Source: Candidatus Micrarchaeota archaeon
GTDB taxonomy: Archaea; Micrarchaeota; Micrarchaeia; Burarchaeales; Fermentimicrarchaeaceae
DNA: 64,000 nt
Assembly: GCA_026396385.1 (NCBI GenBank)
Contig: JAPLWV010000051.1
Span: 26,143-90,142 of the forward strand
Reading direction: 5' to 3'
The stretch's first letter is position 1, and every line of letters begins with the position of its first letter. Both the position numbers and the translations under genes were made by a program. Below the pieces are notes generated by a model. The model was not told the origin of the DNA, ran no database searches, and worked only from the letters and a program-made list of their open reading frames with translations. Positions 1 through 64,000 of this stretch are shown here, one piece after another.

Positions 1-286
1 CCTCTCCGTGGACAAGCTCCCTCCCTTTTACCAGAAGGGGACCCATAAGCTTTCTATGAGAGGATATTCTGTAAGTCTTGTTTTCTACATCCCAATTCGC
101 GTTGATTGACGCTAACTCCCGTTCTAGACTGAAGGGAGGCTCTTTGGTATCCATCCTCTCTAAAACTTCAGCATCAATTACTTCATGCTCTTTTCTTCTT
201 TTTCTTATATTCTCTCTTATTTTTTTCATTATTTCACTAACGTCTATTTCCTTATCACGGATTTCAATATAATTTTCCTTACTCAT
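1..286 (-). CDS. hypothetical protein, N-terminal part only (gene runs off the window start)
   Basis: Uninterrupted minus-strand frame from ATG (plus-strand cat at 284-286) to position 1: MSKENYIEIRDKEIDVSEIMKKIRENIRKRREEHEVIDAEVLERMDTKEPPF... It lies 9 bp downstream of the wzt-like gene on the same strand, so it is probably the same operon. No motif recognised. Confidence 0.4.
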   Translation of the reverse strand, partial: MSKENYIEIRDKEIDVSEIMKKIRENIRKRRKEHEVIDAEVLERMDTKEPPFSLERELASINANWDVENKTYRISSHRKLMGPLLVKGRELVHGE

Positions 287-294
287 ATATTCAC

Positions 295-1485
295 CTATGG
301 TCCAAGTTCCCACTTGCAAGGTATTTCAAACATACCTGCGTCATTATTTTTTTTCGTAACATTAAATGAAAATTGCTTGTCAAGCCAGTCGTACGGAACA
401 TGCTCTTTGCTATGAACCGCCACTGTCAGTAGATATTTACCTTCATGCATGGTAAGCTTGTCGATATCGAGTTCTATATTGCCTGCTCCCTTAATTTTTT
501 TAATATCAATTCCTTTTAAATCGGTGTTGGTTCCGTAGCATTGTACATGATTATCGGTGTATAACGCCATACCAAAAACTGGATTTTCAACTTCTTTTGC
601 AGCAAAATATGAAATCCTGATCTTCATCGGGTCCCCTGAGACAAAATTGTAGCTCTCCTTTCCAAATTTATCATAGAACTTAACGTCTTTTATTACAACT
701 CTGCCATCCCCCCAGCGTGTTTTCTTCCCCTGCGTAGGCTGCGCAGTTTTGTCTATTCCATATACGTATCTGTCAATGACTTCCTCTGCCCCACCCAAAG
801 CCACTTGCTCGCCCTTATGCAGGAGCAGCACCCTGTTGCAGTATTTCCTAATTGCGCCCAAGTCGTGAGACACTATGAGAAGGGTGACTCCCCTCTTCTT
901 GAATTCTATGAATTTTTCGGTACATTTCTGCTGAAACTCAAGGTCTCCAACAGCAAGCACTTCATCAACAAGCAGTATATCGGGATTGGTCTGGATTGCG
1001 GTTGAAAAAGCCAGCCTAACCTGCATACCCGAGGACAGATTCTTTAATTTTGTGTCTATAAATTTCTTTAATCCAGCGAACTCAATGATATCATTGAATT
1101 TCTTGTCTATCTGTTTATCACTCAAACCCATGAACGCTCCGTAGAGGTATACATTTTCTCTTGCAGTTAAATCAGACTGGAATCCTACACCCAGTTCAAG
1201 AAATGAGGTGAGTTTTCCATTTACTTTCACTTCTCCTTTCGTCGGCCTGAGAACATTTGTTATAATGTTGAGTAGAGTGCTTTTTCCGCTCCCATTCTCC
1301 CCAATCACCCCAACAGATTCGCCTTTTGCAACCGAGAGGTTTATCCCCTTGAGCGCCCAGAACTCCTCGTAAGAAATTTTCTTGTTTATGCTGGCGATAG
1401 TCTCGAATACCGTGGTTTTCTTCTCATGCGGGACTATAAACTTCTTCGAGAGGTTTATTACCTCCACTGCATTTTCAATTTTCAA
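295..1485 (-). CDS. ABC transporter ATP-binding protein, Wzt/TagH-like polysaccharide exporter ATPase with C-terminal extra (glycan-binding-type) domain
   Basis: Walker A GENGSGKST, ABC signature LSSGMQVRL, Walker B LLVDEVLAVGD, H-loop SHD. About 150 aa extend beyond the NBD, as in Wzt/TagH. The ORF track starts at TTG 1515; I prefer TTG at 1485, which sits 2 nt after the wzm stop with GGAGGAAG 6 nt upstream. Confidence 0.8.
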   Translation of the reverse strand: MKIENAVEVINLSKKFIVPHEKKTTVFETIASINKKISYEEFWALKGINLSVAKGESVGVIGENGSGKSTLLNIITNVLRPTKGEVKVNGKLTSFLELGVGFQSDLTARENVYLYGAFMGLSDKQIDKKFNDIIEFAGLKKFIDTKLKNLSSGMQVRLAFSTAIQTNPDILLVDEVLAVGDLEFQQKCTEKFIEFKKRGVTLLIVSHDLGAIRKYCNRVLLLHKGEQVALGGAEEVIDRYVYGIDKTAQPTQGKKTRWGDGRVVIKDVKFYDKFGKESYNFVSGDPMKIRISYFAAKEVENPVFGMALYTDNHVQCYGTNTDLKGIDIKKIKGAGNIELDIDKLTMHEGKYLLTVAVHSKEHVPYDWLDKQFSFNVTKKNNDAGMFEIPCKWELGP

Positions 1486-1486
1486 G

Positions 1487-2251
1487 CTAAACTTCCTCCG
1501 CAAACCTGGGTTCAAGTTTCATGAATATGAAATAACCTGCTAGTAAGGCCACGAAGGCAGTAACGTAGATGATTAGAATATCAGTAATGTTTGGCATTAT
1601 GTTGTATATCACTGTCTTTCTTGATGCTTCTATGATTCGTGCCATCGGATTGAGCAAGAACCAGCCTACATACTGCGGGGGGTATATGATCACTGGATAG
1701 ATGACTGGAGTTAGGAAGAAGCCTGCCCGCAGAAGAACTGCCCAGATGTACTGAACATCTTTGTAGTATACGTTCAGAGCGGATAGCGCAAGTGACAGGC
1801 CGACAACGATGACGAACTCGCCGAGTAATATGAATGGGAATATGAGTGCCGTTATGGGGGGGATGACCCCGAATAGGAGCATGAACAATAGGAAGACTAC
1901 AAGCTCAAAAAATACCATCAGCAGCGCTGTGGAACACATGCCAACAACAAGAACTTCCCTCGGAAAATAGACTTTCTTAATGAGGGTTGGTTTACTCGTA
2001 ATGCTATAAAGGCCCATCATGGTTCCTTTTTCCAAAAGGTCCCAGCAGATGATTCCGAGGAACAGGAAGAGTTGGTAATGCTCAACATTGAGCTTCATGA
2101 GGTAAGAGAATACGAAGTAAAGCACAATGAAGATGAGGAGAGGTTCTAGCAGTGACCAGAGCAAGCCGAGCACTGAATTCTTGTACCGGAGCTTCAGCTC
2201 GCTCAATGCTATTTTCTTAACAAGGTGCCTGTAGTTCCATATCTCAATCAT
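1487..2251 (-). CDS. ABC-2 type polysaccharide export permease (Wzm/TagG-like)
   Basis: Six hydrophobic segments. The N-terminus MIEIWNYRHLVKKIALSELKLRYKNSVLGLLW matches the ABC-2 family signature. The start ATG at 2251 overlaps the upstream GT4 stop as ATGA. The longer ORF to 2320 is probably an artefact. Confidence 0.8.
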   Translation of the reverse strand: MIEIWNYRHLVKKIALSELKLRYKNSVLGLLWSLLEPLLIFIVLYFVFSYLMKLNVEHYQLFLFLGIICWDLLEKGTMMGLYSITSKPTLIKKVYFPREVLVVGMCSTALLMVFFELVVFLLFMLLFGVIPPITALIFPFILLGEFVIVVGLSLALSALNVYYKDVQYIWAVLLRAGFFLTPVIYPVIIYPPQYVGWFLLNPMARIIEASRKTVIYNIMPNITDILIIYVTAFVALLAGYFIFMKLEPRFAEEV

Positions 2252-3333
2252 GCGGATATCTCCTCTTTGATTTTCTTTATAAATATCTCCTCTCGGAAGA
2301 GCTTTGCCCTTTCCTCGCATGCTTTTCTGTACTTTAGAGGATTCTTAGATACTTTCACTATCCCTTTTATTATATCTTTGATATCAGGTTTGACTAATTC
2401 ACCCGTAACCCCTGGCTCTACAGTTTCCAGGTAACCCCCTTCCGCAACTGCCACAACCGGCTTTCCGGCGGCCATTGCCTCGATTGGCGTTAAGCCGAAA
2501 TCCTCATCCATTGCCGTAACTATGAGACCTTTGCACGTGGAGTAGAGCTCTGCCAGCTTCTTGTCATCAACAGGCCCAAGCATTTTGATGTTAGATGGGA
2601 GTGCGGTGAACCTGCTCTGGTACGCCTCCGCATGGTCCCCAGCACTATATCCCCCAATTATCAGAAGCTTCTCTTTGGGCAACCTCCTGAAGGCTTCCAC
2701 CTGCAGTTCAATTCTTTTCTCAGGGTAGAGTCTGTTCACTGAAAGCCAGAAATCGCCGCTTTTCCTGAATTTGTACCTGCCAATCTGGACGGAGGGATGA
2801 ACCACCTTAGCGCCACGCCCATAGAACTTTCTCACTCTTTTCATGGTGTTTTCACTGTTTGTTATTATTTTTTTTACGTTCCTCACTGAGAGCTTATCGA
2901 AATAGGAGTGGATGCCGACCCATAGTAGGAAGAGAAGTTTAAAAAGCAGGTTGGGCTGCCTGTCCGCCATGGTATCCTTCAAATCGTAGAACGCCCTTAC
3001 CGGAGTGTGGCAGTACCACGTATTAGGTTTGTGCCTCCGTGCAGCATAGTGCGCCCAGTTACCGCTGAAAATAAAGAAATCATATTTTTCTGAAAAATTA
3101 CAAAATGCGAATAGTAGTGAGGCGTGAATCTGCTTTAGGGGCGGTATTTTCAGTGTCCCGCCCAGGCTTATAACACGCACATCCCCAAACCCCATCTTCC
3201 TTATTGAATCCTCATTGGCATCAGTGGTTATGACATCTGCACGCAAAGCTCTGGCCAGAGTGAGGACTGTCTTTTCCCCTCCCCCAATTGCATCTATGTA
3301 GTCATGAAATATCGCTATTCTCATCTTAGGCAC
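2248..3333 (-). CDS. glycosyltransferase family 4 (GT-B, retaining)
   Basis: C-terminal E-x7-E type motif region DEDFGLTPIEAMAAGKPVVAV, typical of the GT4 / group 1 family. Confidence 0.8.
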   Translation of the reverse strand: MPKMRIAIFHDYIDAIGGGEKTVLTLARALRADVITTDANEDSIRKMGFGDVRVISLGGTLKIPPLKQIHASLLFAFCNFSEKYDFFIFSGNWAHYAARRHKPNTWYCHTPVRAFYDLKDTMADRQPNLLFKLLFLLWVGIHSYFDKLSVRNVKKIITNSENTMKRVRKFYGRGAKVVHPSVQIGRYKFRKSGDFWLSVNRLYPEKRIELQVEAFRRLPKEKLLIIGGYSAGDHAEAYQSRFTALPSNIKMLGPVDDKKLAELYSTCKGLIVTAMDEDFGLTPIEAMAAGKPVVAVAEGGYLETVEPGVTGELVKPDIKDIIKGIVKVSKNPLKYRKACEERAKLFREEIFIKKIKEEISA

Positions 3334-4432
3334 GGTAAACTTCCTCCAACCTCTTAGCTATACTGCTCCATTTGTATTCATCAGGTTTAATTTTCACCTT
3401 CATCCCAAACAGCTGTTCTATTCCGTCCGCTATAGCTTTATCAGCTAGTTTTACAACTTTTCCATTGACTCCGTCTTTCACAAAGTCTTTAACCGCATTG
3501 TCGTCACTATCAACTGTCAGAACGGGAACTCCGCAGGCATTTGCTTCCAAAGCAACCATGCCAAAGCCCTCTCTGCTGGATGGCAGGGCGAGCACTTTGC
3601 TGGATTTTATGTATGAAAAAACCTTCTCATGGGCCGGGAGGAAGTTATAGAAATTTATATTGTTTTTTATTTTTAGAGAAGATACAAGATTGACAAGGTT
3701 TGATTTCTCTGGGCCTTCTCCAATTACGCAGCACCTTATTTTCGGATGTTTTGTTCTCAAAAGCGCAACAGCTCTCAGGAGCACATCAACATTTTTTTCT
3801 TTTATCAGCCTCCCTATGAAGATTACATCGAAATTCTTTTCTAGGGGCTTTGCCTTCTTCAATGATTCATAATCCACTCCGTTTGGAAACACAGGTATCT
3901 TCTTGTCCACTTTTCTCATAATCTTTCTTCTCGTAAATTCAGATACGGATATTATGTTGCTTGAGAGCGTAAGAGCCAGCCTTTCTACAATTTTCCCGCA
4001 AAACCCAAGAGGCCATCCCAGGTATTCATACCAGTAATCGCCCCATAGCTCGTACCAAGTTACGAACAGTTTAGACCCTTTTATTTTTGATACGATTTTG
4101 CATGAGAAAACCGGGAAATAGGGGAAACTCTGGCAGTTTATAACATCGAATCTACCTTCCTTTAGCAAAGCTGGAATTAAGGCTAGGGAGAAATGGATTG
4201 GTTTTAGTATAGAACGCCTTCCGCTGGCGGTGTAGAGTGGAGCAGGGCTGCATACGCCGTGCAGGTAAACTCCTTCTCTCTCTATGATATCCGGACCCTT
4301 CCAGAATTTAATTCCAAAGCAGTGAACCTCATGACAGTGGGAACTAAGCTCCTTTGAGATTTCATATATTCCGATCTCCACCCCTCCCTTTGTATATGGA
4401 TAAACTGCATCGTACACAAACGCTATCCTCAT
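3326..4432 (-). CDS. glycosyltransferase family 4
   Basis: REGFGMVALEANACGVPVLTVD motif. 8-bp overlap with the downstream GT4, consistent with an operon. Confidence 0.8.
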   Translation of the reverse strand: MRIAFVYDAVYPYTKGGVEIGIYEISKELSSHCHEVHCFGIKFWKGPDIIEREGVYLHGVCSPAPLYTASGRRSILKPIHFSLALIPALLKEGRFDVINCQSFPYFPVFSCKIVSKIKGSKLFVTWYELWGDYWYEYLGWPLGFCGKIVERLALTLSSNIISVSEFTRRKIMRKVDKKIPVFPNGVDYESLKKAKPLEKNFDVIFIGRLIKEKNVDVLLRAVALLRTKHPKIRCCVIGEGPEKSNLVNLVSSLKIKNNINFYNFLPAHEKVFSYIKSSKVLALPSSREGFGMVALEANACGVPVLTVDSDDNAVKDFVKDGVNGKVVKLADKAIADGIEQLFGMKVKIKPDEYKWSSIAKRLEEVYRA

Positions 4433-4442
4433 TCCATCCCCC

Positions 4443-5594
4443 TCATTCCTTCTTCGGAAGGACCAATATGCTTAGGAAGAATGCAGAGAAGATTGCCTGC
4501 ACGCCGAGAATTATAAGAGTTGACGAGAAGAGCGCCCTCCGCACTTCAAAAAGCGGTCCGAAGTTGCTGAGCACCCATAAATAGATTATGTCAAAACTTA
4601 GTATTACTCCCAGAACTATCATCATAATTCCCAGGAAAGAAGCTTTCTCCAGAGAGAGGTGCTTGTAGATAAATTCGATTAGCTTATCCTCTTCTTCTAA
4701 GTGGGATACAACAGCGTAGGTTTTTGTGAAGAGCCCCATTATCAGAACCTGAAAGCCGACTATGGCAAGAAGGCTTGCTATAATCATGGGGTGTAAATCA
4801 AGTGTAGTGCCAGCTATGGTCACGGGGCCTGGCACAAGGGCTAAGAGAAGGACTAAAGCGACTATGAACATGAGAGTGCCGGGTATTATGAAAAGGTAAT
4901 CCGGCGAGTACAGGAGCATAAACCTCAGATGCCTCCATCCATCGCTGAAGGAGGAGAGCTTTGACTGGGCTTTTCTTGGGTGGTATGTTATTGGAACCTC
5001 AGCTATTCTCAGCTTCTTCTTCACTGCCTTGACAATCATCTCAGAGGCGAATTCCATTCCCGTTGCATGCAAATCCAGCTTTTCAAAAGCATCCCTTCTT
5101 ATTGCTCGGAAGCCCGTGTGGACATCGCTTATGCTGGCACCAAAGAATGTGTTCAGGATGAAGGAGAGCAATGGATTGCCGATGTACCTGTGAAGCCACG
5201 GCATGGAATTAGGAAGAATTCTGCCCTTCACGCGGGAGCCTAGCACCAAATCCGCCTTGTTCTCGCGAAGGAACTTTATGAATCTAGGTATTTCGTGGAA
5301 ATCATATGTATCATCCGCATCACCCATTAGGATGTATTCTCCTTTCGCTGCCTCAAAGCCAGCCATGTATGCACTACCGTACCCTTCAGTGGGGGATTTA
5401 ACTACCTTCACTCCCATTCTCCTAGCTATTTCCGGCGTTTTATCCGTAGAAGAATCCGCGACAATTATCTCTCCTTTTATGTTTTCCCTTCTGAAAACCT
5501 CCACAATCTTACTTATGCAGTCTGCTATTGTGGTCTCCTCATTCTTGGCCGGCAATATCACGGAGAACTCAATTGTGTTTCCCAATCTTATCAC
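4443..5594 (-). CDS. GT2 glycosyltransferase of Dol-P-sugar synthase type (DPM1/AglJ/AglD-like) with C-terminal transmembrane anchor
   Basis: N-terminal GT-A motifs VILPAKNEETTI, DSSTDKT and DADDTY (DxD), followed by about 4 TM helices. Confidence 0.75.
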   Translation of the reverse strand: MIRLGNTIEFSVILPAKNEETTIADCISKIVEVFRRENIKGEIIVADSSTDKTPEIARRMGVKVVKSPTEGYGSAYMAGFEAAKGEYILMGDADDTYDFHEIPRFIKFLRENKADLVLGSRVKGRILPNSMPWLHRYIGNPLLSFILNTFFGASISDVHTGFRAIRRDAFEKLDLHATGMEFASEMIVKAVKKKLRIAEVPITYHPRKAQSKLSSFSDGWRHLRFMLLYSPDYLFIIPGTLMFIVALVLLLALVPGPVTIAGTTLDLHPMIIASLLAIVGFQVLIMGLFTKTYAVVSHLEEEDKLIEFIYKHLSLEKASFLGIMMIVLGVILSFDIIYLWVLSNFGPLFEVRRALFSSTLIILGVQAIFSAFFLSILVLPKKE

Positions 5595-5628
5595 GTTTAT
5601 ATATTGTTACTTAAATTTATAATCTGGT

Positions 5629-7875
5629 CTATGTTCTAACGAAGGATATTTCTATTTTCTCTATGAGCACACCAAGAGTCCGGAGGTCTGCTGTAAAGTT
5701 AGAGTAGTCCGCGGGCACCCACGTGTTGCTGTAAAATGAAAGTGTGGTGAGTTGGTGGGATTTGTATTTTTTCACATCAAAATGCAACTCTTCAAACTGA
5801 GTCTTGTTCAGGGTTAGATTTTCGAGTTGTAAATCGTTTATCTGGATTGTGAAGTTCAACTGGACTTCCTTCGGGCTACGATCTGCGAGCGTGATGTTGA
5901 TGTCCTTTACCACCCATCTCCCCGGTAGGCTTATGGATGCGTTTCCGTTTGTCCATCTGGATTTTCTACCCCCGACATTTTCAAGGTCATGAAAGCCCGT
6001 TGCCGAGAACAAATCGAGAGAATCACTCATTTCTATTGTAATTGCAGAGCAGTTCTCCCCGCATAGTATCGACTCGTCATGGTATCCACTCACAACCACG
6101 AAAGTTTCATTATCCTTTTTTTCAGTTACGTTATACTCAAAGAATGGGTATATATTCTTCTTTATCCAATTCGCCCACTCGGGATGCCAATCCATACTGT
6201 GCAGGTAGATTGTTCTGTTGTTCTGGAGTCCGTAATCCATAACTGCAAATACGGAAGATTTACTATCTATATGTGCCGCAGCAATCCAAACATCCTTAGA
6301 TGCTTTCAAGGGCACCATTCTAAATGCGCTTGGTCCATATGAGATGATTACGCTTCTGCCATCAATGATTGAATCCGCCTTCGTTAATAAGTTGAGCGCA
6401 AGCGAACGGACAGAACTTTCATAGATAGAAAATTCAAATACGTAGTTTATTAGGAAAGAGACAGGTATGGATAGTAAGACGATTAATAGCAGTAGTATTG
6501 CGACGTATCTCCCCAACTCACGCCTCTTTGTTAACAAGAAAATTATGGAGAGGAGAGAAATCGATATGGCGAACAAAGTTAGCTCTTCTAGCACGTGCGC
6601 TTCCGAATCTCTGAAATCGTTGTACCAGTCTTGCATGTACGGAGGAAGCAGATTTAGGAAAAGGATTCCGCTTATGAGGATAACGGCAAATGTGGAGTTC
6701 TGCATTCTCGGAAAATTGAGGTTAATAAGTTTATTTGATACTCTAATTATTTCAGCCAAGGATATCACGGACAATACCACTAGTGGTGGAATCGCCTCAA
6801 GGAGATAGCGAGTGTTGTGGATTGGTCCTCCGTGGTGCGTGTGGGTGGTGTAATATAAAATCTGCATTATGGGTATCCCGCATAGGACGAGAAGGTAATC
6901 GAATTTCTTATCCTCCCACAGCTTATTAGCACCAATGAGGCATATTGAGAGGAAGGGGGATGACTGTAGAAGGGCTTTTGTTAGACCGTCAGCATACACT
7001 GTTGATTGCATAGCTATCCCATCCACATTTGTGAATGATTGCGTGTCGAATATGTATTTGTAGAGGATTTGTAGGTGCATCAGAATTCCACTGAAAAAAC
7101 CATGAGAGTATACCCCGATTGCGGTTTCACTATTTACGTAGGAGGGAGTGTAGCCTGTAGAGAATGGATTTCCGAAACGTATTATGTTCGATATTGCGAG
7201 CAGGAAAAGGGCAGGTAAGGTGGAGAGGAAGGAAATCAGGGATTTGTAATTCTTCGCTATAACTAGGATTATGAGGGGTAAGAAAAACATGGCATTTGTG
7301 TACCTTATTCCGATTGAGAGAGCCAGTATGAATGCAGAGATGGCCGTGTCCCAGTACGTGACTCTCTCTTTAAGCAATAAGTAGAACGGCGCTAAAACTA
7401 AGAGAGCGGACAGCATGTGCGGCCATATGGCAGTTGCATATTGCGGGGAGAATGTGCAGAAAGAGAATATTAGAATCGCAGCTATCCCCCACCGGTCTCG
7501 GTACTTCAGCCCGTGCATAACTGAATAAATAATCCAAAGAATCGCAGAGAACGAGAGGGTATTCAGGAGGAAAAGCCCGCGTAGACCGAATAATGCAAAG
7601 AATGGATAGGCCATGAATCCATAGTTGCCGGGGAATGAGGGGTAAAGATTATCGTTGTTTGTCCACCAAGGGAATATATATATGCTTCTGAATTTCAGTG
7701 CTGGATAGCCATTCTCGACGTTGAATCCCTGTGGCAATTGACTGGCCTGGAGAAAGTAGCTTGCCTCATCAATCATGTATAAGCCAGGAACGGTTTTTAT
7801 TACGAATAGCAATGTGATGGCGAGGATTAGGAATTTTATGCGAAAGTCTATTTTCTTAGTTTCTTGCAGACGCAT
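5629..7875 (-). CDS. polytopic GT-C superfamily glycosyltransferase, PMT_2 / GT39-GT83-like (748 aa)
   Basis: At least 12 predicted TM helices. The first extracytoplasmic loop carries YMIDEASY (the DE motif of PMT/ArnT-type GT-C enzymes). About 270 aa of C-terminal soluble domain. Confidence 0.6.
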   Translation of the reverse strand: MRLQETKKIDFRIKFLILAITLLFVIKTVPGLYMIDEASYFLQASQLPQGFNVENGYPALKFRSIYIFPWWTNNDNLYPSFPGNYGFMAYPFFALFGLRGLFLLNTLSFSAILWIIYSVMHGLKYRDRWGIAAILIFSFCTFSPQYATAIWPHMLSALLVLAPFYLLLKERVTYWDTAISAFILALSIGIRYTNAMFFLPLIILVIAKNYKSLISFLSTLPALFLLAISNIIRFGNPFSTGYTPSYVNSETAIGVYSHGFFSGILMHLQILYKYIFDTQSFTNVDGIAMQSTVYADGLTKALLQSSPFLSICLIGANKLWEDKKFDYLLVLCGIPIMQILYYTTHTHHGGPIHNTRYLLEAIPPLVVLSVISLAEIIRVSNKLINLNFPRMQNSTFAVILISGILFLNLLPPYMQDWYNDFRDSEAHVLEELTLFAISISLLSIIFLLTKRRELGRYVAILLLLIVLLSIPVSFLINYVFEFSIYESSVRSLALNLLTKADSIIDGRSVIISYGPSAFRMVPLKASKDVWIAAAHIDSKSSVFAVMDYGLQNNRTIYLHSMDWHPEWANWIKKNIYPFFEYNVTEKKDNETFVVVSGYHDESILCGENCSAITIEMSDSLDLFSATGFHDLENVGGRKSRWTNGNASISLPGRWVVKDINITLADRSPKEVQLNFTIQINDLQLENLTLNKTQFEELHFDVKKYKSHQLTTLSFYSNTWVPADYSNFTADLRTLGVLIEKIEISFVRT

Positions 7876-7885
7876 CGTATCTCCC

Positions 7886-10414
7886 TCATGGCGATTTTTT
7901 TATTGATATCTCTTCTATTATGGTTCCAAGCTCCCGCATGTCGCCATTCTTGATGAATTTTTCGGGTATCCAAGGTTCTGATTGTATCAGAAGTTCGGAG
8001 TATGGTCCGGTGGTACATTCCGCTGATATTTGTAGAATATTATCACCATCTGTCAAATTGCTTGAGAGAAGGCACTTGTTGAAGTAAACGGAGATATTCA
8101 TTGGTGCGTTTAGTGGTTTTTTGGAGTTGTCTATTCTAATGCGCAATGTATAGTCTGAATCCGCAGGTGTCGGGAAGGTAATGTGTGCATTCTTCATCGT
8201 CCACCTGAACTCCCTTCCGTCCGATGAAGTCTCGCAACTGAAGAACCCTGTGATGTAGGGGTAGTGGGAGGGACAGAAGTGGATAGTAATCTCGCCCTCC
8301 TGCAGGGCGACATCGGAACTTGTTACTTCGAATAAATCGTAAGATATCTTTCGCTGGGTTATGTTTTGCGGGAACCCGTACTGGGTTCCTTCCCCCATGA
8401 GAGGTACTTCTATTCCTTTACTTTCTTTGTAATTGAGGAACAAGCCAAAGTTTATCAACTTGTCAGCCAGGTTGTCAGAGGGATTTAGAACATATATCTT
8501 ATGGTCCTCGCTCTGCCACTTTTTGAACTGATTCCCGATAGCGGAGTAGTTGTGGTTGTATACAATGAGTGACTTCCTATCGAATATGTAGTTTAGAGGT
8601 GCGGATAATTTCAGGGATTGCCAGTTATACTTGTCAAATACCAATATAGAATTATTTTCCGTGGAGTTTGAGATTCCCTGGATGTAGTTAATCATCCCCT
8701 CATACTCGACATGGTTGAGGAGAGGGTAATTTGGTTGGATAGATAACAGTGTTAGAATCCCTAAGAGGATCCAGAAAATTATTTTTCCAAGAGGTTTCTC
8801 TTTGAAGGAGAGTTTGGATACGGATTCCGCGAGGTATGCAATGCATACCAGAATGAACGGTATTACGACAGGCACGAACCTCCTTATCCACCACGGTTGA
8901 TCGGCATACATTTTGGCGTTTGCTATGAAATAAACCGAATAGATAAGCATAACTCCGAGGAATAAGTACGTTTCGTTGTATGGTTTTTTGTAGAGAAGGA
9001 GGATTGAGCCGCACACGGCCAGTATTATTCCGATGGGGCCTGCTACGTACCAAGAGATTTTAACCATGTTGTACGTATCCACTATCCCTTCCGTGGGTCT
9101 TATGAAGAACGAGTAGAGTATCGCTGTGATGATGAGAAAAGCTACAAGGTACTGTAGGTATGGTAAAAGCTTCCTGAATCCTTTCAATTTTTTTGATATT
9201 TGGCTTCGGAAAAAATCAAACACAAAAAGAATTAAGAAGGTAAGTAGAATGAGAATCGCGAATAGATGAGGTTGTTCGATTAGGGCTGACTCATAGCTGA
9301 AGGTTACCCGGAATATGTCATATGTGTAGGGGGTGGATACCGCCAAAGCAGTGAGGAACGCAGAGATGAACAGAACTGAAAAAGGAATAATGAAGTAGAG
9401 ATATTCCATTTTCAATTTCTCCTTTATCCTGAGATATACGAAGAAGAGGAAAAGCGGAGCGGCGAGCAGAAATGCGTCAATTCTCGTCAAGAAGATTCCA
9501 CCCAAGCACATTGCTGAAATTATTCCGAAGTATTTGTTATGAGTTCTGTTGAATAAGATAAACAGAGCCAACCCACTGAATGTTAGCAGTTGGGTGAAAA
9601 CCTCGGTACTTGGCTCGCGGGCGTACCATATTTCGGCGAAGTTCAGGATTAATAGGAACGTGGAAAGCAGAGCAACTTTATCGTTGAATAACAGTTTTAT
9701 TAAGAAGAAAACGCTCAGCACAGCCAGAATTGCGAAAATGGGTGTTATGTAAAGGCTTGATTCCAGACCGAATAGCGAGTAGAGTATTGCTATCCAAGTG
9801 GGGTACAAGTATAAGAACTGCGGAGTTATCTCCCCCCTGTCTTTATCTGTGATATAGAAGCCCAGGTACTGGAGGCCTTGGTGGTAGGATTTGTTCAGGA
9901 TTTCTACTCTTTTCTCCATTATATAGAAAACATCTCTTGAGGAATCATTCATATCACTCAAAATTGGATCGTTGATAACCACCGAGCCGGTTTTTGCAAT
10001 GTTCGCCCCCGTATTAACATAAACTCCTTGGTCCCGCCCCCCGACTATCCACTCGTACGGCTTGAGGAACAAAGACGACGCAAGAAGAAGGAGGATTATC
10101 AGCAGGATTGAGGTAGAAGTTAAGGCGGGTTTTTGGAATAAATTCGTATCGAACCGACCATACGATTTAATAGCGAGTGGTATGCTCACCAAGAGCAGCA
10201 GCACGGTAAGGTTCGGGATGGAGAAGAAGCCCAGTTCAGCTAGAATCAGCCCCAACCACCCCGAGAGAATTATGTTGCCTAGAAGGATTGAAAGAACTGT
10301 TTCAAGAAATCCGAGCTTTAATTTTTTATTATGGAATGCGCAGTATAGCAAGAAACCTGGAATTAAGAAAATCAATAGTGATACGGGCAGAAGAAAGGCA
10401 GTTGAAACATCCAT
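7886..10414 (-). CDS. large polytopic membrane protein, probable GT-C glycosyltransferase (842 aa)
   Basis: Many TM helices in the first ~560 aa. Acidic first loop GGRDQGVY. About 280 aa of C-terminal soluble region rich in N-x-S/T. Adjacent to other glycosylation genes. Confidence 0.5.
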   Translation of the reverse strand: MDVSTAFLLPVSLLIFLIPGFLLYCAFHNKKLKLGFLETVLSILLGNIILSGWLGLILAELGFFSIPNLTVLLLLVSIPLAIKSYGRFDTNLFQKPALTSTSILLIILLLLASSLFLKPYEWIVGGRDQGVYVNTGANIAKTGSVVINDPILSDMNDSSRDVFYIMEKRVEILNKSYHQGLQYLGFYITDKDRGEITPQFLYLYPTWIAILYSLFGLESSLYITPIFAILAVLSVFFLIKLLFNDKVALLSTFLLILNFAEIWYAREPSTEVFTQLLTFSGLALFILFNRTHNKYFGIISAMCLGGIFLTRIDAFLLAAPLFLFFVYLRIKEKLKMEYLYFIIPFSVLFISAFLTALAVSTPYTYDIFRVTFSYESALIEQPHLFAILILLTFLILFVFDFFRSQISKKLKGFRKLLPYLQYLVAFLIITAILYSFFIRPTEGIVDTYNMVKISWYVAGPIGIILAVCGSILLLYKKPYNETYLFLGVMLIYSVYFIANAKMYADQPWWIRRFVPVVIPFILVCIAYLAESVSKLSFKEKPLGKIIFWILLGILTLLSIQPNYPLLNHVEYEGMINYIQGISNSTENNSILVFDKYNWQSLKLSAPLNYIFDRKSLIVYNHNYSAIGNQFKKWQSEDHKIYVLNPSDNLADKLINFGLFLNYKESKGIEVPLMGEGTQYGFPQNITQRKISYDLFEVTSSDVALQEGEITIHFCPSHYPYITGFFSCETSSDGREFRWTMKNAHITFPTPADSDYTLRIRIDNSKKPLNAPMNISVYFNKCLLSSNLTDGDNILQISAECTTGPYSELLIQSEPWIPEKFIKNGDMRELGTIIEEISIKKSP

Positions 10415-10484
10415 CGGCTCACGACAAGTTTGTATTTATCATCTTATATCAAAGTTTAAATTCTTAACTATTGATATCCTTATT

Positions 10485-11420
10485 GTGAAGCTGGCTATTG
10501 TTATACCCGCACACAACGAGGAGAAAACCATAGGCAAAGTCATCCGCGAGATCCCGAGGAGGATACCGGAAATTAAGGAAGTGGAAGTGATAGTGGTTGA
10601 TGACGGCTCCACGGATAGAACGGTCTCTGAAGCACTCAAGGCTGGAGCGGATAGATTCGTACAGCATAAGGTAAACAAAGGTTTGGCAGTCTCTTTCAGG
10701 GATGGATTGGATGCCGCTTTGGAGAGCGGGGCAGACATCATAGTGAACACAGATGGAGATTTCCAGTACAACCAAGGGGAGATTCCAACGTTGATAAAAC
10801 CTATAATGGATGGAAAGGCGGACTTGGTGCTGACTGACAGAAATGTTTGGAACCTGCGGCATATGCCCGTGAGTAAAAAGATCGGAAATAAGATCGCAAC
10901 TTATATTGTTAGGTTCCTGGCAGGTTTCCCAGTAAAAGATGCGCAGAGCGGTTTTAGAGCTTACTCGAGAGAAACGGCCTTGCAACTGAATATTCTTTCC
11001 GATTATACCTATGTTCAAGAGATGATAATACAGGCAGTATTCAAGAAAATGAAGATAGCGCAGGTTCCTTGCGATTTCAGGGCGAGAGAGGGGGAAAGTA
11101 GGCTTATCAGTAACATCTGGTCATATGCGAAAAGAGCGGGGTTGACAATTGTTCTGACTTACGTTCATTACAAGCCATTGAAAATTTTCTTGAGCATTGG
11201 ATTGTTTTTGATGCTGTTGGGCTCGGTTCTCGGACTGAGAGTGCTGATCCATTACCTCTCAACTGGCTTAGTTAGTCCGTATATCCCGACGGCAATCCTG
11301 ACTGCCATCCTGTTGATAGTGGGATTTCAGGTTTTAATGATGGGTCTGGTAGCGGATTCTATTAACGCCAACCGAAGGATTATGGAGAAGATCTTGTATT
11401 TAATGAAAAGAAACAAGTGA
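10485..11420 (+). CDS. GT2 glycosyltransferase, dolichol-phosphate sugar synthase-like, C-terminal TM anchor
   Basis: IVIPAHNEEKTIGKVI, VVDDGSTDRT and NTDGDFQ (DxD) motifs, then 2 TM helices. The ORF track start at 10062 overlaps the convergent 842-aa gene. The first in-frame start after that gene ends is GTG at 10485. Confidence 0.75.
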   Translation: MKLAIVIPAHNEEKTIGKVIREIPRRIPEIKEVEVIVVDDGSTDRTVSEALKAGADRFVQHKVNKGLAVSFRDGLDAALESGADIIVNTDGDFQYNQGEIPTLIKPIMDGKADLVLTDRNVWNLRHMPVSKKIGNKIATYIVRFLAGFPVKDAQSGFRAYSRETALQLNILSDYTYVQEMIIQAVFKKMKIAQVPCDFRAREGESRLISNIWSYAKRAGLTIVLTYVHYKPLKIFLSIGLFLMLLGSVLGLRVLIHYLSTGLVSPYIPTAILTAILLIVGFQVLMMGLVADSINANRRIMEKILYLMKRNK

Positions 11421-11426
11421 TAACGC

Positions 11427-11978
11427 ATGGGTTTATTGTCACCTTTTTTAAGAAAATGGAGAATAAGGAAAGCGTCGAGATGGGTACAGGGCAAAAGAAT
11501 TCTCGATTGTGGATGTGGCGATGGTAGTCTATTGGGTATAATCGGCGAGAATGTGGATTACCTGGGAGTGGACATAAACGAAAAAGTGATAAATGAGGCG
11601 AAAGGGAGATACAGGGGGGCAAACTTCATTTTGCTTAATGTGGAGAAGGGAGATTTGGGGAGGTATGGTAAATTCGACTCGGTAGTTGCATGTGCATTAT
11701 TGGAGCATTTGAACAATCCTAAAAAATTTATATCCAAAATTGTCAAACTTCTCTCTAGAGATGGGAGAATTATAATCACAACTCCAGCACCCATTTCACA
11801 TAATATATTGGGGTATGGGTCTACTATTGGAATTTTCGAAAGGGAGGCTTTTGAAGAGCATAAACATTACTTGATTTACGATGATTTTAGGAGGATGGCA
11901 AAAGAGTTAAAACTTACTATAAAGCATTATGAGAGATTCCAATTTGGCCTAAACCAACTTGTTGTCCTATCAAAATGA
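11427..11978 (+). CDS. class I SAM-dependent methyltransferase
   Basis: Motif I ILDCGCGDGSLL; post-I acidic residue (LGVDIN). Confidence 0.75.
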   Translation: MGLLSPFLRKWRIRKASRWVQGKRILDCGCGDGSLLGIIGENVDYLGVDINEKVINEAKGRYRGANFILLNVEKGDLGRYGKFDSVVACALLEHLNNPKKFISKIVKLLSRDGRIIITTPAPISHNILGYGSTIGIFEREAFEEHKHYLIYDDFRRMAKELKLTIKHYERFQFGLNQLVVLSK

Positions 11979-12061
11979 GGATGCTGGGAGCTGCTGCTTC
12001 TGAATAACGAAAATTGGATTCCTAGCTAAGATTTAAATCCTTAGACATAGAATGAGATGCT

Positions 12062-12589
12062 ATGAATAGATACTCCAGAATTCTGTTGATAGCAGCGGAA
12101 GTAATCCTAGGCTCACCAATCTTCTGCTTGCCTGTCTTCAGCCATCTAAAAAACGGCTTCTTCAGATTAGTTCTGAACGCGGACATAAATTTGAGTGTCG
12201 GCGACAGCACATTCATAATCCCGATACATGCAAGTGAGAGAAGTTTCATAAAAATTGGCAGTAATGTTAGGGTTGAGAGAAATTCTTTGGTGGATTGGAG
12301 CGGTGAACTCGAGATGGGATCGAATGTCACAATATCACAAGGAGTTTTCATCTATACCCACAAGCATCAATTCGCTGCGGGAAAGGGAGTCGGAGAAGCA
12401 TCGGCGACTAGTATGAGAATTGGCAGTAACGTTTGGATTGGCGCAAGGTCGATAATACTGCCTTCCGTAGAATGCATCGGGGACAATGTGATGATAGGTG
12501 CAGGCTCCGTGGTTACTAAAAGTGTTGAAAGCGGCGCCGTAATTGTCGGAAATCCTGCGAAAAATATTAAGGAGATAACACTCAGTTAG
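12062..12589 (+). CDS. hexapeptide-repeat (left-handed beta-helix) sugar O-acetyltransferase
   Basis: Tandem hexapeptide repeats IGSNVWIGARSIILPSVECIGDNVMIGAGSVVTKSV, as in the WbbJ / maltose or galactoside acetyltransferase family. Confidence 0.75.
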   Translation: MNRYSRILLIAAEVILGSPIFCLPVFSHLKNGFFRLVLNADINLSVGDSTFIIPIHASERSFIKIGSNVRVERNSLVDWSGELEMGSNVTISQGVFIYTHKHQFAAGKGVGEASATSMRIGSNVWIGARSIILPSVECIGDNVMIGAGSVVTKSVESGAVIVGNPAKNIKEITLS

Positions 12590-12657
12590 TAAGAAGCATA
12601 ATAAGCACATCTCGAATTTGCAAGAGTAAGATTGGCTTCATAAAGGAAGGGGAAGAG

Positions 12658-14103
12658 ATGAAGACAAGCGTGAGCAAAGGCACTTTTTATTTGCTGGTAG
12701 CACAAGCTATCTTTCTAGGGGTAGGATATGCAGTCCACATAGCTTTAGGGAGATTGATGGGCCCTGAACTGTATGGTGTCTTTGGAGTTGTTCTTGGGTT
12801 GATGTCTATTGTGATGTTGATTCCCAGCTCGGGAGTTCCAATTGCAGTTTCAAAATTTATATCCTGCAATGAGAAGAGTGCTGGAAGCATACTGAAGGAG
12901 AGTCTGAAGATACAGCTTATTCTATGCACAGTAATCTTTCTGATTTATTTCTCATCTGCTGGCCTGATAGCAACCGCACTTTCAGATGAGAGGTTCATCC
13001 TTTACGTGAGGCTCACCTCTGTCTCGATATTCCTTGTTGGCATCAGCAGCGTTTATTCTGGCTATTTGAACGGAGTTAGGCACTTCGGGAAGCAGAGCCT
13101 TGTTTCGATAGCGCATTCCCTGACGAAATTGACCGCCATTCTCTTAGTAGTGATGGGGCTGGGGGTTCTGGGGGCTGTTTTTGGGTACCTGCTCTCCTAT
13201 CTTGCAGCCCTCCTACTGGCGCTCTGGTTTAGCAGATTGGTAACGGGGGATGGAAAATTTGAATGGAGAAAGATTCTGTATTTCTCAATGCCTGTGATAG
13301 CGTACTCAGTTTTCAGCAATCTCTTGCCGAATATTGACATACTCATGATTAAATCTTTACTTAGGAATGACAGTTTAGTCGGCTACTACAACTCAGCCTC
13401 AACAATCGGGAGGCTGTTCTACTTCTTGGTGGGAACTCTGTTTGCAACCCTCATACCGGCCATTTCGGTTTCGATAGCAGCCGGGAACCAGAAAAAGGCC
13501 AACAGATACGTCACGAGTTCCATAAGGTACAGCCTTATGCTGCTCATTCCAATAAGCCTAGTGGTGAGCGCAACTGCGAGCGATTTGGCCTCTTTTGTCT
13601 ATTCAAGCGCATTTGCGCAGGCGGGAGAGCCCCTCTCCATCTTCATTTTCGGCATAAGCTTTTTCACTTTATTGAGTGGATTAGCTAGTATGCTGATCGC
13701 AGCGGGGAAACCGAAGCACTGTATGCTTATACTCGGATTGGTCTGTCTGCTCTCTCTTGCGTTGAACTTTCTCTTAATACCAGTGATGGGAATAAAGGGA
13801 GCAGCTCTGGCATCAACAATTAGCAGTTTTGTGGGCTTGGTTGTTGCCTACTATTATGTCACGGGAGAATTCGGATGTCTTATCAGCATGAAGTCTCTTG
13901 CTAGAATATCACTAGCTTCCCTCTTGATCTACCTGCCGAGCCTATACATTGTACTCCCAAACAAATGGCTCCTTCCACTAGAATATGCTTTTCTTTTCGG
14001 GTTTTATTTTGTAGTTCTAATTGTAATTAAAGAATGGAGGAAGGAGGATTTTGAGATAATTAAGAAACTTGTTCCGAAAAGATTCAGTACAGGTATCCTT
14101 TAA
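12658..14103 (+). CDS. MOP-superfamily oligosaccharide flippase (Wzx/AglR-like polysaccharide biosynthesis protein)
   Basis: 481 aa, about 12-14 TM helices, and the overall topology and length of the Wzx/RfbX family, within a glycosylation cluster. Confidence 0.7.
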   Translation: MKTSVSKGTFYLLVAQAIFLGVGYAVHIALGRLMGPELYGVFGVVLGLMSIVMLIPSSGVPIAVSKFISCNEKSAGSILKESLKIQLILCTVIFLIYFSSAGLIATALSDERFILYVRLTSVSIFLVGISSVYSGYLNGVRHFGKQSLVSIAHSLTKLTAILLVVMGLGVLGAVFGYLLSYLAALLLALWFSRLVTGDGKFEWRKILYFSMPVIAYSVFSNLLPNIDILMIKSLLRNDSLVGYYNSASTIGRLFYFLVGTLFATLIPAISVSIAAGNQKKANRYVTSSIRYSLMLLIPISLVVSATASDLASFVYSSAFAQAGEPLSIFIFGISFFTLLSGLASMLIAAGKPKHCMLILGLVCLLSLALNFLLIPVMGIKGAALASTISSFVGLVVAYYYVTGEFGCLISMKSLARISLASLLIYLPSLYIVLPNKWLLPLEYAFLFGFYFVVLIVIKEWRKEDFEIIKKLVPKRFSTGIL

Positions 14104-14115
14104 TTGCGGGGCAAT

Positions 14116-15441
14116 TCATGTGGAGTTTATTTCTTTAGCTTTGTTCATAGCGCTTCTTATGCAAGCAGCCATGTTCATGTACTTAAACTCCGCGAATCTG
14201 CCGCAGGATTCGATTCTTCTCTTCTTAAGGAATTTGAACACTTTTGAACTATTCTTATTGTAATCCAAATCGTATATTACGTAAGCGTACTCCGACCTTC
14301 TGACATTCCTGTAGGATATCTTCGAATTCCTTGCGAAACCCAGCCTCTCCAAATCCTTTACGACTTGCTTCAAAATTTTATCATCGCTCTGTTTCAACAA
14401 CGGGTCGTTGGGGAGGCAGGTTATCTCCACCAGTACGGATGACTTGCCTTCTGGAGCGACATACCTGGAGAAATTGAACGGGAAGCTCAACCTGTTGAAG
14501 TCGCCATCTTCCTCAGCAGGTATGTACATCCAAGAGATGTTGTTTATCCTCGGCTCGTCAATCCCAACCATCACCGTGATGAGGGAGTTGTATTTCAGGT
14601 TGTTTTTCGCTTCTTTCACATCCTTCGGCACTCCATCCATGGAATCTATCAAGTCAGGAATGGGCATGCAGGAAACAAGCTTGTCATATTTTCTCTCCTC
14701 CTTTCCATCTGAAACAGTGAATTTACCTCCTTCCCTTGCAACTGACTTCACTTCAAAATTGTATGTAATCTTATCTCTGAGCTTCTCCTCCATCGGCTTA
14801 ACAAGCGCATTTATTCCTCCCTGAATTGGATAGTAGAAAATGAGGTTCTGGTGGTATCCTTCAGTTTTGATTCCAAGAGACGATTTTATTATGTCTTCAG
14901 CAGGCGGCATGGGTATCCCGCTTGCCAGCAACTCCAGAGACAGTTTTCCAGGAGGGTAATTCCAGATTTTTCTGTTGTAGGGGATGAGGTATTTCTCAGT
15001 TATCCCTTTCCCGAATGTATAATACATCCACTCCTGGAAATTTGTTGGTTTCTTCACCTTTCCCTTGCTCACTTCTATGAGGTTTTTAATAAATGATGAA
15101 ATGCATTCGTAATTGTCCTGCTTGGGCAGCTGGTAAAGACCATTCTCAAACGGGTATTTGATGTACCTTCCCTTGAAAAGAATCTTGGAGTTTCTCTTCC
15201 TTTTCACCCAGTTTCCGTGAAGCAATTTTCGGTATAAATTGAAAACATCCTTGTCCTTTGTGAATATCACATGAGAGCCGCCATAGTCAAAGGTGAACCC
15301 TTCCTCGGTCAGGCTTCTGCAGAGTCCTCCGCACTCAGAATTTTTCTCCAATATCTCAAAATCCTTCTTGAGATGGAAACCCAAAGTCAAACCGCTTAAG
15401 CCGCCACCAAGAATGCCGATTTTCATGGAAAAACCTTTCAT
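14116..15441 (-). CDS. glf: FAD-dependent UDP-galactopyranose mutase-like flavoprotein
   Basis: N-terminal Rossmann IGILGGGLSGLT. Glf-like blocks ECGGLCRS...YGGSHVIFTKDKDVFNLY and C-terminal GRFAEFKYMNMA (compare E. coli Glf GRLATYKYYNMD). The true start is possibly MKIGIL at 15426. Confidence 0.55.
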   Translation of the reverse strand: MKGFSMKIGILGGGLSGLTLGFHLKKDFEILEKNSECGGLCRSLTEEGFTFDYGGSHVIFTKDKDVFNLYRKLLHGNWVKRKRNSKILFKGRYIKYPFENGLYQLPKQDNYECISSFIKNLIEVSKGKVKKPTNFQEWMYYTFGKGITEKYLIPYNRKIWNYPPGKLSLELLASGIPMPPAEDIIKSSLGIKTEGYHQNLIFYYPIQGGINALVKPMEEKLRDKITYNFEVKSVAREGGKFTVSDGKEERKYDKLVSCMPIPDLIDSMDGVPKDVKEAKNNLKYNSLITVMVGIDEPRINNISWMYIPAEEDGDFNRLSFPFNFSRYVAPEGKSSVLVEITCLPNDPLLKQSDDKILKQVVKDLERLGFARNSKISYRNVRRSEYAYVIYDLDYNKNSSKVFKFLKKRRIESCGRFAEFKYMNMAACIRSAMNKAKEINST

Positions 15442-17390
15442 TTTACAACCTTATAAATTTTAACCTCTCCAGCATCCTTGACCAGTTCTAGATAGGGTAT
15501 CGTTGAGTTCGTGTACATGAGATTGAAGAAGACCCTGTTCTCTGTCTGCATGGGCATCCTTATGAAGAGATCCGCGAACATGAAGAGATAATCATCATTG
15601 AATTCAACTCCGCCGAGTGCACTCGTGAAGTACAGGTTTTTGTCAGTAAACGCACCAAAATCCTTGTAGTAGACCTTCCTGCCACCCGTATATTCATCCC
15701 AGGCAACATTTTTGATGGGGTCGTAGTATGTTCTAAACCCTGTGCCGAGTTTTGCGGAGTATAGGCCACCTGCTCGTGAAGGTGGAGCCATGCTGAATTC
15801 TATTTTTTCATTCAGGAATTTCTCCGAACTACCTATCCTCGTGAGGTAACCCCTGCTCACCACAACATAACTCACATTATATCTCTCCAGTATATCGTTG
15901 GCTTTATCACCATTATTCGTTCCAAAGAATATCATCTGGTCATCAAATCTGCCTTGGGGCTGGTTGTTTACCACTGTCTTTCTTTCTGCGATTCCATTTA
16001 CCCACTGCGAGTAATCCCACCAGCTCATCACCACAGCATCCTGATTGGAGTTGTTCTTCAGCCACTGCATTGAAGTATACCAGTCGTCCGAAACAGAGTG
16101 GTGCACTATTTGCGGGGGGTAGAAAAGCACTGCGGAGAGTATCATTACTGGTATGAAAACGTCTTTTTTGACTGATGAGCTTGCAATATCAGAAAACCTG
16201 TTTAGCAGGTATGCCGAGAATATTGAGACGAAGATGCCGGCATATTGGAGGAATCTTATTGCAGTGGAAGCCAGCAATGCGAGGAGGGCGAAGGATACAA
16301 GGAAGAGCAGGGTTGCCCTATTGAATTTCTTTAAGGAGGTTAAGAATAGAATCAGCCCGACCAGGAAGGGCAGAAGCTGCAATCCATAATGCTGGGATAT
16401 GTTTGTTAGGGTGGGTGTTTGCAGTTCGGCTACACTTTCGAGGTATATACCTTTCTCCCTCAGACCCATGTAGGCCAGTCCCGCATCCACAATTGAGCTC
16501 TTGGAGAGAATCAGGAAGGGAAGCGAGCATAGCAGCACTATTGCGAGCAATATCACGAACGCGTTTCTGTTATTTTCAAGCCTAAGGGCCACATAGGAGA
16601 AAAGGGCTGAGAACAGCATCATCCCCAGGAAGGGCATTATGCCAAAACCATACCAGAGAGAAGCAATGACGGCAAAAACAATTGACAGGACAAGAAAACC
16701 GATGGTAACATCCTTCTCCAGAAGCTTTAGGTATGGGTTGAAGAGGGAGATGGCTAGCATGAATGCAGAAAGGATGACCACAACCAAGGGAAAGCCTGTC
16801 CAAGTGAGAGCGAACAGTCCAGTGGAAACCCCTGCCAGTGCATAATAGACTAGCTTTTCTTTATTTTCCATGAATCTCTGGTCTGATGGGGGGGATGAGG
16901 AGGAAGCAGTGGGCTTCTTTATAGCTTTTACGAAATAGAAGAATGCCGAGGATACGAAGAGATAATCCAATGGGTCATGGTCGGAGTAGCCGAAGTAGGT
17001 TGTTCCTTTAAAAATTGGGAGAACTGCCAGCAGCATTACTGCCAGCATTGCAGTCCTCTCATCAAACACTTCCCTTGTGAACAGAAAGACGAATATGAGA
17101 GCAAGCGCAGCAGCCAGCAGTGGGTATATCTGCGAGACCAGCATCACATTCAAGCCTGGAAGATGCGCTGGGATGGCAAGCAGGTAATGCAGAAGGGGTG
17201 GGTATAGTATATTCTCACCCATGTTTGACAGCGGGTCGAAAGACGGCCTTGTGCCCTGCTCAAATGTGTATTCCGCTAGCCGGTAGTGGTACCAGGGGTC
17301 GAAGTCTCGCAGGTATGGAACAGTTGTAGTTGTAAGGGCACCTACCACAATAACAAGAAAGATGGCTGCTAGGAGTTCAATTTTCATCAA
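15438..17390 (-). CDS. aglB: AglB/STT3-family oligosaccharyltransferase, short paralogue (650 aa) with WWDYS variant of the WWDYG motif
   Basis: 13 TM N-terminal domain. The EL1 segment is RDFDPWYHYR. C-terminal globular part has VMSWWDYSQW. Confidence 0.7.
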   Translation of the reverse strand: MMKIELLAAIFLVIVVGALTTTTVPYLRDFDPWYHYRLAEYTFEQGTRPSFDPLSNMGENILYPPLLHYLLAIPAHLPGLNVMLVSQIYPLLAAALALIFVFLFTREVFDERTAMLAVMLLAVLPIFKGTTYFGYSDHDPLDYLFVSSAFFYFVKAIKKPTASSSSPPSDQRFMENKEKLVYYALAGVSTGLFALTWTGFPLVVVILSAFMLAISLFNPYLKLLEKDVTIGFLVLSIVFAVIASLWYGFGIMPFLGMMLFSALFSYVALRLENNRNAFVILLAIVLLCSLPFLILSKSSIVDAGLAYMGLREKGIYLESVAELQTPTLTNISQHYGLQLLPFLVGLILFLTSLKKFNRATLLFLVSFALLALLASTAIRFLQYAGIFVSIFSAYLLNRFSDIASSSVKKDVFIPVMILSAVLFYPPQIVHHSVSDDWYTSMQWLKNNSNQDAVVMSWWDYSQWVNGIAERKTVVNNQPQGRFDDQMIFFGTNNGDKANDILERYNVSYVVVSRGYLTRIGSSEKFLNEKIEFSMAPPSRAGGLYSAKLGTGFRTYYDPIKNVAWDEYTGGRKVYYKDFGAFTDKNLYFTSALGGVEFNDDYLFMFADLFIRMPMQTENRVFFNLMYTNSTIPYLELVKDAGEVKIYKVVK

Positions 17391-17404
17391 TACCCCGTTA
17401 CAAA

Positions 17405-18448
17405 CTATTTCATGCTGAACCTGAGGATTCCTGCTATGCCCGACATGCCCGTCAGTTGCTTTCCAGCTTCACTTTCCGAGCTGAAGATGAATATCTCTGC
17501 TTTCATCTTCTCAGAATCTTCCAGCAGCTTCTCAACCTCCCTCTCCTTCCTCAGGAGCTCGTCAACCACCAGAAGCTTCGCAAGGGCTCTGCATTCAACT
17601 GCATTTCTGACTTCCCCAACTCCATAAACCGCAAGCCCGCTCTCCTTTGATAGCTCTCTGAGGAAACTCTCCAGAACAGAGAATTCCTCCTCCATTTTTT
17701 GCTCCTTGACAATTTTTGAGAGCGCACCCTTCTTAAGCAACTCGTATACTCCGCTCTCCTCGGCTGTGCTGCTGGACTCGAAATGAAGCTTCTTCAGAAG
17801 CTCCTCATCCCTCTCAGCTATGAACTTCTTGAGATTGTCCTTTGCAAAACCCGGTCCAGCAACAACAATTTTACTAACCTTCATGCTAGTGAGGTGTTTA
17901 GCTATATCGCCGAAGAACTGCTTCCCCTTCTCCTCGAATTTCTCATCGCCTTTTGATGCATGACTGCTGAGCTGGGGGCCGAACTCGACCCCATACTCCC
18001 TGACAAGCGCAAAGAGGGCTTTCCCTTCGTCTAAAACAAGAATCCCAAGCTGGGGTTTCTTTGAGCTGTTCTTAGCCTTCTCAATTCTCTGCAGCTGGTA
18101 GCTCTTCCACTCCTTCCTTATCTCAACCGGTCTTTGAAGCTCAACCTCTATGGTGTGGTGCTTTCCAATCTGTATGTAATCCTCAGGCTCCCCCCCAGTT
18201 ATTTTTCCAGTAACCCTCAGAGCATTGGAGAACTTGCTGAATTCTACCTTCTCTGCCTCCAACTGTATCCTTACCTTCTTCCTCTCACCTTCCTCGCCTT
18301 CCTCCTCGGATACCTTGAAAACCCGTGTGGAAGAGGATGAAACAACATCTCCGGGCTCCAGCACCCTCTCCAAATGCCATAGGTCCTCCAGAACCTCCGG
18401 TACGAGTTTCATCCTTCCTTCCTTTCTGTCGAAGCTCAGAACTTTCAT
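17405..18448 (-). CDS. pelA: Pelota (archaeal Dom34 homologue), no-go / non-stop ribosome rescue factor
   Basis: N-terminal MK..VPEVLEDLWHLERVLEPGD block characteristic of Pelota. Three-domain length (347 aa) with an eRF1-like central and C-terminal region. Confidence 0.8.
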   Translation of the reverse strand: MKVLSFDRKEGRMKLVPEVLEDLWHLERVLEPGDVVSSSSTRVFKVSEEEGEEGERKKVRIQLEAEKVEFSKFSNALRVTGKITGGEPEDYIQIGKHHTIEVELQRPVEIRKEWKSYQLQRIEKAKNSSKKPQLGILVLDEGKALFALVREYGVEFGPQLSSHASKGDEKFEEKGKQFFGDIAKHLTSMKVSKIVVAGPGFAKDNLKKFIAERDEELLKKLHFESSSTAEESGVYELLKKGALSKIVKEQKMEEEFSVLESFLRELSKESGLAVYGVGEVRNAVECRALAKLLVVDELLRKEREVEKLLEDSEKMKAEIFIFSSESEAGKQLTGMSGIAGILRFSMK

Positions 18449-18534
18449 GAGAGAATTAGGGTAGATGATTATTAAATTTAGTACATGCTTAGCTGATAAT
18501 CCTGAGCTGATTGTTTTTCAACTCCGTGTATAAA

Positions 18535-18789
18535 TTATTGGTAAACCTTCTTTCTGTGCCCCAGGTCAATCACATACAGCTTCTTTCCTGCATCATCCAA
18601 ATCTATGAAAACCCGGTAGTCGCCAACCCTCAGCTTCCATATCTTTACAGAAACTAGCCTGTCGAGGAAGAGGTGAGGCGAATCCCTTATCTCCTCAACT
18701 TTCTTTATAATTCTTGAAACTGCAACCTTGTCAAGGGAGGAGAGGGATTTCTCTGCCCTCTTTGTCCAGACAACCTCGTAGGGCATCAC
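18535..18789 (-). CDS. type II toxin, RelE/ParE family
   Basis: 84-aa basic protein ending KLRVGDYRVFIDLDDAGKKLYVIDLGHRKKVYQ (RelE fold signature). Overlaps the upstream antitoxin ORF by 4 bp (ATGA). Confidence 0.75.
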   Translation of the reverse strand: MMPYEVVWTKRAEKSLSSLDKVAVSRIIKKVEEIRDSPHLFLDRLVSVKIWKLRVGDYRVFIDLDDAGKKLYVIDLGHRKKVYQ

Positions 18790-19028
18790 TCAACACCCAG
18801 TTTCCTCAGCAACTCCTTTGTGGAGAGCACCCTGCCCTCTCTAATGTCTTTCCTGCCCTCCTCTATTCCTTTTACTGCCTCCTCGCTCAGCTGCTCCTTC
18901 TCAGCCATTTCGAACACCTTCATAAGCTTGTTCAGTATCTCATCATATGTTTCGCGCGTGTACTCCTTGAGGGAGAGAAGCTTCTCCCGCGTTTCCTTCT
19001 GAATCTGGATTGTCGTAAGCTCAGCCAT
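18786..19028 (-). CDS. antitoxin of RelE/ParE pair
   Basis: 80-aa acidic helical protein immediately upstream of, and translationally coupled to, the RelE-like toxin. Confidence 0.6.
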   Translation of the reverse strand: MAELTTIQIQKETREKLLSLKEYTRETYDEILNKLMKVFEMAEKEQLSEEAVKGIEEGRKDIREGRVLSTKELLRKLGVE

Positions 19029-19182
19029 AAAACCACCAGCAGTTATATACTACCATATAAGTTATTATACCGCAGCTATATAAACCTTCCTCCTGCTACC
19101 GAGCTATAAAATTCGGCATGCAAACGTTTTTATACTATAAGTATCATGAATACCGTTATAAAAAGCATAAAAAGGTGAACGT
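19029..19182. promoter_or_regulatory. divergent promoter region of the two toxin-antitoxin operons
   Basis: 154-bp AT-rich spacer. TATA-like tttatatag (minus-strand sense, about 19075-19084) and cgtttttatac (about 19124-19134) sit about 45-55 bp from the respective start codons. GGTGA Shine-Dalgarno 5 nt before ATG 19183. Confidence 0.4.
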
Positions 19183-19443
19183 ATGAATGTGAATGTGCAG
19201 TTCAAAGGGCTTATGGAGGAGATTCTGGAGGAAGCAGAGCGGAGAGGGATAGCAAAGACAAAAACAGAGGCTCTGAGGCTTGGAGTGCTGGAATTGAACA
19301 ACAGATACCACCTACTGGAGCACAGAGCAGAGGAGATTGAAGACCTGCAGGATACAAAAGAGCTCGAAGAGATGAGAAGTGCTGTCAAAAAAGGAAAAGC
19401 AAAGCTTATCAGCGAAAAAAAGATGCTGGCAATGCTGAAGTGA
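19183..19443 (+). CDS. antitoxin of second RelE/ParE pair
   Basis: 86-aa charged helical protein. Stop lies 4 nt before the toxin start. Confidence 0.6.
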   Translation: MNVNVQFKGLMEEILEEAERRGIAKTKTEALRLGVLELNNRYHLLEHRAEEIEDLQDTKELEEMRSAVKKGKAKLISEKKMLAMLK

Positions 19444-19447
19444 TCCG

Positions 19448-19699
19448 ATGCCCTATGAGCTTTTTTTCGATGCAGACTTCAGCAAAGATGTTGACAGACT
19501 GGACAAGAGCGTAAGAGAGCAGCTCAGAAAAATAATACTTAAAATAAAGCAAAACCTCTATGTTGGCAAAAGGCTTAAGGGCTACTCCAACTTCTTCAGG
19601 GTGAGATTTGGAATTTTTAGAATTATCTATTTTGTCGAAGGCGATAAAATTTACTTCAAAAGAGTTAGAAAAAGAGATGAGGTTTACAGGAATGTGTGA
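19448..19699 (+). CDS. type II toxin, RelE/ParE family (paralogue of 18535-18789)
   Basis: 83 aa. Starts MPYE like the other toxin, with a shared ...FRVRFGIFRIIYFVEGDKIYFKRVRKRDEVY C-terminal pattern. Confidence 0.7.
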   Translation: MPYELFFDADFSKDVDRLDKSVREQLRKIILKIKQNLYVGKRLKGYSNFFRVRFGIFRIIYFVEGDKIYFKRVRKRDEVYRNV

Positions 19700-19790
19700 G
19701 AGGGGAAAGCAGGCTTGATATATCCCACGAAACCGTAAAAATTGGTAAAAGTAAAGGGTAACGTATAAAATTTAGTAGTCAAAATTCTAG

Positions 19791-21563
19791 TTGGTTCATA
19801 TGGGGGTTAGAATTGCAATAGTGGACAGGGATAAGTGCACAAAGAAGAAGTGCGGCTACCTGTGCCAGAAAGCATGCCCAGGGGTAAGGATGGGCGACGA
19901 AACGGTTACGGTAGACGCTGAAGGATTTCCGGTAATTTCTGAAACACTATGCTCCGGCTGCGGCATATGCGTGAGGAAATGCCCCGTGAATGCCATAAAG
20001 ATAATAAACCTGCCCCACGAGGCGGGAAAACTCATCTTCCAGTATGGGGTGAATGCCTTCAGGCTTTACAACCTTCCCCTGCCCAAAAAGGGCGCTACAG
20101 TCGGTCTGATTGGGGCAAACGGGATAGGGAAGAGCACTGCGCTTGAGATATTGAGCGGAAGGCTGAAGCCCAACCTAGGCAACTACGGAAAGAAGGCAGA
20201 GTGGGATGAGATAATTGAAAAGTTCAAGGGCCAGGAGCTGCAGAACTACTTCGAGTCGCTTAAGAAAAAGGGTGTGAGGATAAGCTACAAGCCCCAGATG
20301 ATAGACAGACTTCCAGAAGTATTCAAGGAAACTGTTCGCAAGTTCATAAAGAGGAATGACAAACGGGGAAAATTCGAGGAAGCAATTGACGCATTTGAGC
20401 TTAGGGAGTGCCTTGACAGGAAGATTGAGAATCTTAGCGGGGGGGAGCTGCAGAGAATGGCCATATGCGCGGCCTATCTCAAAGATGCGGATGTGTATTA
20501 CATTGATGAGCCCAGTAGCTATCTTGATATAAAACAGAGGCTGAAGGTTTCAAGCAATCTGAGGGAGCTTGCGAAGGAAAAGGCAGTTATAGTTGTCGAG
20601 CATGACCTTGCAGTTCTGGATTATATGAGCGATTACATACACGTATTCTATGGAACCAGCGGAGCATACGGAGTTGTCTCCAAGCCCAAAGGGGTTAGGA
20701 ATGGGATAAATGAGTACCTTGCAGGCTATCTGAAGGAGGAGAATGTCAGATTCAGGAGTACTGAGATAAAATTCACTGCGGGCAGCATTGAGCAGAAGGG
20801 CGGTGAGTTACTTTTCCCGTATGACGAGATGAGCAAACGGTATTCTGGCTTCTCGCTGAAATGTACTTCTGGAGAAGTGAAGAAGGATGAAGTGATAGGC
20901 GTGATAGGCCCGAATGCAATTGGCAAGTCGACTTTTGTGAAACTGCTTGCAGGAGTGGAGAAGCCCGACAAAGGAGAGGTTGAGCAGAAGTTAAGAATTG
21001 CGTACAAGCCGCAGTATATAAAATCGGATTTCAAAGGGACTGTTGATGAGATGATAGCTGCCACAGACAACCTGAACAGGGATGTTTTTGAGAGGGAGGT
21101 CAAAGAGAAGCTCAGCATATCTGAGTTGATGGAGAAGAAGGTGAGGAACCTCAGCGGAGGGGAATTGCAGAGGGTTGCAATTTCATTGTGCATATGCCAG
21201 GAGGCTGACCTCTACCTGCTTGACGAACCATCCGCATTCCTGGATGTGGAGCAGAGGCTTATTTTTGCGGATGTACTTGGCAGGGTGATGGAGGGAAGCG
21301 GGAAGAGCGCATTTGTCGTTGACCATGATATAGTACTTATTGATTCAATTTCTGACAGGCTGATTGTCTTCCGGGGAAGGAGCGGGGTGGAGGGATTTGC
21401 GAATGCACCAGAGGGTAAGAGGGAGGGCATGAACAGGTTCCTGAAGGATGTTGATGTGACTCTGAGAAGGGATAAGGACTCCCTGAGACCGAGGGTGAAT
21501 AAGCCTGGTTCTGTGCTGGACAGGGAGCAGAAGCAGGCTGGTGAGTATTACTACCACAAGTAA
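19791..21563 (+). CDS. abcE1: ABCE1 (RNase L inhibitor / Rli1 homologue), ribosome recycling ATPase
   Basis: N-terminal twin 4Fe-4S Cys clusters (CGYLCQKACPG; CSGCGICVRKCP). Two NBDs with Walker A GANGIGKST / GPNAIGKST and signature LSGGELQR twice. The probable true start is the second ATG at 19800 (MGVRIAIVD). Confidence 0.9.
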   Translation: MVHMGVRIAIVDRDKCTKKKCGYLCQKACPGVRMGDETVTVDAEGFPVISETLCSGCGICVRKCPVNAIKIINLPHEAGKLIFQYGVNAFRLYNLPLPKKGATVGLIGANGIGKSTALEILSGRLKPNLGNYGKKAEWDEIIEKFKGQELQNYFESLKKKGVRISYKPQMIDRLPEVFKETVRKFIKRNDKRGKFEEAIDAFELRECLDRKIENLSGGELQRMAICAAYLKDADVYYIDEPSSYLDIKQRLKVSSNLRELAKEKAVIVVEHDLAVLDYMSDYIHVFYGTSGAYGVVSKPKGVRNGINEYLAGYLKEENVRFRSTEIKFTAGSIEQKGGELLFPYDEMSKRYSGFSLKCTSGEVKKDEVIGVIGPNAIGKSTFVKLLAGVEKPDKGEVEQKLRIAYKPQYIKSDFKGTVDEMIAATDNLNRDVFEREVKEKLSISELMEKKVRNLSGGELQRVAISLCICQEADLYLLDEPSAFLDVEQRLIFADVLGRVMEGSGKSAFVVDHDIVLIDSISDRLIVFRGRSGVEGFANAPEGKREGMNRFLKDVDVTLRRDKDSLRPRVNKPGSVLDREQKQAGEYYYHK

Positions 21564-21574
21564 TTCTTGGGCTA

Positions 21575-22111
21575 TTGTTAGTTTGTTTGTTTATTCTTGG
21601 ATGTTTTGGGGCATCCAATACTCCTCAAGGTAATACCCCCCCCCAAGATGCTAAATCAAAACAATATGAACAATTGAATAAAGATTTGCAAACGTATAAT
21701 ACGATCCTTCAGGGTGATAGCGACAAACTCGGAACTTTAAATATGGAAGGAAATGCAATAATTTCAAGGTATAATAATGCAACGACTAAACAAGATCGTT
21801 ATACTGCTTTTAGTGATTATCTGACGTGGGCGCAAAAGTATGCGAATCACGTTGAACTGATGGATAAACATCTCGCCGATTATGAAGACTATCTATCCGA
21901 TAATAAAGCACTATTAGATGAAGGAAAAGTGAATACTATACAACTGGAAAGTTCTATTGGCGATAGTAGGATTGCACTTAAACAAAGTGCTCAACAAGTA
22001 AAAACCAATATTGAAAGTATGAAGGCAACGATAGAAATGGAGCAAAAAATAGAACAGCAAAAACAAGACTTAATTATGAACATTCTAAGGATATTGATCG
22101 GCTTAAGTTAA
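21575..22111 (+). CDS. hypothetical secreted/lipobox protein
   Basis: Hydrophobic N-terminus LVCLFILGC followed by a polar coiled region. AT-rich codon usage unlike its neighbours. Start is TTG (no ATG available). Confidence 0.45.
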   Translation: MLVCLFILGCFGASNTPQGNTPPQDAKSKQYEQLNKDLQTYNTILQGDSDKLGTLNMEGNAIISRYNNATTKQDRYTAFSDYLTWAQKYANHVELMDKHLADYEDYLSDNKALLDEGKVNTIQLESSIGDSRIALKQSAQQVKTNIESMKATIEMEQKIEQQKQDLIMNILRILIGLS

Positions 22112-22140
22112 GAAGCCAAAGCAATCTTAAAAAATATTCC

Positions 22141-22159
22141 AATTTTACGTCGTAAAATT
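22141..22159. repeat. 19-bp perfect palindrome aattttacg-t-cgtaaaatt between two convergent genes
   Basis: Read directly; located in the 100-bp gap between the stops of 21575-22111 (+) and 22212-26240 (-). Confidence 0.6.
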
Positions 22160-22211
22160 ACAACTGTCTCGGACGCTGTAGACTCCAAGCAGTTGGTGAG
22201 GTCGCACACTA

Positions 22212-25200
22212 TTAGTATATTTTTATGGTTTTGGAGTTTACTGCTTCGCTGTTGCCTACGTTGTCGGTGCTATTGTATGTTATATAGCTCGTCCCTTTGG
22301 TTGAAACATAGATTTTGATGAGTCCTTTGTATGAGTCGTTTATTTCGGTTGCTGATAACGCCCTGTTGAATATCTTCACTTCGTCTATTGTGCCGTTAAA
22401 CCAACCACTATTCCCCCTTGCACAACCGATATATGGGGTATAGATAAGACTTGCGACACCTCCGAGGGCTAATGAATTTGAAGTTACATAAGCCCCGTTT
22501 TCCCATAAGGAGAAGTTATTGCCATCCCTCACCCCGCATACATGAAGCCATACATTATTTGTGACTGAATTACCACGCAAATCAATCGCATAACCATACA
22601 TATCCCTTACATGAAACCTAGTCACATAATTCCCGCTAGTATTCATTAATTGTATCGAATAGGATTCCCCGATTGATGTCGAATTTGTTTTGGCGAATAT
22701 TACAAAGGTCGTACTACTGTCTTGCGGAAGATTGGTTGGATATACCCAAGCACAAATGCTAAAGTTACCAGAACCGAAATTAAAGAGAGAGGAATTCGTG
22801 ATATTCACAAGGTCATTCTTCCCGTCAAAACTCAACGCAGGTCCGTATTTGCCTCCTGTCCAGGTTGCACCACTGATGGTTCCGGTATTCCCATTCCCGC
22901 TTGAGTCGTTTGCTGTGGTTCCTGTCCCTTCGTTGAGATTCCAGTAAGCCCGTAGATTGGATATGTCAGCAATCTGCTGAGATGTTAGGGCGGTGCCGTA
23001 TATCTTCACATCGTCTATCGTGCCGTAGATCACACTCCCTCCTTGCTGTCTTCCTATGTAGAATTTGGCAATGCTTGGCCGGATTGCTGAAATTGCCTGC
23101 GGGCTACCGCTCTGAACACCATCAATATAGATTATCGCATGCGTCCCATTCCATACTGCAGCAATGTGGTGCCAGTTGGTGTCTATTGTTGCTGTGGAAG
23201 TGGCTGATATTGTTGCGCTATCATCGGATTTTCTCAGTGTGAATGATATGGTGTTACCAGTGTTTTGGTTGATTGCATAACTGCGTTGTCCAGCAGCGGC
23301 ATTCCATCTGCTGAGTATTGTCCTTGCACTTGTCAAACTTGTGTTTGATGTCTTGAACCAGAGAGAGATGGTCATAGCTGTGAAATCCCTTAAAATAGTT
23401 GAATTGCCACAATAGACATTGTTAGTGGATAAACCATTAAAGCGCAATGCATTTCCGTATTTGCCTCCTGTCCAGGTTGCACCACTGATGGTTCCGGTAT
23501 TCCCATTCCCGCTTGAGTCGTTTGCTGTGGTTCCTGTCCCTTCGTTGAGATTCCAATAACCAAGTAACGAATAGTTGTACATATTAGCAATTTCGGTTGC
23601 TGATAACGCCCTGTTGAATATCTTCACATCATCTATCGTGCCATTGAACAAAGTGCCGCTTGCTGTGTTTCTACCTATATAAGTAGTAGTTATCGACGAT
23701 TGCAGATTGCTGAATGCTACTATATTATTTGTTTGGAGGATGCCATTAAGATATGTGTATATGTGCGTTCCATTCCAAACCCCAACGATATGATACCAAC
23801 TATTTGTTGCAGTTATGGCAGAATCTATACAGGAAGTAGCCCATACTGCATCGCTTATATTTCTTGTCATAAAGCAGAATTTGTTTGCTGTGTCCTGAAC
23901 TATCTGATATGAACGTTGTCCAGCAACAGAATTAGCTCGTGCAACTATCGCCTTTGCTGAAGCATAATTCAATTGTGCAGGATTTATCCATACACTAATC
24001 GTCATAGCAGTAAAATTCCGCAAAATAGTTGCATTCCCAACATTCACGTAACTACTTCCATTAAAACTCAATGCATTTCCAATCCTCCCTGATGTCCAAC
24101 TTGCGCCTATGATGGTTCCGGTATTTCCATTCCCGCTTGAGTCGTTTGCTGTGGTTCCTGTCCCTTCGTTGAGATTCCACAGGCCTACTAGACCGCTTTC
24201 TGTGGAAATTGTTGGCGTGCATAAGTTGCTTGTATCTATGCAATAGTGGGTTATTGCACAGCCGCTTGTTGCATCTGTGCAGAGTAAGGTCACGTTGACA
24301 TAGGAAGAGTTAGTCCATGTGTTTTCTGTGTAATTTGAGCCGTCGCTCTCTACTAAGGATGCAGAAGTTGAAGGTGGTGTTTTATCAAAAATTACTGAAC
24401 TCGAGTCAGTTGTGCTGGTCACCCGTACTCCGGAGATATATGAATGACTTATGAAATCAATTGTGAAATTCACTGTCCCTTCGCTATCACCGGGAGCCAT
24501 TGTATAAGTTGCCGTATAAGAATTCCCTCCAGTGCTGGATACCGAAGCTGTATGACCTGCGATTTTAACAACAGGGTTATTGGACAATGCTTTGTCTGCG
24601 GTAGATGAAAGATTTATGCTGTTACCTACTTTCGCCTTGCTTGAGTCAGAGTTGTTTGATTTTATTTTGACAGAGGTTAGCACAGGTGGAACCACGTCAT
24701 CTCCGAAAAAATGAACTCTCATGCTTAGGCCTTTGGCACTGTTTACAAAAACTGAAACCTGTGTATTATTCCCCCAGTTGTCAATTGAGCTCGGAGTTGT
24801 CGTATCGTTGAAATATTGTTTTGCGGCATTACTCGAGTAAGCAGCATCTGTAACATCCAATACGTATTCAGGCACAATTCCCTTTTGTACGCAAGCGTTT
24901 ATTGTATTGTTTGTCCTGCTGCATGGAACATGCCCGTATATGTACCAGTTGTCTATATGCCATATGACAGTTCCCTCACCTGGGATATACGCATCAAATC
25001 CAACTTTTTCTCTATTCTCTACTATATAATACTCTTTATCAACATTCAGAATTGAATTGTTGATGATAAACGCTTGGCTTTTATTCTCAAGATTTTTCAC
25101 GTAATATGAGATGGGGTTACCGGTCAGCTGGGTTGCCTTTAACCATCCCAGGTCTATCTTGCACCAGGCGCTCATATGAGTTGGAACAGTGCCGTCATAG

Positions 25201-26240
25201 CTTGGACCTCCCCATGAACCACCATCCATAAGGTCCCAAGTATCGACTACCCAATCTCCAGAATATGTATTATACAAATCAGGCAGACCTAAATCATGCC
25301 CAAACTCATGCGCAAAAACTCCGGTTTTACCGTACTCGGGGTCCATTGTGTATAGGTATACTCTTTTGCCGTCAACCAGCTGACCTCCGGGAATAACCCA
25401 GCTGTGGGACCATATGCTTGTATCTGGGGGGTAGCCTTCCTCCTGCCCATGACCGCTATGGATTATTATGACGTGATCCGCATAGCCATCACTATCCGTA
25501 TCATAATCTGCAAAATTAACATTTGGATTTGCCAGCAGGATCGCCTCTCTTGTAAGCTCATAAATATAGACTGGCCAATTCGGCCCCGGTTGACCAGTAT
25601 CTATATATCCATACCCATCAGTTGCGTAGTACTCCACTGGGTGACTGCTTGTATACCAGCCAAGCACAGTGCCTGTCAGGTTTAGCTTGCCATAGGATAC
25701 TTCATTGTAATAACTCGTTAGGCTAAGTGGGTTGGATGCATTGAACAGCAAATTCTGAAAATACGCTGTATCATGGGACGGATCATGAGCCTGGTTAGTA
25801 AACTGTATGAGGATAACTACCACTTTATGGGTGCCTGTTGGCGGAGGAGCATATTGAGGCTGATCTTCCATAGACGCCCTTCTAGTTGTTGGAACAGGAA
25901 TGTCACTTTCTATTGAAAGTTTGGAAGAGTCAATGGCTTTGAAAATGCTTTTATGTATACCTATTGATTGAGGTGACACATGACCGACTCTCAAATCAAC
26001 GGACTGGTTCAAGAGTTCATTTTGTGTGACGTATGTCCACCATTCACCAGTTTTTTGGATAGCATAGCCAGTTTCAGTTTCATACCAGTATCCATTCTCA
26101 TCGCCTCTTAGATAGCCCTTGAATGTTGTATTGTCTGGTTGTTGGAATTCATGTAGGATGGGTCTGGCTGGTACTGCGTAGCAGATACCTGATAACAAAA
26201 ATATTGAAATGAGTATAGTCAGCTCAGTTAGTTTTCTCAT
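22212..26240 (-). CDS. secreted M6-family (immune inhibitor A-like) zinc metalloprotease with three C-terminal LamG / concanavalin-A-like lectin repeats
   Basis: Signal peptide MRKLTELTILISIFLLSGICYA. Zinc site VFAHEFGHDLGLPDLY (HExxHxxGxxD of M6/InhA). Three repeats, each about 205 aa, beginning WNLNEGTGTTANDSSGNGNTGTI.GA.WT and ending GTIDDVKI(F/Y). Start taken at the second ATG (26240). Confidence 0.75.
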   Translation of the reverse strand: MRKLTELTILISIFLLSGICYAVPARPILHEFQQPDNTTFKGYLRGDENGYWYETETGYAIQKTGEWWTYVTQNELLNQSVDLRVGHVSPQSIGIHKSIFKAIDSSKLSIESDIPVPTTRRASMEDQPQYAPPPTGTHKVVVILIQFTNQAHDPSHDTAYFQNLLFNASNPLSLTSYYNEVSYGKLNLTGTVLGWYTSSHPVEYYATDGYGYIDTGQPGPNWPVYIYELTREAILLANPNVNFADYDTDSDGYADHVIIIHSGHGQEEGYPPDTSIWSHSWVIPGGQLVDGKRVYLYTMDPEYGKTGVFAHEFGHDLGLPDLYNTYSGDWVVDTWDLMDGGSWGGPSYDGTVPTHMSAWCKIDLGWLKATQLTGNPISYYVKNLENKSQAFIINNSILNVDKEYYIVENREKVGFDAYIPGEGTVIWHIDNWYIYGHVPCSRTNNTINACVQKGIVPEYVLDVTDAAYSSNAAKQYFNDTTTPSSIDNWGNNTQVSVFVNSAKGLSMRVHFFGDDVVPPVLTSVKIKSNNSDSSKAKVGNSINLSSTADKALSNNPVVKIAGHTASVSSTGGNSYTATYTMAPGDSEGTVNFTIDFISHSYISGVRVTSTTDSSSVIFDKTPPSTSASLVESDGSNYTENTWTNSSYVNVTLLCTDATSGCAITHYCIDTSNLCTPTISTESGLVGLWNLNEGTGTTANDSSGNGNTGTIIGASWTSGRIGNALSFNGSSYVNVGNATILRNFTAMTISVWINPAQLNYASAKAIVARANSVAGQRSYQIVQDTANKFCFMTRNISDAVWATSCIDSAITATNSWYHIVGVWNGTHIYTYLNGILQTNNIVAFSNLQSSITTTYIGRNTASGTLFNGTIDDVKIFNRALSATEIANMYNYSLLGYWNLNEGTGTTANDSSGNGNTGTISGATWTGGKYGNALRFNGLSTNNVYCGNSTILRDFTAMTISLWFKTSNTSLTSARTILSRWNAAAGQRSYAINQNTGNTISFTLRKSDDSATISATSTATIDTNWHHIAAVWNGTHAIIYIDGVQSGSPQAISAIRPSIAKFYIGRQQGGSVIYGTIDDVKIYGTALTSQQIADISNLRAYWNLNEGTGTTANDSSGNGNTGTISGATWTGGKYGPALSFDGKNDLVNITNSSLFNFGSGNFSICAWVYPTNLPQDSSTTFVIFAKTNSTSIGESYSIQLMNTSGNYVTRFHVRDMYGYAIDLRGNSVTNNVWLHVCGVRDGNNFSLWENGAYVTSNSLALGGVASLIYTPYIGCARGNSGWFNGTIDEVKIFNRALSATEINDSYKGLIKIYVSTKGTSYITYNSTDNVGNSEAVNSKTIKIY
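22843..22943. repeat. about 101-bp coding-sequence repeat, copy 3 (LamG repeat head)
   Basis: Identical to 23454-23554 over about 101 nt (ccgtatttgcctcctgtccaggttgcaccactgatggttccggtattcccattcccgcttgagtcgtttgctgtggttcctgtcccttcgttgagattcca). Confidence 0.8.
23454..23554. repeat. about 101-bp coding-sequence repeat, copy 2
   Basis: See copy 3; offset 611 bp. Confidence 0.8.
24111..24179. repeat. about 69-bp coding-sequence repeat, copy 1 (1 mismatch)
   Basis: gatggttccggtatttccattcccgcttgagtcgtttgctgtggttcctgtcccttcgttgagattcca; offset 625 bp from copy 2. Confidence 0.75.
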
Positions 26241-26667
26241 ATTGATACACCATCCTTTCTCCTTTACTAATCGAGACATTTGCTTGAATTATATCACCGA
26301 CGGCAATTCCAGATAGATTTACATCTGTATTACTTGGACCCAGTGGCGGCATATCTACGGTAGTAGCTGATGTTCCCCATTGAAATACGAAATTGTTGAT
26401 ATCGCTTTTTTCCAATTTTATCGTGCCATCGCGTTTATCTGAATCATAAGAGATAAGGTCCAGAATCTCAAGCCTTGCGCTTTGCGTTTGAACATTCAAA
26501 ACTCTCGCCCTAATAACTGCCGAATCAGTAAGTGGTTTTGGAGGTATGACTTCTGTTGAATCGTTAGATCCCGTAGTACTATTTGGGTTAATTGTATTTG
26601 GCGAAAGTGACTCTTTAGTAATACAGCCTGAAAAAAATAGGATTGCACAGACTAGTGAAACCAGCAA
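26224..26667 (-). CDS. hypothetical lipobox/secreted protein
   Basis: N-terminal MLVSLVCAILFFSGC hydrophobic segment ending in a lipobox-like SGC. Ser/Thr/Asn-rich linker. Confidence 0.5.
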   Translation of the reverse strand: MLVSLVCAILFFSGCITKESLSPNTINPNSTTGSNDSTEVIPPKPLTDSAVIRARVLNVQTQSARLEILDLISYDSDKRDGTIKLEKSDINNFVFQWGTSATTVDMPPLGPSNTDVNLSGIAVGDIIQANVSISKGERMVYQYEKTN

Positions 26668-27318
26668 AACATTACAGGAAAATTTTTTCGTTTTAGACCA
26701 CTTCCAACTTATCTTTCGTATATTTAGTAGCCTTGTTAGCTATGAGTATTATAATTTGTCTTTCTTCTTAAACTTATTGTTCCATGAGAGCCAAAAAATA
26801 TTTTAATTATGGAAATTATTTTGCCTCGGACGCTGTTCAGCAGAAGCAGTCAGCGAACTCATTCAATTAATTACTTTCTTAGTAATTAATTTTACGGATT
26901 CCAAATAATATTTGAGGTTCTAGTATAAAAAAGTATTGTTAAGAAGGGCTTTGCTAAGAAAGTCTCGTTTGCTCATAAACTCCCTCATCTGCTCAAAAAG
27001 TCGGGGTTTAAGGCGAGTTCTTTAGCAAAGCCGTTAAGAAGAATAGTATTTTAAATGATTAATTCATTTTTATTAATGTGGTAAAACTAGAAGATTATTT
27101 TTATGGAGTAATTGTATATCTGATGAAAAAATGGTTATGCGTCCTCGCAAATCAGCGAGACGCACCGAGAGCCGATTTTCAGTCGTATGAGAATTACGGG
27201 TGGCGAACCGTTGGCCTCAACACCAGATACTCTAAGAAACTTTGAGGGGAATTTATTTGACAGAACAGTGGAGTTCTGGAAAGATTTTTTCAAAGAACTT
27301 AATTCCGGGATTAGTAAA

Positions 27319-27915
27319 CTACTCTATGAACTTATCAATAACTTTCCCGCCACTTTGGTTGAGAATCAGTTTTATCAAGTAGTCTGCATTGAGTGAGCTC
27401 CATCTTACTACCCAAACCGAGGGGTATGTGGAGTTTGTTTTTGGCTCAAAGTAGTTATCGTAGAATGCAGCATCAACTCTGACATTTGAATAACCAAAGT
27501 TGTTCACAAACGAGTCAACTTCCGAAACATTGTTGAGTTTGTGCGAAGCAATAATCGCTTCCTCGGGCATGGTTATTTTGCAGACTGGTATATCCTTGCA
27601 CCCAAGCAACTGGCAGTCTTGGGTTATGTTGTTCTGGTCCCTTGGGACAAAGCCGAATTTGGGGTATTCGTATACAACAATTGATAAATCCGGGCAGGGA
27701 GTGTTTGCTCCATAGATTACCTTTGAAGTCATCTTCCAGCTCCCATCCTGCGAAGCCACATTGAAAACATCTGTGGTAGACCCAGGGTACTGCACCTGCA
27801 TGTGCTCCTTGACAAGCGCCACAGCTTTGTCCTGTGTCATCTGCTCGTTCGGCTGGGTACATCCAGAGAGTAGTAAGAATAGGGCAACTACTATGAAAGG
27901 ATATTCTGGTCGCAT
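27319..27915 (-). CDS. hypothetical lipobox/secreted protein
   Basis: MRPEYPFIVVALFLLLSGCTQ signal/lipobox; 198 aa; several Cys. Confidence 0.5.
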   Translation of the reverse strand: MRPEYPFIVVALFLLLSGCTQPNEQMTQDKAVALVKEHMQVQYPGSTTDVFNVASQDGSWKMTSKVIYGANTPCPDLSIVVYEYPKFGFVPRDQNNITQDCQLLGCKDIPVCKITMPEEAIIASHKLNNVSEVDSFVNNFGYSNVRVDAAFYDNYFEPKTNSTYPSVWVVRWSSLNADYLIKLILNQSGGKVIDKFIE

Positions 27916-27960
27916 ACGCCTTCGGAGTAATAATCGGAGCCCTAGTATAAAAAGATAACG

Positions 27961-29661
27961 TCAGCTGGCAGTTGGGTTCGTAACTCTTCCTATGAATAGG
28001 ATGTTACCGGTATCCCTCTGCTGTATGATGAAGATGAATGGGTGGTCTGCTCTGAATACCGGCTTTGGAGTTGCGGGTATGGCCGTCATAGCCATGATTA
28101 CGGCAGTTGCTGCAGCTGCTTCTGTTCCAGTCTCATTCACCTCAATAAATGCCTGGTGTATGACATTGCTGATATACAGGTTTCTCGTTCCATCCATGCC
28201 GGAAAAGTCCGCTTCGTTTGGATCAAACGCCTTTTCGATTCCCATATTCTTTAGGGTGTCAACCATGAGGTACTTAGTCTCAAACTTAAATCTAGGCATA
28301 TAAACACCGGCAAGCTCTGTTTCGCTTAGCATAGCCTTCAATTCATTTAAGTTGTCTGTAGTGAGTGACTGTTCAAGATCCTGCAGATTGTCTTCTTTTG
28401 GAAGAATTATGAGCATGGATACATCATCACCTTGGTAAGGCAGCTCAAGAATTTGAGTTTCGTTTGTTTCTGCGTAATTGAATCTCAGGGGAACTGACTC
28501 GCCATCAGATGTCTTCACATAGTCGCCGTCCAGAGACATCATCTTAACTTTTACGGTCTTTGTTGGGGTTACTCTAAAGTCTTGGTCAGTAGTATCGTTT
28601 AAAAACGGTATAAGCCAGTGCGCTTTGAAATAGACCGCGTTTGTAAGAACCAAACGAGTCAACTCGTCGATGGCTCCCGGCGGTATTATATCTTTAATTT
28701 TGTTGTTTGTCTGTCCCTCCACCCATTGGTTTATAGTCACGCGGGAGTTTTCGGTATCACCCTTAAAGTCGAGATTTGTCACATTTCCGCCGTAATATTC
28801 GTCTACTAAACTGAAATAATCGTCTAAGAACTTGTAATCCTTCTGCGCCCATAATGCATTTGCAGTGCTGAGGTTGTATTCTTTGTCTTTCTTGTTTATC
28901 TCATTGTAAACTCCTGCGAAACCTAGTCTTCGTGTATTATTATCCGGGGGGAAATGAAAAACAGCTTGCATTTCTTCTGCTGTTTGGCCTCTTGCACCCT
29001 CATAGGTCATTGCCAACGCAGTTGAGATGCTGTAGGGAGAGAATAACAGATTGTCATTCTGGAACTTGTACTGCGAGTAGAGGTCAAATGCAAACTGATT
29101 GTTAGCGTTTACTACATTGTTTACGGCTTCTGTGATTGTTGCGTTATTGGGAGATGAAGATGTATTTACGCATTTGAGTTTATCGCTATCCCAGCATCTT
29201 CCCTCTCCGCAATCGCAAGCTTTCACTTCATGGCTGTTGCTTGGGGAGCAACCGCAGGCTCCTATGAGGCAGGTATTCGGGAAATCACCAACCGAATTGC
29301 AGCATAGGTGAGTTGTAACATTTCCACCCCCCATCCTACATTGATTTTCGGTATACCAGCTTCTGTTAAACCCAATGCTCTCGCAGAACCCTTCGGACTG
29401 GCAGCTGATTGAACTGCAAGCCGCGCATGGCGGGCATACCACGCACTGGCTGGGGCATTTATCAACAGAATAATTCTGGCAGTTGGTTACATTTGGGCAG
29501 GGAGCAAATTCGCAATTTGGACCGACTCTCCCAACAGATGAGCCGTCAGGGCAAACCTTGGCTTCTTCCGTGCATGCTCTAGGTGGGTTTATCTGCGTGC
29601 ATCCAGCCCACAAGAATAAAGTTGCAACAAACAATAGAACTATGAGAGTTTTTGTTTTCAT
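27961..29661 (-). CDS. serpin (serine protease inhibitor) with about 150-aa Cys-rich N-terminal domain and lipobox signal
   Basis: Serpin blocks FSPYSISTALAMTYEGARGQTAEEM, NAVYFKAHW, hinge/RCL ETGTEAAAATAVIMAMTAIP, FRADHPFIFIIQQ and FIGRVTNP. Signal MKTKTLIVLLFVATLFLWAGC. Residues about 20-165 contain about 30 Cys. Start moved to ATG at 29661; the 44 upstream codons lack signal-peptide features. Confidence 0.85.
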   Translation of the reverse strand: MKTKTLIVLLFVATLFLWAGCTQINPPRACTEEAKVCPDGSSVGRVGPNCEFAPCPNVTNCQNYSVDKCPSQCVVCPPCAACSSISCQSEGFCESIGFNRSWYTENQCRMGGGNVTTHLCCNSVGDFPNTCLIGACGCSPSNSHEVKACDCGEGRCWDSDKLKCVNTSSSPNNATITEAVNNVVNANNQFAFDLYSQYKFQNDNLLFSPYSISTALAMTYEGARGQTAEEMQAVFHFPPDNNTRRLGFAGVYNEINKKDKEYNLSTANALWAQKDYKFLDDYFSLVDEYYGGNVTNLDFKGDTENSRVTINQWVEGQTNNKIKDIIPPGAIDELTRLVLTNAVYFKAHWLIPFLNDTTDQDFRVTPTKTVKVKMMSLDGDYVKTSDGESVPLRFNYAETNETQILELPYQGDDVSMLIILPKEDNLQDLEQSLTTDNLNELKAMLSETELAGVYMPRFKFETKYLMVDTLKNMGIEKAFDPNEADFSGMDGTRNLYISNVIHQAFIEVNETGTEAAAATAVIMAMTAIPATPKPVFRADHPFIFIIQQRDTGNILFIGRVTNPTAS

Positions 29662-29719
29662 GTTTATGGTATTATAAAAAGAACTTAAAAATGTTCCCAA
29701 TTTGTTCGGTGAAAACCGA

Positions 29720-30610
29720 TCAAAAATTATTTTTGAGCCTTTCAACTGCCTCTTTCCATGTTGGGACGTTCGTCTGCGCTCCATGCTTTTCAACTATGAA
29801 TGAGGACACAGATGACGCAACTTTCGCGCACATTTTCAAATCCTCGCCTCTCAGAAATGCTGAAAGGAAGGCTGCCCTGAAAGAATCCCCTGCGCCTGTC
29901 GGGTCGACAAACCTAGCCTTCACTGCAGGCACATCAAAACTCCCATCTCTTGTGGTGACAGAACTGCCTTTTGCTCCTTTTGTCGTTATGATGTATTCAA
30001 CAGGGAACGCGAAAAGCTCCTCCTTGCTTCTCATTCTAAGAAGCGTGAGAATTCTCCGCATCTCAAACTCATTGCATGTGAGGAACTTTGTGTTTTTTAG
30101 GACTCCTTCAAGCTCTTTCTTTCCATAGGCAATTATGTCATAGCCCGGGTCGAAAGAAACCCCGGGATATTTTTTGGCTATCCTCATGCTGAAATCAGGG
30201 TCGCCATTCGCCAGGTGCACAATATCGTTTTTCCCCATTTTCAATTTTGGGACTGGTGCCCTGTGGAAAAGCTCGGCAACTCCCCAGTAGAAGAATGACA
30301 TCTGCCTATGCCTGGAGTCATTGAACATGAATGCCCTTGGGGTTTGGCCACCTTTCACGATTTTCAGGTGAATTAGATCAACCTTGTTGAGCCTGAGATG
30401 TCTTTCATAGCCAGAACCTCTGAAATCCCCGCCAACGAACGAGATTAGAGATGTCTTCTGACCAAGCTTCGAGCATACAGCTGAAAAATTTCCTGCAGCC
30501 CCTCCAAAAAGCTCGAAGTATCTTTTTATGTATGTGGTGGAGTTCGGCTTTGGAAATTCCTTCACTTCGCCTATGTTATCATAGACAACCTGTCCGACAG
30601 AGTATATCAT
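29720..30610 (-). CDS. PfkB-family (ribokinase-like) carbohydrate/nucleoside kinase
   Basis: C-terminal DPTGAGDSFRAAF (DTxGAGD anion-hole motif); N-terminal GG sugar-binding motif region. Confidence 0.75.
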   Translation of the reverse strand: MIYSVGQVVYDNIGEVKEFPKPNSTTYIKRYFELFGGAAGNFSAVCSKLGQKTSLISFVGGDFRGSGYERHLRLNKVDLIHLKIVKGGQTPRAFMFNDSRHRQMSFFYWGVAELFHRAPVPKLKMGKNDIVHLANGDPDFSMRIAKKYPGVSFDPGYDIIAYGKKELEGVLKNTKFLTCNEFEMRRILTLLRMRSKEELFAFPVEYIITTKGAKGSSVTTRDGSFDVPAVKARFVDPTGAGDSFRAAFLSAFLRGEDLKMCAKVASSVSSFIVEKHGAQTNVPTWKEAVERLKNNF

Positions 30611-30975
30611 TCCACCACCTCATACTCCAGCTTCTCGCCATTGTTGCTGTAGACCCCTATATTGTTTTCGGTAAATGGGTATGCAACTATTATGTGCACG
30701 CCACCGGTTTTTGAGAATGAGAGAAGGTCACCCGCTGACGGTCTTGCATTTGGAGTGGGATGGGAATGGACGCTCCCCACATATTTTACAGTGTAGGGCA
30801 CCATGTAGTGGTCAATGGATGAAAAACCTCTACCGTAAGTGGACCTTGGGAGCAGAAGCACCTCTGATATTTCCTTTTTCTCGTTTTCCCTTAGAAGCCC
30901 TATGAACTCCCGAGGGTACATATTCCTGGCTAGGTTAAGCATGAATTCCAGAGCGACTCTCTTTATCCTAAGCAT
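30607..30975 (-). CDS. JAMM/MPN+ metalloprotease (small archaeal JAB1/Mov34-type, possible SAMP/ubiquitin-like deconjugase)
   Basis: JAMM motif E(REFIGLL)...GSVHSHPTPNARPSAGDL (HxHx7Sx2D); 122 aa. Confidence 0.75.
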   Translation of the reverse strand: MLRIKRVALEFMLNLARNMYPREFIGLLRENEKKEISEVLLLPRSTYGRGFSSIDHYMVPYTVKYVGSVHSHPTPNARPSAGDLLSFSKTGGVHIIVAYPFTENNIGVYSNNGEKLEYEVVE

Positions 30976-31027
30976 AGTACCATTTAATATTAAAAAGTAG
31001 GTTATTTAAAATCTCATAAGTGATGGG

Positions 31028-32317
31028 ATGGGCATTCTGATCAAGAATGTCAGCATACTGACACAAAACAGCAGGAGGGAAATCCTCAGGGACGTTGATA
31101 TACTTACAGAGGGTAATAGAATAGAAAAAATAGGCAAAAATGTAAGGGAGAGGGCAGAATTCAAGATAGACGGAAGGGGGAAACTTGCCGTTCCTGGTTT
31201 GGTAAACACCCACAGCCATGTAGCAATGACACTCTTCAGGGGATATGCTGATGACATGAGATTCTGGGAGGCATGGCCGGAGAGGATATGGCCGAAAGAG
31301 AAGAAGTTGAAAGCAGAGCATGTATACTGGGGCGCTATGCTCGGATGCATGGAGATGATCAGGAGCGGCACAACATGCTTTATGGATAACTATTTTTTCA
31401 TGGAGGAGGTTGCAAAGGCAGTAAAGGAGATAGGAATTCGAGCTAATCTTGCCTATGGCATGATAGATTTGGATGACGCAGGAAAAAGAAAAAAGGAGTT
31501 GGAGATTGGAGAGGGGTTTGTCAAAGACTTCAATGGCAAAGCAGATGGCAGGATAACGTGTTCATTCAGTCCCCACGCCCCCTACACCTGCTCCAGGGAA
31601 CTGCTGCTCAAGTCAAAGGAGCTTGCAGAGAAACATGATGTCTTGCTGCAGATTCATGTTTCAGAGACAAGGAAGGAGGTTTTCGATTCACTTAAAAAGT
31701 TTGGCAAGAGGCCTGTTGAATACCTGGATTCAATCGGATTTCTCGGCAGGAGGGTTATGGCTGCTCACTGCGTATGGATTACAAAAAGGGAAGTGAGGAT
31801 GCTGGGGGAGAAAGGAACTAGAGTATCGTATAACCCAGTGAGCAACATGATGCTCGCTTCCGGTGGAGTGGCACCAATACCGCAGATGCTTGAGAGCAAG
31901 ATCTGTATAACATTTGGGACTGATGGAGCAGTGTCTAATAACTCCCTGAATATGCTTGAAACGATGAAAGTGGGGGCATTGCTCCAGAAAGCGCATCATT
32001 GGGATGCAAGGGTGCTTAATGCACAGCAGGCAGTGGACTTTGCAACCTGCAATGGAGCTGCAGCACTTTGCATGAACAGCGGCAGCATAGTGGAGGGGAA
32101 GCTCTCGGATATGTCCCTCATGGAACTTAAATCCCCGAACCTGCTCCCGGAAAACAACCTTGTCTCAAATCTGGTTTACTCTTCTAACCCATCAAACATA
32201 TCTGACATGATAATAGATGGAAAGCTTGTTATGGAAAACAGAAAGATTCTGACAATTGATGAAGAGAAAGTTTTTGAAAATGTGGAGAAAGTTGCTGAGA
32301 AACTTACGCGCGATTAG
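31028..32317 (+). CDS. amidohydrolase, MTA/SAH / 5-deoxyadenosine deaminase-like (MtaD/DadD family)
   Basis: Metal-binding VNTHSHVAMTLFRG (HxH). Overall length 429 aa and the C-terminal GTDG...D pattern of the TIM-barrel amidohydrolases. Confidence 0.7.
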   Translation: MGILIKNVSILTQNSRREILRDVDILTEGNRIEKIGKNVRERAEFKIDGRGKLAVPGLVNTHSHVAMTLFRGYADDMRFWEAWPERIWPKEKKLKAEHVYWGAMLGCMEMIRSGTTCFMDNYFFMEEVAKAVKEIGIRANLAYGMIDLDDAGKRKKELEIGEGFVKDFNGKADGRITCSFSPHAPYTCSRELLLKSKELAEKHDVLLQIHVSETRKEVFDSLKKFGKRPVEYLDSIGFLGRRVMAAHCVWITKREVRMLGEKGTRVSYNPVSNMMLASGGVAPIPQMLESKICITFGTDGAVSNNSLNMLETMKVGALLQKAHHWDARVLNAQQAVDFATCNGAAALCMNSGSIVEGKLSDMSLMELKSPNLLPENNLVSNLVYSSNPSNISDMIIDGKLVMENRKILTIDEEKVFENVEKVAEKLTRD

Positions 32318-32987
32318 AACTTCCTGTAAGTTTAGCGTCCGTTATCTTGAATATCCCCCTAACTCCATCCCATCTCTTCTCGCTTTTTAATATTTTCAAT
32401 CTCTTTTTGAACATTGGGGAATGAAGGACAAATGTTTCCATCTCTCCTCCTTCTCCAGCAATTGATATGCCGTATCTGTCCCTGAGTTTCAGCAGTTCTT
32501 TTATGCATTCATCGTCTATCCTTCTCCCAAGCCAGCTCTCGTCAAACCCTTCTGCAGAAACAGAAGTTATGATTACCTCAAAACCTGCATCTAGCATGTC
32601 CTTCAAAAGCATCTCTCCATCCTTATGCCAGAGGGGGGAGAAGCTCCTTAAACCCAGCTCCTCGCATATCATATCCACCTTCTCTTTCTGGTACTCACTG
32701 CCTAACGCTCCAGTCACCACCCCATCAACCTTAACGCTCTGAATAAGGGATTTTAAGTCATCAAGTTCCGAGTCCTTCTCACCTGAGCTTTTCTGCATGA
32801 TAAGCGGAAGACCCATTGCCTCTGCCTGCAGCGGAGTCCACTCGACATTGGGGCGGTGAAACATGTAGGAGGAATCGGAAGCCGGAAGCATCGTTAGCAG
32901 AACTTTGGCTTCCCATCCAAACGAGTTTGCAGTCCACAGAGCATATACACTATCCTTACCACCACTGAAAAGCAGAGCGACTTCCAT
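32304..32987 (-). CDS. dph6: diphthine-ammonia ligase (Dph6; MJ0570-type PP-loop ATPase)
   Basis: PP-loop LFSGGKDS at N-terminus; 227 aa; family-typical EGGEMETFV block. Confidence 0.7.
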   Translation of the reverse strand: MEVALLFSGGKDSVYALWTANSFGWEAKVLLTMLPASDSSYMFHRPNVEWTPLQAEAMGLPLIMQKSSGEKDSELDDLKSLIQSVKVDGVVTGALGSEYQKEKVDMICEELGLRSFSPLWHKDGEMLLKDMLDAGFEVIITSVSAEGFDESWLGRRIDDECIKELLKLRDRYGISIAGEGGEMETFVLHSPMFKKRLKILKSEKRWDGVRGIFKITDAKLTGSSNRA

Positions 32988-32995
32988 CAGAACGC

Positions 32996-33424
32996 CTATA
33001 GTCTGACAATATCCATCATTTTTTTGATCAGGACTGAGGATTTGTTCAGCTTGGGGTTGAAGCTCTTTCTTATTCTGACCACTTTGGTCTTTACTCCCAT
33101 CTCCTTAAGTTTCTTCTTCAGAATATCCTCATCTTGCTTCTGGTCGTAACCAAGGGCAATAACATCTGGTTTTATCTTTTTGATAATCCGGTACTTGTCC
33201 CCTGTGCTTCCGAGTATGGCAGAGTCAACAAACTTCAGGGATTCGACAAGCTTCCTCCTTGACTCCTCATCAAGAACAGACTCGCGCTTTTTGAATTTCC
33301 TTATGGTTGAGTCTCTTGCAACTATAACTATCAGCTTATCGCCAAGCTTCTTTGCGTTTTTCAGGTACGTGTAGTGACCCATGTGGAGTATGTCGAAACA
33401 TCCGAAAGCCATCACTTTTCTCAT
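32996..33424 (-). CDS. ribL: cytidylyltransferase-like nucleotidyltransferase, archaeal FAD synthase RibL-like
   Basis: MAFGCFDILHMGHYTYL (GxFDxxHxGH); 142 aa. Confidence 0.65.
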   Translation of the reverse strand: MRKVMAFGCFDILHMGHYTYLKNAKKLGDKLIVIVARDSTIRKFKKRESVLDEESRRKLVESLKFVDSAILGSTGDKYRIIKKIKPDVIALGYDQKQDEDILKKKLKEMGVKTKVVRIRKSFNPKLNKSSVLIKKMMDIVRL

Positions 33425-33433
33425 CTGATCACC

Positions 33434-34741
33434 TTAGGGGTAAACCCTGTTGATTGTCCTCGGGAACGGCACTGCATCTCTGATATGATCCAGGTTGAGA
33501 ACCCACTTGAGCAGCCTTTCTATGCCCAGCCCGAAACCAGAATGCGGAACGGAGCCATATTTCCTCAAATCAATGTACCACTGGTAGCTTTTCACATCAA
33601 GCTTCTCCTCCTTTATCCTTTTCATGAGTTCATCGTACTCCCAAATTCTCTCAGAGCCCCCGGCAAGCTCTCCATGCCCGTTTGGAGCCTGCATATCTGC
33701 ATTCAAAACAGTTTTGGGGTTCTCCGGGTTGACTTTCATGTAGAATGCCCTGCCTCCCTTGGGATAGTTGTATATGAACATCGGTTTTTCTATGCCTGAC
33801 GTGAGAATTTCCTCATCCTCTGTGCCAAAGTCATCTCCCCATGTCTTCTTGATTCCTTTCTTCACAAGGAAATCAATTGCATCATCATAGCTAATTCTTT
33901 TGAATGGAGGAGAAACCTTTGCAAGAGTCTCTGGCTTCACCTTGAAGAATTCCAGTAAATCCGCATGGTTCTTAGCGAGCTTCTGGCATGCATAGGAGAC
34001 GAGCTCCTCCTGCAGCTTCATGTTATCCTCATTGTGGTAGAATGCCTCCTCTGCCTCCAGATGCCAGTATTCGGCAAGGTGCTTCACAGTTCTGCTCTTT
34101 TCTGCTCGGAAGGAGGGGGCTAGAACGAATATCTTTTCAAGCGCAGTTATGAACACCTCGTTGTACAGCTGAGCACTTTGTGAAAGGTACGCAGTGTCAT
34201 CGAAATACTTGAACTCAAAAAGAGTTGAGCCACCCTCGCAGCCTGCCTGTGTTATTATTGGCGGTGCAACCTCCCAGAAACCCTGAGAAAAGAAGTATTC
34301 CCTGAGGTAGTTGACAAGGTATTGCCTCACTTTCATTATGTTTGTGAGCTTCTGTGAGCGCAGCCAGAGGTGCCTCAAATCAAGCAGCAGCTCAGTGCTC
34401 TGATGCTCTGTTATTGGGAAAGGTTCTGAAAAGCTTATTACGGAGAACTCGGTAACCTGCAGTTCGTATCCTCCGGGGGCTCTCCCGTCCTCTTTCACAA
34501 CTCCTTTTGCTGTAACTGCCGATTCTATGAGGGCTTTATCAGCGTCATGGTATGCCTTTTCAGGAACATTCTCCTTCTTAATCGCAACCTGCATTGTTCC
34601 GGTTGAATCTCTCAGAACAAGGAACTGCACTCCGCCGCTTGACCTCTTCCTGTAAATCCATCCCCTAACAGAGACGTCCCTGCCGACGTATTTCCCTGAG
34701 AGTATTTTTCCTATCTGGGTGAACTCAGTCATGCAAATCAC
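33434..34741 (-). CDS. asnS: asparaginyl-tRNA synthetase (class IIb)
   Basis: N-terminal OB anticodon-binding domain. Class II motifs: FRAEKSRTVKHLAEYWHLEAEEAF (motif 2, AsnRS-like) and PHSGFGLGIERL (motif 3). AspRS cannot be fully excluded. Confidence 0.75.
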   Translation of the reverse strand: MICMTEFTQIGKILSGKYVGRDVSVRGWIYRKRSSGGVQFLVLRDSTGTMQVAIKKENVPEKAYHDADKALIESAVTAKGVVKEDGRAPGGYELQVTEFSVISFSEPFPITEHQSTELLLDLRHLWLRSQKLTNIMKVRQYLVNYLREYFFSQGFWEVAPPIITQAGCEGGSTLFEFKYFDDTAYLSQSAQLYNEVFITALEKIFVLAPSFRAEKSRTVKHLAEYWHLEAEEAFYHNEDNMKLQEELVSYACQKLAKNHADLLEFFKVKPETLAKVSPPFKRISYDDAIDFLVKKGIKKTWGDDFGTEDEEILTSGIEKPMFIYNYPKGGRAFYMKVNPENPKTVLNADMQAPNGHGELAGGSERIWEYDELMKRIKEEKLDVKSYQWYIDLRKYGSVPHSGFGLGIERLLKWVLNLDHIRDAVPFPRTINRVYP

Positions 34742-35927
34742 CTATCTCATTAATTACCAATCCGACTGCCTCCTCAAGCTTCTCAGCCTTTCCTGCACCG
34801 CTCATGAAATACTCCTTTCCTCCACCTTTTCCTTCCATAACTCTGAATGCCTTTTCCGCTATTGAATTCAAATCAACGTTCATTTTCTGATTCTTTGCTA
34901 TGAGGAGGAAGCCCTTCTCCCCCTTGTTTCCAAGTATAACTAACACATTCTCTTCTTTTATTAATTCCCCCGCTTTGTCCATAAGCTTTTTGGCATCCAT
35001 ACCCGAGAAGATTTTTGAGTATATCTTAATTCCGCCTTTTTGAGTGGGTTCCAGCTTGCTGAGAAGCGCCTCGTTCAACTCCTTGAGCTGCTCCGAAAGC
35101 GTGAGGTTCTCCTGCTTGAGCTTATCGGCAGTCCTCTCAAGCAGCTCGGGGTAGGTTTGGAGAATGGAAGATGCACTCATGCCTATCTTCTTCATATCCA
35201 AAAGAAAATCTCTTGCCTTATCACCGAACTCAAACTCCAGAGTATGCTCATTTCCCTCTTTGGTAATGCGTGTAACAGCGAGAAGACCTATTTCATTTGT
35301 GCTTAGAACGTGAACTCCGGAGCATGCGGACTTGTCAAATCCCTCAATTTCAACAACACGCACCTCGTTTCCCTTTATCCTATCAAGCTTGATTCGGAAA
35401 TCTCCCTTCGCAGCTTCCTCCTTCTTCATCCAGCGCACTATTACCCGTCTTCCCTCTTTGATAACCTGGTTTGCGAGCTTCTCCGCTTCTGCAAGCCTTG
35501 CAAAGTCTATTTGCTCAGGGCTCCGTATGAAAAGCGCATGCCTTCCGACATCTATGTTGTCTTTCACAACGTACAAGTCTTTGAAGAACCTTGAAAGGCA
35601 CTGGAAGAACATGTGCTGCGCAGTGTGAGCCCTCATAAGCTCGTATCGTCTATCCCAGTCAATCCTGCACTGCACTCCCTCCCCCTGTTCTATTACTCCA
35701 TTGAGGGAGCATAGGTGCACCACGATATTTTTTTCCATCCTTGTCTCAACAACCTTGGCAGAACCTTTCTTTCCCACAATAATTCCAGTATCGTGGCTCT
35801 GCCCACCACCGCCAGGGAAGAATGCTGTCTTCTCAAGCACGATGAGCGCATGGGAATTGGAATAGGAAACCGAGTTAACCTTGGAAGTGAAGGACTTGAG
35901 GTATGGGTCCTCGTAGTAAAGTTCCAT
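34725..35927 (-). CDS. alaX: AlaX-L alanyl-tRNA editing protein (AlaRS editing-domain homologue with C-terminal DHHA1 domain)
   Basis: Zinc motifs HTAQHM (HxxxH) and CSGVHV (CxxxH); C-terminal GGGKEYFMSGAG. Confidence 0.8.
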   Translation of the reverse strand: MELYYEDPYLKSFTSKVNSVSYSNSHALIVLEKTAFFPGGGGQSHDTGIIVGKKGSAKVVETRMEKNIVVHLCSLNGVIEQGEGVQCRIDWDRRYELMRAHTAQHMFFQCLSRFFKDLYVVKDNIDVGRHALFIRSPEQIDFARLAEAEKLANQVIKEGRRVIVRWMKKEEAAKGDFRIKLDRIKGNEVRVVEIEGFDKSACSGVHVLSTNEIGLLAVTRITKEGNEHTLEFEFGDKARDFLLDMKKIGMSASSILQTYPELLERTADKLKQENLTLSEQLKELNEALLSKLEPTQKGGIKIYSKIFSGMDAKKLMDKAGELIKEENVLVILGNKGEKGFLLIAKNQKMNVDLNSIAEKAFRVMEGKGGGKEYFMSGAGKAEKLEEAVGLVINEIGDLHD

Positions 35928-35938
35928 ATCTGTCCCTT

Positions 35939-37306
35939 TCAGATTAGATCATTGATGAAGAATTCCCTTTTTGTTAGATAAGAATCAACAAACTCATTGA
36001 AGCTCTCTTTCAGAATATCCTCATCAACAAGCACGTATCCCTTCTTTATAGTTTTTGATATATGGGATGGGATGGCATAGCTGCCAGGGTTTTTAATTAT
36101 TTTTTTGATGAGCACAATTGCATCGGTTATATCCCTGCGCTCCACTGCAACCACCTTATCCCCCTCAATCCTGGGTCCTTCTACGGCATTCCTGTGCTTC
36201 CTTATGAAGCTCCCCACATCCTTCTCATAGGTCACCGCAGGGCCTATGGCTTTTCTGATAGCGGGAAGCTGGTAGGTGGACAGCTCGAGGAGTACCACAC
36301 ACCTCTTGTTCTCGTCGCTCCAGAAGTCATAGCCGAAAAGCTTGAATTCGGAGAGCTCAAGATGCTTTGCAATGCTGCCTGCTGCTTTCCTGAGCTGGGG
36401 CCAGAGTATGTCAGGCACAACTTTCGGAGCGGGAAATACCAGCGCAACGAACTTTGTCCCCCTGCTCATCATCTTCTCTGAAAGCTCCTTCTTCGAGAAC
36501 TCCTTATCCTCTGAAAAGAAGAATCCCTTGCTTGGTTTTCTCAGGAATGCTCTTGATGCAAGTATGAATTTTGAGAGGGATACCGGGGAAACTGCTGCTG
36601 CAACATTTCTGTTCTTATCAACCGGGTCTATGACAATGAGGGGAGCATTGAACTTCTCCCTTATCTCTTTCTCACTGTGGTATCCTTCAATATCAATGAC
36701 AGGCCTGCTCCAGTTTGAAGAATGCTTGAGGAGCTCGATAAGGGAGCCATAATGCACGATGAATAATTCACCGAGGTAACCTGAGAAGCCTTCAACCCTC
36801 AGCTCTGCACCGTAAACTCCAAGCCTTTTCAGGAATTGTTTGAGCAATCTCACCTCATCGCATTTCTTTTCGTCAAGTTTTGAGAGTATGTATTTCTTGT
36901 GCAGAGGTGACCTGTCAACTGCAGATGCTCTCTCGTTTATGTTGGTTATCCTGAAGGAAGGAACTAGCTCAATGGTGCATCCCTCCACTTCTGCTTTTAG
37001 ATACGGATGCTCAGCGTAGCCAATCTGCCAGGGATGGGGGGAAACTGCTTTCTTTGCATATGCCAATCCTTTCGTTACCAACTCACTCTTTGCAGTTCCT
37101 TTTGGGAAAAGCATGAACATGTCGACATCTCTGTCATTCCTCAAATCGGTGTTCTTGGCTATAGAGCCGACTATCTCGATCTCAACATTCTTTGGCATAA
37201 CTCTTCTCAGTCTTGATTTCACCCACTCCGCGATGCTCATCTCCCACTCCTTCTCCTCAGGGGTGGGCTTTATCCTCTCAAGAACCTCGCTCAGAAGTTT
37301 TTCCAT
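35939..37306 (-). CDS. cca: CCA-adding tRNA nucleotidyltransferase, archaeal class I
   Basis: GSIAKNTDLRNDRDVDMFMLF (GS...D.D catalytic motif of class I pol-beta-type Cca); 455 aa. Confidence 0.85.
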   Translation of the reverse strand: MEKLLSEVLERIKPTPEEKEWEMSIAEWVKSRLRRVMPKNVEIEIVGSIAKNTDLRNDRDVDMFMLFPKGTAKSELVTKGLAYAKKAVSPHPWQIGYAEHPYLKAEVEGCTIELVPSFRITNINERASAVDRSPLHKKYILSKLDEKKCDEVRLLKQFLKRLGVYGAELRVEGFSGYLGELFIVHYGSLIELLKHSSNWSRPVIDIEGYHSEKEIREKFNAPLIVIDPVDKNRNVAAAVSPVSLSKFILASRAFLRKPSKGFFFSEDKEFSKKELSEKMMSRGTKFVALVFPAPKVVPDILWPQLRKAAGSIAKHLELSEFKLFGYDFWSDENKRCVVLLELSTYQLPAIRKAIGPAVTYEKDVGSFIRKHRNAVEGPRIEGDKVVAVERRDITDAIVLIKKIIKNPGSYAIPSHISKTIKKGYVLVDEDILKESFNEFVDSYLTKREFFINDLI

Positions 37307-37406
37307 GATACCATTTCGAAGGTTGTTTTAAAATATACTGCATATCATGAAGTGATGAGGCAGTCTTAAGTAATCTCATTTTAATGTCTTTCTACAAAAT
37401 AAACTC

Positions 37407-38942
37407 ATGGGTGGTGAAAGAAAGCTTGCCTCTGGCAAACTCCCGGAAATGGCTTTCTATTCAATTGTTATTCTATTCTTCCTGCTGCTAGTATTCGCAC
37501 CAACTCTTTACATCGCATTGAGAGGCTGTCCTGACTCCAATGCAGTCTGCTTCCCACCGATATACCTCAGTAAAGAGATGGGTGATGCCCTCTTCAACTC
37601 CTTCTCCATAGCATTCATCGCAGTAGTGCTTGACATAATATTCGGAATTCCGATTGCGTGGGTTATAGCTAGGTACAAAACAAACCTTAAAGTCTACCTG
37701 AACTTTCTTGTGGATATGCCTCTAATAATGCCGACAGCTGCGCTTGGTTTCTCAGTCGCCCTATTCTGGGGTGGGGAGGGAATTGGATTGCTCAGCAAGG
37801 GCTTCTGGATGATACTTGCCGTGCACGTGGCTTTCACCTACCCGTATATTGTGAGGACGCTTTCTGCTGCGATCGAGGAAGTAGATATAACCTACGAGAT
37901 GGCATCGAGGACTCTTGGAGCAAGTCCGCTGACTGCTTTCAGGACAGTCACGCTTCCGCTTTTCAAGTCTGGCTTGCTCATTGCAGCTCTGCTGGCGTTC
38001 ACAAGAAGCCTCAGCGAGACAGGAGCGACTATGATGGCGGTTGGCACTGGGCAGTTCTTCGCAGCAACAGCACCTACCCAGACGCTTCTTTACAAAAACA
38101 ACGGCGATATTGCATCCGCCGTATCTCTCAGTATAATACTCATCGCGATATCAACCATACTCTTAGCAGTAGTCAGGTATCTCTCGAACAAATTCGGCAT
38201 TCCCATGCTGAAAGTTTATCCATCGCTTGAGAAATCGATAAACAGCCTCAAGCTGGAGAAGAATATATTCGCTTCTGCATTCTTCATAGCCATTATACTC
38301 TTTCCATCATTCTACCTGCTCAAATTCGTTTCGTATTCACCTGGCGAATTTGGAGACATTATGAACGCCATCGGAATATCCTTCTCCATAGCCTTTGTAG
38401 CCACGGTAGTCAATCTCGTCTTTGGAGTAGGAATGGCTCTGCTGATAGGCAGGAACAGATTCGGGCTTGGACCGCTTTTTGAATTCCTTACCGACATGGT
38501 TATGGTGATGCCAACTGTTGCTCTGGGGCTCTCGCTGGGAATGTTCTGGAATCTGTTTAAGATGAATGAGCTCCTTGTCTTGGCAATGGTTCACATGAGC
38601 TTCTCCTACCCGTATATAGTGAAGCCTGTGGCGGCGTCAATAAGGGATTTGGATAAGAACCTGGAAGATGCAGCAAGAGTTCTGGGGGCGACTCCGTTCA
38701 AGGTTTTCAGAACTATAACGCTCCCTCTCATAATGCCAAGCATATTGGCGGGTGCAGTAATGGCATTTATGAGGAGTTTGAGTGAGACCGGCGCAACACT
38801 GGCAGTCTCAAAAACATTTAAAACAATCCCCGTGCTAATAGTAGGATTTGTAAACGCGAGCAAATACGGCGATGCGGCATTTGCGTCTGCTCTGCTGCTC
38901 GGTGTTTCGTTCATCGCAGCATTTCTCCTGAGGAGGAAGTGA
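37407..38942 (+). CDS. ABC importer permease, fused two-domain MetI-type (FbpB/ThiP/ModB-like)
   Basis: 511 aa with two repeated 6-TM halves, each with an EAA-like loop (RSLSETGATM / RSLSETGATL). Confidence 0.75.
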   Translation: MGGERKLASGKLPEMAFYSIVILFFLLLVFAPTLYIALRGCPDSNAVCFPPIYLSKEMGDALFNSFSIAFIAVVLDIIFGIPIAWVIARYKTNLKVYLNFLVDMPLIMPTAALGFSVALFWGGEGIGLLSKGFWMILAVHVAFTYPYIVRTLSAAIEEVDITYEMASRTLGASPLTAFRTVTLPLFKSGLLIAALLAFTRSLSETGATMMAVGTGQFFAATAPTQTLLYKNNGDIASAVSLSIILIAISTILLAVVRYLSNKFGIPMLKVYPSLEKSINSLKLEKNIFASAFFIAIILFPSFYLLKFVSYSPGEFGDIMNAIGISFSIAFVATVVNLVFGVGMALLIGRNRFGLGPLFEFLTDMVMVMPTVALGLSLGMFWNLFKMNELLVLAMVHMSFSYPYIVKPVAASIRDLDKNLEDAARVLGATPFKVFRTITLPLIMPSILAGAVMAFMRSLSETGATLAVSKTFKTIPVLIVGFVNASKYGDAAFASALLLGVSFIAAFLLRRK

Positions 38943-38946
38943 GTCA

Positions 38947-40008
38947 ATGCCTAATGTGAAAGTAGTGGGTGTTTCAAAGTTCTTTGGAAACATAAGGGCA
39001 CTTGAGAACATAAACGTTGAGATAAATGATGGGGAGTATGTGGTGCTGCTTGGGCCGAGCGGATGCGGCAAGACTACTCTGTTGAAGATTATTGCAGGTA
39101 TGTGGGAGCCGACAGCTGGAAAGGTCTACATCAATGGAAATGACGTCACAGATCTTCCGCCAGAGGATAGGAACATTGGCTTTGTCTTCCAGAACTATGC
39201 CTTATTTCCCCATCTCAATGTTTTTGACAACACGATATACGGACCAGTGGTAAGGGGAAAGGACTCTGAGGAGAGCAGGAAGAATGCAAAAGAGATGCTA
39301 AACCTTGTAAGGCTGGCCGCGAGGCATGACGCCTTTCCTGCCGAGCTCTCGGGAGGGATGCAACAGAGGCTCGCAGTTGCAAGAGCGCTCACAACAGGCT
39401 CAAGCTTGCTGTTTCTGGATGAGCCGCTCTCTGCCCTTGATGCCAAGATAGGTGCAGAGCTTAGGAGCGAGATGAGGAAGATGATAAAGGATCTGAAGCT
39501 CACTGCAATCCATGTCACGCACAACCAGGAGGAGGCTATGGAAGTTGCAGATAAAATAGTCGTGATGAGGAGGGGAGGGGTGGAGCAGGTGGGCTCTCCC
39601 AAGGAGATTTACAGAAATCCTGCAAACCTATTCGTGGCGCACTTCCTTGGCGATGCGAACTTTATAAAGGTGGCAGCTTCTGATTATGGAACATGTTGCA
39701 AATTAAAAATGCTAAATTGGGAGATGTAAGTCCCGAAGGTCAAGTCCGGAGCGTATGTTGCTGTCGTTAGACCTGAGAAAGTGGAGGTAGGAGATGGCGG
39801 AGCCGAGGGGTTTGTAAAGAATTTCAGGTTTCTTGGGGGGTTATCCTATGTTGAGGTGGGAATCAGGGATGAGTCTGTCATCTCAAGGTTCCCCAGCGGA
39901 AGAGAATATGAATTGGGCGAGAAGGTCTGCGTGTGCTTCAAGCCCGAGGATGTTAAACTGTTTAAGTATCCCGACGAGGGACTGAAGGAGGCGTTGAGAA
40001 TTGACTAG
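38947..40008 (+). pseudogene. ABC importer ATPase (PotA/ModC/FbpC-like) interrupted by one in-frame TAA between NBD and TOBE domain
   Basis: NBD 38947-39729 (Walker A GPSGCGKTT, signature LSGGMQQRL, Walker B LLFLDEPLS) ends at TAA 39727-39729. The same frame continues VPKVKSGAYVAVVRPEKVEVGDG...VCVCFKPEDVKL (TOBE motif) to 40008. May equally be two ORFs, or a sequencing error. Confidence 0.55.
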
Positions 40009-40633
40009 CATATCTGAATGGTTTGGTGAGAGAAGGGAGGAGAAGGTCCTCGAGATGTTCAAGAGAGAGTTCGAGCTTGGCAGAAAATCCATAGAAGAGC
40101 TTGTGAATATGGTTGAGAAGGGGGGACGGAAGTTTGACAGAATAAAGATGTTTGAGAAGGAGGCTGATGGGGTACGAAGGGATATAATGGAACAGCTTGC
40201 GAAGGGTGAGCTTGCAAGGCAGGATAAGGAGGATCTCATGCACCTTGCAAAAGAGGCGGATTCAATAAACGACTGGGTATACACCTCGAGCAAGAACCTT
40301 GCCGTCATAGGGAAACTGAGGGAATCTGAGAAGAGGCTTATAGCCGAAATGTGCAAGAACGACAAGGAGGCAATCGAGAAGCTCAATGAATGCATTGACA
40401 GGATAATCTCTGGGGAAAAGGAAATGGCTATGGAGCTTGCCCATAAGGTAGAGAGGTTAGAGGAGGCAGTGGACGACCAGTACTACTCTTCTCAGAAAGT
40501 GCTGCTGAAGGAGAACAGACCCGGTGCAGAGGCAATTCTGGTGTATGCACTCTTCCAGTCCGTTGAGAACATAGCAGATGCTTGCGAGGACACAGCAGAC
40601 CAGATAAGACTGATACTTGTGAAGTTCTGGTGA
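40001..40633 (+). CDS. DUF47 / PhoU-like (Pit-accessory, TIGR00153-type) protein
   Basis: 210-aa all-helical protein with a repeated E..AD..E pattern typical of the DUF47/PhoU family. Overlaps the end of the ATPase by 8 bp. Confidence 0.55.
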   Translation: MTSISEWFGERREEKVLEMFKREFELGRKSIEELVNMVEKGGRKFDRIKMFEKEADGVRRDIMEQLAKGELARQDKEDLMHLAKEADSINDWVYTSSKNLAVIGKLRESEKRLIAEMCKNDKEAIEKLNECIDRIISGEKEMAMELAHKVERLEEAVDDQYYSSQKVLLKENRPGAEAILVYALFQSVENIADACEDTADQIRLILVKFW

Positions 40634-40667
40634 ACGGATAGTGGTGTGTAGGATATTCGAACCAGCG

Positions 40668-41060
40668 TTAGAACCCGCTAGTGATCTTTAGGAGCTTGAC
40701 TAATCCAAATCTTTTTTTGGGAGACCATTGATTCCCAAGGCGCTGCCTAAACATCCCACCATATATTCTAGCATTTGGTCCCAATCTTAATCTTTTGGCT
40801 AATTCTTCAAGGTGTTCAAAGAATTCTTTTTCTGCTTTTTTATTTATTCCAAAGTCTTTCCCGACGTAGAAGTAAATGTCCCCCTTTTTGTCGACAAACC
40901 CCCTTATTATTTCGTTCATTGAATTGGCGTTTTTAATCCAAGCTCTTTTTCTAAACCAATCAATATGTGAATAAGGCGAGTTTGGGCGTGCAATAAAAAG
41001 CTTGCCGTTTCTTATGCAGAACATTCTTCGACCTTTATGGTAGTCTCCCACCCTTCCCAT
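40668..41060 (-). CDS. hypothetical protein (AT-rich, next to tRNA gene)
   Basis: 130-aa ORF with no recognisable motif. Lys/Phe/Asn-rich composition differs from neighbours. Confidence 0.4.
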   Translation of the reverse strand: MGRVGDYHKGRRMFCIRNGKLFIARPNSPYSHIDWFRKRAWIKNANSMNEIIRGFVDKKGDIYFYVGKDFGINKKAEKEFFEHLEELAKRLRLGPNARIYGGMFRQRLGNQWSPKKRFGLVKLLKITSGF

Positions 41061-41099
41061 TTTACTCGCCTTGTTTTATCGACCTGTTTAATAGGTTAA

Positions 41100-41204
41100 T
41101 GCGGGGGGAGGGATTTGAACCCACGTAGCACCTAAGTGCACAGGATCTTAAGTTTGACAGGCTTATAGCCACCTGCCCTTTAGACCTGGCTCAGGCACCC
41201 CCGC
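41100..41204 (-). tRNA. type II tRNA, probably tRNA-Leu(UAA), 105 nt with an apparent 18-20 nt intron-like insertion
   Basis: Minus-strand sequence GCGGGGGTGCCTGAGCCAGG...CTTAAGATCCTG...GCACTTAGGTGC...GTGGGTTCAAATCCCTCCCCCCGCA. The acceptor stem GCGGGGG/CCCCCGC pairs perfectly. T-loop GTTCAAATC. Long variable arm GCAC-TTAG-GTGC. The 7-nt loop CTTAAGA is flanked 3' by TCCTG whose partner CAGG lies about 19 nt upstream. Confidence 0.6.
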
Positions 41205-41238
41205 GCGTAGAATGTTTTGAAAAAGGGAGAATTTAAAA

Positions 41239-41970
41239 TCAACCGTACATCGGCCCTATCTCCTCTACCTTCTTGTAGTTGCTGTGCGCATCCCTTGCCT
41301 TGTACATGATCTCCTTCATCCTTCCCTCTATGTTCACCGATTCGCAGACGAGCTCCTCTGTGCTTACTTTTACGTTTATTAACTTCTTCAGTGCTTCTAT
41401 GACTAGAGCTGCTGCTTTCGGGTCCAGAAATTCGGGTTTGGAGTCTGCAAGTAATGAGACTGCCGGGAATTTCCTTGAGTAGCAGTCAGCAAGAAGCACA
41501 CCGCTTACGCCCGTAGTTGCGCCTTCCTTTATTGTTTTTATTCCATTTGCCTCAAGCTGCTCAACAAGTTTTGGGGTGCTGGCTATCCCGAATACTACGT
41601 CCCCTTGGTCTTTTAGGACTATGCCGCCTAGGGAGATTATCTCCTTAACCTCTCTCTCTATGCACCAGTCAAGTATTTTCTCCGAAAGGTCGTGAATGCT
41701 TTGAAGGGGTATGATGAATTCAGAGAAAAGCACAAGCAGATTGTTCTTCTGAGATTTGTATATTCTTGCTGGATGAAGTGGAATTTTATTGTGAACCGCG
41801 GCTATGGGAGGAAACTTCTCGGAAGTTATGTGGCCCAGCAGATCCATTTTGAGCTTCTCAACTAGATAGCTGGATGCTATTGTTCCGACAAGCCCTATGC
41901 CTGGGAAACCCTCAACAAGTATGGGCTTCTTCAAATCGAACTCCGAAGTTTCAATGATTTTGACTGGCAT
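41239..41970 (-). CDS. PAC2-family protein (archaeal proteasome assembly chaperone PbaA/PbaB-like, COG1938)
   Basis: N-terminal PILVEGFPGIGLVGTIA block typical of PAC2/DUF75; 243 aa. Confidence 0.65.
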   Translation of the reverse strand: MPVKIIETSEFDLKKPILVEGFPGIGLVGTIASSYLVEKLKMDLLGHITSEKFPPIAAVHNKIPLHPARIYKSQKNNLLVLFSEFIIPLQSIHDLSEKILDWCIEREVKEIISLGGIVLKDQGDVVFGIASTPKLVEQLEANGIKTIKEGATTGVSGVLLADCYSRKFPAVSLLADSKPEFLDPKAAALVIEALKKLINVKVSTEELVCESVNIEGRMKEIMYKARDAHSNYKKVEEIGPMYG

Positions 41971-41990
41971 AAGGAGTTTATGTTACTGAT

Positions 41991-42353
41991 CTAAATATAT
42001 ACCTTCTTGAGCAGCCTGTCACCAACGCGTATTTTTCTCCTTTTAGCCCCACCTGCCCCCATCTCAAGTATGTATCTAGCAGGCTTAGCAGGTGTTATTT
42101 TTAATGCGAATGGCTTTATGCGCTCCCTGATGTCCACAACAACTCCTTTTGAGTTTAGGAAAACTGCATCAAAGGGAAAGAATACAAAAAGGGAGTGGAT
42201 TGAGCTGAGTTCTGCTGATTCCGAGGGCATAATGAAGAGCAGTGGTTTTGAAATACTGCTTCTGAACATCAGCCCCCTCGCCCTCTTGAAAAATGTGTCA
42301 GCAAGCTCGAGCTCATCTTCCAAATCGCCTTTTCCTCGTCTCATAGTACTCAA
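41991..42353 (-). CDS. DUF192 (COG1430) family protein
   Basis: ADTFFKRARGLMFR motif; 120 aa. Confidence 0.55.
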   Translation of the reverse strand: MSTMRRGKGDLEDELELADTFFKRARGLMFRSSISKPLLFIMPSESAELSSIHSLFVFFPFDAVFLNSKGVVVDIRERIKPFALKITPAKPARYILEMGAGGAKRRKIRVGDRLLKKVYI

Positions 42354-43008
42354 CCGCCTCTTTCAAATCCTGCTCTGAAAAATCAGGCCAGAGTTTTGGG
42401 CAGAAGTATAACTCGCTGTATGATGTCTGCCAAGGCATTAAGCCTGAGATTCTCTGCTCACCAGAGGTGCGTATAACCAAATCCGGGTCGGGCAGGTCCT
42501 TGGTGTACAGGTAGTTTGCAAATGTCTCCTCAGTCACAGATTCAATCCTGCCCTTCTTGAAGTCTTCCAGTATTGAATTGCAGGCGTCCACTATCTCCTG
42601 CTTGCCGCCATAGGCGAGCAGAATATTGACGAAATAACGGTCATATTTCTCTGTTTCCTTCTCAAACTGCTCAATTTTTTCCCTAACTTTCTTGGGAAGC
42701 AGCTCCTTCCTGCCAAGAACTCTTACTCGTATCTTGTTCTGGTGGACTTCTTCTCTGTTGATCTCGTCTATCTTAGTCTCAAAGAGTTTCATAAGAAGTT
42801 CAATCTCACTCTTGTCCCTGTCAAAGTTCTCTATGGAGAAGCCCCAGAAGGTCACCATGCGTATATCCAGGTCTCTGCACCATTCTATTACCTTCCTGAG
42901 CTTGTCTATGCCTCTTCTATGGCCTTCTATTAGAGGAAGCCCATGCTGCTTCGCCCATCTCCTGTTCCCATCAGGTATTATTGCTAAATGCTTAGGAACG
43001 TTTTCCAT
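42313..43008 (-). CDS. uppS: cis-prenyltransferase (undecaprenyl/dehydrodolichyl diphosphate synthase, UppS family)
   Basis: HLAIIPDGNRRWAKQHGLP...GHRRG catalytic N-terminus; C-terminal RFG; 231 aa. Confidence 0.85.
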   Translation of the reverse strand: MENVPKHLAIIPDGNRRWAKQHGLPLIEGHRRGIDKLRKVIEWCRDLDIRMVTFWGFSIENFDRDKSEIELLMKLFETKIDEINREEVHQNKIRVRVLGRKELLPKKVREKIEQFEKETEKYDRYFVNILLAYGGKQEIVDACNSILEDFKKGRIESVTEETFANYLYTKDLPDPDLVIRTSGEQRISGLMPWQTSYSELYFCPKLWPDFSEQDLKEAVEYYETRKRRFGR

Positions 43009-43057
43009 CAGGTAGGTATGAGACTTCAGGATTTATATACGTGATTTATACGTAATA

Positions 43058-44482
43058 TTGCTGTATACTATGGAAAAAAGCACTTTTGCAGTATTTCTGT
43101 TTCTTTTACTGCTGAATGTCATCATCGCGCTCTCACAACCCTTGGCAATTTTTGTTGATGAGGGGCAGTATCTCTTAATATCAAAGAAAATGATAGAAGG
43201 CTGGGTGCCCTACAGAGACATAGTTGAAAACAAACCAATCGGAATGTACATCTCCCTAATCCCGGCAGTTCTCTTGTGCGGGAATGATTTTGTAAAGCTG
43301 AGGTTATACGGTGCTCTGATTGTGGGAGTTACATCTTTCCTTGTGTTCTTAATCGGCAGTAAGACAACGGGCAGAGCTGCCGGCCTTCTTGCGGCTTTGA
43401 TTTTTATATGCATAGCAGCATTTCCAAGTTTGTATGGTTACAACCTGATAACTGAGCCAGTTGTGAACCTCTTCGTAGTCGCGCTTTTCTATGTTCTTCT
43501 TAAAGAGAAACTTAACTCCGAGAGGGCTCTGCTAATTGGAATCCTTACGGCAGCGGCATGCTCGGTAAGGCAGACATCAGTATTTGTTTTCCTGCCCCTA
43601 GCATTTGCTTTCCTCTATTACAACGGGAAAACCGATAAAAAAAGAATTCTACTGTCCTTCTTGGCTGGGGGGGCTGTGATCACCATACCGATTCTGCTTT
43701 ACCTGACCCTGAACTCTGCGCTTGGTGATGCGTTTTACTGGACTTTCTTACACCTGATTAGATTGGGGGGCTCCGACACTGAGAGCAAGCTCCAAACAGT
43801 TGGCGCGTATTCCCTCCTCTTCCTTCCGTTCGTCCTAGCTTCCTTTCTAAGTCTACTTGAGCTTTCTAAAGAGAAGAAGGTAGTCTGGCTGTGGCTCTTG
43901 GGCTCTCTCATTCTTGTGCAGGTGGGGTATGCATGGTCCCACAACTATATTCTCCTTGCGCCTCCCTTTTCGATACTTGCCGCAGATGGCATAGCGGGAG
44001 CAGTTAGGAAAGGAAGGAATGAGTTTGTAAAAACCTTCCTGAGAGGAGTCCGCATAGCTCTCTTTTTAACTATGCTACTTGTATTTTTAGAATTCAATAT
44101 TATAAGAGAAAGTAAGTACTATCCCTCATGGCAGGAGCAGAAACAGATAAGTGATTTCATAGCAAACCACACCAATAGAAGTGAGGGGATTTTCGTATTC
44201 AGGAATAATGCGGAAATCTACTACCTTTCCGATAGAGAGCCAGTGGGCAGGATGAGTTTCTTCTTCGGGGGCTATTTTGAGATGATGGATGAGAAGGAAC
44301 TGAAGGAATTTGTATTCGGACCTCTTGAGGAGAAAAAGCCCAGATATTTCGTGTTCAACGCAGCAGACTTCGCTGCTTATAGGGATTTCAAGAATTCAAA
44401 CGCAGTGAGGGATTACATGCTAGAGAACTATGTTTATGTGACAGGTGCAGGGCCTCTTGAGGTTTATGAGAGGAAGTACTAG
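43058..44482 (+). CDS. GT-C superfamily glycosyltransferase, PMT_2 / GT39-83-like (474 aa)
   Basis: 11-12 TM helices. First loop IFVDEGQYLLISKKM (DE motif). Confidence 0.6.
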   Translation: MLYTMEKSTFAVFLFLLLLNVIIALSQPLAIFVDEGQYLLISKKMIEGWVPYRDIVENKPIGMYISLIPAVLLCGNDFVKLRLYGALIVGVTSFLVFLIGSKTTGRAAGLLAALIFICIAAFPSLYGYNLITEPVVNLFVVALFYVLLKEKLNSERALLIGILTAAACSVRQTSVFVFLPLAFAFLYYNGKTDKKRILLSFLAGGAVITIPILLYLTLNSALGDAFYWTFLHLIRLGGSDTESKLQTVGAYSLLFLPFVLASFLSLLELSKEKKVVWLWLLGSLILVQVGYAWSHNYILLAPPFSILAADGIAGAVRKGRNEFVKTFLRGVRIALFLTMLLVFLEFNIIRESKYYPSWQEQKQISDFIANHTNRSEGIFVFRNNAEIYYLSDREPVGRMSFFFGGYFEMMDEKELKEFVFGPLEEKKPRYFVFNAADFAAYRDFKNSNAVRDYMLENYVYVTGAGPLEVYERKY

Positions 44483-45081
44483 ATTTTCTCGCATGCAAAT
44501 ATCATCACGCAGCCAAATATGGCTCGGCCTCTGCTTCTTATGCGGAATCCATTCCTCTCAAGCATTTCCTCAATCTTAGCCTCGTTGTATTCCCTCAAAT
44601 GTTTCTCCCTCCACCTCCTCCCAACAGTGGCTGTCCAGAGCCCCCAACCCAATCTCCATGTCAGCATGCTCGAGTCCGGGATGCTGAGTACAAGAATTCC
44701 TTGAGGCTTCAGCAGCCTGCTGGCTTCAGAGAGCAGGGCATCCTCATCCTCCACATGGTCAAGAAGCTCAAGGGCGGAGATGACTTCAAAAGATGACGAG
44801 GGTATGTCAATCCTGCTGGCATCCCCGCATATGAGTTTTGCGCGGCTTAGGATTTTTCGGGCATAGCGAATGTTCTCGTCAGAAAGATCCACCCCAACTA
44901 GCCTAATGCTATGGTGAGTTCTCTCAACTGCAGCCAGAAAATGCCCTTCGCCGCATCCCATGTCCAGCAGAGATTTTGCCTTACCCGGTATCATGAGGAG
45001 GGGCAGTTTCAGCCTGTCCCCTAGAGCCCCTCTAGAAATTGGGTTTGAGAGCGCTCCCTGTGGGACAGCTGCCTGGCTCAC
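44479..45081 (-). CDS. class I SAM-dependent methyltransferase
   Basis: LLDMGCGEGHFL motif I; 200 aa. Confidence 0.7.
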   Translation of the reverse strand: MSQAAVPQGALSNPISRGALGDRLKLPLLMIPGKAKSLLDMGCGEGHFLAAVERTHHSIRLVGVDLSDENIRYARKILSRAKLICGDASRIDIPSSSFEVISALELLDHVEDEDALLSEASRLLKPQGILVLSIPDSSMLTWRLGWGLWTATVGRRWREKHLREYNEAKIEEMLERNGFRIRSRGRAIFGCVMIFACEKI

Positions 45082-45800
45082 TAGTACCGCCTCAGTCTCA
45101 AGCGGATTACTGTGAGGGCGTATTTTAGCTGCTCTGAAAAACCAAGCTTGGAGCTGCCACCCTCCCTATCGTGGAATGTGATGGGAACCTCTTTTATACT
45201 GAGCCCGGCTCTCTCCGCCCTGAAGACAACTTCCATCAGAATCGAGTATCCGCTTGATGTCAGCTCATCGAATTTTATAATGCGCAGAGCATCCCTTGTA
45301 TATGCTCTGTATCCTGTCGTGAGGTCATTGGTTTTCAGGCCAAGCACTAGCTTCGCAAATAGGCCCGCTGTCCTGCTCATGATTCTTCTGTAGATGCTCC
45401 ATTTATCTATCGCCCCTCCCTTGACATAGCGGGAGCCTATCACAATGTCATTTCCTTTTCCAATCTCCTCCACCATGAGTGGTATTATGCTGGGGTCATG
45501 GGAGAAGTCGGCATCCATTGTAACGACAATCCGCCCCCTTGTGCTTTCAACCCCCTCCTTGTATGCTGAACCGATTCCAAGCTTAGCCCTCCTTGCTATC
45601 AGCCTGGTGTGAGTCTTGCTGGCAATTTTCTTAACAACTTCTCCTGTTCCATCTGGGGAGTTGTCATCCACAACCACTATCTCGTATCCCACACCGGCTT
45701 TTTCCATAGCTGCGCTTATCCGATTGAGCAGTTTTCGTATGTTATCCCGCTCGTTGTAGGTAGGTATTACCACACTAACGGTTGTTTTCATATTCATCAT
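45081..45800 (-). CDS. dolichyl/polyprenyl-phosphate mannosyltransferase (DPM1-type GT2, soluble form)
   Basis: VSVVIPTYNERDNI, EIVVVDDNSPDGT and MDADFSHDP are near-canonical DPM1 family blocks. The probable real start is MKTTVSVV (45791). Confidence 0.8.
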   Translation of the reverse strand: MMNMKTTVSVVIPTYNERDNIRKLLNRISAAMEKAGVGYEIVVVDDNSPDGTGEVVKKIASKTHTRLIARRAKLGIGSAYKEGVESTRGRIVVTMDADFSHDPSIIPLMVEEIGKGNDIVIGSRYVKGGAIDKWSIYRRIMSRTAGLFAKLVLGLKTNDLTTGYRAYTRDALRIIKFDELTSSGYSILMEVVFRAERAGLSIKEVPITFHDREGGSSKLGFSEQLKYALTVIRLRLRRY

Positions 45801-46957
45801 CCAAGTGGTATTATGCTAGCGAATGTCCTTATCCGAAATGCTTGAAGGGGAAACTTAGATTTTGCCGAATCAAGGATTGCCATGGGGCTGTCCATGTCCC
45901 CATGCTCTGCAAGGAATTTTTCCATGCCGAATTTCTTCGCTATAGTGAAGTAGCTGTCAATCTGCCGGTCAGTAAGGGAATTGTAGAGCTCCCTGAGCTT
46001 CTTGTGCAGCATGAGGTCATCTCCAAATCTTTTCTTCCAGCTCCGCTCGTACTCGCTCGAATCCTCCTTCTCGATTATTCTTGGTGCAAGACTTCCTGCA
46101 AGCTTTGCACAGTTACCACCGAATACAATTCCTCCCCCTGTCGTTGCCTTGACCTGACCCGCCGCATCACCCACTAGGAGCACATTTCCACTTGCAGTTT
46201 TATCTCTAGTTGAAAGGGGAATGATTGCACTCAGCCTGTTTTTACTCTTTGATTTTTTAAGAATTTTTGAAACGACTGGGTGTTTCTTGGTGAAAATGTC
46301 AAAGTAATGCTTAACACTCCTGTCGTATCCATGGCGCACATCCCTGAAAACCCCAAGCCCAACTCTTGCTTCTGATTCATTGAGAGGAATCGCCCATCCG
46401 AAAAAGCCCGGGAATAGCATGTTTGAAAGAAAAATGCTGACCAAATTCTTGTCTTCTATGGCTGCATTCTGGAAATCTGCCTGGTAGCAGAATGCGAATT
46501 CATTTATTTTGGGAAAACCAAACCACGCTGCAACCTGCGAGAGCGCACCATCAGCGCCTATAATGAGATTTGATTTCAAATCTGTTCTTCGTGCCCTTTT
46601 CTTCAGAAATATTTTCGCACCCTGCTCTTCTGCATCGTCAGCGCATGTTTTATCAAATCGCACTCTATCAATTGCAAATGCCTTGATGTCCTTTGCAATA
46701 ACGTTCATTTCATTCAGGGAGGGCGAGTAGATCCTAGTCCCGCGGAATTCATTCAGAATCGATTTTTTGTAGTCTACCCCGAGCATATCAAGGCCTTTTT
46801 TTGAGATGAGCCCGGAGCATTTTAGGCGTGAGCCAATACTCCCATGCTCTTCGAATATAGTAACATTCAAGTTCCTCTTGGCAGCTTCCATGGCCGCCAA
46901 GCAGCCTGTTGGTCCACCGCCAATCACTCTGACATCGTCCATAACAGCATCTCGCAA
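45797..46957 (-). CDS. geranylgeranyl reductase-family FAD-dependent oxidoreductase (possible polyprenol/dolichol reductase)
   Basis: VIGGGPTGCLAAMEAAKRNLNVTIFEE dinucleotide-binding motif; GDAAG motif (VLLVGDAAGQV); 386 aa. Confidence 0.75.
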   Translation of the reverse strand: MRDAVMDDVRVIGGGPTGCLAAMEAAKRNLNVTIFEEHGSIGSRLKCSGLISKKGLDMLGVDYKKSILNEFRGTRIYSPSLNEMNVIAKDIKAFAIDRVRFDKTCADDAEEQGAKIFLKKRARRTDLKSNLIIGADGALSQVAAWFGFPKINEFAFCYQADFQNAAIEDKNLVSIFLSNMLFPGFFGWAIPLNESEARVGLGVFRDVRHGYDRSVKHYFDIFTKKHPVVSKILKKSKSKNRLSAIIPLSTRDKTASGNVLLVGDAAGQVKATTGGGIVFGGNCAKLAGSLAPRIIEKEDSSEYERSWKKRFGDDLMLHKKLRELYNSLTDRQIDSYFTIAKKFGMEKFLAEHGDMDSPMAILDSAKSKFPLQAFRIRTFASIIPLG

Positions 46958-47015
46958 TATTTCCGTTATTTAAATCTTTACTTATATACTATTAAAAAGC
47001 TATAAAAGTGATCAC

Positions 47016-49685
47016 TTGAGCGGAGAGATTGCATTCCTTAGGACGGCAGTGCCAGTATTCTTGTCAATCTTTGTACCCGGATTTCTGTTAGCCTTGGCGT
47101 TGTTGAGAAAAACCAAGATATCCCTTGCGGAGATTGCAGCTTTCGGCTTCGTGATAGGTCTGATAGTCCCACCGATTCTACTTTTTGTATATTCCCTCTT
47201 TGGAGTACTTTACTCTCCCCAGCTTGCAGTGGGAAACATCATCTTTGTGACAATCGTGGGCTTTCTCCTCTGCGCAAAGGAGAAGGTGCTTGATTTTGAA
47301 CTTTCTTTCGATTACAAAAGAGATGCTGCCTGGATATTACTTCTGCTGATAATGCTGCTCGCATTCTGGGTTAGGATACAGAGCATAGGCCCAATATTCT
47401 ATGAGTTCGACCCTTATTACTACGACCAAGGTGCGCAGTTCATTCTAACTCAGGGTGAGATTCCCAAAACTGACGATCTTGCTTGGTACCCACATCCGGA
47501 CTCGCACAGAGACCCTCCGATTGTTCGCTACTTGGAGGTTGAGTGGTACTCAATCCACGGTTACATAACAGGAAACCAGCAGTTCGACAACTATCTGCTT
47601 TCGACAATTGCAGGAGTTTACCCGCCAGTTGTGGGGGCACTGATATGCTTCCTAGTCTTTATTCTGATTTCAGAAGAATACGGAAAGAGGTATGGTTTGA
47701 TTGGCGCAGCCTTAATGGCAATAATGCCAAGAGTAATAGAGAAGTTTGCTGCAGGAGAGAGCGAGCTGCAGCCATGGGGTATATTCGCCGCTTTCTTCTT
47801 CTACTCAACGTATGCGCTTGCAGTTTCAAGAAAAGATAGAAGATTCGCAGTTCTGGCAGGAATCGCTGTCATGGCTGCAACGCTTGGGTCAAGTGGAGAT
47901 GTTCTGGTATATCTTGTGCTGGCGGGTTATGTGGGATTACAATCGCTGATTAACTACTTCCAAAATAAATCGAATAGAGAGTTAATTGAACTGAATGCTA
48001 TAATACTCTGCTTCTCGGTTTTCACGTATATTGTATACTCTGTATATATCGGCTGGGTGATGCCAAGTGATATACTGAGTTTTGCCTCAGCTCTTGCATT
48101 TGCTGTTGGCTTATATTTCATCAGCCAAAGAGCGAAGAGGCAGGAGGATAGGATGAACTACCTTGCAGGATATCTGATACTTGGAGGAATCTTTCTTCTT
48201 ATAACATTTGCTTCTGGCTTCCCACTACCAGTTGGACCAAGGATTTGGAACTACGTGGTGAATGCCGCTTCTATAGCGCGCCCATCAAGCGCCCTTATGA
48301 TGACAGTTGCTGAGGAGACCCCGACATCGGGAGATTTCGCGAATTCGATGGGGTTCCTGGGGAGCAGCATATGGTTTGTTGACATCCTCTTTTTGTCTTC
48401 CTTTTTAGCGATTTGCTATTCGATATACCGTGGCTCGAGCTTGGGAGTTTTGTTCGGGATGATGATTTTCCCAGTGAGCTATGTGGGCCTGAGTAAGAGC
48501 AAATACATGCTTCATGTATCTTTCATGGCTTGCGTTGCAGTGACAATGCTATTTGGAGAGTTGGATAAAAAATTGCGCAAGTTTATAAAAAAAGAGTTTG
48601 GAGATGATGCAGCAAAATGGACTGTTGTGGGGGTTGCTCTGCTCGTGCTCGCTGCCGAGTCCCTAGTGTATGTGAGGCCGTGCGCCAACTGTTTTATTGA
48701 GCCTGATTTTTCTAACCCTGGCCCATTAGTTGATGTTGTTACTGGTGCACTTGACTCGAAATATGAACTAAAAGATCTCACCTATGCGAGTGAGATGGGA
48801 CGCGACTGCTCTGCTCTAGCAGGTGATGGAAAGTCAATCTCTTACTACCTATTCTGCTCCAGGATACCTGCATATTGGAGAGACTCTATGGACTGGATAA
48901 AGGATAATGTTGGTGAGAATGATAGGGTTATCTCATGGTGGGATTACGGGCACTGGATAAACTACTGGGGGCAGAAGAAATGCATCACAAGAAACGACCA
49001 CAAGTATCAGGATATGGATCTGGAGGTTGCGGACAAGTTCGTCTCCAACACACCTCAAGCATTGAAGGAGTACATGCTGGAGCATAATGCGAAATATGTG
49101 CTCTTTGACCAGGACCTTGTTGGCAAGTGGGGAGCACTTAACTTCCTGTCCTGCGTGTATAACAATGAGAGTAGCATGGATTTCGCTTTCAAGGAAGGAA
49201 TAAAGTATGGCGGGATGTATCAGCTGGGCACTTCTAGATGCGAAGCCGAGCACAACTTTGAGAGGATTGCGGTGCCTGTTAATCCGACTATAATGGATTT
49301 CTGCGAGAGCCCTGGCTCTTCGGTGCCACTGGTTAGAGCGCGCAGCACTCTCTCGAACTATACCTATTGCATAAGATATGCAAATGGCAGTGCGACTACT
49401 ATAGCCGGAATATTCTATGAGTACAACCTGAGCAGAGTCAACAGGGGAATACCGTACTATGGCGGTGTTCAGGGTTCTCAGGGCAAAAACGTATATGTGT
49501 ACACCATGCTCTACACCAACGACGTTTGGCCAGATGGAAATACTGGTTGGGAAGATAGGGTAGGGAAAATGTATGATTCTACGTTCTACCAGGGATTCAT
49601 ACTTGGGAGTATACCTGGATTCGAGCAGGTCTATCCGGCTAACGATCAGTCCGGCTTGGTGAGGATATTCAAAATTATTGAGTAG
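47016..49685 (+). CDS. aglB: AglB/STT3 oligosaccharyltransferase, long paralogue (889 aa, canonical WWDYG)
   Basis: 13-TM N-terminal domain. Periplasmic domain with RVISWWDYGHWINYWG, then DHKYQDMDLEVADKF (DK-type motif region). Start TTG at 47016 (uncertain). Confidence 0.85.
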   Translation: MSGEIAFLRTAVPVFLSIFVPGFLLALALLRKTKISLAEIAAFGFVIGLIVPPILLFVYSLFGVLYSPQLAVGNIIFVTIVGFLLCAKEKVLDFELSFDYKRDAAWILLLLIMLLAFWVRIQSIGPIFYEFDPYYYDQGAQFILTQGEIPKTDDLAWYPHPDSHRDPPIVRYLEVEWYSIHGYITGNQQFDNYLLSTIAGVYPPVVGALICFLVFILISEEYGKRYGLIGAALMAIMPRVIEKFAAGESELQPWGIFAAFFFYSTYALAVSRKDRRFAVLAGIAVMAATLGSSGDVLVYLVLAGYVGLQSLINYFQNKSNRELIELNAIILCFSVFTYIVYSVYIGWVMPSDILSFASALAFAVGLYFISQRAKRQEDRMNYLAGYLILGGIFLLITFASGFPLPVGPRIWNYVVNAASIARPSSALMMTVAEETPTSGDFANSMGFLGSSIWFVDILFLSSFLAICYSIYRGSSLGVLFGMMIFPVSYVGLSKSKYMLHVSFMACVAVTMLFGELDKKLRKFIKKEFGDDAAKWTVVGVALLVLAAESLVYVRPCANCFIEPDFSNPGPLVDVVTGALDSKYELKDLTYASEMGRDCSALAGDGKSISYYLFCSRIPAYWRDSMDWIKDNVGENDRVISWWDYGHWINYWGQKKCITRNDHKYQDMDLEVADKFVSNTPQALKEYMLEHNAKYVLFDQDLVGKWGALNFLSCVYNNESSMDFAFKEGIKYGGMYQLGTSRCEAEHNFERIAVPVNPTIMDFCESPGSSVPLVRARSTLSNYTYCIRYANGSATTIAGIFYEYNLSRVNRGIPYYGGVQGSQGKNVYVYTMLYTNDVWPDGNTGWEDRVGKMYDSTFYQGFILGSIPGFEQVYPANDQSGLVRIFKIIE

Positions 49686-50604
49686 CCTCCAGCCATTCGA
49701 CATACTTTCTTATCCCATCTTTCAGAGAGACCTTCTTCCTCCAGCCCAGCTTCTCAATCTTCTTGGTATCCAGAAGCATTTTCACTACATCGCCTTTCCA
49801 GCCTCTCGTGCCCCCAGTATACTCGAATTTAGGTTTCACTTTCAGGAACGAACACATCGTATTTGCTATATAATTGACGTTCTCCATCTGCCCGCTTCCG
49901 ACGTTGAAGAAGTCAAATATGTTTTTTTGCTTCCTTGATGCTAGGAAAAGCGCATCTACACAGTCTGAAATGTAGAGATACGATTTGCATTGCTTGCCGT
50001 TTCCAAGAATCTCAAGTTTCTTTGGATTTGTCTTTAGCTTTTTGTAGAAGTCGAACATAACACCGTGGGTTGAGGGGGAACCAAATATGTTTGCTAACCT
50101 AAGCACAACCCCCTTTATGCCATAGGTTGATGCATAGGAGGATATGTAAGCCTCGTCCGCAACTTTTGATGCTGCGTAGTTGCTTATTGGGATAAGTGGA
50201 TAATTTTCAGGGGTTGGGAGCACCTCAGCTTCACCATATACCGTAGAAGTCGAAGTGAAAACTACCTTCTTCACGTCGTTTTTCCTTGCCGCCTCGAGCA
50301 CGCTGAAAGTCCCGCTGACATTTATACTAAAACTAACCCCGGGGTTCGTTGCGCTATCCTTCACGCTGGGGTCTGCTGCAAGATGGTATACCTCTTCAAC
50401 ACCCTTCATTGCTGAGTCAACTGTTTCGCTGTCACGAATGTCCCCTTTTATGAATTTGAAATTCTTTCTTCCAATACTCGCATTAAGATTTTCCATGCGT
50501 CCTGATGAGAGGTTATCAAAAACGGTAACATCGCTGCCTTTTGAGATGAAAAAATTCGTTAAGTTGCTTCCTATGAAGCCGGCTCCGCCCGTTATTAGGA
50601 TCAT
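49675..50604 (-). CDS. NAD-dependent nucleotide-sugar epimerase/dehydratase (extended SDR, GalE/WbpP-like)
   Basis: ILITGGAGFIGSNL Rossmann; catalytic YAASK; 309 aa. Confidence 0.75.
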   Translation of the reverse strand: MILITGGAGFIGSNLTNFFISKGSDVTVFDNLSSGRMENLNASIGRKNFKFIKGDIRDSETVDSAMKGVEEVYHLAADPSVKDSATNPGVSFSINVSGTFSVLEAARKNDVKKVVFTSTSTVYGEAEVLPTPENYPLIPISNYAASKVADEAYISSYASTYGIKGVVLRLANIFGSPSTHGVMFDFYKKLKTNPKKLEILGNGKQCKSYLYISDCVDALFLASRKQKNIFDFFNVGSGQMENVNYIANTMCSFLKVKPKFEYTGGTRGWKGDVVKMLLDTKKIEKLGWRKKVSLKDGIRKYVEWLEATQ

Positions 50605-50657
50605 GATTCTCTTTTGGTGTATGGTATTTATTTGTTTTCCCTGAATAATAGATTTCG

Positions 50658-51983
50658 ATGAAAATCTCGATAATTGGTGCGGGTTATGTGGGACTTATTG
50701 CGGCAGCCTGCTTTGCTGATCGCGGTTTCAGGGTACTGATATCCACGAATGACCCCAAAAAAATAAAGATGATAAATAGGGGGAAAGCTCCTTTCTTTGA
50801 GCCTGAGCTGGAGGGGTTGCTTAGGAAGGCAGTGAAGTCTGGCGCGCTGAAAGCTACAAACACAAGAAACGAGGCGATTCTGAATTCTGATGTGACTTTC
50901 ATATGCGTGGGCACACCCAGTGCTGCTGACGGGTCTATAGATTTGAGCTTTATCTACGCAGCTGCTGAGGAGGTGGGGAGGAGCTTGAGAAAGAAGAGAG
51001 GGTATCATACTGTAGTTCTGAGGAGCACCGTTGTTCCAGGGACAACTGATAAGGTCAAGGAGATTATTGAGAGAGTCTCTGGAAAGAGCGCGGATAAGGA
51101 GTTTGGCATATGCATGTGCCCGGAGTTCCTCAGGCAGGGAAATGCAGTCTACGACACATTCAACCCGGATAGAGTAGTAATTGGAGAGCATGACGGAAGA
51201 GCTGGCGAGTTTGTTGAGAAACTTTTCAAGAAGTTTTACAAAGGGAAGAAGGTTCCAATGCTGAGAATGAATACTGTTTCAGCAGAGATGGTGAAGTATG
51301 TGAGCAACTCTATACTGGCAACCAAGGTTTCATTCATAAACGAAATTGCAAATATGTGCGAGAAGCTGAAAAATGTCGATGTATACGAAGTTGCAAAGGG
51401 GGTTGGGCTGGACAGGAGAGTTGGACCGCTTTTCCTTGAGGCTGGGCCAGGGTTTGGAGGTAGTTGTTTTCCCAAAGATGTCAATGCAATACTAAGTTTT
51501 TCAAGGGAGCTAGGATATGAGCTGAAAATACTTGATAGCGTTATGGTAGTTAATGAGGAGCAGGCCCTCCATGTTGTGGATCTGGTGAGGAGGAGCCTCG
51601 GGAGTCTGGCTGGAAGGAGAATTGCAGTTTTAGGATTATCATTCAAGCCTGATACAGATGATATGAGGGAAGCTCCCTCAGTTAGAATCATAAGGAAGCT
51701 CCTTGGGGAGGGCGCATCAGTGGTGGCGTACGACCCTGTTGCGGTTGGGAATGCCAAAAAAATACTCAAGGATGCAATACAGTACGCAGACTCCAGTTCG
51801 GAATGCTTAAAGGACGCGGACTGCTGTGTAGTTGTTACGGAGTGGGACGAGTTCAAGAAAATAAAACCTGAGATGCTGAAGAAAATGAAGGGGAGAAGTA
51901 TTATTGACTCTAGGAGAATCTGGAATGCTGAAACGCTCAGGAAGGCAGGCTTCAAATATTATGGGATAGGACTGGGAGAATGA
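50658..51983 (+). CDS. ugd: UDP-glucose / UDP-sugar 6-dehydrogenase
   Basis: KISIIGAGYVGL N-terminus; catalytic Cys block GFGGSCFPKD; 441 aa. Confidence 0.85.
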   Translation: MKISIIGAGYVGLIAAACFADRGFRVLISTNDPKKIKMINRGKAPFFEPELEGLLRKAVKSGALKATNTRNEAILNSDVTFICVGTPSAADGSIDLSFIYAAAEEVGRSLRKKRGYHTVVLRSTVVPGTTDKVKEIIERVSGKSADKEFGICMCPEFLRQGNAVYDTFNPDRVVIGEHDGRAGEFVEKLFKKFYKGKKVPMLRMNTVSAEMVKYVSNSILATKVSFINEIANMCEKLKNVDVYEVAKGVGLDRRVGPLFLEAGPGFGGSCFPKDVNAILSFSRELGYELKILDSVMVVNEEQALHVVDLVRRSLGSLAGRRIAVLGLSFKPDTDDMREAPSVRIIRKLLGEGASVVAYDPVAVGNAKKILKDAIQYADSSSECLKDADCCVVVTEWDEFKKIKPEMLKKMKGRSIIDSRRIWNAETLRKAGFKYYGIGLGE

Positions 51984-52960
51984 TATCTGGAGAAAATATA
52001 CTTGTGACTGGCGGTGCTGGCTACATCGGCTCCCATCTAGTTGATGCACTTGTGGAGAAGAATAGAGTTACGGTTCTGGATAACCTGAGCACGGGCAAGA
52101 TTAGCAATATACAGCACAATCTGAAGAGGAAGGGATTCCATTTCATAAAGGGTAATGTGGAGGATGCGGAAACTCTAAGGAAGGCTGCTATGGGCTGCAG
52201 CATAATAGTTCATGAAGCAGCCGTTGTTGGAGTGAAGCATTATGTAAAAGACCCTTTGAAAGTTCTTTTGGTGAATTCGCTTGGGATGGAGAACGTCCTT
52301 GAAGTAGCCAGAAAGACGGATGCGAAGGTGGTTTTCGCTTCCACAAGCGAAGTTTACGGCAAAAGCGAGACTCTGCCGCTCAGAGAGAATGGAGATAGAC
52401 TGCTGGGCTCGACTTCAATAGACCGGTGGTGCTACAGCACAAGCAAGGCATTTGACGAGCACCTATGTTTTGGCTATTATAAGAAATATTCTTTGCCAGT
52501 TGTTATACTGCGGTATTTCAACTCATATGGCCCAAGAGCTGATGGAAGCGAGTATGGCGGTGTGATACCCATATTCATAAACCGAGTTCTTAGGAATAAA
52601 GCACCTCAAGTGCATGGTGATGGTAAGCAGACCAGGTGCTTCACTTATATAAGTGACACTGTTGCAGGAACAATGCTCTCCCTTGAGAAGAAGGGAGCTG
52701 TTGGGGAAATCATCAATATAGGAACGAATGTGGAGACGCCAATCGTTGAACTCGCGGGAAGAATAATTGATTTAAGCGGGGAAAAGATGAAACCTGAGTT
52801 CATTACTCACGAGAAGTTCTATGGGAAAAGCTACGAGGATATAAGGAGGAGAGTGCCGGATATAAGCAAGGCAAAGAAGTTGTTGGGCTGGGAGCCAAGG
52901 GTTGATTTCGAGGATGGTTTGAGAAGGACTATTGCGTGGTATAAGAAGGTGATACGTTGA
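51980..52960 (+). CDS. extended SDR, UDP-glucuronate decarboxylase-like (ArnA C-domain / UXS family)
   Basis: ILVTGGAGYIGSHL. Catalytic region RWCYSTSKAFDEHLCFGY resembles ArnA RWIYSVSKQLLDRV. Overlaps the ugd stop by 4 bp. Confidence 0.55.
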   Translation: MISGENILVTGGAGYIGSHLVDALVEKNRVTVLDNLSTGKISNIQHNLKRKGFHFIKGNVEDAETLRKAAMGCSIIVHEAAVVGVKHYVKDPLKVLLVNSLGMENVLEVARKTDAKVVFASTSEVYGKSETLPLRENGDRLLGSTSIDRWCYSTSKAFDEHLCFGYYKKYSLPVVILRYFNSYGPRADGSEYGGVIPIFINRVLRNKAPQVHGDGKQTRCFTYISDTVAGTMLSLEKKGAVGEIINIGTNVETPIVELAGRIIDLSGEKMKPEFITHEKFYGKSYEDIRRRVPDISKAKKLLGWEPRVDFEDGLRRTIAWYKKVIR

Positions 52961-53685
52961 AGGCAATAATACTTGCTGCTGGGAAGGGTGTGCGGCTCAG
53001 ACCACTTACATATGGGATACCAAAGCCTCTGCTTCCTGTTGGAGGTAAACCTGTTATTGATTTTGTTATAGATAACCTTCTCACCTGCAAAGAGATAGAT
53101 ACAATATATGTCGGCGTATCGCATATGCAGAACATGATAAGCAGCTACCTTGCTCATACTCCTAGGGATAATGTGAAGGTGGAAACAGTGAGCACCCTCT
53201 GCTGGGAAACTGCCGGCGATATTAGGGTGATAGCTGTTGAGAAGGAGATAGACGAGCCTGTTGTTATTGCATATGGGGATAATGTGACAAAGATGGATAT
53301 TGGCAAACTTGTGAAATTCCACAAGAAAATGGGGAGAAGCGCAACTGTCGCTCTATTTAAAGTTCCATGGGATGAGGTGCATAGATTTGGAGTTGCAACA
53401 TTGAAGGATAACCTGATAACTGAGTTTATCGAGAAACCTGAAGGAGGAAAAGCGCATTCAAACCTCGCGAATGTCGGTTATTATGTGATAGAACCTGAAG
53501 TGATAAGCCGCATACCTTACAGCAAGGTTAAGATGGAAAGCACCCTATTCCCAAAGCTGGCACAGGAAGGCGAGCTGGCTGGGCTTGCTTACAACTTGAA
53601 GTACTGGCTGGATATAGGAACAATCGAGGCGTACAGAAAAGCGAACAGGATGATTGAGGGCATATTAGCGCCACCAAATAGATAA
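52957..53685 (+). CDS. sugar-1-phosphate nucleotidyltransferase (short RmlA/GlmU-NTD-like)
   Basis: MKAIILAAGKGVRLRPLTYGIPKPLLPVGGKPVI; 242 aa. Confidence 0.75.
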   Translation: MKAIILAAGKGVRLRPLTYGIPKPLLPVGGKPVIDFVIDNLLTCKEIDTIYVGVSHMQNMISSYLAHTPRDNVKVETVSTLCWETAGDIRVIAVEKEIDEPVVIAYGDNVTKMDIGKLVKFHKKMGRSATVALFKVPWDEVHRFGVATLKDNLITEFIEKPEGGKAHSNLANVGYYVIEPEVISRIPYSKVKMESTLFPKLAQEGELAGLAYNLKYWLDIGTIEAYRKANRMIEGILAPPNR

Positions 53686-53883
53686 AGTAGGTTTTGGGAT
53701 AAGAGTGCTTGTGAGTGGAATGGCGGGATTCGTTGGAAGAGGGGATACGGATAATGGCTGACTGGGCTAAGAAGTGGGCCCGAGAAAATCCAAAGTATGG
53801 GAAAGATTGGAAGTGGAAAAGAGCCTGCCTGAATTCTGGAAGAATGTTGGCAGTATATAGCGAAGCAATAGAAGTCTTTTCAG

Positions 53884-54567
53884 TTAGCGGCTATTCACTT
53901 TTCTTGCCTTTATTATAAGATGGTTTGCAAGGGAAGGGTAGTAATCTGCTAAGCGTACAAACATGGGGGTTAGAACAGGAAATTTGCGGTAGCTGAATGC
54001 AATGCTATTACCCCGCACTTTTTCAACTTTGAATCCGTTCCTCTCCAGCATTTCAATAAGTTCACTTTTTGTAAAAAGTCGTAGGTGGTGCGGGTGCAGT
54101 TTGGGGTGCATGTAGAACAGATGCTTCCCGCATAGAAGGTTGAATCTATGCTGCAGGGAAGTCAGGTTTGGCGTGGTCAGGATAAGAGCGCCCCCTTCCT
54201 TGAGGACACGGTATGACTCGCTTATCAGATATTCGTAATTGAACAGATGCTCAATTATCTCGCCCGCATATATACAATCAAAGGATTTGCCAGGGAAAGG
54301 CAGTCTTTTACCATCTATGTTCATGGAAATGAAACGCACATTTTTTGAGCTGCATATTTTTTTATAGGCAGGGTTGAGGTCAATTCCGTATTTCTCTGCT
54401 TTAAAGTCCTTGATGAACTCACAGTTGCCGCATCCTATGTCCAGTACCACATCACCTTCTAAAAGTTTACGGGATTTGTTTATCCTCTCATCATTGGGAA
54501 GGTATTTCATATTCTCTGAAAACGACTTGAGCTGAATCTCCCTCCAATTTCTTTTAGGATGCACCAT
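53884..54567 (-). CDS. class I SAM-dependent methyltransferase
   Basis: VLDIGCGNCEF motif I. Start moved to MVHPKR (54567) because the longer ORF would overlap the divergent GT2. Confidence 0.65.
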   Translation of the reverse strand: MVHPKRNWREIQLKSFSENMKYLPNDERINKSRKLLEGDVVLDIGCGNCEFIKDFKAEKYGIDLNPAYKKICSSKNVRFISMNIDGKRLPFPGKSFDCIYAGEIIEHLFNYEYLISESYRVLKEGGALILTTPNLTSLQHRFNLLCGKHLFYMHPKLHPHHLRLFTKSELIEMLERNGFKVEKVRGNSIAFSYRKFPVLTPMFVRLADYYPSLANHLIIKARKVNSR

Positions 54568-54623
54568 GATAGGTTTATTACTGGAATGATTATAAGTATT
54601 TGCAGAGGAACTGCATAGCCATA

Positions 54624-55742
54624 ATGGGGTTGAAGATGAAAAAAGTTTCCGTGATAATAGCGGCATACAACTCGGAGAAATCAATTGGGAAAGTTTTGGA
54701 TGCGCTGGATAAGCAGGATTATGGGAATTTTGAAGTTATCGTTGTGGATGACTGTTCAAAGGACGGAACTTCCGAAGTTGTTAAGAAATTCAAGAAATTT
54801 AAGCTCATTAGAAATAAGAGGAACCGGGGGCTTTCTGGATCTGTCAACAGTGGTATAAGAGAATCAAAGGGCAGTATAATAATGACACTGCACGATGACA
54901 GCGTGCCGATGTCCGATACATGGATGTCAGACATGGTGGCGACATTTGAGATGAGCTCAGACATAGGAATAGTCAGTTCAGATTATGTCATAAACTTCAA
55001 AGGTCTGAGCCTTGCGGACAAGTGCTTCTCATTCGCATACCATCTAGGTGAGGACATGGACCTAGCAAAAAAAGAGGGAGTGGAGGACATAGAAACGATT
55101 TCGGATAAGTGCGATGCATACCGAAGGGATGTGCTGGAGCAAGTTGGATTGTTTGATGAGACGTTCAGGAACGCCGGGGAAGATATGGATATCTCTAAAA
55201 AAGTTAAGGCACTTGGCTACAGGATTGTTAGGAACAATAGATGCAAGGTTGAGCACAGATTTACGGAGTCAAAAAGGGAGAGAACGATTTGGGATCATTT
55301 CAGAAAGGCATTCCAGATAACAGAGTGTAGCATATATGTGCTTCTGAGGTATGGAATGATGTACAAAGTCGATACGCTGCTTTTCGTTCTCTCATCAATA
55401 ATCTGCTGGGCGGCCCCAGTACTCACTCTCCCGTTCTATATAATTTGTATCCTTCTGAACAGAGCATTCTCGATGTTTGGCATACTCGCCTTTGCAGCAT
55501 TCTATTACCTGAGTCCTGAGCTAATAAGACAGCCATCCCTTGCCCTTATCATCGGGCTTTCATATCTGCTTGTAAAGAATTTCCTGAAAGCGCTTCGGTA
55601 CCTTAGGAAGTATAGAAAGTTCGACCTGATACTCCCAATCTGGTCATTTTGTTTAGCTTGGGATATAGCCTCGGGACTAGGGTGGACTGTTGGAATACTC
55701 AATTTCCTAAAGGTGGAGAGTACCTCCAGGTTTATGCGGTAG
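54624..55742 (+). CDS. GT2 glycosyltransferase with C-terminal membrane domain
   Basis: VSVIIAAYNSEKSI, VVDDCSKDGT and HDD motifs. 4 TM helices in the last 120 aa. Start MGLKMKK (54624) or MKK (54636). Confidence 0.7.
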   Translation: MGLKMKKVSVIIAAYNSEKSIGKVLDALDKQDYGNFEVIVVDDCSKDGTSEVVKKFKKFKLIRNKRNRGLSGSVNSGIRESKGSIIMTLHDDSVPMSDTWMSDMVATFEMSSDIGIVSSDYVINFKGLSLADKCFSFAYHLGEDMDLAKKEGVEDIETISDKCDAYRRDVLEQVGLFDETFRNAGEDMDISKKVKALGYRIVRNNRCKVEHRFTESKRERTIWDHFRKAFQITECSIYVLLRYGMMYKVDTLLFVLSSIICWAAPVLTLPFYIICILLNRAFSMFGILAFAAFYYLSPELIRQPSLALIIGLSYLLVKNFLKALRYLRKYRKFDLILPIWSFCLAWDIASGLGWTVGILNFLKVESTSRFMR

Positions 55743-55747
55743 CCGCT

Positions 55748-56224
55748 TTACTTATGCGGCAGCTTGTTCCAGTCAAATGGCTTTCCAGTTTTTGAGTCAA
55801 TTATGCTAAGGTCATTCCAAGCCTTCCTTTCCTCATCCGGGTTCTTATAGTCATACAGCTTTGTTACGAAATATATCATCAGAGCAGGTTCTGAGCTAAT
55901 GACTTTAGAGCCGTGCCAGTAATGACCAGGAATCCGTGCTAGCTGCAGCCTCTCGCTGCTGAGGATTATCTCATCGAGCTGCTTCTTTTTTTCATCATAG
56001 GCGCATAGCTTAACCGCTCCTTTCAAGACAAGGAAGTAATCCACCTGCCCTCTCGTATGCCTGTGCCATGCCTTTATTATGCCAGGGTAAACCATAGAGA
56101 GATTGGCCTGCACTATCTTATCTTCTCCTACAAACTCCTCCCAATCCTCCCGGAATACTTCGGCAAAGAAGCCCCTCTCATCTGGCAGTTTCTTTATGTC
56201 GGTTACTTTTACTCCCTCAAGCAT
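55748..56224 (-). CDS. rmlC: dTDP-4-dehydrorhamnose 3,5-epimerase-like cupin (RmlC family)
   Basis: RGFFAEVFRED...HRHTRGQVDYFLVLKG RmlC-type blocks; 158 aa. Confidence 0.7.
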   Translation of the reverse strand: MLEGVKVTDIKKLPDERGFFAEVFREDWEEFVGEDKIVQANLSMVYPGIIKAWHRHTRGQVDYFLVLKGAVKLCAYDEKKKQLDEIILSSERLQLARIPGHYWHGSKVISSEPALMIYFVTKLYDYKNPDEERKAWNDLSIIDSKTGKPFDWNKLPHK

Positions 56225-56308
56225 ATGCTCACCCCATTCGAATATGTTTATAATATATGATGTTAATATTTATAAATGTTATTATCATATTAGTATGGAG
56301 GGGGAATA

Positions 56309-57196
56309 ATGACCAGGATACTCGTCATAGGCGCAACTGGGCTACTGGGCAGCAGGCTTATGGAGCTGGGGAAGGAAAGCTACGAGATGCACGGAACCTA
56401 CAGTAGAGACAAGCCAAAGGGAAGCAATATGCACAGGATGGATGTTACAAAGAGGGATGAAGTTTTTTCAATACTGGAGAAAGTAAAGCCGGACTGCGTG
56501 GCAGATACGGCAGCCATCACGGATGTGGATTACTGCGAGACGCATCCTGAAGAGGCATGGCTTGTGAATGTTGATGGAACTAAGAATGTTGCGGAAGCAT
56601 GCAAAAGGATTGGGGCAAAAATGGTATTCCTGTCCACGGATTATGTATTCGATGGGAAAAAACTTGATTACAGCGAAAAGGACAAGCCAAGGCCCATGAA
56701 TTATTATGCAAAAACAAAGCTGGTTTCAGAGCACGTGCTCGAGGCGCTGGGTGTTAACTATATAACTGCAAGGACTGCCGTGCTGTACGGGCTTGGAGGG
56801 CTTGGGAAGAAGAATTTCGTGACCTGGATTATTGAGAAGCTCGATAATAAGGAGAAGATTAGGATAGTGACTGACCAGCACAATAACCCCACCTATTCCG
56901 ACAACCTAGCTGAAATACTCCTTGCGCTATACAGGAAGGATGCGAAGGGGTTATTCCATGTCACTGGAAGTGACTGTCTGAGCAGGTATGAGTTCGCTTT
57001 GAGAATATCTGATGCGTTCGGATTGGATGGTAAGCTCATAAGCCCCACGACTACACCTGAACTAAACCAGATAGCAGTTAGGCCAGAAAAGGTTTCAATG
57101 GTGACAAACAAGGTTGAGAGGGTGACGGGAATTAAGCCCATGGGGGTTGATGAGGGGTTGAGGAGGCTTAAGGAGCAGCTGGAGGTAAAAGAATGA
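56309..57196 (+). CDS. rmlD: dTDP-4-dehydrorhamnose reductase
   Basis: RILVIGATGLLGSRL; YAKTK catalytic; 295 aa; RmlD-length SDR without the extended C-domain. Confidence 0.75.
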   Translation: MTRILVIGATGLLGSRLMELGKESYEMHGTYSRDKPKGSNMHRMDVTKRDEVFSILEKVKPDCVADTAAITDVDYCETHPEEAWLVNVDGTKNVAEACKRIGAKMVFLSTDYVFDGKKLDYSEKDKPRPMNYYAKTKLVSEHVLEALGVNYITARTAVLYGLGGLGKKNFVTWIIEKLDNKEKIRIVTDQHNNPTYSDNLAEILLALYRKDAKGLFHVTGSDCLSRYEFALRISDAFGLDGKLISPTTTPELNQIAVRPEKVSMVTNKVERVTGIKPMGVDEGLRRLKEQLEVKE

Positions 57197-57924
57197 AATC
57201 CGAAAAGCAAAGAAAGCATCTAGTGAAATTGGCAATCCTAAGAAGAGGGACGCACCACTCAGAAGAATCTAAGAAAAAGATGAGCGAAATCAAAAAAAGA
57301 TTATTTGCAGAAGGCAGATTAATTCAGTGGAGCAAAGGCAAACATTTTTCAGCAGAAGAATACCCGAACAAGGGTATGCGGGGCAAGCATCACTCATTAA
57401 AAAGCATACAAAAAATGAGCGAAATGCATAAAGGACTCCCATCATATTGGAAAAGAAAACATCGTTCTGAAGAAACTAAAGAAAAAATAAGTTTAAAGCT
57501 AATTGGTAATCCCGCATGGAACAAGAACATAAGAGATATTCATTTATCACCACAAACAGAATTTAAAAAAGGACGTCATCCATCAACTTCTACAGAATTT
57601 AAGAAGGGGCAGATTCCGTGGAATAGAGATAAACCCTACTTACAGATACGAGGTTCAAAACATCATAATTGGAAAGGAGGGATAACGCCATTCCGAATTG
57701 CATTACATAACTCATTGGAGTACCAAAGATGGAGAAAGACAACATTTGAAAGAGATAACTATACTTGTCAAAAATGTGGGCAACGTGGAATTAAATTAGG
57801 AGTACATCACATAAAACCATTTGCGCAATTTCCTGAATTAAGATTAGATATTAATAACGGCATTACTTTATGCAAAGACTGTCATAATCAAACAAAAAGA
57901 GGAGTAGGATTATGCGTTGTTTAG
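57193..57924 (+). CDS. free-standing HNH homing endonuclease with N-terminal NUMOD3 DNA-binding repeats
   Basis: Three NUMOD3-like repeats (GTHHSEESKKKMSE; GKHHSLKSIQKMSE; KHRSEETKEKISL). C-terminal HNH motif CQKCG...GVHHIKP...NNGITLCKDCHNQ. Lys-rich and AT-rich. Overlaps the rmlD stop (ATGA) and the rmlB start. Confidence 0.8.
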   Translation: MKSEKQRKHLVKLAILRRGTHHSEESKKKMSEIKKRLFAEGRLIQWSKGKHFSAEEYPNKGMRGKHHSLKSIQKMSEMHKGLPSYWKRKHRSEETKEKISLKLIGNPAWNKNIRDIHLSPQTEFKKGRHPSTSTEFKKGQIPWNRDKPYLQIRGSKHHNWKGGITPFRIALHNSLEYQRWRKTTFERDNYTCQKCGQRGIKLGVHHIKPFAQFPELRLDINNGITLCKDCHNQTKRGVGLCVV

Positions 57925-58874
57925 TCACAGGGGGATGCGGCTTCATATTCTCCAATTTTATAAGGTACATGCTGCAGAAATACCCAGATTACGAGATAAT
58001 CAACTTGGACAAGTTGACATACTGTGGGCGCATTGAGAACACTCTGGATTTCAAGAACAACAAGAGGTACAGGTTTGTAAAAGGTGACGTATGCAACAGA
58101 AAGCTTATTGAGAAGATTACGAAGGATGTTGATGTTATAATAAATGCAGCTGCAGAGACCCATGTGGACAGGTCGATAATAGACGCGGGAACATTTGTAG
58201 AGACAGACGTATTCGGCACATACAGCCTGCTTGAAGCTGCAAGGAAGAATGATGTTGAGAAATACGTGCAGATCTCAACTGATGAGGTTTACGGAAGCAT
58301 GGAAAAGGGAAGCTTCAGAGAGGATGACCTTCCCAACCCAAGCTCCCCTTACTCGGCAAGCAAGGCAGGGGCGGATATGCTTGTTATGGCTTACCGCAAA
58401 ACCCATGGCCTGCCAGTGATGATAACAAGGAGCTCGAACAACTACGGCCCTTATCAGTTTCCGGAGAAGCTCATACCGCTTTTCATAACAAACCTCATTG
58501 AGAACAAGAAGGTTCCGCTGTACGGGAATGGATTGAACATCAGAGACTGGCTCTTCATGACTGACAACTGCATAGCGGTGGATACGGTTCTGCAGAAAGG
58601 AAAAATCGGCGAGATTTACAATATTGCGTCATGCGAGGAGAAGACAAATTTGGAGATAACAAATATCTTGCTTAAGCTGTTTGGCAAATCCAAGGATATG
58701 ATTCAATTCGTTGATGACAGAAAGGGGCATGATTTCAGATATTCATTAAATTGCGATAAGACTCGGGAGTTGGGATGGGAGCCGAAAGTCAAGCTTGATG
58801 AAGGTTTGAGGGAGACAGTTGTGTGGTACAAGAAAAACGAGTGGTGGTGGAAGCCTCTGAAGAAGGGTGTTTAG
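57912..58874 (+). CDS. rmlB: dTDP-glucose 4,6-dehydratase
   Basis: MRCLVTGGCGFIFSNF; YSASK catalytic; 320 aa. Confidence 0.85.
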   Translation: MRCLVTGGCGFIFSNFIRYMLQKYPDYEIINLDKLTYCGRIENTLDFKNNKRYRFVKGDVCNRKLIEKITKDVDVIINAAAETHVDRSIIDAGTFVETDVFGTYSLLEAARKNDVEKYVQISTDEVYGSMEKGSFREDDLPNPSSPYSASKAGADMLVMAYRKTHGLPVMITRSSNNYGPYQFPEKLIPLFITNLIENKKVPLYGNGLNIRDWLFMTDNCIAVDTVLQKGKIGEIYNIASCEEKTNLEITNILLKLFGKSKDMIQFVDDRKGHDFRYSLNCDKTRELGWEPKVKLDEGLRETVVWYKKNEWWWKPLKKGV

Positions 58875-59571
58875 AGATGGTGACTGCATGAGCATAATTC
58901 ACTCGGCTGCCAAGTCAGTCTATTGGAAGTTCTACGTAAAAATATTCCCGCACATGGTTATCCTTGTTAGAAGAGAGCTTGAAGGGTGCAAGAGCTTTCT
59001 TGATCTTGGATGCGGGAGGGACTCTCCGGTAAAACATTTCTCAAAAGAGTTCTACTGTGTTGGCGTGGATGTTTTCAAGCCCTTTATTGAGGAGAGCAGA
59101 AAGAAAGGGATACATGATGAATACACTCTTATGAATGTGACTAATCTCAAGTTCAAGCCCCGCTCATATGATGCCGTTCTGGCTTTAGATTTGATAGAAC
59201 ATCTCCCAAAAGACGAGGGTAAGAAGCTCCTTAGAACTATGGAAAAAATTGCAAAAAAGAGGGTGATAGTCTTCACTCCAAACGAGTTCCTTAAGCAGGA
59301 TGAGCTTGAGGGAAATAAGTATCAGGTACATAAATCCGGCTGGACAGTTTCTGAGATGAGGGAGAGGGGTTACAGGGTGATGGGTGTTGGCGGGGCTAAA
59401 TTTCTTCGGGGGAGAGGCAGGCTCGCTCATTTGAGAGGGAAGGGAGTTGTGGATCATTACATGTATTACTTCTGGTGGGCTGTTTCCGATATAACACAGC
59501 TTTTTACTTACCATTTTCCAGAGTATGCATTTCAGTTGTTATGCGTAAAGGATGTTGACAAGGAGGTGTAG
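58867..59571 (+). CDS. class I SAM-dependent methyltransferase
   Basis: FLDLGCGRDSP motif I; 234 aa. Confidence 0.65.
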   Translation: MFRDGDCMSIIHSAAKSVYWKFYVKIFPHMVILVRRELEGCKSFLDLGCGRDSPVKHFSKEFYCVGVDVFKPFIEESRKKGIHDEYTLMNVTNLKFKPRSYDAVLALDLIEHLPKDEGKKLLRTMEKIAKKRVIVFTPNEFLKQDELEGNKYQVHKSGWTVSEMRERGYRVMGVGGAKFLRGRGRLAHLRGKGVVDHYMYYFWWAVSDITQLFTYHFPEYAFQLLCVKDVDKEV

Positions 59572-59573
59572 TC

Positions 59574-60335
59574 ATGAGCGGAGTGGTTGGAGTTGTGCTT
59601 GCTGGAGGCGAGGCGAGTAGACTTGGCGAGCTTACAAGAATAACAAACAAACATCTGTTGCCTGTTGGGAAGGTTCCGATGATATATCACTCTTTGAAAA
59701 GATTGGAAGAGGCAGGCATAGGAGAAGTATGCCTTGTGACCGGACAGAATCATGCTGGCGATTTCATAGATATACTTGGAGATGGGAGGGTAGTGGGAAG
59801 GGAAGGTAGAGTGTTGATTGACCTTAATCTCACCTACAAGGTTCAGAAGAGAGCTGGCGGCATAGCTGAGGCACTAAGCCTTACTAAACATTTTGTTGGT
59901 GATAACAAGGTAGTCGTTATACTCGGTGACAATATAATAGGCGGTTCAATAGATGCATACGTGGATGCATTCAGAAAACAAAAAAGCGGCGCAAGGCTGC
60001 TTTTGAAGAAAGTTAAGGATCCATGGAGATTTGGAGTTGTTGAGATAGAGAAAGGGAGTATATCCCAGATAGTTGAGAAGCCAAAGAAACCAAAATCCAA
60101 TCTCGTACAGATTGGGGTGTACATGTATGACAATGGGGTATTTGGTATAATATCAAAATTGAAGCCATCAAAAAGAAGAGAGCTGGAGATAACTGATGTA
60201 AACATGCATTATGTGAAGGAGGGCACTATAGAATTTGATATATTGACCCACTGGTGGACTGACGCAGGCACCTTAGACTCACTCGGAGAGGCGAATAGGC
60301 TGGCATTTAGGGATTGGAAGCTTTTGGGCTTCTGA
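59574..60335 (+). CDS. rmlA: glucose-1-phosphate thymidylyltransferase-like nucleotidyltransferase (short form)
   Basis: VVGVVLAGGEASRLGELTRITNKHLLPVG; 253 aa; part of the rml gene string. Confidence 0.7.
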   Translation: MSGVVGVVLAGGEASRLGELTRITNKHLLPVGKVPMIYHSLKRLEEAGIGEVCLVTGQNHAGDFIDILGDGRVVGREGRVLIDLNLTYKVQKRAGGIAEALSLTKHFVGDNKVVVILGDNIIGGSIDAYVDAFRKQKSGARLLLKKVKDPWRFGVVEIEKGSISQIVEKPKKPKSNLVQIGVYMYDNGVFGIISKLKPSKRRELEITDVNMHYVKEGTIEFDILTHWWTDAGTLDSLGEANRLAFRDWKLLGF

Positions 60336-60342
60336 TACACTT

Positions 60343-61446
60343 CTAGGAAACCAGAATGCGTTCAAGGCTTTTTGCACGCAACTTCCAATCGTTCTTCTTT
60401 ATTGAAACTTCTCTAGCATAGCTGGCTTTTTTAGCAGCTTCTGCTTTGTTTTTGTAGATTGAGATAAGAGCGCAAGACAGCTCAGCAGCGTCATCAGGAT
60501 GTACAATATAGCCTGCCTTTCCATTCTCAAGGTATTTGCGAAGCTCACCCACATCACTTGCTATTATGGGCTTGCCTAGGGACATGAATTCGAAAACCTT
60601 CACATTTGATTGGTAGTGCATTCCCTCTAACGGCGAGTAGGGAACGACTATTGCATCAGCAGATGAGAGTAGCCCGGGTAGCTTTTCGTAGGGTACTACT
60701 CCTAAAAAAATGAAATATTCCTCCAGGTTTCTCTTTTTTATTATCTGCTGCAACTCGCCCTTTTTTGGTCCGTCTCCGATTATATGGCATACTAGATGGG
60801 GTATGTCTGCTCTCACCCTGTCCACCATCTCTACAACTGATAGTATGTGCTTTATTTTGTACAAATAACTGACAAGGAATATATGGAATCCTTTCTGCTT
60901 TTTCACCTTCAACGGTTTGAATCTCTTTGTGTCAACACCGTTGGGCAGGTAGAAACATTTCCCCCAGTACTTTGCAGGTATCTTTTCGCTCTTTATGTAT
61001 TCATTTGCGTAGATTATTTTATCTGCGAACCAGATGCAGAACTTTGACAGTATTTCCATGAAGAACAGCTTATAGAAAGGTTCATCGTTGTCCTTCAGTG
61101 TTGCAGATTCCCACTCATCACAGTCCAGCAGAGTCGTGCACTTCGGGTTGATAATTTTATAGAGAATTGCTGGTAGGAATGTAAATGGGTGACACTTGTA
61201 GAAATAAACCACATCGGGTTTTTGGGAGAGTAAGTGGAGGAGCGATTTTGCAATGTAGATGGGAAGAGTTAGGAAGGATTTGTTTTCAAGTGGAAAGTAG
61301 AAACGTGAATCATCAAATGAAACTCCGTATTTATCCCTTTTCGGAAGTATGAATCGGACTTCGTTCTGCATATTTATTGCTATCTGATAGAGCCTGTTCA
61401 TCCCTGCGCTTCTTGCCGAGAATGGGGAGAGCATCATAATTTTCAT
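60343..61446 (-). CDS. glycosyltransferase family 4
   Basis: EGMHYQSNVKVFEFMSLGKPIIASDVGELRKYL C-terminal GT4 block. Confidence 0.75.
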   Translation of the reverse strand: MKIMMLSPFSARSAGMNRLYQIAINMQNEVRFILPKRDKYGVSFDDSRFYFPLENKSFLTLPIYIAKSLLHLLSQKPDVVYFYKCHPFTFLPAILYKIINPKCTTLLDCDEWESATLKDNDEPFYKLFFMEILSKFCIWFADKIIYANEYIKSEKIPAKYWGKCFYLPNGVDTKRFKPLKVKKQKGFHIFLVSYLYKIKHILSVVEMVDRVRADIPHLVCHIIGDGPKKGELQQIIKKRNLEEYFIFLGVVPYEKLPGLLSSADAIVVPYSPLEGMHYQSNVKVFEFMSLGKPIIASDVGELRKYLENGKAGYIVHPDDAAELSCALISIYKNKAEAAKKASYAREVSIKKNDWKLRAKSLERILVS

Positions 61447-61767
61447 AAAACCATTAGGTTACTTAATGCCGAGAACAGAGCTTATTTTATCACCCCTGCT
61501 TTTATTACCATACGGTTAGATGAGTTATGCTATACTCAAAATGCTCTTCGAAAGGCAGTTAAGAATTCAATTGAAAGAAAAATGCAAACAAGAATTTTGA
61601 GGTTGGTAGCGGTGCCATTTGGAATTTTTTCGTATGGTTTGAACACATAAAAGTAATAAAGATGATACGTCAATAATGTAGAAACGGCGTGATGCCTGAG
61701 TGAATCGCTCTTGGGATGAGGAGGACAGTATTAGATTGGAACTTCTGTAAAAAGGAGGGTTGAAATC

Positions 61768-62856
61768 GTGAGAGTTTGCTTGCTAAACCCATATCCGCTT
61801 TCATTCAGGTTCAAAGGAGGGGTAGAGTCCGTACTCTATTCCTTGAATCTGGAATTAATGAAGAGGGGGGTTGAAACAGAGGTAATATCGCTCTCAGAAG
61901 AGGAGATGAGGATAATCCCCCTGTTCGCTCGTTTGACGATATCCCTAGTTCTGCTGAGGAAGCTGCTGAAATCCCAAGCTCGTTTTGACATTGTACATTC
62001 GCATGCTTGGGCTGCGGGTACTCTTAGATTTATAAAAAATAAGCCAACCATAGCCACAGCTCATGGAACTACCAAGGGTTTCCTAAACAGGACTTGGAAT
62101 ACCCGACCCCTCTTTTCTAAGGTATACAACTCCATTGTCACATCGAACTTGGAGAATATTGGCTTCAGGAGTGCAAAGCAAGTTACCGCGGTCTCCCGCT
62201 CAAGCAAAAGAGAGATTGTTGATAATTACGGGATACCCGAAGAGAGAATAGCCGTTGTATACAACGGGATAGACCCGGATAAGGTACACAGGGTTAAAAC
62301 CAATCTGAGAGATGAAATCGAATGCGAGCATCTCCTCTTTTTCATGGGAAGGCTGATTAAAGAAAAGGGAATCGAAGTTCTCATAAACGCCATGGCAATG
62401 CTTGGGAATTATGACGTCAAGCTTGTGGTGGCTGGAGAAGGAAGGGGAGAAGCGGAGGTGCGGAGGCTGACCTCCGAACTCAATTTAAGGGAGAAGGTCA
62501 TCTTCGCTGGAACGCTGGATGAGAAAAAGAAGCTTCAATACATGTCTGCAAGCGATGCGTTTGTCTTCCCATCCTTTTCCGAGTCTTTTGGCATGACACT
62601 GCTCGATGCAATGGCGTGCAAAACCCCAATTGTCGCATCAAGAGTCGCCAGCATACCCGAAGTCGTTGGGAATTGCGGAGTCCTCGTTGAGCCAAGAGAC
62701 CCAGCAAAACTCGCAGAAGGAATAGAGAAGCTGTTGAATGATAAAAAAGCTTCTAAGAAACTTGCCAGTAAAGCTTATGAGAGATTAACTTCTAATTTTA
62801 CAGTTGAAAAAATGGCGGATGGATACCTAAGGACATACGAAAATGTGTTGAGATGA
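61768..62856 (+). CDS. glycosyltransferase family 4
   Basis: SESFGMTLLDAMACKTPIVASRV. GTG start preceded by AAAGGAGGG at -9. Confidence 0.8.
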   Translation: MRVCLLNPYPLSFRFKGGVESVLYSLNLELMKRGVETEVISLSEEEMRIIPLFARLTISLVLLRKLLKSQARFDIVHSHAWAAGTLRFIKNKPTIATAHGTTKGFLNRTWNTRPLFSKVYNSIVTSNLENIGFRSAKQVTAVSRSSKREIVDNYGIPEERIAVVYNGIDPDKVHRVKTNLRDEIECEHLLFFMGRLIKEKGIEVLINAMAMLGNYDVKLVVAGEGRGEAEVRRLTSELNLREKVIFAGTLDEKKKLQYMSASDAFVFPSFSESFGMTLLDAMACKTPIVASRVASIPEVVGNCGVLVEPRDPAKLAEGIEKLLNDKKASKKLASKAYERLTSNFTVEKMADGYLRTYENVLR

Positions 62857-63734
62857 AAACATACTATATAAGCATTCTAATCTTCACGTATAACAGAGAA
62901 AAGAAGCTTGCGGATACTATGCGGGCTCTATTTAAACAAAAATATCCTTTGGACCATTATGAGATAATAGTGAGTGATGACGGTTCTAGTGATGGAACTT
63001 CTGAAGTGGTAAAAGCATTGCAGGCTGAATCTCCTTGTAAACTGGTATATGTACAAAATCTACATAGGGGGGTTGCAGCAACGATAAACTCTGGGGCAAA
63101 AAAGTCTAGCGGAGATGTTTTGATTCTGCTGGGCGATGACGTGATTACCAGTCCAACTTTCCTCGAAGAGTATAACAGGGCGTATAATAAATACCCTGAT
63201 ATCGCAGGCGTAGCCGGGTATACCTGTCCACTTTCAACTACTATCTTCGCAAGACACGAATGGTTCATGACGCAGTATTACTTGAAATTCAATTTTGAAG
63301 AGAGAGTTATGAAAAAAGGCGAGGCAGTGAGTAACCCCATCAGCGTAAAAAGAAACATTTTTTTTGAAATAGGCGGCATTAGCGAGAAAATCAAATATGC
63401 GCGTGGAGACGATTCAGAAGTGATAGAAAAACTCTATGAAAAAGGATATGCTATGGTTAGTATCCCAACAAAAACAATCCACATGCAAGATTACAACCTG
63501 AGAGGTTTCATCAAAAGTGCAGAGAATAGAGGGACAGAAGGCCGCCGTTACCTATTAGGTAATAACTACAAATTCCCAAGGCTGCGTTTTGCAGTGAAGT
63601 TTACGCTCATGCCTCTACTGTTCTTCAAATACTGGTACGACTTTGCAAAATTCGGCAGAATACTGTCAATTGATATGGTTGCTATGAGAACAGTATTCAA
63701 TGCAGTTTCATCATTATATGCCGTGTTTGGATGA
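62853..63734 (+). CDS. GT2 glycosyltransferase
   Basis: ISILIFTYNREKKL, IVSDDGSSDGT and GDD motifs. Confidence 0.75.
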   Translation: MKTYYISILIFTYNREKKLADTMRALFKQKYPLDHYEIIVSDDGSSDGTSEVVKALQAESPCKLVYVQNLHRGVAATINSGAKKSSGDVLILLGDDVITSPTFLEEYNRAYNKYPDIAGVAGYTCPLSTTIFARHEWFMTQYYLKFNFEERVMKKGEAVSNPISVKRNIFFEIGGISEKIKYARGDDSEVIEKLYEKGYAMVSIPTKTIHMQDYNLRGFIKSAENRGTEGRRYLLGNNYKFPRLRFAVKFTLMPLLFFKYWYDFAKFGRILSIDMVAMRTVFNAVSSLYAVFG

Positions 63735-63757
63735 GAAATAATCTGAAGGTAGATTAA

Positions 63758-64000
63758 ATGAAAACATTAGATTTAGGTTGTGGTAATGATAAGCTATCAG
63801 GAGCAGTAGGAGTGGACATAGACCCAAATAGTAAAGCGGATATACTTCATGATTTGAATGTAATGCCTTATCCATTTGAAAATAACGAATTTGATTATGT
63901 AAGAATGAAACACTCATTGGAACACCTAAGAGATATAAAAGAAGTTCTTAATGAAGTAATAAGGATAACCAAACCGAAAGGTAAAATACTTCTGCAATAC
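63758..64000 (+). CDS. class I SAM-dependent methyltransferase, 5' part (runs off window end)
   Basis: MKTLDLGCGNDKL motif I; open to the end of the window. Confidence 0.65.
   Translation, partial: MKTLDLGCGNDKLSGAVGVDIDPNSKADILHDLNVMPYPFENNEFDYVRMKHSLEHLRDIKEVLNEVIRITKPKGKILLQY

What the first reader, a model, noticed from the sequence alone, without database searches (positions are those of the whole stretch)
57193..57924. NUMOD3-HNH homing-endonuclease gene inserted between rmlD and rmlB
A Lys-rich, AT-rich ORF sits exactly between two genes of the dTDP-rhamnose operon. It overlaps the rmlD stop by ATGA and overlaps the rmlB start. It encodes three NUMOD3 repeats plus a canonical HNH nuclease motif. 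That domain combination is typical of free-standing homing endonucleases of phages and group I introns, such as MobE between nrdA and nrdB in T4. Intergenic invasion of a conserved sugar-nucleotide operon by a selfish endonuclease in an archaeal genome is unusual. It marks a probable lateral-transfer hotspot.
Basis: partly seen in the sequence, partly recalled or inferred. Interest (0 to 1): 0.65.

Follow-up and report, generated by a model that had tools for sequence, protein, structure and literature searches.

The report
Mobile HNH endonuclease gene in rhamnose operon
A selfish, self-propagating nuclease gene of a well-known kind sits precisely between two sugar-synthesis genes of a tiny symbiotic archaeon, and comparison with relatives shows it moved into this exact spot horizontally; it is a clear but fairly ordinary example.

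Summary
ORF 57193-57924 (+, 243 aa) has three NUMOD3 units and an intact Zn-finger HNH domain. It lies between rmlD and rmlB of a Candidatus Micrarchaeota MAG, sharing ATGA with the rmlD stop and overlapping the rmlB start by 13 nt. It is not a pathway gene. The closest relative (L005, RmlD 92% identical) has rmlD and rmlB fused by ATGA with no insert, as do L034 and L006. A more distant relative (L001, RmlD 77%) carries the gene at the same junction. Each of two clades therefore holds one occupied and one empty allele. Between the two occupied genomes the flanking genes are saturated at synonymous sites (dS 1.8-4.1), but the insert's 5' half is 90% identical in DNA (dS 0.39; Fisher p = 2e-9). 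Its GC3 (0.29 vs 0.50 +/- 0.06) is foreign. The two copies share the N-terminal DNA-binding module (87%) but carry different HNH modules, which indicates module shuffling. rmlB just downstream is unusually diverged in both occupied/empty pairs, consistent with co-conversion. The best reading is a free-standing, promoterless HNH homing endonuclease working like T4 MobE. It is a new member of a known kind. Cleavage activity and target site remain inferred.

The parts
55748..56224 (-). Divergent rmlC-like cupin (dTDP-4-dehydrorhamnose 3,5-epimerase-like), divergently transcribed from rmlD
   Evidence: PF00908 at 52.3 bits. TIGR01221 scores only 46 bits against a cutoff of 155.75. 95.6% identical to the L005 protein.
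56309..57196 (+). rmlD (dTDP-4-dehydrorhamnose reductase), intact; upstream host gene
   Evidence: TIGR01214 at 239.7 bits, above cutoff, full length. 92.2% amino-acid identity to L005 and 76.6% to L001.
57193..57196 (+). ATGA overlap: rmlD stop (TGA) and endonuclease start (ATG). In empty alleles the same ATGA joins rmlD to rmlB
   Evidence: Sequence and junction alignments A1 and A2.
57193..57924 (+). Free-standing NUMOD3-HNH homing endonuclease gene (243 aa)
   Evidence: Absent from L005, L034 and L006; present in L001.
57247..57297 (+). NUMOD3 unit 1 (residues 19-35), weak on its own
   Evidence: PF07460 model positions 1-17, 16.5 bits. Modelled as a helix.
57382..57492 (+). NUMOD3 units 2 and 3 (residues 64-100), full Pfam model match
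   Evidence: PF07460 at 34.1 bits against a cutoff of 20.4. Split matches at 64-81 and 80-100.
57176..57535 (+). Block of 89-91% nucleotide identity to the L001 copy, against about 73% in the adjoining rmlD; the recently shared targeting module
   Evidence: Sliding-window identity. 33/352 mismatches against 237/872 in rmlD, p = 7e-13. dS 0.39.
57556..57606 (+). Tandem 'TEFKKG' motifs in a low-confidence linker. The window has a 13-residue indel here relative to L001
   Evidence: Pairwise alignment. pLDDT 46-55. Similar 'FKKG..PWNKG' modules vary in number across the family.
57667..57897 (+). HNH nuclease domain (residues 159-235): NWKGGITP motif, Zn finger C192/C195/C227/C230, catalytic H206, N222, H231
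   Evidence: PF01844. Invariant columns in A3. AF2 pLDDT 93-98 with beta-beta-alpha topology. 5h0m at rmsd 1.9 A and 33% identity.
57912..57924 (+). 13-nt overlap of the endonuclease 3' end with the re-created rmlB start. GAGGAG at 57899-57904 supplies a ribosome-binding-like motif for rmlB
   Evidence: Sequence. L001 has a TAATG overlap instead.
57912..58874 (+). rmlB (dTDP-glucose 4,6-dehydratase), intact; downstream host gene and likely location of the cleavage or nick site
   Evidence: TIGR01181 at 459 bits. Elevated divergence between occupied and empty siblings: 16.7-28.7% (window vs L005) and 19.5% (L001 vs L034, 5' 508 nt) against 5.5-6.2% in rmlD.
58867..59571 (+). SAM-methyltransferase gene inserted between rmlB and rmlA; absent from L005 and L001. 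Possible hitch-hiker within the diverged tract
   Evidence: PF08241. BLASTN gap against L005. L001 gene list.
59574..60335 (+). rmlA-like glucose-1-phosphate thymidylyltransferase; part of the tract diverged from L005 (65-83% nt identity), with recovery to about 95% from ~60470
   Evidence: PF00483, and TIGR01208 at 201.8 bits, below its cutoff of 320. Sliding identity.

Best explanation

Shown:
- The gene took over the ATGA that joins rmlD to rmlB in empty alleles, and it re-creates an rmlB start and RBS-like motif at its 3' end. All three genes therefore stay intact and tightly coupled.
- Its distribution is patchy, with one occupied and one empty allele in each of two clades.
- It is much younger than its flanks at synonymous sites.
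- Its codon usage is foreign.
- It is under purifying selection and has an intact active site.
- It is a chimera: the two known copies share the N-terminal NUMOD3 region but carry different HNH modules.

Inferred mechanism:
- The gene is transcribed from the operon promoter and translated by coupling to rmlD.
- The NUMOD3 helices recognise a conserved sequence of an empty rmlD-rmlB allele, most likely in the first few hundred bp of rmlB.
- The Zn-finger beta-beta-alpha-metal HNH domain nicks or cuts that allele.
- Recombinational repair from an occupied allele copies the gene, plus variable lengths of flanking rmlB (co-conversion), into the empty allele.
- This is the mode of T4 MobE between nrdA and nrdB.
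For: Domains and active site:
- HNH and NUMOD3 both score above Pfam cutoffs, and 19 of 21 PHROG hits are annotated HNH endonuclease.
- H206, N222, H231, C192, C227 and C230 are invariant and C195 nearly so in 35 homologs.
- The AF2 HNH domain has pLDDT 93-98. The nearest structures are the phage GVE2 HNH (5h0m, rmsd 1.9 A) and the Gme nicking HNH (4h9d).

Free-standing status:
- The gene has its own start and stop, and there is no Rfam (intron) match in 55500-60500.

Presence and absence:
- L005 (RmlD 92.2%), L034 and L006 have rmlD abutting rmlB directly, joined by ATGA in L005 and L034.
- L001 (RmlD 76.6%) has a 71% identical gene at the same junction.
- Clade structure: window+L005 and L001+L034.

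Insert younger than flanks (window vs L001):
- Flank dS is 1.8-4.1 and third-position identity 46-55%. For insert codons 1-127, dS is 0.39 and third-position identity 82%.
- Identical codons at conserved residues: 85/104 in the insert's N-terminal half against 393/765 in the flanks, p = 1.8e-9. Codon bias predicts only 0.48.
- The 90% identity block begins within about 15 nt of the insert's start.

Other evidence:
- GC3 is 0.29 against 0.50 +/- 0.06, and Lys codon preference is reversed, in both hosts.
- dN/dS is 0.14 (N-terminal half) and 0.37 (C-terminal half).
- Module shuffling: the N-terminal regions are 87% identical, with the next-best family member at <=46% for the window's (for L001's, one 65% match over only 34 residues). 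Each HNH domain is 62-69% identical to other family members but only about 53% to the other copy.
- Co-conversion-like divergence of rmlB in both occupied/empty pairs (p = 1e-13 and 4e-11 against rmlD).
- Family members occupy intergenic sites in other cellular operons (yebC|ruvC in L003, thyX|tmk in L114) and occur on phage-like contigs.
- MobE precedent: promoterless, nicks the 5' region of the downstream gene, co-converts up to about 2 kb (PMC2790892).
Against: - No cleavage activity, target site or immunity polymorphism has been demonstrated.
- Only two occupied and three empty alleles are available, all from metagenome assemblies.
- dS 0.39 means the transfer is not very recent.
- The two occupied alleles share neither their rmlB flank nor their HNH module, so the history involves several recombination events and cannot be read as one simple homing event.
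- The rmlB divergence in window vs L005 increases away from the insert and continues through rmlA, so part of it may be an unrelated recombination tract.
- In L001 vs L034 the recovery in 3' rmlB is only partial (14.4% against 19.5% mismatch, p = 0.046).
- GGCGF in occupied alleles against GGAGF in empty ones is suggestive, but Cys occurs in 13 of 93 RmlBs generally.
- How DNA from different Micrarchaeota lineages would meet in one cell is unknown.
Confidence: 0.8

Rival explanations
1. Passive cargo. The HNH gene is horizontally exchanged but does not catalyse its own spread. It reached the junction once by illegitimate recombination at the ATGAAA microhomology. It is then passed between lineages by ordinary homologous recombination within a glycan-gene recombination hotspot. 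The nuclease may be inactive or serve another role, for example McrA-like restriction or a leftover of a virus.
For: The surrounding cluster is clearly a recombination and indel hotspot independent of the HNH gene. Two methyltransferase genes are present or absent, and there is a diverged rmlB-rmlA tract. JGI labels some relatives 'McrA'. The nearest solved structure, 5h0m, is a phage HNH endonuclease, which from my recollection is terminase-associated rather than a homing enzyme. No cleavage data exist.
Against: The high-identity block begins within about 15 nt of the insert's start instead of extending into homologous flanks, which passive homologous exchange would need. The active site is intact and the gene is under purifying selection. 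The DNA-binding module is the part conserved between the two copies at the same site, as expected if it specifies that site. There are no modification-sensing domains and no neighbouring phage, terminase or defence genes. The same family repeatedly sits between conserved genes in other cellular genomes.
Confidence: 0.12
2. Ancestral resident gene. The HNH gene was in the common ancestor's rml operon and was inherited vertically, then precisely deleted twice (in the L005 and L034 lineages). Its low synonymous divergence would reflect compositional or nucleotide-level constraint. It could be an accessory or regulatory component of the operon.
For: The gene sits at the same position in two lineages whose Rml proteins are only about 77-80% identical. 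Its tight translational coupling looks 'domesticated'.
Against: Codon identity at conserved residues is 82%, against 48% expected from its own codon usage and 51% in the flanks. Foreign GC3 persists in both hosts. The HNH halves are not each other's closest relatives. Three of four relatives sharing the rmlD-rmlB gene order lack the gene, with an undisturbed ATGA junction in L005 and L034. An HNH nuclease has no known role in dTDP-rhamnose synthesis (established pathway knowledge: RmlA, B, C and D suffice).
Confidence: 0.06
3. Assembly or binning artefact: a viral or foreign read set was mis-joined into the operon.
For: The source is a MAG, and the insert has atypical composition.
Against: The same insertion, at the same base-level junction, appears in an independent assembly from a different dataset (Logan SRR29366204) and in a different host clade. 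The reading frames on both sides are seamlessly coupled.
Confidence: 0.02

Closest known systems
Phage T4 MobE (free-standing HNH homing endonuclease between nrdA and nrdB; Wilson & Edgell 2009, PMC2790892)
   Same: Both are free-standing HNH genes lodged in the short junction between two functionally linked, conserved genes. Both are promoterless and depend on upstream transcription. The element supplies expression signals for the downstream gene (a middle promoter in mobE; a start codon and RBS-like motif here). MobE nicks, and its recombination point lies, in the 5' region of the downstream gene, matching the diverged 5' rmlB tract here. Both proteins are bipartite (DNA-binding plus nuclease), and both have a patchy distribution among relatives.
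   Different: MobE has its HNH domain at the N-terminus (PMC2790892); here it is at the C-terminus behind the NUMOD3 repeats. The host here is a cellular archaeal chromosome, not a phage. No T-even phage appeared among the leading tblastn matches in the phage collection. Direct MobE alignment was not done. Activity is untested here.
I-HmuI / I-HmuII-type intron-encoded HNH endonucleases (HNH_3, PF13392, with extended DNA-binding helices; own knowledge plus citation within PMC2790892)
   Same: Monomeric two-part architecture with an HNH nuclease tethered to an extended helical DNA-binding region; nicking enzymes; mobile.
   Different: Those enzymes are intron-encoded, with an N-terminal HNH of the PF13392 type. 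The present protein matches PF01844 (Zn-finger CxxC...CxxC type) and does not hit PF13392. No intron RNA was found.
Phage GVE2 HNH endonuclease (PDB 5h0m) and Geobacter Gme HNH nicking endonuclease (PDB 4h9d)
   Same: Closest solved folds and sequences for the nuclease domain: 33% identity, rmsd 1.9 A over 75 columns, with the same Zn-finger beta-beta-alpha-metal core. 4h9d is described as a nicking enzyme.
   Different: Both are small single-domain proteins without NUMOD3 repeats. GVE2 HNH is phage-encoded and, from my recollection, terminase-associated. Neither the window nor L001 has phage genes nearby.
GIY-YIG homing endonucleases I-TevI / I-BmoI (NUMOD3-containing DNA-binding domains; PMC3664794, PMC2853131)
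   Same: They share the NUMOD3 DNA-binding motif. A weak TIGR01453 'group I intron endonuclease' hit covers residues 64-126.
   Different: The catalytic domain differs (GIY-YIG, N-terminal), and those enzymes are intron-encoded.
IscB / Cas9 HNH domains
   Same: Same PF01844-type HNH core (NF040563 partial hit, 37 bits; 9k2z at E = 3e-4).
   Different: The score is far below the equivalog cutoff of 175 bits. There is no RuvC, PLMP or guide-RNA component and no Rfam hit.

Membership tests
HNH endonuclease superfamily (Pfam PF01844, beta-beta-alpha-metal) | Profile match above the curated threshold | tested here: met
   42.2 bits against a cutoff of 21.4, residues 192-234.
HNH endonuclease superfamily (Pfam PF01844, beta-beta-alpha-metal) | Catalytic His (general base), Asn and metal-binding His present | tested here: met
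   H206, N222 and H231 are invariant in the 35-sequence alignment A3 and align to the DH...N...CHN motif of 5h0m.
HNH endonuclease superfamily (Pfam PF01844, beta-beta-alpha-metal) | Structural Zn finger CxxC...CxxC (this subclass) | tested here: met
   C192-x2-C195 and C227-x2-C230. Three are invariant and C195 is conserved in at least 90%.
HNH endonuclease superfamily (Pfam PF01844, beta-beta-alpha-metal) | beta-beta-alpha fold | tested here: met
   AF2 model: strands 202-206 and 223-227, helix 228-235, pLDDT 93-98. Foldseek to 5h0m at rmsd 1.9 A.
HNH endonuclease superfamily (Pfam PF01844, beta-beta-alpha-metal) | Metal-dependent DNA nicking or cleavage | not testable with these tools
   Requires biochemistry.
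NUMOD3 DNA-binding motif (PF07460) | Profile match above the curated threshold; repeated short helical units | tested here: met
   34.1 bits against a cutoff of 20.4 at residues 64-100. An extra weak unit at 19-35 scores 16.5 bits. All are modelled as helices.
Free-standing homing endonuclease gene (functional class) | Own ORF, not within an intron or intein | tested here: met
   Separate start and stop between two intact genes. No Rfam family at E <= 1 in 55500-60500.
Free-standing homing endonuclease gene (functional class) | Presence/absence polymorphism at one precise site among close relatives | tested here: met
   Window and L001 are occupied; L005, L034 and L006 are empty. Base-level junctions are aligned.
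Free-standing homing endonuclease gene (functional class) | Evolutionary history incongruent with the flanking host genes (horizontal movement) | tested here: met
   dS 0.39 against 1.8-4.1. Identical-codon test p = 1.8e-9. Foreign GC3.
Free-standing homing endonuclease gene (functional class) | Co-conversion of flanking sequence | tested here: inconclusive
   rmlB is 3-5 times more diverged than rmlD in both occupied/empty pairs. However, the tract shape in window vs L005 suggests an additional, possibly independent, recombination event.
Free-standing homing endonuclease gene (functional class) | Site-specific cleavage of the empty allele, and immunity of the occupied allele | not testable with these tools
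   The only hint is GGCGF (occupied) against GGAGF (empty) 18-30 nt into rmlB, and Cys is not rare there (13/93).
T4 Mob family (MobA-E) | N-terminal HNH followed by a C-terminal DNA-binding region; phage-encoded | tested here: not met
   Here the order is NUMOD3 at the N-terminus and HNH at the C-terminus, in a cellular archaeal genome. MobE's architecture is taken from PMC2790892. It works like MobE but is not filed as a member.
I-HmuI-like HNH_3 (PF13392) intron endonucleases | PF13392 match; intron-encoded | tested here: not met
   PF13392 is not among the Pfam hits at E <= 0.01. No intron was found.
RNA-guided IscB (NF040563) | Equivalog score of at least 175 bits with RuvC segments and omega RNA | tested here: not met
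   37.2 bits, HNH segment only. No RNA family hit.
McrA-type modification-dependent restriction endonuclease (label given by JGI to some relatives) | N-terminal modified-DNA reader domain plus C-terminal HNH | tested here: not met
   The N-terminus is NUMOD3 repeats. EcoKMcrA (6ghc) matches only the HNH core, at E = 0.16.

The most novel reading that the evidence does not exclude
An active free-standing homing endonuclease circulates among divergent lineages of DPANN (Micrarchaeota) cells. By repeatedly breaking the rmlD-rmlB junction it would drive co-conversion and exchange of the adjacent surface-glycan genes (the rmlB variant, the inserted methyltransferase, rmlA). The selfish nuclease would then act as an engine of glycan-cluster diversification and as a marker of inter-lineage DNA exchange and homologous recombination in these episymbiotic archaea. 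The chimeric structure (shared targeting module, swapped nuclease module) would also be a natural example of rapid re-assortment of endonuclease modules at a fixed target.
Probability: 0.25. Interest if true: 0.6.

Novelty: new member of a known kind. Interest (0 to 1): 0.4.

Why it matters
Free-standing homing endonucleases are best known from phages. The literature searches here on homing endonucleases in archaea, DPANN and CPR found work on introns, inteins and rRNA insertions, and nothing on free-standing HNH genes in operons. This locus gives sequence-level evidence that such an element has moved between Micrarchaeota lineages whose Rml proteins are only about 72-80% identical, into one exact site. 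That implies DNA from different lineages meets and recombines in these poorly understood, uncultivated symbionts. The locus also provides a defined, testable target (the empty L005-type rmlD-rmlB junction) for a small NUMOD3-HNH enzyme, and a natural case of module shuffling. Practically, it warns annotators that an 'HNH endonuclease' inside a sugar-nucleotide operon is a parasite, not a pathway component.

Tried and rejected
- Exact-sequence lookup of the window protein found no contig on record.
- Rfam scan for a group I/II intron or other RNA around the insert found nothing at E <= 1, so the intron-encoded reading was rejected.
- tblastn for paralogs within the 64-kb window found none.
- A viral-contig scan and a cultured-phage search for a close viral donor gave a best match of 48% over part of the protein (viral contigs). 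In cultured phages nearly all matches were to the HNH domain alone (~35-50% of the query), and the widest (72% coverage) was only 26% identical. No donor was identified.
- The metagenome scan with RmlB gave only one near relative (L034). The other 79 loci were <=57% identical and mostly have a different gene order (rmlB before rmlD), so they say nothing about this junction.
- The GGCGF/GGAGF polymorphism as an immunity signature was rejected as strong evidence, because Cys occurs in 14% of RmlBs.
- Codon bias as an explanation for low dS was rejected: expected identical-codon fraction 0.48 against 0.82 observed.
- Low GC as a by-product of Lys richness was rejected: GC3 is 0.29.
- The promoter/terminator scan found nothing above shuffled expectation. 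It uses bacterial consensus patterns and is of little value for an archaeon.
- The two methyltransferases near the insert are only distantly related to each other (33% over 81 aa), so they are not a duplicated cassette.
- Literature searches for prior description of an HEG in rml operons or in Micrarchaeota found only rRNA group I introns with LAGLIDADG genes.
Full report

Yes. The ORF listing gives an ATG-initiated ORF at 57193..57924 (+), 243 aa. Its ATG shares ATGA with the TGA stop of the upstream gene at 57193-57196. Its TAG stop (57922-57924) lies 13 nt inside the downstream gene, whose ATG is at 57912.

The upstream gene is rmlD (TIGR01214, 239.7 bits, cutoff 224). The downstream gene is rmlB (TIGR01181, 459.2 bits, cutoff 365). 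A divergent rmlC-like cupin lies on the minus strand at 55748..56224. A methyltransferase (58867..59571) and an rmlA-like gene (59574..60335) follow rmlB.

The ORF matches Pfam HNH (PF01844, residues 192-234, 42.2 bits) and NUMOD3 (PF07460, residues 64-100, 34.1 bits), both above their curated cutoffs. Scanning sub-fragments shows the Pfam NUMOD3 model is a double unit that matches 64-81 and 80-100. A third unit at 19-35 scores 16.5 bits alone.

The ORF is Lys-rich (14.4%) and AT-rich, with GC 0.355 against 0.44-0.475 in the flanking rml genes. A 100% identical NCBI protein is named 'HNH endonuclease [Candidatus Micrarchaeota archaeon]' and lies on a 106-kb contig. The archaeal (DPANN) assignment therefore rests on the depositor's label. 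It agrees with the record titles of the closest loci, L005 and L006.

**2. Is the nuclease intact?**

In an alignment of 35 family members (A3), the invariant columns include C192, H206, N222, C227, C230 and H231. C195 is conserved in at least 90%. This is the CxxC...H...N...CxxCH layout of Zn-finger HNH enzymes.

The sequence aligns to the phage GVE2 HNH endonuclease (PDB 5h0m, E = 1e-6) with these residues in register. An AlphaFold2 model built on A3 is confident for residues ~160-235 (pLDDT 93-98). It shows the beta-beta-alpha topology (strands 202-206 and 223-227, helix 228-235). The N-terminal half is a chain of short helices joined by low-confidence linkers.

Foldseek against the PDB puts 5h0m first (rmsd 1.9 A, 33% identity). 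The Gme HNH nicking endonuclease 4h9d comes second. Nothing suggests decay. Between the two known copies dN/dS is 0.14 for codons 1-127 and 0.37 for the rest.

**3. Pathway gene or insert?**

The protein search found more than 2,500 relatives, but only one close one: P0002, 71% identical. P0002 lies on a 5.7-kb Logan contig (L001) in the order rmlC(-), rmlD, HNH, rmlB, rmlA. That is the same junction as in the window.

A GTDB scan with RmlD returned L005, a Lac Pavin Micrarchaeota MAG with RmlD 92-93% identical, and L006, a Micrarchaeota with RmlD 55% identical. In L005 rmlD (3023..3910) and rmlB (3907..4875) overlap by ATGA with nothing between them. In L006 the two genes also abut. A metagenome scan with RmlB returned L034 (RmlB 79%, RmlD 76%), again with rmlD ending where rmlB begins.

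Pairwise identities define two clades:

| Clade | Occupied | Empty | RmlC | RmlD | RmlA |
|---|---|---|---|---|---|
| A | window | L005 | 95.6% | 92.2% | (diverged tract, see section 7) |
| B | L001 | L034 | 89.8% | 93.6% | 89.7% |

Between the clades the Rml proteins are 72-80% identical. Each clade thus contains one occupied and one empty allele. The gene is dispensable and patchily distributed.

**4. Vertical or horizontal?**

Between the window and L001 the four rml genes are essentially saturated at synonymous sites. NG86 dS is 1.8-4.1 and third-position identity is 46-55%. The first 127 codons of the HNH gene have dS 0.39, third-position identity 82% and nucleotide identity 90%.

Among residues conserved between the two genomes, 85/104 codons are identical in the insert's N-terminal half, against 393/765 in the pooled flanks (Fisher p = 1.8e-9). 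The C-terminal half is also higher than the flanks (37/51, p = 0.004). Codon bias does not explain this. The fraction expected from the gene's own codon usage is 0.48, and 0.39-0.42 for the flanks.

A 90-nt sliding window shows window-L001 identity at 0.64-0.84 across rmlC and rmlD. It jumps to 0.89-0.91 exactly over 57176-57535 and falls to 0.63-0.78 in the insert's 3' half. Mismatch counts are 33/352 in the block against 237/872 in rmlD (p = 7e-13).

The insert's GC3 is 0.29 in the window and 0.30 in L001. The 39 long ORFs of the window average 0.50 +/- 0.06. Lys codon preference is reversed as well: AAA:AAG is 24:11 in the insert and 7:21 in rmlD. The insert has the lowest GC3 of all ORFs of at least 250 codons in the window.

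The insert is therefore younger than, and compositionally foreign to, both hosts. It reached the same site in two clades by horizontal movement. Vertical descent with two precise losses does not fit these data.

**5. Anatomy of the insertion.**

In empty alleles the sequence reads ...GGAGGGGATGGG**ATGA**AACTGCTTGTGACGGGAGGG (L005). A Shine-Dalgarno-like GGAGG precedes the rmlB ATG, which overlaps the rmlD stop.

In occupied alleles the same upstream GGAGG and the ATGA now serve the endonuclease: GGAGGTAAAAGA**ATGA**AATCC. At the insert's 3' end a new rmlB start is provided. In L001 this is a TAATG overlap followed by AAACTTTGTGTGAC, so ATGAAA is directly repeated at both ends of the insert. 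In the window it is GAGGAGTAGGATT**ATG**CGTTGTT**TAG**, where the endonuclease frame runs 13 nt into rmlB.

The element thus takes over the translational coupling signal of rmlB and brings a replacement. Both host genes stay full-length. There is no room for a separate promoter at the 5' end, so expression from the operon transcript is inferred. The bacterial-type promoter/terminator scan found nothing above chance and is not informative for an archaeon. No RNA family, intron or otherwise, matches the region.

**6. Mosaic structure.**

The N-terminal regions (residues 1-128) of the window and L001 proteins are 87% identical. The next best family member is <=46% over short stretches for the window's; for L001's, one 34-residue stretch reaches 65% and the rest are <=50%. 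The HNH domains (from NWKGGITP to the end) are only about 53% identical to each other. Each is 62-69% identical to many other family members, and neither appears in the other's top ten.

The two elements at the same site therefore share the presumed targeting module but carry different nuclease modules. This is what one expects if the NUMOD3 region specifies the site and modules re-assort by recombination. The linker also differs by a 13-residue indel next to tandem 'TEFKKG' motifs. Across the family the number of NUMOD3 and 'FKKG..PWNKG' modules varies widely.

**7. Flanks: co-conversion and a hotspot.**

In the clade B pair (L001 vs L034), mismatch is 6.2% in rmlD. It rises to 19.5% in the first 508 nt of rmlB (p = 1.4e-13). 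It then partly recovers, with windows of 0.91-0.94 identity at 58433-58700 and 14.4% mismatch for the whole 3' part.

In the clade A pair (window vs L005), mismatch is 5.5% in rmlD, 16.7% in 5' rmlB and 28.7% in 3' rmlB. The diverged tract continues across a methyltransferase gene that L005 lacks, and across rmlA (65-83% identity). It returns to about 95% from ~60470.

In both pairs the sequence just downstream of the insertion site is the diverged side. That matches the MobE precedent, where the nick and the recombination point lie in the 5' part of the downstream gene and co-conversion reaches up to ~2 kb (PMC2790892). The window-L005 tract, however, grows more diverged with distance. It is not similar to L001 or L034 either (RmlB 79-80%, RmlA about 75%). 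It may therefore reflect a separate exchange with an unsampled lineage, possibly the one that delivered the methyltransferase. I rate co-conversion as consistent but not established.

Both occupied alleles encode GGCGF in the rmlB Rossmann motif where the empty siblings encode GGAGF. Cys occurs there in 13 of 93 RmlBs, so this is only a hint of a target-immunity polymorphism.

Independently of the endonuclease, the window differs from L005 by another ~0.9-kb segment (53699-54621) carrying a minus-strand methyltransferase.

**8. The family elsewhere.**

Relatives occur on phage-like contigs: L002 lies next to capsid-like and tail-like genes, and L115 next to an SU10-type adaptor. L117 is a contig of small unannotated ORFs whose viral or plasmid nature is only suggested.

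Relatives also occur in cellular genomes between conserved genes. One sits between yebC and ruvC (L003). Another sits between thyX and tmk in a nucleotide-metabolism cluster on a 161-kb contig (L114).

IMG/VR and cultured-phage searches found no close viral copy. The best viral match is 48% over residues 60-234. In cultured phages nearly all matches cover only the HNH domain, and the widest (Halovirus HCTV-5, 72% of the query) is 26% identical. Operon-junction residence in small cellular genomes seems to be a recurrent lifestyle of this family. That lowers the surprise of the present case.

**9. Most likely mechanism (inference marked).**

Shown:
- an intact NUMOD3 + Zn-HNH protein under purifying selection;
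- precise, coupling-preserving insertion;
- presence/absence polymorphism;
- horizontal origin;
- module shuffling.

Inferred:
- The protein is made from the rml transcript.
- Its NUMOD3 helices bind a conserved sequence at or near the empty junction, probably in 5' rmlB.
- The HNH domain nicks or cuts there. The closest structural relatives include a nicking enzyme (4h9d), and MobE also nicks.
- Repair from an occupied allele copies in the gene and adjacent rmlB sequence.

This requires two lineages' DNA to be in one cell, and the route for that in Micrarchaeota is unknown.

**10. Comparison with known systems and novelty.**

Functionally the best analogue is T4 MobE: free-standing, promoterless, sited between two functionally linked genes, acting on the downstream gene. 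It is not a Mob-family member, because the domain order is reversed and the host is cellular. It is not I-HmuI-like (no PF13392 match, no intron). It is not IscB (37 bits against a 175-bit cutoff). It is not McrA-like (no reader domain).

The protein is already annotated 'HNH endonuclease' in NCBI. Literature searches found no description of a homing endonuclease in an rml operon. For Micrarchaeota they found only rRNA group I introns carrying LAGLIDADG genes.

I classify it as a new member of a known kind. It is a well-supported example that would be useful for studying recombination in DPANN archaea, but it is not a new type of system. Interest 0.4.

Noticed in passing
window 58867-59571 (+): A SAM-dependent methyltransferase gene (PF08241) is wedged between rmlB and rmlA with overlapping or abutting stops and starts. 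It is absent from the closest relative L005 and from L001, where rmlB and rmlA abut. It sits in the middle of the tract most diverged from L005, so it could have hitch-hiked with the endonuclease or arrived in a separate exchange.
   Followed up: partly
window 53699-54621 (ORF 53884-54684, - strand): A second gene-sized indel relative to L005: about 0.9 kb carrying a minus-strand methyltransferase (PF08241/PF13489) is missing from L005, whose flanks join seamlessly. It is only distantly related to the other methyltransferase (33% over 81 aa).
   Followed up: partly
window 58075-60470: Nucleotide identity to L005 falls from about 95% to 65-83% across 3' rmlB and rmlA, then snaps back to about 95% in the downstream glycosyltransferase. 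The tract is not closer to L001 or L034 either, implying replacement from an unsampled lineage. From memory, this resembles the recombination gradients known for rml genes at the edges of bacterial O-antigen clusters.
   Followed up: partly
L003 5001-5759 and L114 4001-4588: Family members sit between conserved genes of other cellular genomes: between yebC and ruvC (L003, with ruvB nearby) and between thyX and tmk in a dCMP-deaminase/dUTPase/SHMT/ThyX/Tmk cluster (L114). Matched empty sites were not sought.
   Followed up: no
window 21545-22108 (+) and 26227-26739 (-): Two small ORFs (188 and 171 aa stop-to-stop) with hydrophobic N-termini (secreted or lipoprotein-like) have GC3 of 0.27-0.30, as low as the endonuclease gene and far below the window mean of 0.50. 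They flank a 1358-codon ORF at 22215-26288. Their origin and function were not examined.
   Followed up: no
window 55748-56224 (-): The rmlC-like gene is short (158 aa) and scores only 46 bits against TIGR01221 (cutoff 155.75), though PF00908 is significant. It is a divergent cupin epimerase conserved in L005, L001 and L034, whereas L006 has a 183-aa version only 28% identical.
   Followed up: no
window 57930-57953 (+): A terminator-like hairpin (GGGGGATGCGGCTTCATATTCTCC followed by AATTTTATAA) lies in the first codons of rmlB. It overlaps the GGGGGATGCGG segment that distinguishes occupied from empty alleles. The scan as a whole is not above chance (4 found, 3.5 expected), and the pattern is a bacterial one.
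   Followed up: no
window 57556-57660 vs L001 2405-2470: The linker between the NUMOD3 region and the HNH domain carries tandem 'TEFKKG' motifs and a 13-residue indel between the two copies (the window has an extra IPWNRDKPYLQ-like segment). This is the point where nucleotide identity between the copies collapses, so it is a likely recombination breakpoint between modules.
   Followed up: partly
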